Source: Rebecca billardiae RCC1528
Lineage: Eukaryota; Protista; Haptophyta
DNA: 64,000 nt
Direction: 5' to 3'
NCBI GenBank assembly: GCA_965240325.2
Contig: OZ251236.1
Coordinates: 1,302,001 to 1,366,000 of the forward strand
Part shown: one piece after another, positions 1 through 64,000 of the stretch
How positions within the stretch are numbered: the first letter of the stretch is position 1
Layout of the letters: each line of letters starts with the position of its first letter
Program-made: the position numbers and the translations under genes
The notes under the pieces: model-generated
The model's input: only the letters and a program-made list of their open reading frames with translations
What the model was told of the DNA's origin: nothing
Database searches by the model: none

Positions 1-920
1 CTGCGCGGTGAACGTGGGCTGCCGGAGCTCGGCGGCGAAGAGGAGCGAGTTGGTCGTGCGCGCGTACTCGTACTTCGCCTCCTCGACCAGCCCCGTCGGG
101 TCGAGCTGCCCGTGCCGCAGCCGCTCCGTCGAGTACGCGAGCTCGAGGATCCGGTTGATCGAGACGGCCGAGAGCGAGCGCAGCTCGTGCGTCGGCATCT
201 GCTCGATGTAGTAGCGGCGGAGCATGTCCTCCTCGACCTCGGCGCGGCGGCGGTGGGCGGAGGCGACGCGCGCGGCGAACGTCGACATCCGCTCGTCCGT
301 GAAGTACAGGTTCACCCGGTCCTCCGGGTACGGCTTGGCGTCCATCGAGTTGGAGGCGTCCATCGCGGTGATCACGTACTGCCGCTTGTCGTGCGCGTAC
401 TTGTGCACCTTCATGTACCGCCAGCTGCCCGTGCCCGTCTCCGGGTCGAGCACGAGCGCGAGGCCGTCCGCGCGCCGGCTCGCCTTGCGGAAGCTCGCGA
501 TCCACTCGTGCGGCTGGCGCGACTCGTAGTCAGTGTCGTCAAACCAGCTGAGCGGCAGCCGCGTCTCAAAGCCCTGCGGCGGCGCGCGCGCGCGCGGGGC
601 GGGCGCGGCGGAGCGCGCAGGTGCGCGCGGCGGGGACGGGCGGAGCACACTCCTGTCACGCGGCGCCAGTCCCAACCGCGCCTCGCGGCGCCAGGCCCGC
701 TGCCAGCCACGGGCGATCTCCGCGCCGAGTGTCGTGCACGCACCAGCGGAGCCACCTGCTTCTTCGAGTAGTCGACCCCATGCGCGAGCAGCTCGTCCGC
801 TAGCAACAACGGGCCCTTCTTGATGTGCTGCGGCACCTTGGGCGCGCCGAGCGACGTCTGCAGCGGCAGCGGCATGCGATCCGACGCATACCCGCCGCCG
901 GGCAGCGCGGTGTACACCAT
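1..920 (-). CDS. Axonemal inner-arm dynein heavy chain, DNAH1-like, N-terminal part (gene continues off the left edge)
   Basis: My minus-strand translation of 573->1 reads GFETRLPLSWFDDTDYESRQPHEW...RVNLYFTDERMSTFAARVASAHRRRAEVEEDMLRRYYIEQMP...EEAKYEYARTTNSLLF. This matches the DNAH1 N-terminal pattern (LPL..FD..DFDCRTP.EW; R+.L.F.AEDP..FA.RV..A...R; Y..YVDCMP; EV..DY.R.MN.I.F). Likely exon 1 is 920-744 (MVYTALP...LLAHGVDYSKKQVAPL), followed by intron 743-574 (GTGCGT...CCGCAG). The start codon is uncertain. Confidence 0.75.
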
Positions 921-1590
921 CGCCTCCCAGCAGCTGGGGGCGTGCAAAACCGAAAGGGGGAGTCCGGCAGCCTGCACCGGCAGGCGCCAGGCGGGAGCAG
1001 TCCGGGACCATCCAGAGCCCGCCGTTGCCGCCCGTTGGCGAGAAACTGGCAAACTGCCCACGGTGAAATCGAAAATCAGCAGCATGGCGTCTTTGGCTTG
1101 CCACTTGCCGCCTTGTTGCCTACTCAACCTAGCAGGCCAGCGGCGGCGTCAGGGCATTGCTGCCCAGCCAAAGCGACCCTCATCATGTCATGCGGATCAC
1201 CGCCGTGCCGCGCGGCTGCATTCGCGTCGATTCGCCTGCAGGGCGACCGCGGGCGCGGCGCCACGCGGCCTGGCGCGCCGCTGCCGCCAGCTCGGATATA
1301 GTGCCTGTGGCGGCAGCCCGTAGCCGTAAGCGTATCACTATCATGGCCAGCCGGCCAGCTGGCCAGGGCGCCAGGCCTTTTCGATCCGAATGAGCACGCG
1401 GTGACTCGCTCCTCGTTGTCGCATGCCGGCTACTCCGGGTCCGGAACCCAGGGCTCTCAAGCTGTCAGCTCTGGCCTCTGGCTGGGAGTCCGGAAGTCGC
1501 GGATTCGCGCAGCGGAAAACAGCCGCAACTCCCCTCCAACAGCTCCTCGCGCGGTCGCGCCGACGACACCGCCGGACGTGAACGACGCGT

Positions 1591-2877
1591 ATGGGCGCGC
1601 AGCTCTCCACGCGCTGCGTGAGCTCTCTGCTCCCCTTCCTGGCGGTGAAGACCGAGGCTTTGCCTCTCCTCGATGACGCCGCCGTCGCCGCCACCGATGG
1701 CTCGACGCACAGCAGTGGCACGCAGCCGACCGCACCATCCGCCGTGTCTGCGCGCGCGGACGAGCTGCGCGTCTTCTCGGCGAACGTGTGGTGCCACTAC
1801 TTCAGCGCGCTCGCGTGGATGCTGACGGGCTGCAGACGCCTCGTTGGCACGATGTCCCCGCTCCCGTTCCGCCCTCGGCTCGACGTGGCCGCCGAGCACG
1901 CCGCGCAGCACGGCGCAGACGTCGTGGTGCTGCAGGAGCTCTTCGTGTTGCGGCTCGGCCCGCTCGTGCTCGCGGGCGCGTGGGAGCACATGGCGCAGCG
2001 GATGGCGAGGCTCGGCCTGGTGCATGCGTCCGACCCGCGCGCATCGCTGCCGCGGTTCTTCGGCCAGAACAGCGGGCTGGCCATCTTCTCGCGCCACCCC
2101 CTCCACCCAGAGCCCGGCGCGACCTCGCTGTTCCGCTCGTCTCGCGAGCGCTTCAACCGCAAGGGCGTGGAGTGCGCGCGCGTGGCGTGGTCGCCGGGCG
2201 CGTCGCTCATGCTGTGCGCGACGCACTTCGACGCGCACTCGCCGCGCACGCAGGAGGCGCAGCTCGGCGAGCTCAACGCAGCCGTGAGCCGATGCGCGAG
2301 CGCGGTCACCGGCGCGGCCGACGCGGCTGCAGAGGATGGGGCCGCGTCGGCGCAGCCGCCGCCGCCTGTGGCCATCGTCGTGTGCGGCGACTTCAACATC
2401 TCGCCCCCGACGGCCGAGCCCGAGTCCGCCGCGCACGCCGGCGAGGACGCACTCTGGCCGCAGCTCATCGCGGCCCTCGCGCCGTCCCCGCGGCAGGATT
2501 TGCGTCCAGCCACGCCCGACGGCAAGGGCCCCGCCGCCGCTGCAGCCATCGTGCCCACGCCCGGCCCGTGGCTGGTGGAGAACGCGTGGGGCCCGCTCGA
2601 AGGCGCGCAGCAGAGCTTCCCGCGCACGCGTGAGGGGCGCACGCCCGACCACGTGTGGCTCGCTCGCCCTCGCTCGCCCGCGGCGCATGGCAGGGCTCGG
2701 CGCGTGGCGACGACAGTCGGGCTCGCACGCACCGCCGAGCCGCTCGCGCTCAGCGACGGCCTGGGCGGGCCGGTGGCGAGCGACCACGCGGCCGTGCTCG
2801 CGACGCTCAGGCTGGGCCCGGAGGCCACGGCGGCTCAGCCCGCGGCGGGTGCCAGCGCGCTGAAGGCCGTCGTGTGA
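1591..2877 (+). CDS. Endonuclease/exonuclease/phosphatase (EEP) family protein, neutral sphingomyelinase-like
   Basis: EEP motifs occur in order: SANVW, DVVVLQELF, NSGLAIFSRHP, KG, THFDA, CGDFN, PDHVW, SDH. Confidence 0.85.
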   Translation: MGAQLSTRCVSSLLPFLAVKTEALPLLDDAAVAATDGSTHSSGTQPTAPSAVSARADELRVFSANVWCHYFSALAWMLTGCRRLVGTMSPLPFRPRLDVAAEHAAQHGADVVVLQELFVLRLGPLVLAGAWEHMAQRMARLGLVHASDPRASLPRFFGQNSGLAIFSRHPLHPEPGATSLFRSSRERFNRKGVECARVAWSPGASLMLCATHFDAHSPRTQEAQLGELNAAVSRCASAVTGAADAAAEDGAASAQPPPPVAIVVCGDFNISPPTAEPESAAHAGEDALWPQLIAALAPSPRQDLRPATPDGKGPAAAAAIVPTPGPWLVENAWGPLEGAQQSFPRTREGRTPDHVWLARPRSPAAHGRARRVATTVGLARTAEPLALSDGLGGPVASDHAAVLATLRLGPEATAAQPAAGASALKAVV

Positions 2878-3097
2878 GTCCTGATCAACTCCGCGGGCAA
2901 TGATCAATCAACACTGAACACTACGTAGCTCACGCCACACGCGGCGAGAGCTTGATTGAGTCGACAGACAACGATCGACCGTGAATGTCAACGACAGCCG
3001 CTAACAAAATAACGCGACTCAAAACAGCAGTGACAATGATGATGGATCGAGCCGGACGAAACTTGATGCTGAGGAAGACGCATCGTCGGCGCACGTC

Positions 3098-4666
3098 ATG
3101 GCCTCGTCGACGCCGAGCGGCACGCTCGAGCGCGTGGAGGCGGGCGCATCGCGGCTGCTCGGGCCGTCGGACGCCGTGGCCGAGGCGATCCGCGCTGTGC
3201 GCGCGCGCCTCTCCGACGCCACCGCCTGGACCGCGCTGGCCAAGCAGCTCGAGGCCCAGCTCGCCGAGCTGCGCGCCGAGCCGGAGGGCCGGCCGGACGA
3301 GCTGCGCGAGCTCGCGCTCGTGTGCCACCACGCGGCCGTGGGCGTGGCGGACGAGGCCGATCCGACGCCGCACTTTGAGCTGGCCGGCGCGTACGCGCGC
3401 CGCGCCGACTACGCCCACGCAATGGCCTCCATGGTCGACGTGCTCGCGCGCAGCCCGTGGTCGCCCGCGCACTGGCGCGCGCTCGGCCAGCTCTCGCGCG
3501 CGCGCGGCCTCGGCGCGGACGCGTCGCACTGCCTGCTGATGGCGCTCCGCGCGCACCCGGACTCGGAGGGGGGGCGGCGCTGGTCCTTCACGCGGCGCAG
3601 CTGCCAGCGCCTCCTCATGCACCGCCGGTACGAGTCGCTGCACGACGAGGAGCGCACGCGCGCGTGGGCGTCTGCGATCAGCCGCGCGGTGCGCGCGGGC
3701 GACTGCGTGCTCGACGCGGGCGAGGGGCACGGCGTGCACGCGGTGGTGGCGGCTCGAGCGGGCGCGGCGGACGTGCTGCGCTGCGAGCCCTTCTTCCCCG
3801 TCATCGCGCGCGAGATCGCGCGGCGCAACGCCGCCGACACGGTCGCGGTGCTGGCGGATGAGCCGGCGGCGGCGCTGCTCCGAGGCGGCGCCGGCGGCGC
3901 CCCGGGCGCGCTCGCGCGGCCGGCGGACGTGGTGGTGGTCGACGCGCTGCACGCGGACGCGCTCGCGTCGGGCGTGCGCGGGATCGTCGCCGAGCTCCGC
4001 GCGCGCTCCGCCCTCGCGCCCGGCGCGCGCGTGCTCCCGCGCGCGCTCGCGCTGCGCGGCTGCCTCGTGCAGAGCCCGACGCTGGCGATGCTCGCGCGCA
4101 TCGAGACCGCGGTGGCGGGCGTGGACGTGCAGCCGTTCAACGGCTTCCGCCCGGCGTACCGCACGGTGCGCGCGCGCCACTTCGCCGACGCGCTCCCGCT
4201 GCACGCCGCCACCACCTTGCTCGAGCGCGCCGTCGACGAGCCCGCCCCTCCGCCCGACCCGAGCGCGCGCGCGCCGGCGCTGGTCTCGGTGGTGGCCGCA
4301 ACGGCCGGGCGCGCGCACTGCCTGCTCTACTGGTCAGAGGCGCTGCTGGACGAGCAGGCGGCGCTGAGCGGCGCGCCGTCGGACGCGCTGCTCGGCGGCG
4401 CGGCGGGGCCCGAGCCCCACCCGCCGCGCGCGCTCTGCCCCTCCGCCGAGCAGCTCGCCCTCTTCCTCGAGCCAGCGCCGTGGCTGGAGGCGGGCGCGCG
4501 CCTCACGCTCTCACTCGAGCACGACGGCGCCTCGCTGCGCGCCGCGCTGCTCGAGGCCGAGGACGGGCGCGTGCTGGCGCGCAGCCACGTGCTGGCGCGC
4601 GAGGCGGCGGCGGCCGGCGCGACGCCGCGCCCGCGGGCGGGCGAGGCTGACGACGACGACGACGAA

Positions 4667-4711
<45 letters not shown>

Positions 4712-5932
4712 CAGGCAGGCGACGGCGCCGCGGGCGTGGGCGCCGAGGGTGACCGCGGCGGCGGCGGCGCGGGCGCACCCTCAAAGTACCACTTCGCCAT
4801 GCTGAACGACGCGGAGCGCGCCGAGGCGTACGACAAGGCGATCGCGCTCGCCGTGCGCGACGGGATCGAGGACCGGCTCAACGCGGGCGCGCCGCCGCCG
4901 GTGCGCGTGCTCGACATCGGCGCTGGCACTGGCCTGCTGTCGGTGATGGCCGCGCGCGCGGCAGCCGCGGACGGCGCCGCGCGGGCCGGCGCAGAGTCGG
5001 GCTCCGCCGAGGCGGCCGTGCGCGTGCACGCGTGCGAGATGCAGCCCGCCGTGGCCGACGTCGCGCGCGCGGTGGTGGCGCGCACGCCGTACGCCGAGAG
5101 CGTGACCGTGCTCACGTGCGCGTCGACCGCGCTCGCCATCGCGGGCGAGGCGGCGGGCGCGGGCGCGGGCGCGGCGGGCGGCGGCGCCGCCGCCGCGCTC
5201 GCCGAGCCTCGCGCTGCGTGCTCGGCGGGCGGCGGCGCGGCGGACGGCAACTCGTCGGACGACTCCGACCTCGAGCTGGGCGGCGGCCCCGCCGACGCGC
5301 GCGCCGAGCGCACCCTGCCCGCGCGCTTCGGCGTGTGCGTCTCCGAGATCCTCGGCACCGACCCGCTGTGCGAGGGCGTGCTCCCAGCGCTCGCGCACGC
5401 GCACCAACGGCTGCTTGCGCCCGGCGCGCGCGTGGTGCCGCAGCGGCTGCGCGTGCTGTGCGCCGCGGTGGAGAGCGCCGCGCTGTGCGCGATGAGCTGC
5501 GCGCCGCGCGCCGGCGCGCTCGGCGGCGTGGACCTCGCGCCGCTCGACGCGGCGCGCCACCCACGCCGCGGCATCCGCCTCGACGAGCTCGCGCCCTTCG
5601 CGCTGCTCACAGCGCCCTTCGAGCCGTTCGAGCCGATCGCGCTCGACCGGCCGCCGCTCGGCGCGCGTGGCTCGGCGCGCGTGACGGTACCCGTGTCGCG
5701 CGCCGGCACCGCGCACGCCCTCGTCGTGTGGTTCGAGGCCGAGCTGTACGCAGGCATCTCGATCTCGACACACTGGACGACCGGCGCGGCGCGTGGCTAC
5801 AGCTGGGGGCAGATGGCGCACTTCTTCGAGCGGCCGCGCATCGAGCTGCGCGAGGGCGACGTCCTGCGCGCCGACGCGCAGTACACGTCGCTCGGCGTGT
5901 CCTTCGCCAACGTGCGCGCGGAGCGAGCTTGA
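3098..5932 (+). CDS. PRMT7/PRMT9-like protein arginine methyltransferase with a TPR-like N-terminus and two MTase modules
   Basis: Module 2 reads YHFAMLND..R..AY..AI, VLDIGAGTGLLSVMAARA, HACE and VSEILGTDPLCEG (double-E loop). Module 1 is a degenerate copy (VLDAGEGHG). The two are separated by a poly-Asp linker encoded by (GAC)n. Confidence 0.85.
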
Positions 5933-6242
5933 GTGATGATGGCTTGGTTGGTCGCGTATCTGCACCGTAAGATATAGCCGAGCAGAGTCTCTGAGGTTAT
6001 AGCACTAGTACGCCAGCAAGGCAGCAAGCCGAGGCGCCACCGCCGCCGCCATCCTTGATGAGTGGTCATTTTCGCGGTGCAGGACGAATTAGCTGAATTA
6101 GCTGAATTATAAAAGAAAATGCCGCGCGTCGGTTATCCGGACTCTTCGCTCAAGCGCCCGCAACGCCTCCGGACGCAGTCGGTTTTGCTGGTCTGTTGAC
6201 AAGGAGGGCCGCCGTGGCCTCTCCGCCCCCCCCGCCGGCGCG

Positions 6243-9200
6243 ATGGCCGACGACGAGGGAGGCAAAAAGGACGAAGGGAGCCATGAGCAGCTGCTGGCAT
6301 GGTTCGAGGATCGCACATGCTCGCTGCATAAGTGCAAGGCCGAGCTCTTCAAGAAGCTCGCCACCGCGCCCGGCGACGAGAGCCGGCCGCTGCTTGATTT
6401 CATCTCGCAGAACGACACGCGCACGCTCTTCTTCGTGGTGGGCGCGAAGGACATGCTGTGCTTCAACACGCAGAGGGACGGCGCGCAGCTCCTCTCGGGC
6501 GCGAAGAAGAAGTTCGTCTACTTCCGCAAGCGCAACAGCGTGAAGCTCACGAGCGCGAACGTGCAGGCGGAGGTGCTGTGGGGCGACATGGGCACGTCGC
6601 CGCTCACGCACATGTTCGCGGCGGGGCAGAACGTGTTCACGCCGATCGTGACGAACCCGCGGAACCAGGAGTTCATGTCCGACATCGTCTCGAGCCAGGT
6701 CTCCGAGTCGATGCACAAGACGGTCTCGCAGATCTACGTCGCGCTCGGCCAGTCGCTCGGCAAGACGCTGCTCGCCGTGCCGCCGTCGGAGATGCTGCGC
6801 TCGGACTCGTCGTCCGGGAAGGACAAGGACCGCGTGCACGTGCTCGAGACGTCGGTGGTCACGTGGACCGTCCAGATCAAGAACGTGCTCAAGACGCACC
6901 CCGAGTCCGCGCTTGCGGGCGAGGACAACCCGGGCCCGCTCGTCGGCATCAAGTTCTGGGAGGACAAGGCGAGCAACCTCACGTCGATCCGCGAGCAGCT
7001 GGCGTCGGACAAGATCAAGAAGGTGCTGCGCGTGCTCGACCTGACCAAGTCGCCCTACCACACCGCGTTCATCGCGCTCATCCGCGAGGTCGACCTCGTC
7101 TGCGCCGAGGCGCGCGACAACGTCAAGTACCTGCGCACGCTCAAGTCGCACTTTGAGCAGCTCAACTCGCTCGACGACTTCTCGCGGCTGCCGACGCTGT
7201 ACCACCCGATCATGCACCTGCTGCTGCTCGTGTGGAAGAACTCGAAGTTCTACAACACCGCGCCCGCGCTCGCCGTGCTGATGCGCGAGCTGTGCAACGA
7301 CATCATCATGCAGGCGCACACGTTCATCAACCCGCCCGAGCTGCTCAACATCGAGGCGGCCGAGGCGCACGAGCGGCTCGTCACCGCGCTCAAGGTGTGC
7401 GGCTTCTTCAAGAAGGTGTACTTCGACTACAAGCTGCGCGCGACGAAGGAGTGCCCGAACAACCCGTGGAAGATCCAGAACTCGGCGCTCTTCGTGCGGC
7501 TCGACGCGTTCAACGAGCGGTGCATGGACGTGCTCGACCTCACGCGCACCGTCATGCAGTTTGAGAAGCTCGACCGCGTCGAGATCGGCGGGAACAAGGG
7601 CAAGCAGCTCACCGAGATCGTCGCGGAGATCTTCGCCGAGTTCAACCGCGAGCTCGAGCGCATGAAGGCGCTGACGTACGACATCCTCGACATCTCCGTC
7701 AAGCAGTTTGACGACGACTTTTACCACTTCCGCACGACGATCAAGGAGCTCGAGGAGCGGCTGTCGACCGTGCTCAACCAGGGCTTCGACACGTCGGTCA
7801 CGATCCAGAACTCGTTCAAGCTGCTCGACTCGTTCGCCGACCTGCTCGAGCGCGACTGGATCCAGTCCTCCGTCGAGCGCAAGCACATCGAGCTCATCTC
7901 GAGCTTCGGCGCCGAGCTGCGCACCGTGCAGGACATCTTCCTCACCAACCGAAACTCGTCGCTGCTCGGCAAGTTCTACGAGCGCGACGGGCCGCCGCTG
8001 TACGTGAACATGCCGCCCGTGAGCGGCGCGCTGTACTGGGTGCGCGGGCTGATCGCGCGCGTCGAGGCGCCGATGGTCAGCCTGCAGCCCGTGATGAAGG
8101 CGCTCGCCGAGGCGGACGAGACGCGCGACGTCTCGCGCATGTTCGAGTCGATCTCGGGCACGCTGCGCGCGTTCGAGGCGGACGTGTACAACAACTGGTG
8201 CTCGGTGATCGAGACGATCTCGATGGACAAGCTGACGCAGAACCTGCTCGTCCGCTCGCCCACCACCTCGGAGATCACCGTCAACTTCGACCCCGCGCTC
8301 TACTGCCTGCTGCGCGAGGTGAAGTACTTCAAGTTCTTCGCCAAGACGATCCCGGAGACGGCCGAGCAGCTCTACCAGAACGACCGCACCTTCCGAGCGG
8401 TGCGCGCGGCGCGGGACGCGCGCGGCGCGGGACGCGCGCGGCGCGGGACGCGCGCCGCGCGCGGCCGCGCGCGCGCCGGCCCCGCGCTCTCGGCGCGCGC
8501 GCCCCGCACGCCTCGCGCGCGCGCGCGGCTGAGACGCGCCGTGCGCCGCCCCGCCGCCGCGGCGCGCGCGCAGTGGATCGGCTGGCTCGAGATCATCGCG
8601 CTCAAGTACAACCACATGCTCAACACGATGCTCGACGTGGAGAAGCCGCTGCTCAAGGCGCAGATGAAGGCGATCGACAAGTCCCTCGAGCGCGGGCTGC
8701 GCGCGATCACGTGGAAGTCGTCGAACATCGACGAGTTCATCGCGGAGGCGCAGAGCCTCGTCTCCGAGGCCTACGACACGCTCGCGTCGATGAAGGCCAA
8801 CATGCGCGCGGTGCAGAAGATCCTCGACGAGTTCGCGGCGAACCCGCTGATGCAGCGCAAGCCGGGGAAGACGTACTCGATGGAGGTGTTCTGCAAGGAG
8901 CACGACCAGATGCTCGAGTCGCGGTACAAGCGCATCACCGAGGGCGGCAAGGAGATCCACACGCACGTGTCCACGTCCAACGCCGAGCTCAAGGTCTCCA
9001 AGGGCGCGCCCGCGTGGCGCGCGTACGTCGAGTTCATGTCGAACATCTGCGTGTCGGGGCTGCAGTCGATGGTGGTCAAGTCGCTCACCTACCTGCTCCA
9101 GCAGATCAAGCCCGCCGACGGCGTGCCGATGATCGAGGTGCGGCTCGCGCTGCACGTGCCCGACGTGCGCTTCCAGCCCGAGCTCGAGGCGCGGTACGAC

Positions 9201-12200
9201 GGCACCTCGGTGATGGACAAGGTGGACGGCTGGATCGGCGACTTCTTCAACGCGGTGAAGCTGATCAAGCGGCTGGACCACGCCGACTGCGACTTCATGA
9301 AGGAGATCGAGGAGTCGGAGGAGGTGCGCTTCGCCGTGCACCGCATCAACACGCAGTGCGAGAAGAACGAGGAGCTGTGCAACGAGTTCCGCCAGCCGTT
9401 CCGCCAGCACAAGACGCTGTGGATGGCGGACATCGAGACGGAGCTGCAGAAGTTCGTCGAGCTCGCGACGGCGGAGGCGCCGCCGCCGCCCGCCGTCGAG
9501 GGCGCGCCGCCGCCGCAGCTCGCCAAGGAGACCGCCGCGCAGGCCGCCGAGGCGTCGGGCGTGCTCTCCAAGCCGCCGCCGTCGCTGCCCAAGTTTGACG
9601 AGCAGATCGCCGGGTACAAGGCGGTGCAGGAGAAGATCATCTCGCTGCAGACGTCGGTCGACCGCGGGTGGCTGCGGATCGACTCGAAGCCGGTGAAGGA
9701 GTCGCTCAAGCAGCTCGCCGCCAAGTGGATGTACGCCTTCACCCACTACCTCGAGAACCGCGTGACCGACTCGGTCGACGAGCTGATGGGCTTCTTCCGC
9801 ACCGTGATCTCGGGCCTGTCGGAGGAGGTGGACCCGGAGGACAACGACCGGCTGCTCGTGGCGATGACGCACATGCGCGACGTGCGCCGGCGCGAGGGCA
9901 CGATCAACGAGGCGTGGGAGCCGCTGCGCGGCATGGTCGCGCTGCTGCGCAAGTACAACATCGCGCTCGACGAGAAGGTGCTCGAGCAGCTCGAGAACGC
10001 GCCGTTCAAGTGGGACGAGGTCAAGAAGGCGGCGATCAACGCGCGCGAGCACCTGGCGCAGCTGCAGGGGCTGCAGGCGGAGAAGATCAAGGAGGAGGTG
10101 GACGACTTCACGCAGCGGATGGAGGACTTCACCGCCGTCTTCCGCGAGGAGGCGCCGTTCAAGTACGGCGTGGGCGTCGAGGCGGCGTACGCGCTGCTCG
10201 ACGAGTGGCACCTCAAGCTCGCCGAGATCGAGGAGGAGGCGAGCCACTACCAGGGGCAGGAGGAGCTGTTCGACCTGACGGTGCACCCGTTCAAGGACCT
10301 GAAGCAGTGCCGGCTCGAGCTCAAGCTGCTCAAGCTCGCGTGGGACCACGTCTCCCTCGCGCAGGAGATCTTTGCGTCGTACCGCTCGACGCCGTGGAAG
10401 GACGTGGACGTGGACATGATGGTCGACGAGACCAAGAAGCTGCTCAAGGAGATCAAGAGCCACCACAAGGCGCTGAACAAGTGGGAGGTGTACTCGCAGC
10501 TGATCGTGGACATCAACACGATGATGATCGACCTGCCCCTCGTCCAGGACCTGCGCGACGACGCGATGCGCGAGCGCCACTGGAAGAAGCTGATGCGCAC
10601 GACCGAGACGACGTTCACGATGGACGACAAGCTCACGCTCGACAAGCTGCTCGCGTGCAACCTCTCCAAGTTCCAGGACCCGGTGTCGGAGATCACGGAG
10701 CAGGCGCGGCAGGAGGTGAAGATCGACCTCGCGCTCACCAAGATCGCCTCGACCTGGGGCTCGCTCGTCCTCGAGTACGAGCCCTTCCGCCAGACTGGCG
10801 TGTCGGTGCTGCTGATGCCGGGCGAGGTGTACGAGGCGCTCGACGACAACGAGTCGCAGCTGCAGAACATGATGGGCAACCGCTTCATGGGCTTCTTCGA
10901 GACGCAGATCACCGACTGGAAGAACAAGCTCTCGAAGACGCGCACCGTCCTCGACATCTGGCTCGAGGTGCAGCGCGCGTGGTGCTCGCTCGAGTCCATC
11001 TTCCTCGGCTCGGAGGACATCCGCGAGCAGCTGCCCGAGGACGCGAAGCGCTTCGACCAGGTCGACTCGGACTTCCGCGAGCAGATGACGATCGCGAAGG
11101 AGCAGAGCAACCCGATCGAGGCGGCGATGCAGGACGGGCGCGAGGACGTCTTCAACAAGTGCCAGGCCGCGCTCGACCTCTGCCAGAAGTCGCTGAGCGA
11201 CTACCTCGAGGTGAAGAAGAAGAAGTTCCCGCGCTTCTACTTCGTCGCGCCCGCCGACCTGATCGACATCCTGTCGAAGGGGCGGCACCCGCCCGCGGTG
11301 CAGGAGCACTTCTCCAAGTTCACCGACAACACGGGCAAGATCGACTGGGTCAAGGACGAGGCGGGCAACGAGACCGGCCTCGCGCGCGGCATGGAGTCGA
11401 CCGACAACGAGTACGTCGCTTTCCAGACCGAGTACATGTGCCAGGGGCAGGTGGAGGAGTGGCTGATGGGGCTGATGGACCACTCGTGCGAGGAGATCCG
11501 GATCTCGCTGCACGAGGCGATCAACTCGTTCGTCGAGCTGCCGCGCTCCGAGTGGCTCTACAAGTACCCCGCGCAGATGTCGCTCACGACCGGCCAGGTG
11601 TGGTGGACGACCGAGGTCAACTCGGCGTTCGAGCGGCTCGAGCAGGGCAACGAGAACGCGATGAAGGACTACCTCGGCGTGGTGATCCAGGGGCTGACCA
11701 CGCTCGTCGACCTCGTGCTCGGCAAGCTGAGCAAGGGCGACCGCATCAAGTTCATCACGCTCATCACCGTCGAGGTGCACGCGCGCGACGTGCTGCAGCG
11801 GCTGATCACGAGCCGGATCGAGAACGCGCAGGCGTTTGCGTGGCAGTCGCAGCTCAAGTACCGCTGGGACGAGGAGACGAACCACTGCCTGATCAACATC
11901 GCCGACGCGGAGATGGCGTACTCGTACGAGTACGTCGGGAACACGGGCCGCCTCGTCATCACCGCGCTCACCGACCGCTGCTACATCACGCTCACGCAGG
12001 CGCTGCGGCTCATCCTCGGCGGCGCGCCCGCCGGCCCGGCCGGCACGGGCAAGACGGAGACGACCAAGGACCTCGGCCGCGGGCTGGCGATCTGGGTGAT
12101 CGTGCAGAACTGCTCGGACCAGATGACGAACAAGGTGATGGCCAACTTCTTCTCCGGCCTCGCGCAGACCGGCGCGTGGGGCTGCTTCGACGAGTTCAAC

Positions 12201-15200
12201 CGGATCTCGGTCGAGGTGCTCTCGGTCGTCGCCGGCCAGTACCTCTCGATCCTCGACGGCATCCGCTCGAAGAAGACGGTGTTCACGTTCGAGGACGACG
12301 AGATCTCGCTGAACGCGACGGTGGGCGCGTTCATCACGATGAACCCGGGCTACGCCGGCCGCACCGAGCTGCCCGAGAACCTCAAGGCGCTCTTCCGGCC
12401 GTGCGCGATGGTCGTGCCCGACTTTGGCAACATCGCCGAGATCTCGCTCAACGCCGAGGGCTTCCTCGACGCCAAGGAGCTGGGGCACAAGTTCGTCACG
12501 CTGTTCGCGCTGTGCAAGGAGCTGCTCTCGAAGCAGCACCACTACGACTGGGGCCTGCGCGCGATGAAGGGCATCCTGCGCATCGCCGGCGGCCTCAAGC
12601 GCGCCGAGCCGGACAAGACGGAGCACCAGATCCTGATGCGCGCGCTGCGCGACGTCAACCTGCCCAAGTTCGTGCTCGCCGACTTCGGCATCTTCCTCGG
12701 GCTGATCAACGACCTGTTCCCGCGCGTCGAGTCGCCGGCGAAGACGGACCCCGACTTGCAGAAGGCGATCCGCGAGGTGATCGCCAAGCCCGACTCGGGG
12801 CTGCAGCCCGAGGAGATCTTCTGCACCAAGATCGGCAACCTGGCGGAGATGCTCGGCGTGCGCCACTGCTGCTTTGTGCTCGGCGCGGCCGGCGCGGCCA
12901 AGACCAAGCTGTGGGAGACGCTCGCGGCGACGTGGACGCACATGCAGGTGGGCGGCGGCGTGACGCTCTCGCAGGCGCTCAACCCCAAGGCCATCACCGT
13001 CGACGACCTGTACGGCTACATGCACCCCGTCACCAAGGAGCCGTTTGACGGCATCATCTCCAAGATGATGCGCGACTACTCGCGCATGGAGAACCAGCAG
13101 CCCAAGTGGATCATCCTCGACGGCGACATCGACGCGGAGTGGATCGAGTCGATGAACACGGTGATGGACGACAACAAGGTGCTCACGCTCGTCTCGAACG
13201 AGCGCATCCCGCTCACCGCGTCGATGCGCCTCATCTTCGAGATCTCGCACCTGCGCAACGCGTCGCCCGCGACCGTCTCGCGCGCGGGCGTGATCTTCCT
13301 CAACGAGTCCGACATCGGCTGGCGGCCGTTCGTCACGACGTGGGTGGAGACGATGGGCGACCAGAAGGTGGCGACCACGCTCGAGCAGCTCTTCGACCAG
13401 TACGTCGCGCCCACCCTCGACCACATCCGGCGCGAGAAGTGGAAGCACGTGACGCCGCTGATGGACTTTGCGATGGTGCAGACGCTGTGCAAGCTTCTTG
13501 AGGGTCTGCTCACCAAGGAGAACGCGCCGCCCGGCTCGGACAAGGAGGTGTACGAGGCGTACTTCCAGTTCGCCGCGATCTGGGCCTTCGGCGGCGGCTT
13601 CAACGTCGAGAAGGGCAACGACATGCGCAAGCAGTTCTCCGAGTACTGGCGGCACGAGTTCTCAAAGTCGGCGGTGCGCTTCCCGGACGACGGGCTCGTG
13701 TTCGACTACTTCATCTCGCCCACGGACAAGCGGCCGGCGCACTGGAACGACAAGATCGAGGACTACAAGCACGACCCGACGGGCAAGTTCTCGGACATCG
13801 TCGTGCCCACGCTCGACACGACGCGCATCGGCTTCCTCTCCAACATGCTCGTCAACCTCGGCAAGCCGATCATGCTCGTCGGCGGGCCGGGCACGGCCAA
13901 GACGTCGCTGCTGCAGCTGCTGCTCAACAACATGCCCGAGGAGACGTCGATGCACTTCAACATCAACTTCAACTCGTTCACCGGCGCTGAGTCGCTGCAG
14001 CCGATGCTCGAGCAGCCGCTCGAGAAGAAGACGGGCTCGAGCTTCGGCCCGCCCGGCACGAAGAAGCTGATCTACTTCATCGACGACTTCAACATGCCCG
14101 CGCCCGACAAGTACGGCACGCAGTCCGCGATCGAGCTCGCGCGGCAGCAGGTGGACTACGGCGGCTTCTACGACCTGAAGAAGCTGACGTTCAAGTCGAT
14201 CATCAACACCTCGTTCGTCGGCGCGATGAACCCGCTCGCCGGCTCCTTCTTCATCATCGACCGCATGCAGCGCCACTTTGCGACGTTTGCGTCGCCGCCG
14301 CCCGAGGCGGACGTGTGCCGCATGATCTACGGCAAGATCTTCGCGGGGCACTGCGAGCGCTTCTCCAACTCGGTGATGGAGAAGACGGAGGTGATCACCA
14401 ACGCGGCGGTCAACCTGCACCTCATGGTCGCCGACACATTCCTGCCCAACGCCGTCAAGTTCCACTACCAGTGGAACCTGCGCGAGCTGAACAACGTGTT
14501 CCAGGGCATGTGCAGCACCGTGCCCGAGGTCTTCACCTCGCCGCGCCTCTTCGCCAAGCTCTTCGTGCACGAGGCGACGCGCGTGTACTCGGACCGGCTG
14601 ATCTCGGCGGAGGACACGGACAAGTTCCGCGAGCTCGTGGGCAAGGCGGTGAAGGACATCGACTTCGTCAAGACGGAGGAGCTCGTGAACGAGCCCGTCT
14701 TCTTCGCCAACTTTGCGGGCGGCGGCGAGGAGAAGATCTACGCGCCGATCGAGACGTTCGACGACCTGTCGACGATCCTGACGAAGAAGCTGTACGAGTA
14801 CAACGAGGTGAACGCGACGATGGACCTGGTGCTCTTCAAGGACGCGATGGAGCACATCGTGCGCATCTCGCGCATCATCGACGCGCCGCGTGGCAATGCG
14901 ATGCTCGTCGGCGTCGGCGGCTCGGGCAAGCAGTCGCTCTCGCGGCTGTCCGCGTTCATCTCGGGGTACACGACGTTCCAGATCAAGCTGTCGCCGACGT
15001 ACGGCATCAACGACTTCAAGGCTGACCTGCTGCAGCTGTACACCAAGGTGGGCCTCAAGTCGGACAACATGGTCTTCCTCTTCACCGACCAGCAGATCTT
15101 CCGCGAGGAGGTGCTCGTCTACTTCAACAACTTCCTCTCGAGCGGCGTGATCCCCGACCTGTACAACGAGGAGGACAAGGACACGGCGATCAACGGGATC

Positions 15201-18200
15201 CGCTCGGAGGTGAAGGCCGCGGGCCTGCTCGACTCGCGCGAGAACTGCTGGGCGTACTTCATCGACAAGGTGCGCGCCAACCTGCACGTGATCATGTGCA
15301 TGTCGCCGGTCGGCGACGCGTTCCGCGTGCGCTGCCGCAAGTTCCCGTCGCTCACTGGCTGCACGACGATCGACTGGTTCATGGGCTGGCCGCAAGAGGC
15401 GCTCATCTCGGTCGCCGCGCGCTTCCTCGAGGACGTCGAGATGGAGACGCCCGAGCACCGCGTCGCCGCGGGCCAGCACATGGCGTTTGTGCACGAGTCG
15501 GTCGGGCTGTCCGCGCAGCAGTACAAGGCGTCCGAGCGGCGCAACGTGTACACCACGCCCAAGTCGTACCTCGAGCTGATCGCGCTGTACAAGCTGATGC
15601 TCTCGATCGAGCGCGAGCGCGTCAACATGCAGACCTCGCGCCTCGAGACCGGGCTGGTCAAGCTGCGCGAGTCGTCGGAGCAGGTGGCGGACATGCAGAT
15701 CAAGCTCAAGGAGGAGTCGGCGGTCGTCGAGCAGAAGTCCAAGGAGACGGACGAGCTGATCGTGCAGGTGGGGCAGGAGTCGAACATCGCCGCCGACGAG
15801 TCGGAGAAGGCCGCGGTGGAGGAGGACAAGGTCTCCGAGATCCAGCGCGAGGTCTCCGAGTTCAAGGCGCAGTGCGAGGCCGACCTCGCCGCGGCTGAGC
15901 CCGCGCTCAAGGCGGCGGAGGACGCGCTCAAGCTGCTCGACAAGAACTCGCTGACCGAGCTCAAGTCGCTGTCGACGCCGCCCGCGCCCGTGCTCAACGT
16001 GACCGCCGCGGTCGCGTACATGATCTCGACGCCGGGCACCAACCTGAAGAAGGTGGACGTGTCGTGGAACGGCGCCAAGAAGATGATGGGCTCGCCCGAG
16101 CAGTTCTTGCAGATGCTGCTCAACTTCGACAAGGACAACCTGTGGATCGAGGCGAAGGACAACTGGGTGCGCAAGTACACCGGCCCGCCCGGCGCGCCCA
16201 ACCCCGAGTTCAACTACGACTTCATGGCGACCAAGTCGAAGGCGGCCGCCGGGCTGTGCGCGTGGGTCGTCAACATCTGCATCTACCACGACATCTTCCT
16301 CGACGTCGAGCCCAAGCGCAACAAGCTGGCCGAGGCGGAGAAGAAGCTCAAGGACGCGGACGACAAGCTGGGCACGGTGCGGCGGCAGGTGCAGGCGCTC
16401 ACCGACAAGTGCGCCGAGCTGCAGCAGCAGCTCTCCGACGCGACCGACGAGAAGAACCGGCTGCAGGAGAAGGCGCACCAGACGGCCAAGCGGCTCAACC
16501 TCGCCGAGCGGCTCGTGAACGGGCTCAAGGACGAGGGCGTGCGCTGGACGGACGGCGTGGGCGACCTCAAGTCGCGGCTCTCGCGGCTGGTGGGCGACGT
16601 GCTCGTCACCGCCTCGTTCATCGCGTACATCGGCCCGTTCAACATGACCTTCCGCCAGACGATGATCAAGGAGCAGTGGATCCCCGACCTGCTCGCGCGC
16701 GGGCTGCCCGCGTCCGAGGTGATCACGCCCGTCAAGCTGCTCACCGACGAGGCGCGCGTCGCGGTGTGGAACTCGGAGGGGCTGCCCGCCGACGCGCTCT
16801 CGATCGAGAACGGCTGCATCATCTCCACCTGCGCGCGCTGGCCGCTCATCATCGACCCGCAGCTGCAGGGCGTCACGTGGATCAAGCAGAAGGAGGAGAA
16901 GAACGGGCTGGTCTCGGTCGAGCTCTCGTCCAAGGGGTACGTCGACAAGGTGATCCGCGCGATGCAGGAGGGGCTGCCGATCCTGCTCGAGAACATCGGC
17001 GAGCAGATCGACGCGGTGCTCGAGCCGGTGATCGCGCGCTCGTTCATCAAGAAGGGGCGCAAGCTGCTCGTCAAGATCGGCGACTCCGAGCTGGACGTGA
17101 TGTCGAAGAAGGACGAGGACGGCCAGCCGACCGACCAGCCCGCCTTCAAGATGTACATCCAGACCAAGCTGCCCAACCCGCACTACATCCCGGAGATCCA
17201 GGCGCAGACGACGGTGATCAACTTCACCGTCACCGAGCGCGGCCTCGAGGACCAGCTGCTCAACGTCGTCGTCAAGAAGGAGCGGCCCGACCTCGAGGAG
17301 CAGCGGATGGCGCTGGTCGAGCAGCAGAACCAGTTCACCATCAAGCTCAAGGAGCTCGAGGACGACCTGCTGTACCGGCTGGCGACGGCGGAGGGCGACA
17401 TCCTGGCGGACGAGGAGCTGATCATCTCGCTCGAGAACACCAAGGTCACCGTGACCGAGATCAACGTCAAGGTGAAGGAGGGCAGGGAGACGGAGGTGCA
17501 GATCAACGTGGCGCGCGAGGCGTACCGCCCGACCGCGGCGCGCGGCTCGGTCATCTACTTTTTGATCAACCAGCTGAACGTGATCGACCACATGTACCAG
17601 TTCTCGCTCGGCGCGTTCAACTACATCTTCTCCAAGGCGCTCGACAAGGCCGACCCCACCGAGGACGGCCTCAAGGCGCGGTGCGAGAACCTGCTCGACT
17701 CGGTGACGTACACGTGCTTCTCGTACGTGACGCGCGGCCTCTTCGAGCGCCACCGGCTCATCTTCTCGTGCCTGCTCACGATCAAGATCCTGCAGGCGGC
17801 GGGCGAGCTGGCGATGGAGGACGTGGACCAGCTCATCAAGGCGCCCAAGATCTTCGACCGCGAGAACCCGTGCTCCGCGTGGCTGCAGGACGCGGCGTGG
17901 TTCTCGGTGGTCGCGCTCGCGCAGCTCGAGTCGTTCACCACGCTGCCGCAGGACGTCGAGGGCTCGTGGAAGCGGTGGAAGGAGTGGATCGAGTCGGAGC
18001 AGCCGGAGAAGGTGCCGCTGCCGCAGGAGTGGAAGCGGCTGGGCGGCTTCCAGCGGCTGCAGGTCATCCGCGCCGTGCGGCCCGACCGCATGATGCTCGC
18101 GATCGCGCTGTGGGTGCGCGACGCGATCGGCAACAAGTACGTCGACGCGATCCCCTTTGACCTCAAGGTCTCGTTCGAGGACTCGGGGCCGTCGGTGCCG

Positions 18201-20279
18201 ATCTTCTTCCTGCTCTCGCCCGGCGTCGACCCCGTCGTGCCCGTGCGCGCGCTCGGGCACACGCTCGGCATGACCGAGGAGGAGGGCAAGTTCGTCACCG
18301 TCTCGCTCGGCCAGGGGCAGGAGCCGGTCGCCGAGAAGGCGCTCGACCGCATGTACGTCGACGGCGGCTGGGCGATGCTGCAGAACATCGAGCTGGTGGC
18401 GCGCTGGCTGCCCAAGCTCGAGAAGAAGCTCGAGTCGCTCGCCGAGGGCGCGCACCCCGACTTCCGCGTCTTCCTCTCCGCGCTGCCGCAGCAGGTCGTG
18501 CCCGTGCCCATCCTGCAGAACTCGATCAAGCTGACCAACGAGCCGCCGTCCGGGCTCAAGGCCAACATGCTGCGCGCGTACCTCACCTTCAACAACGACC
18601 TGTGGGACTCGAGCTCGAAGCAGTCGGAGCTCAAGTCGATCGTCTTCGCGCTCTGCTTCTTCCACTCCGTCGTGTGCGAGCGGCGCAAGTTCGGCCCGAT
18701 CGGCTGGAACCGCGCGTACCCGTTCAACCAGGGCGACCTGACGGTGTGCATCAAGGTGGCGTACAACTACCTCGAGGCGAACGCAAAGATCCCGTGGGAC
18801 GACCTGCAGTACATCTTCGGCGAGATCATGTACGGCGGGCACATCACGGACAACTGGGACCGCAGGCTGTGCATGGCGTACCTCTCGACGTACATCAAGA
18901 ACGAGCTCAACGAGGGGCTCGAGCTCTTCCCCGGCTTTGCGACGCCCGGCCCGATGGGGCACAAGGACTACATGGAGTACGTGGGCGAGGGGCTCGACCA
19001 GGAGATCCCCGCGGCGTACGGGCTGCACCCCAACTCGGAGATCAACTTCATGACGAAGCAGGCCGACGACCTCTTCAAGGCGGTCGCCGAGCTGCAGCCG
19101 CGCGGCGGCGGCGGCGCGGGCGGGATGACGATGCAGGACAAGGTGAAGCGGCTGCTCGACGACATCCTCGAGCGGCTCCCCGAGCAGTTCTCGCTGATGG
19201 AGATCGAGGAGCGCATCGACGAGCGCACGCCGTACACGTCGGTGTTCCTGCAGGAGGTCGACCGCATGAGCCAGCTCATCTACGAGATGCGCCGCTCGCT
19301 CGTCGAGCTCGACAAGGGCCTGAAGGGCGACCTCTCGATGACGGAGCGCATGGAGACGCTCATGAACGCGCTCTACGACGACAAGGTGCCCGAGAGCTGG
19401 GACAACCTCGCCTACCCCTCGCTGCGACCACTCGGCTCGTGGCTGGCGGATATGCTCGCCCGGTACGCGCGCCGCGCCCCGCGTTCGCCGCGCCCCGCGC
19501 GCGCCCCGCGCGCGCCCCGCGCGCGCCCCGCGCGCGCCCCGCGCCCGGCGCGCGCCCCGCGCCCCGCGCCGCGCGCGCGCGCCTGCCGCTCAGCACCGCT
19601 CGACGCGACACCGCGGCGCCGGCCCTCGTCCCGCCCCGCAGGTACAAGCAAATCGCAGACTGGACGGGCGACCTCACGACGCCAAAGTCCACGTGGATCT
19701 CGGGGCTGTTCAACCCGCAGGCGTTCCTGACCGCGGTGATGCAGGTGACCGCGCGCAAAAACGAGTGGCCGCTGGACAATCTCGAGATCGTCGTCGAGGT
19801 GTCCAAGAAGATGACGGCCGAGGAGATCGACGCACCCACGCGCGACGGCGCCTACATCCACGGGCTGTTCGCCGAGGGCGCGAGGTGGGATATCAACGGC
19901 AACTCGCTCGACGACGCGTTCATGAAGCAGCTGTACCCGCCGCTGCCCGTCGTGCTCGTCAAGTCGGCCATGTCCTCGGTGCGCGCCGCGCGCGCGTCTG
20001 CCCGCCGCGCGCGCCGCGCACGTCCGGCCGCTTGCCGAGCGTCCCACCCGACCCGAGCGGGCGTCCGCACTCACACACGCCGCCGCCGCGCCGTGCCGCG
20101 CCCATCCGCCCAACTCGCCGCAGTCTACGAAGGAGACGAAGGACGTGTACAAGTGCCCTGTGTACAAGACGCAGTCGCGCGGCCCGACCTTTGTCTTCAC
20201 AGCTGGCTTGAGGACAAAAGCCCCACCGGCAAAGTGGGTGCTCGCGGGCCTCGCGCTGGTCATGGATGTCGTGGAGTGA
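6243..20279 (+). CDS. Outer-arm dynein heavy chain, beta type (ODA4/DNAH9-11-17 class), complete, 3 introns
   Basis: DHC_N1/N2 tail; AAA1 GPAGTGKTET; CFDEFNRI; ITMNPGYAGRTELPENLK; HYDWGLR; AAA4 GVGGSGKQ; stalk; C-terminus YKCPVYKTQSRGPTFVFTAGLRTKAPPAKWVLAGLALVMDVVE*. Introns are 8400-8573, 19463-19641 and 19979-20123, all GT-AG. Confidence 0.96.
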
Positions 20280-20934
20280 TGATGAGACATGAGTCGTGAT
20301 CACTATATATATATATTGCTGACTACTATACTGATAGCTTACCGGTATACAGTTTACTGCGCGCCCTTATCGTCCCCTGACGAGAAGGTTACATCCGCAC
20401 ACCTACTAGACGCTGATAGTAACACCTAGTACGACGCGGAGGATAATCAGATTCGTCACTGGAGACAACGAAACATCCGAAGGCCTCAAACCACACACAC
20501 ACAAATATATATATAATTTAATGTCAAAATATATAGAACACAAAATTAAAAACCAAAATAAAATTCACGCACCATTTACGCATGCCAACGGCATCATGAT
20601 CATTTTTATTACTATCTAAATTTTATTTTGATAGTAACATTGTTATTACTAACTAGTATAATGACGTTGTTACTGCTATAGTTAGTAGCATTGGTAGCTA
20701 TCTCGGTAGTGACACTGTCACTACTAAGCTAGATCTATACTTCAATCTATACTTGCTATAATACTATACTTCAATCCCGGTCAGTCATCTCAGACATTGA
20801 TAGATAGATATCCGACTCGAGTCGTCTCGGCGTCTGTCATTCTCTTGAAAGTTATTCTGGCGTCCGCCGGAACAGTCATCAGCATAGTCTAGCTGCTCTC
20901 TCTCTCTGTCTCTAGCTAAGCTGCTACTAGAATC

Positions 20935-20980
20935 ATTATCATCATCATCATCCATCATCATCATCATCATCATCATCATC
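20935..20980 (+). repeat. (ATC)n microsatellite within an AT-rich stretch
   Basis: atcatcatca tccatcatca tcatcatcat catcatcatc. Confidence 0.9.
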
Positions 20981-21084
20981 GTCGTCGTCTGAATAGTAAA
21001 GCTTGTTACAAAGTACGACTACTAAATATACTAACTTTAGCGTGTATCTGTGAAGTCCTGTCTAACTACCCGTTCGACCGCCTA

Positions 21085-21540
21085 TGCCCTATCCGGACGG
21101 GGCATCGAGCTCGAGCCAGGCCCGCATCCAGACCTGCGTGTAAAGTTGCAAAGTGTAAAGTAGGTCCGGGAGCCCAGCCGGACTTGTCCGGCCAGTCCGA
21201 CCGGACGCGTGCCAGCTGCCACCGGGCCCGGCACTCTCCGGCGCCTCCGCCCGGCGCCGGCCGGTCGCCGGGGCGCCGCGGCCGAGAGGCAGTGCAAAGT
21301 TGTAAAGTGTAAATTACATCCGGGAGCCAGGCCGGACCTATCCGGACAGCCGTCCGGCCACGCACGCGTGCGGGCTGTGCCGACGCGCCGCGCCGGCCGG
21401 CTGCCGGGCGCACGAGGGCGTGTATGACAGTGTGAAAAAGTAAATCCGGGCGCCTCCGGACGGGGCATCGCGCGCCGCGCAAGCTGCTTGGCCCAGCAAC
21501 CCCCCGTAAAAGTTGTAAAGTGTAAAGTAAGTCCGGGGCT
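21085..21540 (-). repeat. Diverged inverted copy (~2 dimeric units) of the CTTTACA satellite
   Basis: Four TGTAAAGTTGTAAAGTGTAAAGTA-like cores (~21139, 21293, 21421, 21506) with reverse-complemented spacers, e.g. ggtccgggagcccagccggacttgtccggccagtccgaccggacgc. Confidence 0.9.
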
Positions 21541-21584
21541 TTCGCGGGTCCAATCCGGGATCCCGCAGCCCGAGCGGCGGCGCG

Positions 21585-23100
21585 ATGTTCGCCGCCATGG
21601 TCGATGGTGTTCGCAAGCACGTTCAGAAGCCGCCCGCCCTCGACGACGCGATCTGCACGTGCGCGCGTTGGTCAGAGCACACGCGTGACGTGGGTGAGTC
21701 GGGGGACTACCCACTACGAAGCAAAGTAGAGCGTGAAGCAAGGTAGAGTGTGTTTCCGCGTGCGCGCTCGGGCAGCTCTGCTGTGACCCCTCGGCCACGT
21801 CGTGATGTGTGCGTCCGCGCGCACGGCCACGCCAGCGTGGCCAGTGCGCTTCCTCTTCAACGACACCAACGAGCTCGCCCTGGCGCACAACGTTGGCAGC
21901 AGCGCCGTGACTACACGGCTGCTGGTGGTGCGCGTGTCCGGTTGGCCACACCCTCGTGACTCTGCGGCTGCGCGCAGAAGCAGCGCCACCGGCGTGCTGC
22001 TGCCTGCCGGCATGCTGGTGGCGCCCGCGCCCGCGCCGCCGCCGCCATTTTGTGACCGTCCCACAGTGCGCCCCGCTGCATGCGCCTTGTGGCGCGCGTC
22101 CGGTTGGCCACAGCCTCGTGACTCTGCGGCTCTGCGGCTGCGCGCACAAGCAGCGCCACCGGCGTGCTGCCGCTGCCGGCATGCTGATGGCGCCCGCGCC
22201 CGCGCCGCCGCCGCCATTTTGTGACCTTCCCGCGCCGTGCGCCCCGCTGCATGCGCCGTCTGGGGCGCGTCCGGCTGACCGCAGCCTCGTGACTCTGCGG
22301 CTGCGCGCGCAAGCATCGCCACTGGCGTGCTGCCGCTGCTCGCATGCTGATGGCGCCCGCGCCCGCGCCGCCGCCGCCATTTTGTGACCTTCCCGCGCGG
22401 TGCGCCCCGCTGCATGCGCCGTCTGGGGCGCGTCCAGTTAGCCACAGCCTCGTGACTCTGCGTCTCTGCGGCTGCACGCGCATCTACCGCGGCGGGCTGC
22501 GCCTGCTGTTCACGGCCAAGGCGGACGGCGAACCCCGTACATCCCCGCCGCGGTCGTTGCCACCGCCGGCGACGGCGTCGTGCGCTGCGAGTGGCTTGCG
22601 CGCCTGCCCGCGTGGCACGCCCTCCGCACCCGCACTGTGCCCGCGGCTTGGCCCACACGCGTGCACAACGAGGCGGTCGAATGGGCAGCGCGTGCGTAGA
22701 CGGCACCTGCGCCGTCGGGTCAGCGCCGCCCGTGCGCCGGGCGTGCGCACCTTCCCGCCTCGCCAGCTGGCGCGCGAACCGCCCTCGCCGCGTGGCTAAA
22801 CGAGCAGCTCGGCTCGCGCGGCGCGGGCGAGCCGATCAGTGCGCGCCCGGCGGCGCCGGGCGCTGGCCGCCGATTACGCGCGTGTACGCGGGGCGCTCGC
22901 CGGGTCTACTCGCGACGTGCTCGACGGCGAGTCGATGGTGTGACTACAAGCGCAGTGAGCACTGGCGGCGGATTGTCTTCTACTTCGCCAAGCTAGACGG
23001 CATCGACCTCTGCTGCGTGGACGACGCGTGTGTCCACGCGCACGGCCGCGCAGGCGCAGCTGCCGTGCGCCTTCGTGGCTTCCTTTTGACGGTGCCGACG
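21585..23100 (+). pseudogene. Decayed archaeo-eukaryotic primase (PrimPol / NCLDV A468R-like) with a C-terminal UL52-type Zn finger
   Basis: Collinear fragments: TTH...GRV.F (from 21706); TPAWPVRFLFNDTNE (to 21873, at the motif-I position); IYRGGLRLLFTAK (22482-22520); PYIP after a frameshift (22535); STASRWCDYKRSEH...IVFYFAKLDGIDLCCVDDAC (22921-23031). Stops and frameshifts are present. Confidence 0.55.
21931..22478 (+). repeat. Tandem repeat, unit ~165-175 bp, ~3.3 copies
   Basis: Recurring cctcgtgactctgcggctgcgcgc...gcatgctgatggcgcccgcgcccgcgccgccgccgccattttgtgacc...gccccgctgcatgcgcc. A further degenerate piece lies near 23280-23340. Confidence 0.9.
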
Positions 23101-23674
23101 GGCTCGCCCCCTCACCACGCGTGGCCTGCGCGGCCGTGCAGCGCGGGCACGGTGGCTCGCGCGGCAAGGCGCCGGTTGCGCGCTCGCAGCAGTTTGCAGC
23201 CCTCCGGCGCGCGGCGTTTGCTGCAGCGCCGTGACCACGCGGCTGTGGGCCGCGCCACTGGTGCTGCTGGCCGCCGCGGCCATGCCGCCGCCGCCATGAT
23301 ACGACCTTTTCGCGCTGTGCGCCCCGCTACACACAGCATGCGTGGACGACCGCGCTGCGCCTCGCGCCAAATGGCGCCCAGCAATACGGATGCGCACTGC
23401 ACACTGCGTGCAGCGGGTTGAACGGCCCTGGCTGTGGCGTGCAACGTGCGCCGTAGAGGCGTGACTCGCCAGCCCGCGGCGGGCGTAGCGCGCGCACGCA
23501 CGGGCGAGCAGCACTACTGCGTGTTGCTCAGCCGCGCCCGCGCCGCGCCATCGGTAGGTGGTGGCGCCCTCGACCGGTATCGAATCGCCCTCCCTCACCT
23601 ACCTCCCTCGCCCGGGCGGGTCGATCGCGGGCGCCGGCATCGCGATCAAATCGCGTCCGGCCGCGTCGTCCCGC

Positions 23675-25471
23675 CCGGACTTACTTTACACTTTACAACT
23701 TTACAGGCCCTCTCGCGCCCGCGGCCCGGCGGCGGCGCGGCGGCCGGCGGGCCAGCATGCGTCCGGTCGGACTGGCCGGACATGTCCGGCTGGGCTCCCG
23801 GACCTACTTTACACTTTACAACTTTACACGCCGGGCTGGGTGCTGGCCTGGCTCGTGCTCGATGCCCCGTCCGGACGTGCGCTCCCGGACCTACTTTACA
23901 CTTTATACAACTTTACAGGCCCTCTCGCGCCCGCGGCCGGCCGGCCGGCGGCGCGGCGGCCAGCATGCGTCCGGTCGGACTGGCCGGACATGTCCGGCTG
24001 GGCTCCCGGACCTACTTTACACTTTACAACTTTACACGCCGGGCTGGGTGCTGGCCTGGCTCGTGCTCGATGCCCCGTCCGGACGTGCGCTCCCGGACTT
24101 ACTTTACACTTTACAACTTTACAGGCCCTCTCGCGCCCGCGGCCGGCGGCGCGGCGGCCAGCACGCGTCCGGTCGGACTGGCCGGACATGTCCGGCCGGG
24201 CTCCCGGACCTACTTTACACTTTACAACTTTACACGCCGGGCTGGGTGCTGGCCTGGCTCATGGTCGATGCCCCGTCCGGACGTGCGCTCCCGGACCTAC
24301 TTTACACTTTACAACTTTACAGGCCCTCTCGCGCCCGCGGCCGGCGGCGCGGCGGCCACGGCATGCGTCCGGTCGGACTGGCCGGACATGTCCGGCTGGG
24401 CTCCCGGACCTACTTTACACTTTACAACTTTACACGCCGGGCTGGGTGCTGGCCTGGCTCGTGCTCGATGCCCCGTCCGGACGTGCGCTCCCGGACCTAC
24501 TTTACACTTTACAACTTTACAGGCCCTCTCGCGCCCGCGGCCGCGGCGGCGCGACGGCCAGCATGCGTCCGGTCGGACTGGCCGGACATGTCCGGCTGGG
24601 CTCCCGGACCTACTTTACACTTTACAACTTTACACGCCGGGCTGGGTGCTGGCCTGGCTCGTGCTCGATGCCCCGTCCGGACGTGCGCTCCCGGACCTAC
24701 TTTACACTTTATACAACTTTACAGGCCCTCTCGCGCCCGCGGCCGGCCGGCCGGCGGCGCGGCGGCCAGCATGCGTCCGGTCGGACTGGCCGGACATGTC
24801 CGGCTGGGCTCCCGGACCTACTTTACACTTTACAACTTTACACGCCGGGCTGGGTGCTGGCCTGGCTCGTGCTCGATGCCCCGTCCGGACGTGCGCTCCC
24901 GGACTTACTTTACACTTTACAACTTTACAGGCCCTCTCGCGCCCGCGGCCGGCGGCGCGGCGGCCAGCACGCGTCCGGTCGGACTGGCCGGACATGTCCG
25001 GCTGGGCTCCCGGACCTACTTTACACTTTACAACGTTACACGCCGGGCTGGGTGCTGGCCTGGCTCGTGCTCGATGCCCCGTCCGGATCTGCGCTCCCGG
25101 ACCTACTTTACACTTTACAACTTTACAGGCCCTCTCGCCCCCGCGGCCGGCGGCGCGGCGGCCAGCATGCGTCCGGTCGGACTGGCCGGACATGTCCGGC
25201 TGGGCTCCCGGATCTACTTTACACTTTACAACTTTACACGCCGCGGGCTGGGTGCTGGCCTGGCTCATGGTCGATGCCCCGTCCGGACGTGCGCTCCCGG
25301 ACTTACTTTACACTTTACAACTTTACAGGCCCTCTCGCGCCCGCGGCCGGCGGCGCGGCGGCCAGCATGCGTCCGGTCGGACTGGCCGGACATGTCCGGC
25401 TGGGCTCCCGGACCTACTTTACACTTTACAACTTTACACGCCGGGCTGGGTGCTGGCCTGGCTCATGGTCG
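23675..25471 (+). repeat. Tandem satellite: 9 dimeric units of ~200 bp (18 AT-rich cores alternating with two GC-rich spacers)
   Basis: Core CCGGACCTACTTTACACTTTACAACTTTACA is followed alternately by spacer A (ggccctctcgcgcccgcgg...gccggacatgtccggc...) and spacer B (cgccgggctgggtgctgg...gtccggacgtgcgctc). Confidence 0.97.
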
Positions 25472-26132
25472 CGCCAGCCAGATCAGTCGCGCGCGCGCGG
25501 CGGCACTGCGCGCGCGCGGGGCGCGCGTGCCTTTCCTAGAAACTTCCGCAGAGCCGCGAGAAGGTTACACTTTACATAGTGACAGGGCTGGACCAGGCTT
25601 ACTAGTTACACATAGGAGACCACGACGTTACATATAGGAGGCATAGGCTACATTTCTACTATACGGCTTTTCTGGGGGGTGTAACCTTCTCGTGACAGGA
25701 CCACCACCCTGCGCGCTAACGCTCGCATATCAATCAAGCAGCGCTGCTGGCTGACGTCTCAACTCAGACGAATGTCTATATATATATATATATGTGTGTG
25801 AGTATAGATGACAGGATTCGTGCTGTAGTGACGATCGCGCGAGCCGCGCCGCGAGCCAACGAACCGCGGCAACCGCGTTACCGCCGACCGCGCGCGACCG
25901 TCACCGTGCGCGCGGGCCACTCGGGGCTAGCTGCGTCGAACCGCCGTGCCGAGTGCGGCGACTCGGATACAGATTGGTCAGAGAGCCCGCAAGCCGTGCT
26001 ACGTCTCAGCACGCCGAGCGCGAGGTCATTCGATACGCCACCGGGGTAGCGGCGCACCAACGCCACGAATAAGTTAGGATGATGATGTACGCGTGCACGG
26101 TGCCGGCACGTCGATCGCGCGCGCTGCTCGTG

Positions 26133-27225
26133 TCACAAGCGCTTGAGGCTCTTCTTTTTTTCGAGCTTGCGCTTGTCTATCAAGCTCTGCTCGTCCTTGC
26201 CCGGCCGCTGCTTCTTCTGCTGCTGCATCGCGTCCGCGCTCGACGAGCCCGCGTGCTCCGCCGACGAGGCGCCGCCCTCGGCGTTCGAGTCACCGCGGTC
26301 CGCGAGCTTGGGCCGCGCGTGGATGTCGCACAGGAGCCGCGCCTGCTTGGCGTACTCGACGTAGTCCTCCATGAAGAGCTTCGCCGCGTCCTCGTTCAGG
26401 GCGGACTCGGGGAAGGGGTTGATGAGCAGGCAGCGCACCACCTGCGCGAGGTCACGCCGCGCGCGTGCGCGCCGCGCCGGCGCGCGTCAGCCGCGCGTGG
26501 CGGTGCGGCAGGCGGCGCTGGGCGGCGGCGCGCGTGGCAGCGGCGCGGGGCACGCGCCTGCATGATGTGCCCGAGCGCAATGTCCTGCTTCCAGTCGCGC
26601 TTGAGCGTGTTCACGCAGATCTCGCCCGTCTTCGAGATGTTCGGGTGGAAGATCCTTGTTTGGAAGTACCCTGCGCGCGCATCGCCCGGCCAGGCGCTCG
26701 GAGTGAGTGGGGGCCAGCCCGCGCGCCGGGCCGCGCGCGCGTAGGCCGCGCGGGCACGCACCCTTGGGCGGCGACGCGGGAAAGTCGAATGGAAGGACTA
26801 GCTTCACTCTGAAGACGCCACCCTCGTACGGCGTGCCCTCTGCGCGCGTCGCGAGGGCGCCGGGCGCCACAGCGTGGCATCAGGCCGCGGAGCTGCCAGG
26901 TGGCAGGGTGGCACGGCGAGCGCGAGCGGCCGCGTGCCGCGCACCCGGCCCCTCAATGTCGATCCGGATGTCGGTCACGTCCTCCTCGTTCAGATGGATC
27001 TTGATGCCGGCAGGGGGCGACATTGAGAGCTTGCGCAGCTCCTTCGCGACGCCGCTCACCACCGCAGGAGCGATGTTCTCGTTTGACTGCGGGAGGGCGG
27101 CATGCGCACGGCGCGCGCGCACATGCGCACGCGCGGTCACGACGTCAAGGCCGCGGCGAGAGGCGCAGACGGCCTGGACCACACTGGCAAGGTGTGCACG
27201 CTCAGCGAGCCAGCGCACGCACCAT
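26133..27225 (-). CDS. UBE2S: Ubiquitin-conjugating enzyme E2 S, 5 exons
   Basis: Spliced product: M|SNENIAP..V.KELRKL...DIEGP|[14 protein letters not shown]...FPASPPK|[27 protein letters not shown]...HIMQ|[27 protein letters not shown]...KKKSLKRL*, ending in the typical UBE2S basic tail. Introns are 27222-27087, 26944-26840, 26761-26671 and 26557-26442 (GC donor). Confidence 0.93.
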
Positions 27226-27585
27226 CGTGGTCAGATGCCCGCGAGTACGGCAGCGGACGGGGGCGTGTGGGCTCGCGCAGGCAGCAGGAGCCTGTGGCGG
27301 GCGCTTGGAGGTCGCCACTGCTCGACGCTCGCTGCGTTCAGGCTGTGTTCATCTATTTTCGCTGAAACGCCAAGCGAAAGTCGCGGCCTTTTTTCCCAGC
27401 AGGATGAAAACATTTACTTTCCGACTTTTTGTCGGGCTTCGCGCCTTCGGCAGCAAGTAAAAGTTGAGAAAGCTCGGCGATGCCGATGAGCGCCCTCCCC
27501 AACCAACTCCAGAGCGTCGGCGGAGGCCGCACAAGGCGACTACAGTCGTCACACGGTCGTGCTTCGTTGCATCGTCGCCCGGCAC

Positions 27586-28680
27586 TCATTTCGTGTGCCG
27601 GCAGTTGCCCCAGATCTGGCCGCACTGCGTGCACAGGCGGCGGCCGTCGGGCGCGCGCTTTTGCGCGAGCTGCGCCTTGCGCTCGGCCGCTGTCTGCCTG
27701 CGCCGGCTCGGGTCAGAGGCGTCGCGCATCGCGTGCGGGAGCTCGGCGGCGGAGGCGGCGAGGGTGCAGCCCGGCGCATCCGCGCTCCCACCGCCCTCGC
27801 CCTCGCGCCCGGGCCCCTCGCGCCACCACGCCAGCACCACCTCGCGCAGCTGCCCCGGCAGCTTGAGGTACCAGAACGACACAAACGGCGCCGTCACCGC
27901 GCCCGACGAGCCCGAGCCCGCGCGCCGGCGCTCGCCCGCGGCGTTGTGCGCGCCCCGCGGCGAGGTGTACTTGTACCGGAAGGGCGGGCAGAGGTAGCAC
28001 GGACGCGCCGCGCCGAACCCGCTCGTGCCGTAGTACGCGCGGCAGTACACGTACGAGGGCATGAGCAGCAGGCACGGCTGGGCCGCGCGTGCGCAGAAGC
28101 TGAGCAGCCGCTCCACGTGGTCGGCCGTGTACGGCGGGTTGGTCACGAGCACGTCGAAGGCCGGGAGCGCACCGCGCGAGGCGGCGGCGTAGAAGTCCTC
28201 GTTCCGGTTGTACACGCTGCTGAACCCCAGCCCGGCCAGGTGCCTCGCCACAGAGCCGGCGCAGTAGTAAGGGTCGTAGATACGCAGCTCTGAACGCGAC
28301 TTGCCGAGCGAACGCGCCAGCCGGTCGAGGATGGGCGAGATGTGCTCGTACGCGACGAAGGGCGTCTCGGCGTGATCCGCGTCGCACGCTGGGAATGAGT
28401 AGCGCTCTGGCCGCGCCGGGCGCTGCTCGACGCCCTCGTCGCGTGCATGCGGCTGCTTCACTCGACGAGGCTCCTCGCCCTCCGGCGGGGACGGGCGCGG
28501 GCGCTTCCGCTCCTTGTGCCGCTGCACGGCGACCCTCGCGTCGGGCGTGGCAGGTGCATGCGCTGGGCAGTCCTCGTGCCTCACTGCTGGCGCCGCCGCA
28601 TCGGGCTTGTCCCTCTGCCTCCGCTTCCGCTTCTTCACTCTCCTCTTCTTCATCGTCGCGCCCAGCTCGTCCGCCGCCAT
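27586..28680 (-). CDS. NPPY-motif SAM-dependent amino-methyltransferase (N6-adenine MTase-like) with a basic NLS-like N-terminus and a C-terminal CCCH Zn-knuckle-like motif
   Basis: DHAETP, IYDPYYCAG (motif I-like), EDFY, DVLVTNPPY (motif IV), LLLMP; MKKRRVKKRKRR; CTQCGQIWGNCRH. Confidence 0.75.
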   Translation of the reverse strand: MAADELGATMKKRRVKKRKRRQRDKPDAAAPAVRHEDCPAHAPATPDARVAVQRHKERKRPRPSPPEGEEPRRVKQPHARDEGVEQRPARPERYSFPACDADHAETPFVAYEHISPILDRLARSLGKSRSELRIYDPYYCAGSVARHLAGLGFSSVYNRNEDFYAAASRGALPAFDVLVTNPPYTADHVERLLSFCARAAQPCLLLMPSYVYCRAYYGTSGFGAARPCYLCPPFRYKYTSPRGAHNAAGERRRAGSGSSGAVTAPFVSFWYLKLPGQLREVVLAWWREGPGREGEGGGSADAPGCTLAASAAELPHAMRDASDPSRRRQTAAERKAQLAQKRAPDGRRLCTQCGQIWGNCRHTK

Positions 28681-29231
28681 CGTGGACCGAGACTTAGAAA
28701 GCCGCCAGCGTTTTAGCACTGTCTTCTGCCCGATTTTCCTTATTCCTTTTCCTTTAGTTCATCGTTTCGGGTTCTCGGGCCCAGGCCGCTGCCCAGTGGC
28801 CGGGCGGGCGCCGCGGCCCCCCCGAGCTGATCAAGAGCCGGCTCGGTCTCGGGACGACGTCCGACCGGGCGACCGAGGTGACCAGTGCGGGCTCGGAGAG
28901 TTCGTCCGCATAGAGTGCCGCACCGGGGACTCAGGCGCTCCCCGTCGAGACCCGTACAAGACTCTACTAACACGTGTGCTCAGCCCACGCTAGTCCTCAG
29001 GTGCTACTGCAGACCACTGAGTGCTGATGGTGTGCTAGCAGAGGGCCTGTCGCGCGTCGCGCGGCAGGCGCTGATAACGCGCCGGCCAATCAACAGTCCA
29101 CGCCGCACCGAGCCGGCGCCCGCAGTCAGCGGGCGCGCGGAGGGAGCTCAGCGGCCGGGGTGGCCGTGCGCTGCCCCCCGCGATCGGCGATGGCGGGCCA
29201 CTGCCGTGCGCTGTCGGTCGTAATGCGCCGC

Positions 29232-29828
29232 TTAGAAGAGGTCCTCCTCCTTGTGCGTCTCGATCGTGCAGTCCGAGGTCGGGTACGCGACGCACGTGAG
29301 CACGAAGCCACCCTCCATCTGGCCGTCGTCGAGGAACGACTGGTCCGACTGGTCGATCGTGCCCGCCGCAACCTTGCCGCAGCACGTCGAGCACGCGCCC
29401 GCGCGGCACGAGTACGGGAGGTCGATGCCCTCCTCCTCGGCCTTGTCGAGGATGTACGTGTCATCCGGGCACTCGATCTTCGACTCGCCCGACGGGGTCA
29501 CGAGCGTCACGGTGTACATGTTCACCGACGGCGCGTTGCCCGTGCGGCGGAAGGCCGACGTGGCGACGTTGTAGGCCGAGGCCGAGGCAACGAGCGCAGC
29601 TGCTCGACGGCACGCGCGGGTGCGCGGGGGGCGTGCGCGCGTAATTAGCCGGCGAGCGCGTGCGCGCGCGCACACCGCATGGCAGCAGGCAAGCACGGGG
29701 CCGGCGCGCAGCGGGTACCACGAGGGTACCACGCTGCGGCTGGACGCCCTCAGGCAGCGCCGTCGCGTCGCGCCCGCCGCGCGCGCGCTCGGCAGCGCGC
29801 GCGCACCGAGGAGGAAGTGGCGGAACAT
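29232..29828 (-). CDS. petF: Nucleus-encoded plastid [2Fe-2S] ferredoxin
   Basis: [14 protein letters not shown]...[10 protein letters not shown]...[12 protein letters not shown]. Removing intron 29806-29600 gives the presequence [26 protein letters not shown] (signal peptide + transit peptide). Confidence 0.95.
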
Positions 29829-30240
29829 TGCGAAAGACGAGGCCGACAACACACGCTGTTGATGACGCGAGCGAGCGCGGGGATCCTGCCGTGCGGCCTT
29901 CGGCCTGCGGCTCGGGGCTCGAGATCTCCGGAGATCCACAGCCTTGGCCAATCCGGACACATTCGCGAGAGTTCTCGCCGTCACGCTTCCGCGAAAGCGC
30001 GCCCCCGCCGCCACCGTCGAAACGCCTCCGACCTAAAAAAACCAAATGCGTCCGGACCAAACAAATCCGACGACTTGATTTTCCGCGTTGTCACCGTTTT
30101 CGGTCGTCAAACCGGCGCGGTGCATGCATTTCCCCGCGGAGAGGGTCGCTCCACGGGGATCCCGAGCAATGGCGTCGTCACTTCGGGTCCGATCCGCCTG
30201 CTGCTCCTAGGCGGCCACTAGGCGCGGCCCGCCAGATCCG

Positions 30241-33200
30241 ATGGTGCTCGAGGGCTTCGTCGCGAAGGCGCTGAGCGGTGCCCTCGGCGAGTGGCTCGAG
30301 GACATCACGCCGGACCGGCTGCACGTCGGCGGCCTGAGCGGCGACGTGCAGCTCGAGAATCTGAGCCTGCGCGTCGGCGCGATCGTGCCCGGACCGCTGC
30401 CGCTCGCCGTGCGCGGCGGGCGCGTGGGGCGGCTCGTGCTGCGCGTGCCGTGGGCCCACCTCTCCTCCCAGCCCACCGTCGTCCAGCTGCACGACCTCGA
30501 TGTCACGCTCGCCATCGCGGGCGCGCAGGAGGCTCACGCGGGGCCGCGGATGCGCCGCGCGGCCGCCGCGCCGCCGCCGCGAATCGAGCCAAAGTCGGTC
30601 GCGAAGGCGCTGCGCAACTTGCACGTGGCGGTGCACCGCGTGCGCATCCGCCTCCTAGCGCGCGCGGGCCCGCTCGACGAGCCGTACGCCGAGGCGGCCG
30701 CACCGACACTCGCCCTGAGCCTGTGTCTGGACAGGCTCAGCCTGGCCTCTCGGGATGGGCCGCGCCCGCACCACGCCGCCGAGCACGCCGCGGCGGCGGG
30801 CGAGGGGCGAGGCGCGAGCGAGCGGCAGCCCGCGGGCCCCGCCGCCGCGCCGAGCGAACCCCGCCCGCTCGGCGACAACGGCACGCGCGGGAGCGGCCGC
30901 GGCGGCGCGGACGCACCGGACGCGGCCGGCTCTGCGGCCGAGGGGGTGCCTCTTGCGCTGAGCAAGACGCTGACGCTCGACGGGCTGGCGGTGCGCGTGC
31001 TCGAGCTGGGGCACGCGCCCTCGGCCGAGGCGCTGCGCACGGCGGGGCTCCCGGGCGCGCCCGTGCCCGGTAGATCCCCCGGCGCGACAACGGGCGCGGC
31101 CGCTGGGCCTGCGCACAGCGCCGCGCCGAGCTGGCCCGCGCCGGCGGGCACGGCGGTGGCGCTGAGCGGGAGCGCGGCCGGCGCGGCGGACGACGGCGCG
31201 GTGCTGGGGCCGCTGAGCGCGCGAATCGAGTGCGAGCTCAGCCTCCCGCCGTGCCCGGACGAGCGCGCGCTCGCCCGCGCCGCGCAGCACGCCTCTGCCG
31301 GCGCGGCCGCGGGCGGCGCGGCTGGCGGCGCGAGCGGCGCTGCGCACAGCGTGGCGGACGCCGATGCGGCCGACGCGCACGCGGCGGCGGCGGCGCGGGA
31401 GGAGCGGCTCCGGCGGCGGCGGCAGGCGCCGCCCGCGCAGCTTGCCCTCAGCATCTCGGACCTCGCGCTCCGCCTCGACCGCTCCCAGTGCGCCGCGCTG
31501 CTCTGGCTGGCGGCCGCGTGCGCCGCGCCGCTGCGCGCCGCGCTCGCTCAGTGGCCTCCGCTGCCGCCCGCGCGCGCCGTGCGCGAAGGCGGCGCGCGGC
31601 AGTGGTGGGCGTGGGCCGCGCACGCGTGGCTGCACGAGACGCGCGCGCACGCAGCGGCCGCCGCCGCCGCCACGCCCGCGCTGCGCGCCCACGCCACCCC
31701 GGCGGCACCCGCAGCGCACGGCGCGCGCCCGGCGGCGCGCGCGCGGCGCGTGAGCGCCGTGCTGTGCACCGCGCTCGCCTGCCGGCTGCTCGTGGAGCGG
31801 GAGCTGCAGGCGGCGGCGGCGATGCGGCAGGCGGGCGCGGCGGCGGCCGCCGCGCGCGTGCGCGCTCAGCTGCGCGCACGGCGCCTCGGCCGGGTGCTCG
31901 GCGCCGAGCGCGCGGCCGCGTGCGCCGCCGTCGCGGCGGCCGAGGCGGCGGCCGCGGCCGCGGCCGCGGCCGCGGCGCCGGGCCTTGCCCAGAGCGGCCG
32001 GCGGATGAGCGGGGACGGCGGTACGCCCCCGGCACTCGCGCCCGCGGCCGCTCTGGGCCCGTGGCTGCTGCCCGCCGCCGCGTGCGTGCGCGTGCACCTG
32101 TCGCACTGCGCGCTCTCGCTGGACGCGCGGCCGTGGCGCGGCGGCGGCCGCGGCGGCGGCGGCGTCGGCGGTGACGGCGGTGGCGGCGGTGGAGGCGGTG
32201 ACGGCGGTGGCGGCGGCTTGCAGGGCCATCGGCTGCCGGGGCGGGGAGGCGAGGGCACGGGGCTCGAGCGTGGCGGCGTGGCCGACGATGCAGCGCACGA
32301 GGCGGAGGCTGACGAGCTGCCGCCCCTGCCCCTGCCACCGCCGCTCCTCCTCGCTGCCTCCGCGCGCTGCCTTCCCCTCGACACCGCCGCGCACGCGGCC
32401 GGCACGCTAGGCGCGCACGCGGCGGGCGCGCGCGCCGCCGAGCTTCGGGTTGAGGTGCGGCTGCGGCTGAGTGAGCACGCGGCGCCGACGGCGCGCGCCG
32501 AGCGCGCAGAGTCGGCCGGGCTGGGCGGCCTCGCCCTGCCCCTCGCGCGCGTCCCCAGCGAGCCCGCCTCGCCAGCCACAGGCGGTAGCGGCGGGGCGCC
32601 GCTGCCGTCCGCGCGCGCGTTGGCGGACGCGCGCGCAGCACAGCAGCCGCGCGGCCTCGGCATCGGGGGGCGGCTGCTGCGGCTGGGCGCTGCGCCGCAC
32701 GCGGGGCGTGGGCCCGCGCCGCTCGGCGCGGGCGAGCGCGGGCGCGCGCCGGGCGCCGAGCGGCCCCGGCCCCACTCGCCGCCGCCGCCGCCGCGCGTGC
32801 GCGTGCAAGCCGTAGCCCTCAGCGGCAGCGCGGCAAGTGTGCAGCTCAACTTCCGCTGCGCGCCGCTGCGCCCGCCCGCGGCCGCGCCCGCCGAGCGCGC
32901 GCGCGCCGGCGGCGGCGCAGGGGCAGAGACGCCGCGCGCCGCGACGGGGGGCGTCGGCGGTGCCGTCGGCGCGCTCGCGCGCCCTCGCTGCCGCGCGCGC
33001 GCCCTGCTCTGGGCGCGTGAGCTGAGCTTCAGCCTCAGCCCGCCGCCGCCGCCCGCGCGCGCGGGCGCGGACGCGGGCGCAGCCGCAGAGGGCGCGGCGG
33101 GCACGCGGGGCTCAGCCGCGGCCTCGGCGGGGCGCGCGCGCGCCACGCTGAGCTGCCGCGCGCGCGAGCTCGCGCTGGACGTGTGCGACGGACGCGCGGC

Positions 33201-34068
33201 CGAGGGGCGCGGCGGCGAGGGCAGGAGGCCGCCGCAGCCGCCTCCGCCTCCGCCGCCTCCGCCTGAGGCCGCGGCGCGCGCCGAGCACGGAGCTCCGTCC
33301 GCGGCGGCGGCGGCGGCGGCGGCGGCGGACGCGCCGAGCACGCCGCCGGTGGCTGCCGGCGTGGCCGTGGCAGCCACTGCCGGCGGCACGGCTGCGCTGC
33401 GGGCAGGGCTGGCAGGGGGCGGCACGGGCGGCGCGGACGGCGGCGGCGCCGACCCGCCTCGCCATGCCGACTCGTCCGGCGGCGGCGGCGGCGCGCCTCT
33501 CGCGCGGGCCGTCGACATGGCCGTGACGGTGGCATGGGGGCCAGAGGCGGCGGCGGCGGGCGTGCGCGCGGGCGGCGGCGGCGCGTGGCTCGGCGCGGAG
33601 CCGCCGGCGGGTGCATCGCCGCCGCCGCCGCCGCCCGCGCGCGTGCAGGTGCGCGCCGCGCACGGCTGCGTCGGCCTCAGCGCGGGCGCGGCGCCCCCTC
33701 TGCTTGCTCTGGCGCACGCGGCGGCCGTGCTGGCGCGCGGCCGCGTGTCGCGCGCCGCCATGTCGGCGGCGGCGACGCGCGGCGCGCCGATGCTGCGCTC
33801 GGCGTCCTCCAGCCGGCTGAGCCGCGCGGGCTCCGAGCGCTCTCTGCTGCACGCGCGCGGCTCACTCGGCGGCGGCGGCGGCGGCGCGTCCCGACTGCGC
33901 ACGCGCGCCGCCTCCTCCGTCGCGCTCCCGGAGGCGCCGGGCACGCCACTGCCGCCGGCGGCGGCGGCGCCGACCGCGCCGTCAGCCGGCGCGGAGATCG
34001 ACGTGAGCCTCGACAGCGCGCTCGTCGCGCTGGCCACCGCGCCGCCGCCCCAAGCCGCGGCCGGCTGC

Positions 34069-34099
<31 letters not shown>

Positions 34100-35493
34100 G
34101 CGCGTGCGAAGACTCGAAGGGCGGCGCCGATTGCGCAGCGGGCGGCGCCCCGGCTGTGGCGCACGCGGCGTGCGTGACGGCGCGCGCGCTGCGCGTGCGC
34201 TGCTCGCTCGCGGCTGACGGCGACGGCGGCGCGCTCGAGCCTGGGCGGCCGGCGGCCGACGCCACGCCGCGTGCGCCGGAGGGCACGACGCACGCCGGCG
34301 GCGCGTGCGAGCGCACGCCGCCGTCGCGGCCGACAGTTGCGCCTGAGCCGACGCCCTCGCCGCTCGCCGCTGACGAGCCGGGCGGCGCGCCCGCCGCGGC
34401 ACTCCCGCTGGTGAGCGCGGAGGTGTGCGCGCGCGCGTGCTCGCTGTCCGTCCTGCCGATGGCGGCCGGCGGCGCGGCGGGCGCGGCCGGCGGCGCGCGC
34501 CTGCTGTGGCTGAGCGCACCCGCGCCGCACGGCGGCGGTCGGGGCACGCAGCAGACCGGCGGCGCGGCGGCGGGCGGCGCGGCCGCCGATGGCGGCGGCG
34601 CGCCGCAGGCGCTCGCGGAGAGCGCCGGCACGGCGCTGCGCGTGTGCGTGCGCATGTGCGCGGGTCCGGCGCCGCGCCCCGCGCACGCCGGCTCGGCGCC
34701 GCGCACGCCGCCCCACGCGCGGCGCGGCTCCACTCCCGCGCACGGAGGCGCGCCGTTGCACGCGCACGCGCCCGCGCGCTCGCTCGGCGCCACCTCGCTC
34801 AGCGTGTCGGCGGTGCTCGGGCGCGTGTGCGCGCGCGCGGGCGCGTGCGAGTGGGCGGTGCTTGCGCCCGGGCTCCGGTGGGTGCCGACGCTCGCGCCGC
34901 TGCTCCCGCCCGCGCCGGCGCGCGTCCAGGTGAGCGTCGAAGCGCCCTCCGCGCTCGCGGCGTGGACCCCTGAGCACACGGCCGCGGCCGCGGAGCCCAC
35001 CGCCGGGCCCGCCGCCGGGCGCGACGCCGGGCCCGACGCTGAGCGCGACGCCGACGCGGGCGCGGAGGCGCGGCTCGTGCGGTGCGCGCTGCTCCTCGCA
35101 GTCGACGTGCGCACTGACGTGGCGGCTCAGAGCGTGCGCTGGGCGAGCGCGCGCGCGTCTGTGCAGCGCCTGGAGGCGGCGGCGGCGCGGTGGGCGCGGC
35201 CAGCGCGGGCGGCGCCGGCGGCGCCGAGCGAGCAGCGGGCGGCGCCGTGCGCGGCGCCGCCGCTCCGCCGCGCCCTCGCGCTGCGCGGCTGCGAGGCGCG
35301 CGCGACCATCGCCGCGCGAACGCTCGCTCTCGACCTGAGCACCGCAGGGGCCGTGCACGTGTGCGCGGCAGAGTTGATGCGGTGGCGCGTGCGGCCGGCC
35401 GCGGCGGCGCGCGCCGACGGCGGCGGCGGCGCGGACGGCGGCGGCGGCGCACGCGCGGCGGGCGCGGCCGCGCGCGCGCCGACGCAGGCACGC

Positions 35494-35548
<55 letters not shown>

Positions 35549-38500
35549 GTGGTGCGCAGCCCGACCCCGCGCGCGCGGCACCCGGCGCGCCGGCCGCGCC
35601 GCGCGATGGCGCACCTTTGGAGCAGCGCCTCTCCGCGCGGCTGGCCGAGATACACGCGAGATCGCGCGCCGCGGGCGCGGCGGCGCAGCGCGCGCCCTCG
35701 GCGGCGCGCGCGGCACGCCAGCTGCTGGGCGCGCTCTTCGGTGCCCAGGGCGGCGGCAGCGCCGCCGCCCCCGCCGCGCCGGCTGCTGCGCTGAATCGCG
35801 TGTGTCTGAACCTGGAGTGCGGCGCGTTGCCACGCGGCGCGCACGGCAGCTGCGGCGCGGCCTCCGCTGAGATGGGGCCGCGCCACGCCGCCGCCCTGGA
35901 GCTGCTCGTGCTCGACGACACGGGGCCGCGCGCGCGCGCCGTGGCCGACGCCGAGGCGGCGGGCGGCGGCGAGGGCGCCGCCCTGGCGCCGCCCGCCCCG
36001 CCGCGCCCGCTGCCTGTGCTGCGCGTGCGCGTCGGCTCTGTCCGCGCGTCCGCGCGCGCGCTGCTCGAGCACGCGCACGCGCACAGCGACGAGCGCGGCG
36101 CCGCCGAGGCTGGCGGCGGCGTCGGTGGCGCGGATGCGGCGGCGGCGGCCTCGCCCGACGGCGCGGCGCGGCGCGGCGGTGGCGGCGCGGCGGGCGCGGC
36201 GGGCGACGACGACGGTGTGCGCAGAGCGCGCGCGCTGCGAGGCTCCCAGCTCGAGCTGCGCATCAGCGGCGTGGGCGTGGACGTGTGCGCCGCGCCGCTG
36301 TACCTGTGCGAGGTGCTCGCGCCAGGCACGCCGCCGCCGCCGCCGCCCGCACCCATCGCCGCCGCCGCCGGCGCAACGAGTGGCGGCGGCGACGGCGGCG
36401 GCGGCGGCGGCGGCGCTGCGCCGTGCGGCGCGCGCGCCGGCGCGTGCGCGGCGGCGCGCTCCGTGTCCGAGTCAGCGTGTGCGTGGGAGGCTGTGCTGGA
36501 GCCGTGCGAGGCGCATGGGTCTGCGCACGTCGGCGCGAGGCGCGGGCTGTGGCTCAGCGCGCGCGCGCCCTCCGCCGCCAGCGTGAACGTGAGCCTGAGC
36601 CTGCTGCGCGCGCTGGCAGCCTGGCGGCGCGCGCGCGCGCAGCTGCCCGCAGCGGAGGCGCGTGCGCGCGCGGCGCAGCGCGCGGCGCGCGAGCGGGGCT
36701 GGCAAGCGCCGGCGGCGCGTTGGCCTGTGGACGGCCCGGACCCGAGCAGCGTGGCGCTACCGCCGCCCATCACGCCGCTCCTTGCCTCGCCGTGCTCCAC
36801 GCCCGCGCACTCCGAGGCGGCCGACAGGTCACCGGCTGGCGCGTCGGCCGGCGCGGCCGCGGCCGGCGGCGGGTGCGGCGGCGGGTGCGGCGGCGCTGTC
36901 GACGTGGGCGGTGGCGCGCGGCTCTCGCGCGGCGCGGGGGGCGGCGCTTCGAGCGCGGAGGCGGCGTGCGTGAGCGTGCACAACTGCACGGGCCTCGTGC
37001 TGCAGCTCGCCAGCGTGCGCGTGCGCGCCGGCGGCGCACCGGCCGCGCCTTCGTCGCTCGTGCAAGTGTGTCCGGACGCGCGCGTGCGCGTGCGCGCGCC
37101 GCGCAGCCTCGGCTTTGCGGAGCGCGCGGCCGGCGGCGTCGGCGGCAGCCGCACGCTGACGCTGCTGTCCGCGGCGAGCGCGCGCGCCGACACGGGCCTC
37201 GACCTGAGCGCCTGGCTCCGTGCCGCGTGCGACGCGGCGCTCGCGCGCGCCGCGCGCGCGCGCGCCGCCGAGCCGCGCGCCCCGGACGAGGCGGCGGCGG
37301 ACGCGCTGAGCGGCGGCGCGCTTGTGCCTGACTGGATTGTGAGCGTGCCGGGCGCGCGCGGCGGGCGGCGCGTGTGGTGCTCGCTGAGCGCGCACGCCGC
37401 GCCGAGCCGCCAGCACGCCCAGCCCGGCGCCGGCGCCGCCGAGTCGGCCGCGGCGGTCGTGGCGGCAGCCACGGCGGCGGCGCGCGGCGGCGGCGGCGAC
37501 GGCGGCGTCGGGCACACGGCCGCGCCGCCGCCGCCTCAGCCGCCGCCGCCGCCTCAGCCGCCGCCGCCGCCTCAGCCGCCGCCGCCGCCGCCGCCTCAGC
37601 CGCAGCTGCCGCCGCCGCCGTCGCCGCCGCCGCCGCCTCTGGTGCTCGTGCGCGTGCGCCCGCCGCTCTCCGTGGCGAACCTGCTGCCGTGCGACCTGGA
37701 CGTGCGCGTCGACGCGCCCGCGGACGGCGGCGCCGCCGAGATCGCCACGCTCTCGCCGGGAGACATTTTCGTCCCGAGCTATCGGCTGCTCGCGCCGCCG
37801 CCGCCCGGCGCAAGCGGCGGGCGGCCGGCGCGGCCGGCGCGGCGCGGCGGCGCGCGCTCGCAGCCGCAGCCGCAGCTGCAGCTGCGCGTGACGGGGCGGA
37901 CGCACTGGTCGGCGCCGGTCTCCCTGCGCCAGCTGGTGGGCGGCAGCGCGCTCTGGGCGCACGCCGCGCTCGACCCGTGCGCCGACGGCGCGGACGGCGG
38001 CGGCGACAGCGGCGGCGGCGGCGGCGACAACGGCGGCGGCGGCGACGGCGGCGCGGCGCGCGCTCAGCGCCGCTCGCGCGGCGCGTGCGGTGCGGCGCCG
38101 CCGTCGCTCGCCCTTCGGATCCACCCGGCGCTCGGCGCGGCGGTGGCGCTCTCGTCGGCGAGCGTCGCGCTGAGCGTCTTCGTCACGCACTGGCTCTGCG
38201 ACCGCACCGACCTCGCCCTCGCCTACGCCCGGGATGCGGGCGTGAGCGCGAGGCTGGCCGGGGTGCCCATCGGCGCGCCGCGCGCGCTGCTTAGTCGGGC
38301 GAGCGCGCGCGCCGACGGCTGCGCTGACGAGGGCGGCGGCGGCGGGGGTGGAGAGGCGGCGTGGCCTGGCGCAGGCGAGACGGCAGAGCCGTGGCGCGGC
38401 TCGCTCGCCCTCTGGTCCCACCACAACCCCACGCACGCGCTGCGCGTCGGCGCCGCGGCCGCGCCGAGCGACGCCGGCGGCGACGGCGGCGGCCGCGGCG

Positions 38501-41500
38501 CTCGCGCGCCCGCGCCCGCTGTGCGCTGGTCCCGACCTGTGCTGGGCACGGCACAGCTGCGCGCGGGCGCGCCGGCGCAGCTGAGCGTGCGCGTGCGCGA
38601 GCGCGGGCTGGAGCGCGTGCACCCGCTCGCGCTCACCTCCACGCCGCTCGCGGGCGTGCTCAGCAGCACGCGCCTCGTCGTCGTGAGCCATGCGATTTGG
38701 GCCGAATCGGAGCTGCCGGCGGGCTGCGCGCTCGAGCTCGCGCAGGGCGGCGCGAGGCGCGGCGCGGCGCGCGCGGCGCTGATGCCCGGCGAGGCGGCGG
38801 CGCTGTGCTGGCCGGACGCGCTCGGCGCGCGCGCGCTGCACGTGCGCGTCGTGCGCGTCGCGTCACCCACCGCCTCCGCGCGCGCCGCCGCGCCGCCAGA
38901 GGGGTGTGTCCGCGGCGGCGATGGCGGCGGCGGCGGCAGCGGCGGCGGCGGCGCAGCGGGCGCGGCGTCGGCCGCGCGCGCGCTGCGCGGCGGCGTGGAC
39001 GGCTGCGGCGGCGAATGGGCGTGGAGCGGCGCGATCGCGCTGACGCCCGCGGCGCAGAGCAGCGTGCAGCTGCCGTGGCTGCGCACCGCGCCCGAGCCCG
39101 GCCGCTCGGACGGCGGCGTGGACGGCGGCGGCGGCGGGCTCGGCGGCGGGTTCGGGCGCGCGTGCACACTGTCGCTGCACGTGCGCGCAGAGGGCGCGCG
39201 CACAGTGCTGCGCGTGCGCGCGGGGGCGCCGAGCCACCGCGTGGAGAACCACTCGGCGCTGGCGCACGTGCTCGTGGCCGAGCGCGGCGCGCCGCCGCAC
39301 TGCGCGGTCCTCGTGCGCGCCGGCTGCGCGCTCGACTTCAGCCCGCACGCCGCGCGCGGCGGCGCGGCGCCGTCCGCGCCGCCGCTGACGCTCCGCGCGC
39401 TACCGCTGGTGAGCGCGGCGCGCGCGCGCGGCGGCGAGGCGGGTTGCTCGCTGCTGCTGCCCGCGCCGCCGGCGGGGCCGCAGCCCGCCGAGCCGCCGGG
39501 CGCACACTGCCTCGCGGTCGGCGGCGTGCGCCTGCCCGTCTCCCGCACGTACGACGCGGACGCCGCGCAGTTCGTGCTGCGCATCGGCGCGGCGGCGGCG
39601 GGCGGCGGCTCGGGCGGCGCGGGCGCGGACGCGGGCGGCGGCGGCGGCGCGGGCGCGGCCGCGGCCGCGCTCGCGCATGAGCTCGCTCGGCTTGAGAGCG
39701 AGGCGGCGGCGGAGGTAGCGGCGGCGGCGGGCGCGGGTGTGAGCGCGGCGGACGCGGCCGCCGCCGCGCTGCCGCCGCTGCTCGAGCCGACGCCAACGCC
39801 ACCGCCGCAACCCGCCAGCCCCGCGGCCGCGCCGCCGCCCGGAGGCCAGTGCGCCGACGCCGACGCGGACGTCTCCGCCGACGCGGCCGCCGCCACCGAC
39901 GCGGAGGGCGCTCGCGTCTCCTCCGTCGTCATCCTCCTCGCCGCCCTCTCCGCGGCGCCGCGCGGCGCGCGCGGGCTGGCGTGCTCGCTGCGCGTGCGCG
40001 CGCGCTGCGCCGCGCTCGGCCTCAGCTGGCCGCCTTGCACGCTGCCCGCAGCCGCCGTGCGTTCGCTCGAGTCGGGCGCGGCCGCGCGCCACGCAGTTGC
40101 TGGCGAGCTGGCCGCGGGCACGGCCGCGCTGCTGCTGCCCGCGCGCGCGCTGGCCGCGGCCGCGGCCGCGCGCGAGGGCGGGGAGCCCGGGCTGGGCTGC
40201 CTCGAGCTGCGCCTCGAAGCGCACGCGGCCGAAGCCGGCGGCGCCTCCGCCCCCACGCAAGCCCCCCCCCCTCCTCCGCCCGTCATCGCCTGGGCGGGTG
40301 TTGTGCGCGTGGGCGTAGCGGCGCTGCTGCGCGCGGCGGCGGCGGCGCCCGGCGGCGGCGGCGGCGGCGGCGCGGAGGGCGCGTGCGGCCCGGCCGAGCG
40401 CGGCGCGTCGGCGGCGCTGCTCGACGCGTGGTGGGCCGTGCACGCCGCCGGGCCCGACAGTCCGCACCCTCCGCCGCCCATCGAGGCGGTACGGCTGCAC
40501 TGCTGGCGTGCGGGCTCGGTGGCCGGCGCGCTGCGCGCGCGCGCGGCCGCGCGCGCGCGCGAGCTCGAGGGCGCGCTGCTGCGCGCGGCCGCGCTGCGCG
40601 AGGTGTTGCGCGCGGGCGCGGGCGCGCCGAGCGGCGGGCTGGGCGCGGCCGAGGCCGCCGCCTCGCCCCGCGAGCCGCACCCGATCGCGCCCGCGTGCGC
40701 TCTCTGCGTGCGCGGCGTGTCGCTGTGCGCGCGCGCGCTGCCACCATGTTGGCAGCCGCCGGCCGCGGCCGCGCCGCCCGCCTCGCTGCTGCTCGTGCTC
40801 AGCGTGGGGTCGGAGGTGCGGCTGCTGCGCTGCCCGCTCGAGCTGGCGCCGCGCGAGGGCGCGGCCGAGCACGACGGCGCGCTCTTCGGCCCCACGCCCG
40901 CCGTCAGTGTCGCCTCCGTTCTCGGAGGGTTCGGCAGCACCAACGGCGCGGCGCGCGGCGCGGCGCGCGGCCACGCGCCGGCCGAGTGCGCGGCGCGCGC
41001 GTGGCGCGCGCGCGCGACGCCGCACGCCGCGCACTTTTCGCGCGCGGGCGCGGCGCGCGGGCGGCACGCGGCGGTGCACATCGCCGTGCGCGCGCTGGCC
41101 GACGGCCGACAGCTCGCCGCGGCCGCGAGCGCGGCGCTGGGCGGCGCGCGCGGCGCCGACGGCGCGGGCCGGGCGGCGGGCGGCGCGGCCGCGCTCGCCG
41201 CTGCGGCGCTGCCCGCCACCACGCTCGTGGCGGAGGCGTGGGTGCCGCTGCACGCGCTGTCGGACGGGCGGGAGTACCTCGCGCGGCAGGCGATGGACGT
41301 GCGCGGCGCGCGCGCCACGCTCGAGCTCAGCCTGCTCTGGCGAGGCGCCGACGCGGACGCGGGCGCAAGCGCGGGCGCGGGCGCGGCCGCTGGAGCGGGC
41401 GCGGCGCGCGGCGCGAGCGGCGCGTGCGCGGCCGCGGCCGCGGCCGAGGCGCCGGCGGCGCAGCAGCCGCGCGCGCACGCCGCGGCGTGCGTCGACCGCG

Positions 41501-41779
41501 CCGCCCCCGCCGCCTCCGCCCCCTTCGCCCCGCCCGACGGCGTGCACGCCCGCGCCCACCTCGCCAGACTCCACCTGTGCCTTCTCGACGCGTGCGGCCG
41601 CGAGGCGCTCGTAGGTACGCTCGGCGGCGCGGTGGCGGACTGGGAGCGGGGCGCGGCGCCGTGCGTGCCGCTGCGCGTGCGCGCGACGGCGAGGCAGCTG
41701 CAGGTCGACCGCGGCCGCCGCGCGGCGCGGCCCGCCAACGCCGGCGCCGCCGGTGGCTCGTCTGGCGCGCGCACGGCGC

Positions 41780-41826
<47 letters not shown>

Positions 41827-44668
41827 AGCGCGAGCGGCGCGCGCGGCGGCGGCGCGGCGGTGGGCGGCGCGCAGTCGGACGTGCTGCTCGCCACGACGCC
41901 CGAGGACACCGCGCCCGGCGTCGCCGCCGAGCTCGCCGCCGCGCTCGGCGACGAGCTCTGCCTCGCCGTCCGCGCCGACGCGGACGCGGACGCGCGCGCG
42001 GCGCACAGCGCGCCGCGCCGCGCAGCCTCGCTCGCTCGCGACGCGCTCGCGCGCGCAGACGCGGCGCGCGAGGGTTGGCATGGCGCGCGCGCGCCGGCGA
42101 TTGGCGTGGCGCTCGTGCAGCTCGCGCCGCGGCACGTGCACTCGGGCTGCGCGCTGCTCGCGCCCCTCGAGATGTCCCTCGACGCCTCCGCCGTCGACCT
42201 CGTCGTCCTCTTTGCGCGCGCGGCGCGTGACGCGATGCGCACGCCGCCGCTCGGCGCGCCGCCACCGCCGCCGCCGACGCACGGCGCGGCCGCGGCCGCC
42301 GACGCGCGCGCGCACGACGGCGGCGCGGGCCGCGCGGCGCGCGGCCGGCGCGGTGTGGCGCGGCGCGGCGGCGCGATCGCCTCGCCGCGCGGCCGCGCCG
42401 ACGCCGACGCCGACGCAAACGCCGACGCCGACGCCGACGCCGCCGGCGGCGCGCGCGCGCGCGCCGAGGCGCGCGCGGCGCGCGCGTGGGCCGCGGCCGC
42501 GCGCACCATCGGCGCAGCCGCACGGCCGGCGCGCGCGCCGCCGGCCGACGGCACGCGGCCGGCCGTGCGCATCGACTCGCTCTCGCTGCTCCCGGTGCGC
42601 GCGACGCTCTCGCTCGAGGCGGGCGCGCTGCGCCGCCTCGCCGCCGCCCTCGCCCCGGACGCCGCCCTCGAATGGGCAGCGCACACGCCCGTGGGCGGTG
42701 TGCTAGCGGTGATGGCGGTCGAGTTGACGGCGGTGCTGGCTGCGCCGTGCGCCGCGCCCGCGCTGCGGCTGCGCGGCGTGGCGGACACGCCGGGGCGGCT
42801 GCTCGCGCGCGTCGGTGCGCACTACGGCTCGCACGTCGCCGCCGCGCTCTACGAGATCGGCACCCACTCCGGCGTCCTCGGCGGCGCCTGGCACCTCGCG
42901 GACGAGCTCGGCGGCGCCGCGCGCACGCTCGCGCGGCTCGTGGCGCGCGGCGCCGCGGCCGGGCCGTGCGAGCTGCTCGAGGCGGTGGCGGCGGGGCTGC
43001 GCGGGCTGGGCGGCTCGGCGGCGCGCGGCGTGCTCTCGGCGCTCGCGCTCTCCGCCGACACGCTCCACCGCACCTCCGTCCTCATGGGCACCGACCCGGC
43101 CGAGGTGATGGCGGGTGTGCACGCCGCGCGGCGCGAGCGGCGCGCGCGCGCGCTCGAAGCCGGCGACGACGACGGCGCCGCCGCGGCCGCCGCCGTCGCC
43201 GACGCGCTGTACGTGCGCCGCGCGCGGCGGGCGGGCACGGTGTGCACGGCGACGGCGTTCGGCGGGCGCGGCGTGTGCGCCGGCTGCCTGCTCCCCGCCG
43301 CGCGCGTGCTGCTCTGCCCTCTCACCACGCTCCTTGCGCTTCTGAGCGCGGGCGCGCGCGGAGCGCTGCGACTCGCGTCGCGCGGCGAGCGCTCGCGGCG
43401 GCGCGCGCGCGCGCGGCTGCCCCGGCCGCCGCCGCGGCTTGAGGCGCCGAGCGGCGCGGGCGCGATGGTGCCGGCGGGCGCGCAGCACGGCGCGGACGCC
43501 GACCCCGACGCCTTCGCCGCGCCCGCCGACGAGCGCGGCGTGCAGCTCGTGCCCGCGGCGCACTCCGCCGCGGCGCGCGCCGCCGCACGCCACGCGGGCG
43601 TGGGCCTCGCGCTCGGCGCACGCGCGCAGCCGGCGGCGGCGGCGGCGGCGGCGGTGCGCGTGTACGACGAGCACCGCGCGGAGGGCGAGGAGCTGGCGCG
43701 CAAGCTGCGCAAGGCGCGGCGCAAGCGCGCCGGCCCCGCCGCCCGCTTCGGCCACGCGCTCAGCGCCGCCCTCGGCGTGGGGCCGGCGGCGCGCGGCGCG
43801 TGGGCGCGCGGCGCGTGGGCGCGCGGCGCGTGGGCGCGCGGCTTGGACGCGGAGGACGGCGACAGCGATGCGGAGGGCGAGGCGGCCGGATCGGCCGACG
43901 GCTCGGCGTCGCGCTCGCACGGCCACGCGGCGGCCTCGCGCGCCGCGCCGGGCGAGGCCGCGCGGCCGTCCGCGCCGCCAGAGCGCTACGCCGCGCACGC
44001 GCTCGCCCGCGGCGGCGGCGCGTGCGTTCTCACCACGCGGCGCGTGGCACTGCTCGGACCGGGCGCGCGCGCGGTGCGCTGGCAGCTGGCTCTGGAGAGT
44101 GTGGCGGCGGTGCGCTCGGCCGAGGGCGGCGTGCTGCTGCTCGCCGAGCGAGCGCCGCCGCCGCGCGGGCTGCGCGCGGTGCTGGGCACGCGCGGCGTGG
44201 CCCTGCCCGCGCCTGCACACCTGCACGCCCCCGGCAGTCCGGCCGCTGGCGCGGACGCGGCCGTGACTGCGGCGCCGCGGCGCGCGGCCGGCCCGGCGCG
44301 CGTGCGCACCGTCGAGTGCCACGATGGGGCCGAGGCGCGCGCGCTGCACGACGCACTCGCGCGCGTGCTCGGCGCGCGCGCCCACTGCTCGGCCGCCGAG
44401 GCGCCGCAGCCGCGCGGCGCAGATCCCGCCGCAGACGCCGCCGCGGCCCGCGCCTCTGCGTGCGCCTCTGCACACGCGGCCGGCACCGCCCCTGCCGGCC
44501 GCGTGGGCGGTGGTTGGGAGCACGCGCACGCGCGCGCCGCCACGGACGAGGAGGAGGGCGGAGGCGGCGGCGGCACGATGGCGCGCGCGAGCGTGCGCGT
44601 GATGATTGTGGGGCACGAGGTGGTCAGCCGCGCCCTCGCGTCCGCGCGCGCGCCGCCGCACGCCCAGC

Positions 44669-44699
<31 letters not shown>

Positions 44700-45453
44700 G
44701 CCGCCCGTGTGGGCGCGGCTGTGCTGCGTGTCGCGTGAGGCGCGCGCTCACGTGTCCTACAGACTGCTCGCGGCGAGCGCGGACGAGCTGGGCGGGGAGC
44801 AGCTGCTGGTGTGCGCGAAGCGCTACTCCGACTTCGTGCGGCTGCGCCGCGAGATCCTCGCGGCGCACACGGGCGTGCCGCGCGTGCCGCCGCTGCCGCC
44901 CAAGCAGTGGCTCGCCAACCTGAGCGCCGCGCTGATCGCCCGGCGCTCGGCGGCGCTCGCGGTGTGGCTCAACCGTGTCGCGCTGATCGCACGCGCGAGG
45001 GAGCCGCTCGAGCGCTTCTGCGCGTCGGACGTGCTCACGGTCGTTGCGCGCGCGCCCTCGCCGCCGCCCTCGCCTGCGCTGAGGCGGCGCCAGCGGCGCA
45101 TCTCAGCGGCCGCGTATGGCGGCGCCGCCTCGCCGCTCGCAGACAGCCCGACGCGCCGCTCGACCCTCGAGCTCAGCGCCGCACTCGCCGCGGCCATGAC
45201 GGCGGACGAGCGCGGCCGTGGCCCGCTCGGTGGCGCCGGGGCGGAGGGGGGCGCGACGCCCGCAGCCGCGCGCCGGGCCTCAGAGCGGCACCGCCTCAGG
45301 GAGATGGGGCTGTCGCCGCCAGACGAGGAGCGGCGACGGGGTCGCGGCCGCTCGCCGTCGCAGCGGCAGCAGATGAGCCGGCCGACGCGCCACGCGTCCT
45401 TGCCCCACGATCTGCAGCTGGCCGACAGGCGGCTGATCCGCGATGGCATCTAG
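30241..45453 (+). CDS. VPS13-like bridge lipid-transfer protein (5070 aa, highly divergent, Ala/Gly/Pro-rich) with a C-terminal PX domain
   Basis: Chorein-N start MVLEGFVAKALSGALGEWLEDITPDRLHVGGLSGDVQLENLSLR; WEAVLEP; VHNCTG; PPLSVANLLPCDL and HRVENHS (VAB-repeat-type motifs); VPS13-C-like region; PX-like KRYSDFVRLR...VPPLPPK...IARRSAALAVWLNRV. Unseen in-frame introns cannot be excluded. Confidence 0.8.
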
Positions 45454-45633
45454 CTACGCCTGACGACGACCGACTGCGGCGATGAGGATCAGGCGGCGGC
45501 GGACTTCCAGTGACGACGACGACATCATGCTGATATGCGCGCGGCGCGCCTGCTGCGGTGACGGGCTATGAGCGGGCACGTCAAAGCAGGGCTGGCGTCG
45601 TCAGCACGGAATAGCGTATATCACGGATCGCGC

Positions 45634-48283
45634 CACAGTGCAAGAAAACGACCCAACTTGCCCCATTTAGCTGTCCGCACCACTAGTCGAGTCATCGAAA
45701 AATTCTGAAGCGGCGCGCCTAAATTCGGCGCACCATAGGCGCGTCGAATCGTGGCACAGAGCTTGGTAGCAGGCCACGCCTGAGCGCGCTGCGCGCGCCG
45801 ACGCGCGCTCGGCGCGGGCAAAAAATCATGTGCCGTTGGCACTACGCAGCCCCGCGCAGCGCTGTGGTCGAGCTCGGCGGCGGCGAAAGCGGGCGGGCGC
45901 GCACGGCGGTGCCCGTGCGCGCTGCTCCGAGTGCAGCTGCGGCCACCCCGGCGGCATGCCACCGGTCGAGGTCACGAACCCCGATTTTTCCGGAAAATGC
46001 AGAGCAACGGTGCCCGAGCGCGCCCGAGCTCGCGGCAGCACAGTCTCCTGGCGGCTGCGCCTCGTGAAGCCACGCCACGCGGGGCGCTGGCGTGCGCGTG
46101 GCCTGCGCCCACCGTGCGCTGCCCGATCATGGCCGTCGACCGCTCCGAGCGCCTCACCACGCGTGCTCGGGCCCGCCGGCACTGACGCCCGAGCACGGTG
46201 CCGGCAGCGCACGCAGGCGGGCGTCGGAGAAAACACGCCGGCCGAACGAGCTTGCAGCGTCCGCCGTGACGCCAACGGCTGCGGACGACGTGCGCGCCAC
46301 CTCGGCGCCGGTCGCCCAGCCCTTGCGCGGCGGCGCGGGCTCGCTCGTTCGCCGCCATCAGCTGCGCGCGCGCAGCCCGATCACTGCCCGCTGGCTGTGT
46401 TGTCGAGCAGCAGCGGCATGCCACGCGCACTGCCGGACATTGAGCCACAGCGCGAGCACGCGCCTCGTCTGGCACGCGCGAGCACTCAGCACCGTGCGTG
46501 GCCACCATGACGCGCCCATCTGTGCCAGCAGCGATGAGCACGCCGCCGTTCAGCTCGCATCGGGCTCGCTCGCGACGCAGCAACGCGCGGCCGCAGCGGC
46601 AGCAGCGGCGCCGTCGAGCACGCGCGGCAAACAAATCTGCAGCGCGGGCAAGTCGACGGTCTGGCAGATGCGCGATCACGCCACAGCAGGCTGGAAGAGC
46701 CCGCCCGAGCTGCAGCATGCCGTAGGTGCTGCCCCAAGCTCTCGACTGCCCGTAAGCGGCGGCATGTGCGGCGGCGCCGGCGGCGGCCATGCTGCCCCGC
46801 GGTTGCGCGCAGCGGGGCGCCGCCGGCACCTCCGCGGTGAAGCGCACAGCGCTCGAGCCCACGGGGGCTGGCGACCGTCAAACCGACACCCCATGACGCG
46901 GGGCTGCGTGCGCCAGCTGCGCGCACTCCGTGGGCCCACCTAGCCCGCTCGAGCAGCTCGCCTTGGGTGCGCGCAGCGGCTCGAGCACACTGGTATGCGA
47001 CGCCTGCCGTGCCGCTGCCGCCGAGCATGTGCGGCCGACGGTCACGCAGCACGGGCGACTCGACGGCGGCGAGCAGGCGCGACGGCCTCGCCGCGCCGCG
47101 CTAGAGCCTGCCCGAGCTGCAGCACGCCGTAGGAGCAGCCCAGCGCCCTCCTCCGCCCTCCAGCTTCGGCGCGCGCAGCAGGCCCGCCGGCGGCCATGCT
47201 CAGATGCTGGCGTGCCCAACAAGCAGGAAGAAGATGGGCGCGGCCGGCCGCGCCGTCGCAAAGCGCGCAGAACTCGAGCTCGGGGTGGCGGACGGCCGCC
47301 AAACTGGCGCCGCAGGACGTGGCACTGCGTGCGTCAGCTGCGCGCACCCGCTGCGCCCGCGTAGCCCGTGCGAGCGCCGCGCCTCGGGCACACGCAGCGG
47401 CTCGACAAAGCCACGGCAGTAGTGCTGTGCGCCCTGTCCGTGATCAGTCTCAGCTCTGAGGCACGCGCTCAGGAGGGCTGCGGCCGGCCGAGCGCGATCT
47501 GCGCGGACGGTACAGCCTGGCGGCTCATGCCAGCCAGCCCAAAGCCCGCTCCGCCATCCGCGTCATGGCGCTCCAGCCTCTCGCGTGCTGCGCTGCAGCC
47601 GCGCTCGGCTGAAGACGTCGCCGAGTCCGCCGGGCACGCCGGCTGAGCAGTGGCAGCCAGGCGAAGCGTCGTCGCGGGCGAGGCTGCGCTGGGTGATGCG
47701 GCTCGGGTCGGTGGGCAAGTCGCACCCCGCCGTCGGTCGCCTCCACGCCCCCGGCTCGCTCGAGGTCAAAGTCAACTGCGCGACGCGGAGCGTTCGCGGG
47801 CGCGCCGCGGGCGTGGCGCGGTGTACGCGTGGATACAAGCAGCCTCCCACGGATACTCAGGAGGGTGAGACGCACCGCCAGCGGCACCAGCACACAGTTG
47901 CACCCCACAAGACACACCTGCCGTGTCGACTGAAGCATCAGGCTCGGGCGCAACCGCGCGCGGCGCATGCGGGCCGCGGCGCGCTCGCACCGCGCGCGCC
48001 GTGAGGGCGAAAGGAGAGCACCCGTCAGGGCGGCGAGGAACTTGCCCAGCGCCACGCGTAAGACGACCCCAGCCCGCGTCGACGCATAGTCGGGTCCGCG
48101 AGCAGCCTCGTCGGTCTTCGCGGAGTAGGTCGCGCCGCGAGCGAGGCAGCCCGCTCGTTTGTCCTCCGTCGCCGCAAAGTCGCCCGCTCCGCGGCGAGCT
48201 TCCACTGTCCGGCCGAGACGGGATTCGCTGACGGAGTAGCGGACCGTCCGAATGGTCACGGAAAATTCCAATCCGGCACTGTG
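45634..48283. mobile_element. Possible non-autonomous DNA transposon with CACAGTG...CACTGTG ends
   Basis: CGCCACAGTGC at 45631-45641 and its reverse complement at 48276-48286. The interior is non-coding, with diverged ~410-bp modules and a segment that recurs at 61305-61718. Confidence 0.35.
47319..47706 (+). repeat. Dispersed ~400-bp repeat, copy 1
   Basis: Aligns by eye with 61305-61718. Shared blocks include ccgtgatcagtctcagctctgaggc, gctcaggagggctgcggccgg and gctgcgctgggtgatgcggct. Confidence 0.9.
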
Positions 48284-48346
48284 GCGGCCCTACCGCAGTA
48301 GTCGTAATATAGGACACTGTAGCGCGCAGTATACCGCTACGTCGTA

Positions 48347-48349
<3 letters not shown>

Positions 48350-48389
<40 letters not shown>

Positions 48390-48429
48390 TAACTGAGACT
48401 GATGCTTAATATATATATATATATATATA
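48350..48429. repeat. (TA)n microsatellites
   Basis: Two (TA)n runs separated by ~22 bp. Confidence 0.95.
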
Positions 48430-48641
48430 CCATAGCGGAGCCTACGCCTACGGCCTGTCGGCCTCCGAGCGGGCGCCACCAATTACGAATCATACTATAC
48501 AGCGCGCGGCCCTTCCCGAGGACCCCTTCCCGAGGTGAGGCCCGACCGACGCGGCGACCCGGTCCCGCGCCGTGAGACCGAGAGTACTCACCAGCTGCGA
48601 GCAGATACTGCTGCTGAGAGCGGGTTAGCCACGCGGTACTC

Positions 48642-49124
48642 CTACTTGGTAGGGGCTTCCTCGTCGCCTCCGATGAGCCGCTTGAAGAAGGGCGTCAGCG
48701 CGAGCGCAATGCCCAGCCGGATGGGCTGCAGGAAGCCGCCGAATGTCACAAATGTGCCGATGAATGCGGCTGTCGTCGCGCGCGCCTCCTCTGTGAAGAC
48801 GTTGAGCTCCCACACGCCCGTCTGCTGGTGGGCGGCGATAATCGACAGGGGTATGCTGCTGAACCAAAACGTGCCCTCGACGACCGTCAGCGAGACGATG
48901 CCCGCCGGGCCCGACTCCTTGATCTGCTCGAGCAGGTTTGGGCCACCCTTGTCTGCGCTCTCGTCGTCGCTCTTCCCGGCCATCGCGCTGATCACGACGG
49001 AGCGCCCGATGGCGACAGTAGACGCTCGTCGATGCGCGACAAGCCCAGTCCGTGCGTGCTGCGCAGCGAGGCACGGGGCAACGCCGGCTGCGCACACGGC
49101 CAGCAACATCCGCGCCATCGTCAT
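48642..49124 (-). CDS. Small membrane protein, FAM210/DUF1279-like, probably plastid-targeted
   Basis: Signal-like MARMLLAVCAAGVAPCLA followed by an Arg/Ser-rich transit-like segment; IKESGPAGIVSL..VEGTFW; C-terminal QPIRLGIALALTP motif. Confidence 0.65.
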   Translation of the reverse strand: MTMARMLLAVCAAGVAPCLAAQHARTGLVAHRRASTVAIGRSVVISAMAGKSDDESADKGGPNLLEQIKESGPAGIVSLTVVEGTFWFSSIPLSIIAAHQQTGVWELNVFTEEARATTAAFIGTFVTFGGFLQPIRLGIALALTPFFKRLIGGDEEAPTK

Positions 49125-49393
49125 CGTTGTAGTCGATGGCCGCGCCCGCATCATCGCTAATTATGCGCGCAAGCACCTCGACGATAAAAAAATGATCGAT
49201 TTTTCGATGTAGTCCGGATCAGAGTATCGCGGAGTCCGGAAGTTTACCCACATGCATTGACAACGGAGGCTGCCCACAAAGCGAGAGTCAAGATCTGAAT
49301 CTCGTCTCCGGCAGTTTGAGTTTCCATTTTCGTCGTCCTCGTTTGAGCTTGCTGCAGCAGCAGGCCGAGGAAGAGGCTGGCGGCTGCGCGAGC

Positions 49394-51693
49394 ATGAGTC
49401 TGAGTAGCATCAAGGACTTCCAGCTGAAGAAGTTCCTCGGCAAGGGGGTGAGCCGCGTGCCTGCACGCAGCTCGGACTGCGCGCACGCGCGCACCACCGC
49501 TCTGCCTGCGCGTGGGCGGCGCACGGCTGACGCGAGCGCGCGCATCCGCGCGGCGGCGCCTGCGCGCAGTCCTATGGCTCGGTGTACATGGCTGTGCGGC
49601 AGTCCGACAAGAAGCAGTGCGTCGCTTGCGATCGAGCCGCCATGCACCGTCACGTGCGGCACGCCAGCCCGAGCCCGACGCCTGACACCCTCCGGCGGTG
49701 CGCTCCTCCGCGCGGCGCGTGGCGCGCAGGTACGCGATCAAGAAGGTGGACACGCGCAGGATGAACACGAAGGAGCGGCAGGAGGCGGTGAACGAGATCC
49801 GCGTGCTCGCGTCGGTGGGCGGACCCTTCAACATCCGCTTCCTCGAGGCCTTCGTCGACGCCGACGTGCTCTACATCGTGACCGAGTTTGCGGGCCACGG
49901 CGATCTGTTTGCCTGGCTCAAGGCGCGCAAGGGGAAGGGCGTGCTCAAGGAGGCGACGGTGTGGTCCTTCTTCCTGCAGATGTGCCACGGGCTGCACTCG
50001 CTGCACGACAAGAACATCCTCCACCGCGACCTCAAGTCGGCCAACGTCTTCATGATGTCCGACAAGCACATCAAGCTGGGCGACTTTGGCGTGGCCAAGG
50101 TGCTCAAGTCGGACGACGCGCTCGCGCGCACGCAGGTGGGCACGCCGTACTACGTCGCGCCGGAGGTGTGGAAGAACAAGCCGTACAACAACAAGTGCGA
50201 CGTGTGGTCGCTCGGCTGCCTCCTCTACGAGCTCCTCACCTTCCGCCCGCCCTTCGACTCCAACTCGATGGACGGGCTCGCGCGCAAGGTGATGCGCGGC
50301 CGCTTTGACCCGATCCCCGCCACCTACTCGGCAGACATGAAGGTGCGTGCGGGGCGCGCGCGCGGGGGAGGCAGCCGCGCCGCCGGCGGCGGGCCGCGCG
50401 CCGCGCGCGCGTGCTCCCTCGTGCGCTCACGCGCGGACCGCGCCGCCCGCCGCGCAGGCGCTCGTCGCCAAGGTGCTCGTCGTCGAGCAGAAGCTGCGGC
50501 CTTCGGTCGAGCAGATCCTGGCGGACCCGATCGTGCAGAGGCACATGGGCGCGCTGCCCGCGCTCGATGGCGAGCAGCCGCCGCTCGGCGAGGAGGTGGA
50601 CATCATGCGCACGATCCTGGTGCCGCGCAAGTTCAACGACCTCAAGAGGAACCTGCCGCCCTCGCGCTACGAGACACCGCTCAACACCGACCGGCTCGCG
50701 CCGCCGCCGGGCGGCAAGCCGCCCGCGCACGCTCCGCCGCCGGGCGCAGGCGCGCCGCCGCCCTCGGCGCTCGTACACGCCGCCGAATCCAGGCTGGCCG
50801 GGCCGCCTCCGTCGAAGCGCGCGGGCGCGCCGGATGTTGTCATGCGCCGGCCACCCGTCGCCCCGCCGAGCGCCGCCGGGCCCCACGTGCCCAAGCCGCC
50901 GACGAGCGGCGCGCCGCAGCCGGGCCGGCCGCAGCGCATTGGCATGGACGGACGGCCCGCGGCGGCGGCGGGCGCGCCGCCGCAGCAGCCGACCGCCGTG
51001 AGGCGCCCGACGCAGCAGACAGCCGCGCACGAGCCGCCGACGACCTCCGCGGCGGCGAGCGCCGCGCCGACCGTCGCGCACGACCCGGCCGCCGCCGGCG
51101 CCGCCGCGGGCGCGCACGACGCGGCCGCGCTCGCGAGGCGGCAGCAGCTGCGGCAGCAGCAGGTGGCCGAGCAGCAGGCGCAGGGGCGCGGGCTGCCGAC
51201 CGTTTTCAAGCACGCGCCCTCCGAGGTGCGCGCGCGCGCGCGCCGCCGCGCGCGCGCCCCCGCTCGCGCCGCGCGGCTGTGTGCTCACGCCCAGCCCCGT
51301 CCCTCGCGTCCGCCGCCTCGCGCGGCGCAGGTGCCCCCGTCGCACGCGCGCAGGCCGCAGGAGAGGCTGCCTGGTGTGCCGCCGACTGGCGCGGGCGCGG
51401 CGGCGTACGGCGGCGCGCCCGCCGGCTCGCAGCTGCGCGTCGTGCGGCACGGGCAGCACGGGCACGGCGGCGCGCGGCCGGAGGTGGCGATCTACCACCC
51501 GGGCCAGCCGGTGGCCGTGCGCTCTCGGTACGCGCAGCAGCGGCTGCCCGAGTACAACCCGATCACACACCAGCGCAACTACCACGCCGCGCCCTACGGC
51601 GGCGGCGGGTACGGCGGCGCTTACGCCGGCGCCGGCGCCGGCGGGTACGCGCAGCGCCCGGTCGTGGTGTCGGCGCGCCCGCAATGGCGCTGA
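49394..51693 (+). CDS. NIMA-related Ser/Thr kinase (NEK, CNK2-like), 5 exons
   Basis: LGKG|SYGSVY, YAIK, AVNEIRVLAS, HRDLKSANVF, DFGVAK, TQVGTPYYVAPE, DVWSLG. Introns are 49448-49569, 49617-49729, 50343-50457 and probably 51226-51330. Confidence 0.93.
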
Positions 51694-51853
51694 TGGTGTG
51701 GCGATGTTGACGCGATCGAGGCTGGTGCGTGCCCGGACGCGGTCACGCCTCACGGCCTTGACGCCTTGCGACGCCACAGCTGCCTTGTGCTCGCGGCGGG
51801 CGATGCCGTCACGACGATTCGATGCGTCGACGACCGCCGCGAGGACCGTCCTA

Positions 51854-52361
51854 CAGGCAATCGCGGGCAATAAGGAGCTGTCACGTTAAGAAACTGGGGC
51901 TTGCTATCTGCGGATCTGGCCTAGAAACTGAGGCTAGCGATTGGCTGGTTCGCTATACGCATAGTCACACTAAGAAACCGGGACTACGTCGTCCCGGCTG
52001 ACGAGTGGTCCGCCGAGGGGCGAGGCGCAGTCGGCCCGTCGGGGACGCGGCGCGCGGCCCGACTACGAGTACAGGCCAAGTCCCGACTTCTCCTGATGAC
52101 TGACTCCTGGCCAGTGCACCGCAGCATCCATGCAACATCATGATGCCAGATTTGCTCCAAAAAGGCCCAAAAGATTCGTCGGACTCGCCGGCCGGGCCTA
52201 AAGACTCAGCCGGGGGCTCTGCCCCCCTGCGCCCCCCGCGCCTGCGCGGCGGGCGGACCTAGCTAAGAAACTGAGACTCCGTAGGCGCTCGGGCTACCGA
52301 ACGGCTAAGAAACCGAGGCTAGCCGTGAGATCTCTGACTTCTTATTGCCCGCGATTGCCTG
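51854..52361. mobile_element. MITE, Tc1/mariner type (508 bp, 21-bp perfect TIR, TA target duplication)
   Basis: TA|CAGGCAATCGCGGGCAATAAG (51854-51874) ... CTTATTGCCCGCGATTGCCTG|TA (52341-52361). No ORF; internal TAAGAAAC(T/C)G repeats. Confidence 0.9.
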
Positions 52362-52714
52362 TACTCCTAAGTGATCAGCACTCATCAGAGTCACTGTTAC
52401 GAGTATGAGACTCATCCGGGGGCCGCCGGCGACGCCGCCCCGCGACGCGTTCGGTCGCGCCGGTCGTAGTCTGTCAATGTCATCGTATTCGTAGTGTAAT
52501 TATTAAATAATATTATTATTAATAATTATATTCGCGTATATATTGTCTATTGAGTCATCATCGCCGTGGCGACGTGCCGCCAGTCGTCGTCGACTCGAGT
52601 GAGCAGACCGCATCGTATATATATATCATATCAGTAGTCGATCGTCATCATCTTATAGCAGTACGACGACTAGCTTACACTACGACTGTTAGGACTTAGG
52701 ATCCCATGGATGCG

Positions 52715-54521
52715 CTACAAGGACATCCGAAAGCTCTGGCTGACGACCCACGGCTCCTCCTCCTCCTCGGCCGCTGTGGAGAGGATCGACTCGTGCAGCG
52801 CGCTGCCAGGCGCGCCCACGGGCGCGCGATGCCACGAGCTGCCGCGCGACGACGACGCTGCGCGTGAGCTCGGCGTGCCGCTCGCTCGGCTGGGCGTGCG
52901 CGCACGGAAGGTGGAGTGGCGGGCGGCCATGGCGGCGAGCGCGGTGAAGAGCGCGCCGCAGACGAAGCCGACGAGCGACTCGCTCGCCGCCCAGCTGCCG
53001 CCCTCGTGCTGCGGCGCCGCGCGGAGCAGGGGCACGCTCACGAGCGAGCGCTCCTCGTCCGCGCCCAGATTGCGCAGCGTCGGCTTCGCCGGGCTGCCCA
53101 CCGCGATGAAGCCGACCGAGGCGCGCGGCGAGGCGAGCCCGGAGTGCCACGCGCGCTCTGAGTGCTCGTTGAGCCGCACGATGTACTTCTGCCCCGAGGA
53201 GCCCACGACGTCCGCTGCGGGCGCGCAGGGCGGCGAGGCGCGGGGCGCGCGTGGGAGGGGGCGTTGCGCGTGAGCCCCGCCGCTCCGATCGTCGCGGGCC
53301 CTGCGCGCGCGCTCACACGCCGAGCGCGCGCGCAGGGCGGGCGGGCGTGAGCGTGCGCGCGTGCGCCGCGCGTGTGCGCGCACCGTTCCACAGCTGCAGG
53401 ATGTATGCGTGCGAGTGGCCAAAGTCGAGCTCGAAGACGTCGCCCACGTTCCACGGGGAGACCTGCACGTTGCCGAGGAAGCCGCCGGGCCACGCCGCGT
53501 ACGAGGCGTACTGCAGCACGCGCCCGTCCGCGGCGTCCGCGCGCTGCGCGCCGCCGCGGGCGGCGGGCTGCGCGTCGTCGAGCAGAGCGCCGTACCCAGT
53601 CGTGAGCACGGGCGGCTGCGCGCGCCCTCGCGCGACCCAGCGGAAGGCGCCCGAGCCCGACGGCGCCGAGAGCGGGCGCGCGAGGCGCCCCGGCTGCACG
53701 TCGCCCGCGCCACCGCCCGCGCCCAGAGGCCCCTCGTGCAGCCGCACCAGGTACTCGCGCGCGCCGCCGGCCTCGCCCTTGCCGGTGATGAGCTCAAACG
53801 CGGTGAGCTGCACGCCCGAGCCAAAGATGGCGTCCGCGCCCCACAGCCGCTCGATCGCCACGTCGGTGCCGGTGTAGTTGAGGCTGAAGACGGCGCCCGG
53901 CACCCACGGCTCGACGTGCACCACGCCGACGAAGCCGCCGTCCAGCTGCTCCGCCGTCTCGTACCGGAGCGTGAAGTTGGTGCCGTGCCAGCCCGTGACC
54001 AGCACCTCCTGCGGCAGCAGCGCGGTCGCGGCCGGCGCCGCGCCCACCGGCTGCGCGGGCGCGGCGGGCTGCGCGGTGCGAGCTTTGCCGCCGCCGCTCG
54101 AGCCATCGTCGGCGCCAGAGCTCGACGTGCTGGGCACGTACTGCTGCCAGTCGCCCGCAGTTGACGCGACGCTTGCAGCGCCGTTGCGCGCGCCCGCCGC
54201 GGCCCCGCCATGGTGGCCGTGGCTGCCAGCGTGGTCGGTGCTGTCGTGGTCGTGGTCATGGTCATGGTCATGGCCCCGTCGACCATGCGCGTGCGTGCTC
54301 CACTCGAGCCATCGCGCTGAGAAGTCGCCCGATCGGCGCCACTGCTGCCAGCCGTTTGGGCTGGCGGCGCCTTCGCGCTCGTCGTCCCGCACTTGAAACA
54401 CCCGCGCGCGAACGTCGGCTGGCATGCGCTGCCACATGTTCGCTCGCACCTCGTCGGGGAGGTATCTCAGCCAGTCCGGCTGCGCCAGCACGGCGAGCGC
54501 CAGCAGGCGCGCCCCGAGCAT
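52715..54521 (-). CDS. Predicted type I membrane/surface protein with a His-rich tract and two CBM2-like modules
   Basis: Signal-like MLGARLLALAVLA; HDHDHDHDH; two repeats, YETAEQLDGGFVGVVHVEPWVPG and YASYAAWPGGFLGNVQVSPWNVG; TM-like LVGFVCGALFTALAAMAA. Intron 53383-53215. Confidence 0.65.
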
Positions 54522-54922
54522 CGCGATCCTCCGCGGAGGACGATGCGGACCCAACTTCGGACGAGACGTCTCTCGCGTCCCGTTTCGTCGCGATATATCC
54601 CCAAGTATTTCCGCGGCAAATAGCCAAATAGGCCGGTACGGCCGTACGGGTACGTGCGCGAACTTTTAATTTTCCCTTCGATTGCCAGTTCGGGGCTTCT
54701 CTCGGCTTGACGACGTCGAAAGACAGGCCCCTCACAGTATTACAATAATCAGTGGAGGCCGGTTCCGCGGCTGACGCTTGGCGGCCTCATTCTTGATCAT
54801 CAGCATGGCGACTTTGGCCACGCCGACGAGTGGCCTGGCCGCTGGCGCCGCCCGGCTGGCCAGCTCTCCAGCAAGGGGTGGCGTGGTCAGAGCGGGCGCT
54901 ATCCGGCCTTGTCGGGATCCTC

Positions 54923-56346
54923 CTACGCCCTCGTGTCGCGCTGCGCCGGCGTCGCGCGGGGAGGCTCGACTGACAATGACTCGGCGCCTGAGGCGGCCTT
55001 CGTCGGCACACACTCACTCAGCTTGCCAGGCACCGGATCCGTGTCGCCCGACAGGATGACAAAGGTGGTCAACGAGGCGGCGATGACAAATGCGGCGCCG
55101 CCCACGGCGAAGGGGGCCCACGGCTGGAGCTCCCACAGCGCGACACTCACAATCGGCGCGACGCCAAACCCGACGGAGAACACGGCGCGCGCGATGCCAT
55201 TCACGGTGCCGACCGCGTTCTCGCCAAAGCGCTGCGCGTACGCGGACGACATCATGTTGAGCACGGTGAGGCACAGCGCGCCCGAGACGTAGTACACGGG
55301 ATAGATCGCGTAGGTGAGCACGAGGCTGGACTGGCCCACAGCCAGCACCGCGTTCGACATCGCCGCGATCGCAGCGAGCAGCACGACGGTGCGCAGCGCG
55401 CCCAGGAGGCCCAGCAGCGGCCGGATCAGCAGCAGGTTGTTCAGCTGCGCCACGCACGGCGGCGGAGGGCGGGGCGGCGGAGCGGAACGCGACGGGCGCT
55501 TGGCGGGCGCGTGAGCGCGCGCGTGCCAGCGGGGAGCAGCTCGGCGCGCGCGCGCGAGCCGGGCGCGTCTGCGCGGCGCACAATGTTCCACAATGCGGAG
55601 GCGAGGCTGAGGATGGCAATCTCGGCGGCGGTGGCGCCGTGCGCGCTCGCGAGGAGGACGCCGCCCAGCGAGTAGAACGAGCCGAGCAGCGCACCGGACG
55701 CGAAGAACTGCAGGCACGCCACCTGGAACTGCGGCCTGGCCGCCGTCGCGCGCACGCCGCGCGGCTCGCCTTTCACGTGCGCGGCCTCAGGCGAGACGAG
55801 CGCCCAGCAGCACGCGAGCGCGGAAGGGGCGGCCGACACGATGTTGGCGGCGAGCCAGCGCTCCGGGCCGAGCAGGCCGCCGCACGCGGCGCCGAGCAGC
55901 GCGCCGAGGTTGAACGACAGGCCCACGTGCGCAAAGTGCCGCCGGTACGTCTGGAGCGGCAGCCCGGTGGACACGTCCGCCACCCAGCTGATCGAGAGGG
56001 AGATCGGCGCGAAGAGGCCCACGCCGACGCGCGTCGCGAGGAGCAGCGCCGGAGTGCTCGCGAATGCGGTGGCGACGAAGAGCGCCGCGTCTGCTCCCAT
56101 CACCACCACGAGAGAGCGCCGCCGGCCAATGTAGTCCGAGAGCACGCCCCAGCCCAGCTGGCCGAGCACGACGGCGAGATATTGCCCGGAAAGCACGACG
56201 CCAACCCAGAAGGCGCTGACGCGGAAGGGCAGGAGGGGCGAGATGAGGCCGAGGCCGAACTGGTCGGCCGCGATGGCTGCCATGCCCAGGTAGGCCGACG
56301 GCTGGCGCCGAGGCGTGGCCGCCGTGGCGGAGGCAGGAGCGGCCAT
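54923..56346 (-). CDS. Major facilitator superfamily transporter (DHA1/TetA-like)
   Basis: Motif A GVLSDYIGRRRSL, multiple TM segments and SFNLGALLG..GGLL. Intron 55581-55445 joins WNI|LNNLLL. Confidence 0.88.
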
Positions 56347-56743
56347 CGTGATTCGTGACCTTTGGGGAGTTGGGGCTCATTTTCTGGCGATTATCTTGTG
56401 TGCGCCGCCAATGGTTTTTTTTGGACGAGAACTTTCGCCTCCTCGTCGTCGTCTCTTTTTCGTCAATGACTACGGGCAAGCACGGGCCCCTTCATAATTG
56501 TGATAATCAGACAGGTCACGGGACCGCTCTCGGTGTGTATTTAACTCCGTGGTCTGGATAAGTCTGTCTCTGATGAACGATTCTTCAATAAGTACTTTCA
56601 TTGTGTTGGCGGCATACCCTATATATAGAAAATTCTCATCGATGTTCCACGACCCGGGGCGTGGGCGCCGCCGCGTCGTCGTCGTCGTCAGGGCGGGTAA
56701 TCCGCCATTATACGCTGCGGTGCGTTAATCCCCGACTCCCCGA

Positions 56744-56746
<3 letters not shown>

Positions 56747-56774
<28 letters not shown>
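56747..56774 (+). repeat. Poly-C homopolymer (C28)
   Basis: Uninterrupted C run ~45 bp upstream of the RTX gene start. Confidence 0.95.
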
Positions 56775-56817
56775 GCCCAGGCCTGTGCCCACCCCCGCGG
56801 CGTATGTCTGTCCGCGT

Positions 56818-58083
56818 ATGATGCGTGGCACCGCCGCTCTCATCGGAGCCCTCCTCCTCGGCACGCTCGCGGCGGCCGCATCGCCGCTGGATTCGGTCGG
56901 TGCTGACGATCTCGTCGGTGCGCCTGACTCGAGCCCCAGCGCCACTCGCCTCGTTGCCCTGCTCGAGGCAGCCGACGAGTCACCCCGCCGCAAGCTGCTT
57001 GCGTACGTCAATTGCACAGAGCAACTTGCCAATGGTGCGACGGATTGCACGGGCACTGGCGATGACGACGTGATCCGCGCGCCGTTTGTGCCCTACGGCT
57101 CCACAGACTACATCTACACGTACGGTGGGGATGGCGACGACATCATCTATGGCCACGAAAATGCGGACACGCTGTACGGCGATGCCGGCAACGACCACCT
57201 CCTCGGATACGGCGGTGCCGATTGGCTCAATGGCGGCGATGGCAACGATCTCCTGGACGGTGGAGATGGCAGCGACGTGCTGGTGGGCGGTTACGGCAAC
57301 GACACCCTCAACACTGGCGACGGCGATGACGGCACTGACGATGACCCAATAGATGGTGGTCCTGGCGACGACGTGATCAGGGGCCAGGGCGGAGACGACT
57401 ATATTATGGACCAGTTCGGGTCTGACATTCTGCTCGGTGGGCCTGGCGACGACACGATTCGCAACTATGAGTTCATGGGTTCCGCCACTCCGACGGGTGG
57501 CGACATCATCGACGGCGGTCCAGGTGCGGATAGCGCGACGCCCTTGCGCCCCCGCACTGCCCGCGCGCAGCTTCACTCAGTCAGTCACTCACGCGCCGTG
57601 CTGATCACGCGCATCGGTCCAGGTACGGACATGATATTTGCCGCGAACGGTGTCCAGGACAAGATCTACTGGTATTTCAGCGAGAACGATGTGATCAGGA
57701 GCTACGACATGGGCCTGGACCTGCTCTACCCGAACGCGCGCTCTATCTTCGCCGCAACCCCATCGCCGACGCCCTCTCCGACCCCCGAGCCCTCACCGAC
57801 CCCCGAGCCCTCGCCGACTCCCGAGCCCTCGCCGACTCCCGAGCCCTCGCCGACTCCCGAGCCCTCGCCGACTCCCGAGCCGACACCGACGCCCACATCA
57901 GAGACCACGCCCACGCCGTCTCCAAGCGTCACTTGCCCCACGGGTTGTGTGATGAGCCGTCGTGCGCGGCAGCGGCGGCGGATGTTGGAGAGCAGCGCCC
58001 ACTCGCTGCTTTTTGGCGGTTTCGGCTCCATCAAGCATCATCACAAGTGCCCCGCCGGTTGTGTCCCAGCCCGGCGCCGCTGA
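56818..58083 (+). CDS. Secreted protein with RTX/hemolysin-type Ca-binding nonapeptide repeats and a (PTPEPS)n linker
   Basis: Signal peptide [22 protein letters not shown]; repeated GGxGxDxLx units ([36 protein letters not shown]); 18-bp PEPSPT repeats; paired CPxGCV motifs. Probable intron 57524-57622. Confidence 0.88.
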
Positions 58084-58563
58084 TCGGCGCGGGCCGTGTG
58101 CATGCCCTTGCCTTCGGTGCCCTAGTGGCGAAACCATCACGGTTGACCAGCATGGCCGGTAGCGCTAATCATCGCGCGCGCATATTTTCGTAGTCATAGA
58201 TCTAGTCATCACAGCTATGCTGTTTTCTGCGCGCGTGCTGCTCTTACAGTGCTCCCCGGCCCGTCCCGGGGACTCGGGAGTCGGGGCGGAGTCCCCGGTC
58301 CCGCCGCCGGGGCGCTCCGACTCCGACTCCGAGTCTCCGACGCCAGACCGCGGCGGCTGTGATTGTTGTCATGCTTCGCAGTAAGGAGTGTACATATATC
58401 AGCTCAGCTGTCGTACCCGGCGGTCGGTAGTCGTGGCATCGCCGCTCTGCCAGCTAGTGGCATCAGTGCTGACAGTGTGCTACGACAATAAGTGTGGACC
58501 ACCGACCGGCCGCTGCACGCGGTCCGCGTTGTCCCGTGTTGGCCACTGCCACGCCGCCACCGC

Positions 58564-60045
58564 TTACTGCTGCGACGCGGCAGACGAGGTTGGTGCCGCG
58601 CCGAGGACCGTCGGCGCCGCGCTGCCGTGCGCGGCGAGCAGCTCCTGCAGCTCGTCGAAGCCGATCGTCTCGGCCTCGACCAGCTTCTCCGCGAGCTCGT
58701 CGAGCAGCGCGCGGTTCGTCGTGAGCGTCTCCTTCACCGTGTCGTACGCGCGCGAGACGATGGCGGCGACCTCGGCGTCGATGCGCTCCTGCGTCGCCTC
58801 GCTCGCCATCTTGGGCGTGTTGAAGCCCGTGCCCTGCGGCCCCTCCCACGCGGTCGGGCCGAGCGCCTCGGAGGCGAAGCCCCACTGCGTCACCATCCGC
58901 CTCGCCACGTCGGCCACGCGCTGCAGGTCGCTCGACGCGCCCGTCGTCACCTCCGCCGCGCCGTACACGAGCTCCTCCGCCACGCGCCCGCCGAGCGCGA
59001 CCGCCAGCTGCGCCTCCAGGTAGCGGCGCGAGTACAGCCCGGACTCCTGCTGCTCCTCGGAGGGGACGAAGAGGGTGAAGCCGCCCGCGCCGTTGGTGCG
59101 CGGCACGATCGTCACCTTGCCCACCGCGTCGAAGCCCGGCGTGAGCGCGCCCATGATCGCGTGCCCCGCCTCGTGGTACGCCACCAGCTCCTTGCGCGCG
59201 CGCGAGCTCATACCCGTCGACTTCTCCAGCCCGACCGTCAGCCGGTCGAGCGCGTACTCGATCTCGCTCATCGAGATCTCCTCCTTGTCGCGCCGCGCGG
59301 TCACGATCGCCGCCTCGTTGAGCAGGTTCGAGAGCGACGCGCCGGAGAAGCCGGTGGTGCGCGCGGCGACGGCGTCGAGCGAGACGTCGGCCGAGAGCGG
59401 CTTGTCGGCCGCGTGCACGCCCAGGATCGCCGCGCGCCCCGCGCGGTCGGGCAGGTCGACGGGCACGCGCCGGTCGAAGCGGCCGGGGCGGAGCAGCGCG
59501 GCGTCGAGCACGTCCGCGCGGTTCGTCGCGGCGATCACCACCACGCCCGTGTCCTTCTCGAAGCCGTCCATCTCGGTGAGGATCTGGTTGAGCGTCTGCT
59601 CGCGCTCGTCGTTCCCGCCGCCACCCGCCGCCGCGCCGCTCGCGCGCGACTTGCCGATCGCGTCGATCTCGTCGATGAACACGATGCACGGGCCGTTCGC
59701 CTTGGCCTTGGCAAAGAGGTCGCGGATGCGCGACGCGCCGACGCCGACGAACATCTCGACGAACTCGGAGCCCGAGGCGGAGATGAACGGCACGCCCGCC
59801 TCGCCCGCCACCGCGCGCGCGAGCAGCGTCTTGCCCGTGCCAGGCGGACCCTCCATGATCACGCCGCGCGGCGCGCGCGCGCCCACCTTTGCAAACTTGG
59901 CGGGCGTCGAGAGGAACTCCACCACCTCGCGCAGCTCGAGCTTCGCGCCGTCGCAACCGGCGACGTCGGCGAAGGTGACGCCCGTGTTCGGCTCGAGCTG
60001 CAGCTCCGAGCGGGACTTGCCGATCTGGCTCAGCATGCCCAGCGG

Positions 60046-60082
<37 letters not shown>

Positions 60083-60642
60083 ATGCGCGGGCCGAGCAGG
60101 CTGGAGAGCAGCACGAGCGGGAACACGAGGTTCAAAGCGCCGCCGATCAGCTGGAGCGGGCCCTTGCCGCTCGGCTTGGGCGCGACTGTGAAGGGCACGT
60201 CCTTCGCGCTCAGCGCGTCGACGAGCGTGTTCTGTGCCGACGGGAAGATCGTCGTGCGCTGCGTCTCGCCGTTGGCAGTGCGCACGTACACGGTGCGATC
60301 GTCTTCGCCAAACAGCGCGTCCGTCACGGCGCCGTCCTTGATCTCGCGCTGGAGGACGGAGTACGGGATCGGCGTGGCCTGGGGCGCCTTGGGAGCGAGA
60401 GGGTTGCCGAAGAGCAGCGTGGCTGCGACGCCGAGCGTCGCCACCGGGGCGGCGGCGCGCGCGACCTTGGCGAGGCCATTGTCGTTCTTGTCGCCGCCCT
60501 CCTTCATGCGCGTCGACGCGACGCGGCTCGGCGAGACGTGCGCGGCGGCACGCGGCACGACTGGGCGTGCCGTGTGGTGGGTGTACCCGGCGCCGCCCGT
60601 CACGAGCGCGAGGAGCGTCGCGGTGGTGAGCATGAGGTTCAT
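58564..60642 (-). CDS. ftsH: Plastid-type ATP-dependent Zn metalloprotease FtsH
   Basis: [54 protein letters not shown]; N-terminal signal- and transit-like presequence. Confidence 0.95.
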
Positions 60643-61304
60643 CGTGCGTGCGCGGTGGACGTCGGTCTTGCGGCAGGTCGGTGAAGCTTCGGGACGGTGC
60701 AGGAGTTGGTTGGGACTTTCACTTGGGCGGTGAGCAAACGGCAAACGGTGGACGGAAGGGCAAGTCGGCACGATGGCCGCCTCATGCCGCCAGCGGGAAC
60801 CGCACCCGCGCCCGCTGCGGTGCGTGCGCCGTCCTACGAGAGCGGAATGCTGCTGGGAGCTCGGCCGTCCACGTTACGATCACGGCGCATCCACGCAGGT
60901 GCGCCTCGAGCGCTACATTCGCGCCGGTCAACTACACGGGGTCGACCACGGCAATGGCCCGCTGCGCGCGCGCGCCGCGCGCTTGAGATCGCTGCGGCCT
61001 GACGACCGCCTCTTCGGTCCGATTCCGACGATGATTGACGACCAAGTCTTCGGCCACCACCTGGTTGCGGTCTTCTGGGCCGACGGATGCTCGCGGATGA
61101 CGACGGAAGCGTCTGCACCACCCGCCCCCGGTCCGCGCACTTGTGGATAGACCGATCGACCGTATTTAGGTTAGAGCCGTCACTAGTTGGTACGAACGAC
61201 GCCAAGTCGTGAGCTACAGCTGCTGTAGTATTATGATCGGCTACGCCGATCTTCGGGTAGTAAACAACGAAGTTGAGGGCGCACGGCCCTAGCTAGTTCC
61301 GCGC

Positions 61305-61718
61305 GTGGCTGCGTGCGCCAGCTGCGCGCACCCGCTGCGCCCACGTTGAGCCCATGCGAGCGCCGCGCCTGCGAGCACACGCGGCGGCTCGACACAGCCG
61401 CACGGCAGTGTCGCTCGTGCGCCTGCCCGTGATCAGTCTCAGCTCTGAGGCGCGCGCTCAGGAGGGCTGCGGCCGGGCCGAGCGCGATCTGCGCAGACGG
61501 TACAGCCCGTGGTGGCTCATGGGCAGCCCGAGCCCAAAGCCCACCTCCGCCATCCGCGTCACAGCCGGCCGCTCCAGCCGAGGTCTCGCGTGCTGCGCTG
61601 CAGCCGTGCTCGGCCGAACCGGACGCCCGCCGAGCCGAAGCCGGGCACGCGGCTGATGAGCAGTGGTAGCCAGGCGAAGCCGTCGTCGCGGGCGAAGCTG
61701 CGCTGGGTGATGCGGCTG
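61305..61718 (+). repeat. Dispersed ~400-bp repeat, copy 2
   Basis: Homologous to 47319-47706 with many small indels. Confidence 0.9.
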
Positions 61719-63440
61719 AGCAGTCGGGTTATACAGATTAGTTACAGTAAACGCCGGCGAAGCGCGCGCTCCCGGAGACCACCTCGGCCCGACACTGGCG
61801 GATCACCCGGCAGTCGTCAGCCGTCTGACGCGTAGCGCGTCGACAAATGGCTGCTGACGGCGTAAAATCGGCCTGCGCGGCGGATGAAACGGCTGAAAGG
61901 CGAGGCCACGACGCCACCCAACTGGCGCACGCGCGTGCGGCCGGCGGTGCGGCGCAGCTCGGTCACTGCCACCGCTCCCGCGGGCTGCTCACTCACGCCG
62001 AGCGCTGTGTTTGACCACGAGACAGTGCCGTCGCCCGCGATGGCAGCTGCAAGCTGATCGTGCGCTCGCCGCTCCCAGACGATGCAGCAGCCACGGACGT
62101 CACACACGGCACGGGGCGAGTGTGCCTCGAGCCTGCACCACATCTTCGCCCGCGGCTGCCCTCGCAAGGCGATGTAGGTCACACGCCGCGCACCGCGCGC
62201 GTGGCCGTGATGGGTCGGCACAGCCCAGTCAAAGACACGGCATCGTATCGCCCTCTGGCCGCCAGCAGCATCACCTCTGCCGTCTGCGAGCGACTCGTAG
62301 TTGCAGCAGCAGCTGCCAAGAGCTTGCCACAAAGAAACTGCGCGACGGGCGTCAGCGCCGACGCGCGTGGACGCGGGTCGGCACCGGGGCGGGGCGCGAG
62401 GGGGGAAAGAGGCACGAATGCGATGCCGACGGCCGTTGGGACCCACCGCAGCCGCGCGCACCTGCGCTGAGTCTGTCGGATTGAACGATCGTGCGGCGGC
62501 GGCCTACATGGGCAGTGGCGGCTTTCTGCGTTCGGAGCCTCGGCTGCCCGCCCGTCAATGCGCGAGCTATAAAGGCCGTACCATGGCATAGTATTAATCA
62601 TGAAGGGAGATATTATGAAGATTTGTCCGCTCAAGTTTATCGTTCATATTCGTCAAGCTCTCCCGGTGAGTCCCGGACGCGCCGGTATTAAATGGGAGAG
62701 AATCAAGGGTCGTGCGTGAAGCGGTAGAAATTCTTATGCTCATGAGATTTCATCAGGCCCGTCAGGATTGCCACCCGCATTGACGTCGTATCAGTAGATG
62801 ACCAAAACTATATCAGCAAGGGTAGCTTGATAACCATATGATACAAGGGCGCGCGGGAACGTCGATTCAAGCTGCCCGCGCAATACCATATCGCGTCGCT
62901 TTGATGAATCTGAGCAGTGAACAGCTATCCAGAGAATTAGTTCGATATCTCACCTTTTTATGGTCAGTTCAACACACGAATCTTGACTATCAGAAAGGTA
63001 TCAGAGATGACTTCGTCTATTTGATTCCGATTTCTTCTATTACTTACTATCCAAGGATTAAGGAGCAGTACAAACGCAATCATGAGCAGCGAAATGGGGT
63101 CTCTATGCTGCGGATTTCACACCTAAATCCGCCTACAAAAATCCCCCAAATCCTGCGCGCATCCTCTTTTTTGATTTTGCGGAGCACGTGCGCCGCCCCC
63201 CCCCGGCTTTCGCTCACGCTCAGACCTTTCGGGGGGGGCGTGCGCCATCACAGTAGAACTCATCAGTGTGAAGACTCCGCGGCCTGAGTCGAACTACTAT
63301 ATCTACTCTCTCTCTCTCTCTCTAGCTATCAGCCGCGTGATTTGTGAGTACGGTCCGACGGCATGTCACGCCGGCCGGCGGCGGCACTCACACGCTCGGG
63401 ACCAGTCTAACCATCAGCAGTGTAAGTATCAGCAGTGTAA

Positions 63441-63443
<3 letters not shown>

Positions 63444-63507
<64 letters not shown>
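63444..63507 (+). repeat. (TC)n microsatellite
   Basis: About 30 TC units; a shorter run lies near 63307-63322. Confidence 0.95.
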
Positions 63508-63508
<1 letters not shown>

Positions 63509-64000
63509 GTATCAGTATGACTATGCGCGCCCGGGCCGCGTGGTTTAGACTGTATCAGACTCAGAGGACCGCGGTAATCGGGAATACGGTAGTAGCTAGG
63601 GTGCGGCACTACGACTACGCAGCGGGCTCATCATTTAATTCACTTTATACTTAGTTCGTCCGTGCTAGCTAGTACGTAACGTTCACTACGTAGTCGACTC
63701 GGCGACTCCGGCGACCGGCGGCGAGCCGCGTGTCACGCGGCGAGCCGCGCGGCTGTTGTCTTACGTTGATTACTGTAGTCATTCGCCGAGCCGCCCTGCT
63801 GCCGCTGCGCGACCGCGTATCGTCAGCCGATATATATCGTCAGCATTCCGTCCGATCGATCATTACGGATCAGCGCGCGCGGCTGCGTCGTATCTGAGCC
63901 TCGGATGTCCGCGGCGGCATTCTCTCCGACTCCGTCCGCGATATCAGTATCAGCAGCATTGATTGAGTATAGCTAATAATCATATGATTCAATCAGATTG

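Follow-up and report, generated by a model that had tools for sequence, protein, structure and literature searches.

Organization of the repeat island and its arrays

A 5.3-kb repeat island lies in intergenic DNA of Rebecca billardiae RCC1528, a Pavlovales haptophyte, and consists of nested tandem repeats surrounding a frameshifted coding remnant (Table 1). Positions are those of the window, i.e., the whole 64-kb stretch of DNA that was analysed. The island starts ~100 bp 3' of the stop codon of a dynein gene whose ORF is 87% identical to the 'flagellar outer dynein arm heavy chain beta [Pavlovales sp. CCMP2436]', and homology to this CCMP2436 orthologue extends until about 20279. The host genome is roughly 70% GC and the surroundings of the island are gene-dense; the genome described for Diacronema lutheri has a matching GC content and intron-poor genes, and 22.9% of it is repetitive (PMC8379373).

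Two independent short-read contigs (L001 and L137) match 22406-23703 at 99.8-99.9% and end exactly at the array starts. This agreement indicates that the centre of the island and its junctions are real and that the assembly did not create its diverged arms by a foldback error. The giant intronless ORFs might suggest a trypanosomatid host, but the dynein matches rule this out. In a check for an empty site, synteny with the CCMP2436 dynein orthologue stopped at the dynein stop codon, in a contig full of N, and two further close dynein contigs had their termini at or just beyond the gene. No second copy of any part of the island was found elsewhere in the 64-kb window, and neither an Rfam search nor a tRNA scan gave a match. 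Domain searches of the island and the 3.4 kb to its right revealed no transposase, HUH Rep, integrase or capsid, as a preliminary description of this DNA had also reported, and no domains of polinton-like viruses, virophages or NCLDVs (capsid, packaging ATPase, polymerase, primase-helicase, integrase). The layout given in that description, with copies of a 14-bp motif (14-mers), opposed arrays and a coding remnant between them, was confirmed.

Table 1. Features of the repeat island, with positions in the 64-kb window.
Feature	Position	Strand	Description
Left 14-mer	20380..20393	+	Exact match; ~100 bp downstream of dynein stop codon
AT-rich spacer	20394..21090	.	26-46% GC, CA/TA microsatellites, (ATC)16 at 20932-20980
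Left CTTTACA-triplet array, degenerate	21091..21562	-	3-4 cores, irregular spacing (154 and 213 bp)
Diverged (~70%) partial duplicate	21690..22090	+	3' part of ORF unit and downstream box unit; ~1.2 kb from main copy
163-bp x 3.1 tandem array	21960..22479	+	From TRF and repeat-family comparison
Decayed orphan-ORF remnant	22460..23106	+	Three aligned pieces, two frame changes, stop-free within pieces
Single diverged box unit	23249..23331	+	76% to 163-bp unit; downstream of remnant
Right array	23674..25471	+	198-bp unit x ~9 (398-bp dimer x 4.4)
Right-end 14-mer pair	25556..25693	.	Forward 25556-25569 (one mismatch) and inverted exact copy 25680-25693

The two outer arrays are built on CTTTACA-triplet cores. 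A 22-mer containing the triplet was present in three degenerate minus-strand copies (21139-21527) and in 16 plus-strand copies (23684-25438), in keeping with the opposed arrays described previously. TRF resolved the right array at 23732-25471 as 8.7 copies of 198 bp with 95% matches, and from 23674 as 4.4 copies of a 398-bp dimer. Each unit carries two cores, 87 and 111 bp apart, together with the 14-bp palindrome CCGGACATGTCCGG, and copies at an 806-bp higher-order period are 98-99% alike. The right array thus has the head-to-tail units, high identity and higher-order periodicity by which a tandem satellite is recognized, and the 198-, 398- and 806-bp periodicities are signs of unequal exchange. 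Unlike ordinary satellite DNA, this array spans a mere 1.8 kb, is set among densely packed genes and has an older inverted partner across a gene remnant. Complementarity between the left and right arrays is 84-93% across up to 130 nt, and their outer edges lie in different registers. When folded as single-stranded DNA, a dimer of the right-array unit was stabler than shuffles (z = -3.1). The AT-rich spacer to the left of the arrays holds no credible ORF. A search of IMG/VR viral contigs found no array core; the metagenome scan gave four single matches, two of which, in contigs L004 and L005, have a common palindromic heptamer cluster, beyond which they do not resemble the window.

In the centre of the island, a ~1.2-kb unit that includes a 163-bp sub-array is repeated in tandem about 1.5 times. 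Within each 163-bp unit, a GC-rich CATTTT box is accompanied by a degenerate version of the initial ~40 bp of the ORF homology. Neither the 163-bp array nor the diverged central duplicate of ~400 bp had been noticed in the earlier reading.

The orphan ORF, its relatives and the primase question

The coding remnant had been described as a decayed AEP primase. That it is a decayed coding sequence, in three pieces with two frame changes, was confirmed; that it is an AEP primase was not, as no library names it. Its pieces cover 162/281 residues of the protein P0002 at about 40% identity and carry an 'IYRGGLRL' stretch and a C-x6-H-x17-C-x4-C pattern. A phmmer search of 1.84 billion representative proteins returned P0002 and P0004 only, besides one repeat-driven false hit (P0003, discarded as a repeat-inflated false positive), and with the cluster mates P0126 and P0127 the ORF family consists of P0002/P0126 and P0004/P0127. 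Word-index searches of proteins, for which the window ORF and P0002 served as queries, gave self matches only. With a decayed copy as the query, no intact parent gene or paralogue was found among the 1.84 billion representatives or in the word-index search.

The other family members come from short contigs of two more GC-rich, Pavlovales-like lineages (taxonomy unconfirmed). Copies of the ORF are decaying separately in three lineages, at least one of which is a Pavlovales alga, and their neighbours differ. The homology starts at the same point in all three, with a CATTTT-type box 70-100 bp upstream, and the DNA upstream of this point is GC-rich box-repeat DNA rather than coding sequence. Box units lie on either side of the ORF in contigs L126 and L135 as well as in the window, and about 200 bp beyond the copy in L136 there are long opposite-strand ORFs with neither a Pfam name nor a window counterpart. 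The ORF region is 65-80% GC, as is typical of the host; long open frames arise easily at such GC, so the open ORF in L126 and L135 proves little.

The CTTTACA heptamer and the 14-mer are both absent from the contigs of the ORF relatives (L126, L128, L135 and L136, 1.2-1.9 kb each), although arrays lying farther out would escape notice in contigs just 1.2-1.9 kb long. Across species, then, the parts which the preliminary description had joined into one element do not occur together in these contigs, an outcome that it had named as speaking against its own proposal.

Two short patterns could hint at a primase. The stretch D..IY...LRLPF.SK may resemble AEP motif III, and the C-x6-H-x17-C-x4-C pattern may resemble the CHC2 zinc finger of UL52-type primases and PrimPol. 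Both patterns are invariant in two alignments (A2 and A5). Motifs I (acidic DxD/DxE) and II (sxH) are absent from every family copy, and in each of the three lineages the family homology sets in immediately ahead of the motif-III-like stretch. With the window ORFs, P0002, P0004, P0126 and P0127 as queries, searches of Pfam, NCBIfam and PHROGs (E up to 10) and phmmer and profile searches of PDB gave no primase match, and tblastn against phages, tblastn against plasmids and a prokaryote genome scan found no ORF relative. An ORF-alignment scan of IMG/VR produced a sole match, an artefact lying off-frame in the capsid gene of a GC-rich phage. AlphaFold models were poor, with a pLDDT of 38.8 for P0002 (3-row alignment) and 50.1 for the zinc-finger piece of the window (5 rows), and the Foldseek output on these low-pLDDT models was noise. 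The possible likeness to the herpes-pox/PrimPol clade of AEPs (PrimPol, herpesvirus UL52-type primases and the N-terminal domain of NCLDV D5) lies in motif III and CHC2; against it, no member of the clade was matched in Pfam, in PDB sequence and profile searches or in the low-quality fold search, and motifs I and II are absent. The putative primase label is drawn only from these two short motif patterns. The terms 'viral-type' and 'primase' used earlier could not be upheld, since every library was blank and the lone match to a viral contig was off-frame.

The 14-mers and the ends of the island

The 14-mer described previously was confirmed, with exact copies at 20380 (+) and 25680 (-) and a copy with one mismatch at 25556 (+). 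No further match with up to two mismatches occurs in the 64 kb, and three copies were reached in 0/100 shuffles. Besides this motif, the window has one more 14-bp inverted pair that is complex, low in GC and spaced within 6 kb, so a single pair of this kind is background. A single 14-bp inverted pair is therefore at chance level, and only the presence of three copies goes beyond it.

The proposal that the 14-mers bound an element was not supported. No target-site duplication of any length flanks them (the TA microsatellites that lie 65-85 bp beyond them do not constitute one), and no similarity was found on either side, inside or outside, so that the terminal repeat ends at 14 bp; the outer array edges are, in addition, out of register. 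The bases flanking the ends are G and G. The distance from array to 14-mer is ~700 bp on the left versus 85 bp to the inner right copy. The 110-nt spacer inside the right pair is without likeness to the left end, and the forward copy of that pair leads directly into one CTTTACA heptamer. Because one copy abuts a heptamer in this way, we prefer to see in the 14-mers what is left of a former array edge, and transposon termini seem less likely. The location of three copies of one 14-mer just outside the arrays is unlikely by chance and counts against the immobile-island reading favoured below, in which the old array edge is an inference. A scan of IMG/VR for the 14-mer gave more than 85 single chance matches and was uninformative.

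Origin of the island

We tentatively favour the reading that the island, situated behind the outer-arm dynein beta gene, is decayed and immobile, and that a duplicated relic of a selfish ORF lies in it together with an unrelated satellite. Its core would be a ~1.2-kb unit in which a GC-rich CATTTT box is followed by a ~240-codon ORF with a zinc-finger pattern of the CHC2 type and a stretch that is possibly like AEP motif III, and the family most likely started as a selfish element of undefined class. Tandem duplication of the unit may have produced about 1.5 copies here, along with the 163-bp sub-array from its 5' edge, and frameshifts would have caused the duplicated unit to decay afterwards. 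A separate 198-bp CTTTACA-triplet satellite would have come to lie on both sides in opposed orientation, as an older inverted duplication that is now 7-16% diverged, and unequal exchange could later have expanded the right arm, giving the 806-bp higher-order period, the copies of which are 98-99% alike. The island may thus be the relic of a selfish element, and no result here shows a mobile unit or a viral primase. Further points go against the favoured reading: the AT-rich block, the iteron-like arrays and a replication-type gene together have the look of a replicon origin, and the relatives' contigs, at 1.2-1.9 kb, are too short to include more distant arrays.

That look could reflect an integrated small replicon, plasmid-like or virus-derived, in which a relative of the primase-polymerases was the replication gene, the arrays were iterons, the AT-rich block was the unwinding region and the ~1.2-1.3-kb tandem units recorded the integration of a multimer. 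The ORF patterns that may correspond to AEP motif III and the UL52/PrimPol CHC2 zinc finger would suit such a gene, the array cores are short direct repeats beside a 14-bp palindrome, a dimer of the unit folds more stably than shuffles as single-stranded DNA, a 26% GC block adjoins the arrays, and the ORF unit is tandem in the centre here and flanked by box units in L126 and L135. Integrated DNA viruses, among them polinton-like viruses, virophages and NCLDV-like dwarf viruses, are moreover carried by the host group, some of them encoding a primase-helicase or having inverted repeats or tandem repeats at their flanks, and there are reports of polinton-like viruses with primase-helicase genes from protists, haptophytes and D. 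lutheri among them (PMC10120064; bioRxiv 10.1101/2022.07.28.501842). Those integrated viruses, however, measure 15-40 kb, encode a capsid, an ATPase and an integrase and are usually lower in GC than their host (PMC10120064; bioRxiv 10.1101/2022.07.28.501842), whereas the island measures 5.3 kb, has none of those genes and contains a coding remnant of host-like GC, unlike recent viral insertions. We consider a replicon unlikely, given also that no library named the ORF, that neither viral or prokaryotic relatives nor a helicase were found, that motifs I and II are missing from every copy with the same late homology start in three lineages, and that arrays and ORF are not together in the relatives' contigs. 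A non-autonomous foldback or TIR DNA transposon, bounded by the 14-bp inverted motif, with subrepeat arms and a captured gene fragment and mobilised in trans, would account for an exact inverted pair that encloses the whole island, a third copy near one end, inverted arms composed of tandem units, a gene fragment between them and a position directly 3' of a gene. The island indeed resembles the FB/foldback elements of Drosophila in its inverted, unequal, tandem-unit arms, its centre that is non-repetitive relative to them and its transposase-free interior. In FB, however, the arms extend to the termini and a target-site duplication flanks them, whereas the island arrays stop 85-700 bp before the 14-mers, have outer edges in differing registers and show no duplication at either boundary. 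Since, in addition, the single inverted pair is window background with nothing similar inside or outside it, no second copy lies within 64 kb, no transposase was found in the island or nearby and the relatives' contigs are without the 14-mer, we regard such a transposon as decidedly improbable. Like the island, Helentron/DINE-1 elements have short inverted repeats in a subterminal position, with an additional inverted copy close to one of the ends, and tandem repeats in the centre, and they lack a target-site duplication, but the island has no Rep/helicase remnant and no Helitron-type terminal bases, being flanked by G and G rather than by T and T or A and T, and the loop of its right-end 'hairpin' is 110 nt. 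No defining feature of a Helentron or a MULE, both of which had been put forward, was found in the window.

It is also conceivable, at a low probability, that only host DNA is involved and that a fast-evolving family of host genes left the remnant as a pseudogene in a satellite-bearing intergenic region. The remnant has the GC content of the host, at which open frames come easily and the open ORF in L126 and L135 is weak evidence, and the D. lutheri genome is reported to be 22.9% repetitive (PMC8379373). Against this, neither the representatives nor the word search yielded an intact parent or paralogue, neighbours differ among the copies of the three lineages, and a conserved upstream box and unit boundary accompany the ORF. 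For the ORF family, a selfish origin fits better than a host pseudogene, as would be suggested by the separately decaying copies, their differing neighbours and the absence of an intact parent among 1.84 billion proteins. The argument for a selfish origin depends on this absent parent, for which a decayed query was used. In its boldest form, such an origin would mean that Pavlovales carry undescribed selfish units of ~1.2-1.3 kb, each with a conserved upstream box and a protein of ~240-280 codons whose ancestor was the C-terminal half of a primase of the PrimPol/UL52 type, which integrate or amplify as tandem multimers and are accompanied here by CTTTACA arrays resembling iterons and by an inverted motif of 14 bp at the ends; we hold this to be very unlikely.

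If the ordinary reading of a decayed, immobile island holds, nested tandem duplication and inversion can mimic a terminal-repeat transposon in a compact algal genome of 70% GC, which is a useful warning when repeats are annotated. Of more lasting value is the orphan ORF unit, together with the conserved box upstream of it; this unit is decaying in three GC-rich lineages, and no named relative of it was found. To our knowledge, the mobile DNA of haptophytes has barely been catalogued. If deeper alignment were to link the ORF family to the primase-polymerases, it would point to an undescribed lineage of haptophyte selfish elements, and the small primase-encoding unit, if real, would be a new kind of primase-related mobile or replicating element in eukaryotes.

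Genomic setting of the repeat island

The window is nuclear DNA of 57-84% GC (2-kb bins) with giant, nearly intron-free genes, and both its composition and its abundance of single-exon genes agree with the Diacronema lutheri genome (73% GC, 45% single-exon genes, 22.9% repeats; PMC8379373). The island, a set of nested tandem repeats around a decayed ORF remnant, starts about 100 bp downstream of the stop codon of a dynein gene. This dynein is 87% identical to its nearest named relative, 'flagellar outer dynein arm heavy chain beta [Pavlovales sp. CCMP2436]', with Prymnesium next at 65%. The relationship and the composition identify the host as a Pavlovales haptophyte; a trypanosomatid was considered and rejected. 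Homology to the CCMP2436 orthologue extends past the ORF end at 19730, in another frame, as far as a stop at approximately 20279. The frame changes at a CG-rich microsatellite (19466-19615), and a short intron or an assembly indel probably explains the change (19466-20279).

Between the island and a ferredoxin gene are ~3.4 kb of host-like GC-rich DNA (25700-29230) with long open frames on both strands; this stretch matches nothing in Pfam or the PDB and is either non-coding or an orphan gene. The VPS13/PX ORF is a single frame of 5070 codons with 80-84% GC over ~14 kb, an extreme value even here. Genes for ferredoxin, a kinase and FtsH occur further along the window, and an ORF at 56785-58080 carries four RTX/HemolysinCabind calcium-binding nonapeptide repeats, a domain unusual in an algal nuclear gene.

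Window positions of the island's features and the genes on either side
Feature	Position	Strand	Method
Outer-arm dynein beta heavy chain, complete	ORF 6243-19730	+	domain/homology search
14-mer, left copy	20380	+	motif scan
AT-rich spacer, 26-46% GC, microsatellites, ~700 bp	left 14-mer to left array	.	GC profile, TRF
Left array, CTTTACA-triplet core x3, degenerate	21139-21527	-	core scan
~400-bp duplicate, ~70% identical	21690-22090 vs 22920-23330		self-comparison
163-bp x 3.1 tandem array	21960-22479		TRF
Right array, 198 bp x 8.7, or 398-bp dimer x 4.4	23674-25471	+	TRF
Right array, CTTTACA-triplet core x16	23684-25438	+	core scan
14-mer, inner right copy, one mismatch	25556	+	motif scan
14-mer, outer right copy	25680	-	motif scan
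VPS13 N-terminal + PX domain gene	ORF 30241-45453	+	domain search

Repeat structure and boundaries

The 14-mers, both arrays and the coding remnant of the preliminary description are all present; it missed that the centre of the island is itself repetitive. In the 163-bp repeat, a GC-rich CA(Y)TTTT box and the first ~40 bp of ORF homology have been duplicated in tandem, and another, diverged copy of the box unit follows the remnant on its downstream side. The partial duplicate has an offset of ~1.2 kb, and a ~1.2-kb tandem unit is therefore present about 1.5 times in the centre. In two relatives' contigs (L126 and L135), box units flank the ORF on both sides, ~1.3 kb apart. Short reads assembled independently in Logan ERR14847149 and ERR14847150 recover 22406-23703 at 99.8-99.9%, breaking exactly at the arrays, which shows that the centre and its junctions are real. 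The arms are too diverged for a foldback artefact.

Every 198-bp unit contains the palindrome CCGGACATGTCCGG together with two copies of the 22-mer CTTTACA-triplet core, spaced 87 and 111 bp apart; as ssDNA, the unit dimer folds moderately more stably than shuffles (z = -3.1). Right-array copies at an 806-bp offset are 98-99% alike. The left and right arrays are only 84-93% complementary, indicating that the inversion predates right-array growth. Two JGI metagenome contigs (L004 1500-1626 and L005 23-154) have in common a 130-bp palindromic CTTTACA/TGTAAAG cluster, 92% alike, at contig ends and with the polarity of the window (TGTAAAG left, CTTTACA right); beyond this cluster they have no similarity to the window.

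The 14-mer had been proposed to bound a single mobile element. Its three copies exceed chance expectation, and a scan of the 64 kb that tolerated as many as two mismatches found no further copy. A single 14-bp inverted pair is background here: one other complex pair less than 6 kb apart occurs in the window, inside the dynein gene. No target-site duplication was found at the 14-mers, and the sequence beside them has no similarity inward or outward in either orientation. Delimitation as one element is not supported. The rest of the window contains no second copy of any part of the island. In the empty-site comparison, CCMP2436 synteny ends at the dynein stop, and the CCMP2436 contig is full of N. 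TA microsatellites, common in this window, lie 65-85 bp outside both island ends. A 12/14 match, CCCCTGACRAGARG, overlaps the left 14-mer (20374-20387), and in L135 (~287-300) and L126 (~119-132) it precedes the ORF on the same strand, at an AT-rich-to-GC-rich transition; either coincidence or the edge of an old unit could explain it.

The coding remnant and the primase question

ORFs of the centre had no match in Pfam, PHROGs or PDB. Searched with phmmer against 1.84 billion representatives, the 276-aa ORF (22591-23418) recovered its own short-read copy and two genuine relatives, P0002 (281 aa) and P0004 (114 aa), to which P0126 and P0127 were added as 90%-cluster mates; a third match was a repeat-inflated false positive. 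All family proteins are on short contigs of 67-71% GC, from Logan runs SRR24310115, SRR24310122 and SRR22250839 (L126, L127, L135) and from ERR4195064 and an ENA metagenome (L128, L136), which we assume from composition to be Pavlovales-like. The first ~24 bases of L126 (1-24) are non-genomic, an apparent transposase-library adapter remnant. Against P0002, the window copy consists of three plus-strand pieces (outer bounds 22460-23106) with two frame changes and zero stops inside the pieces, covering 162/281 residues at ~40% identity. The L136 copy is broken by a single frame change and a single stop, and the L135/L126 copy is open, open frames being cheap at this GC content. The remnant genuinely belongs to an orphan family, found only in GC-rich, Pavlovales-like sequences.

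Invariant in the family alignments are the stretch D..IY...LRLPF.SK, which we take to resemble AEP motif III, and the pattern C-x6-H-x17-C-x4-C, which we likewise take to resemble the UL52/PrimPol CHC2 zinc finger. These patterns presumably prompted the label of a viral-type AEP primase. Family members gave no primase match in Pfam, NCBIfam or PDB sequence or profile searches, nor in phage, plasmid, viral-contig or prokaryote scans, and each remnant piece was also searched separately. The sole viral match was an off-frame artefact. Both AlphaFold models were poor, and the fold search returned noise. Neither half of the label, primase or viral, is supported. In 3/3 lineages homology starts identically, just ahead of the motif-III-like stretch, and 70-100 bp upstream the CA(Y)TTTT box stands in place of motifs I and II. 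The unit inherited or spread was therefore already the short form.

Origin of the island

The preliminary description named separate occurrence of end motif, satellite and primase remnant at other loci as refuting a mobile element, and the relatives show just such a separation. Their contigs, a cross-species comparison over short contigs only, contain zero CTTTACA heptamers and zero 14-mers with two mismatches allowed, and the ORF unit therefore exists independently of both satellite and end motif. About 200 bp after its ORF copy, L136 has long opposite-strand ORFs, unnamed by Pfam and without counterpart in the window.

The most economical account is a local one, in which a tandemly duplicated, decayed ORF unit lies between the arms of an unrelated satellite. 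The ORF unit would have been duplicated in tandem and have decayed, and the flanking satellite would have been inverted and then expanded. The orphan ORF family itself probably has a selfish past.
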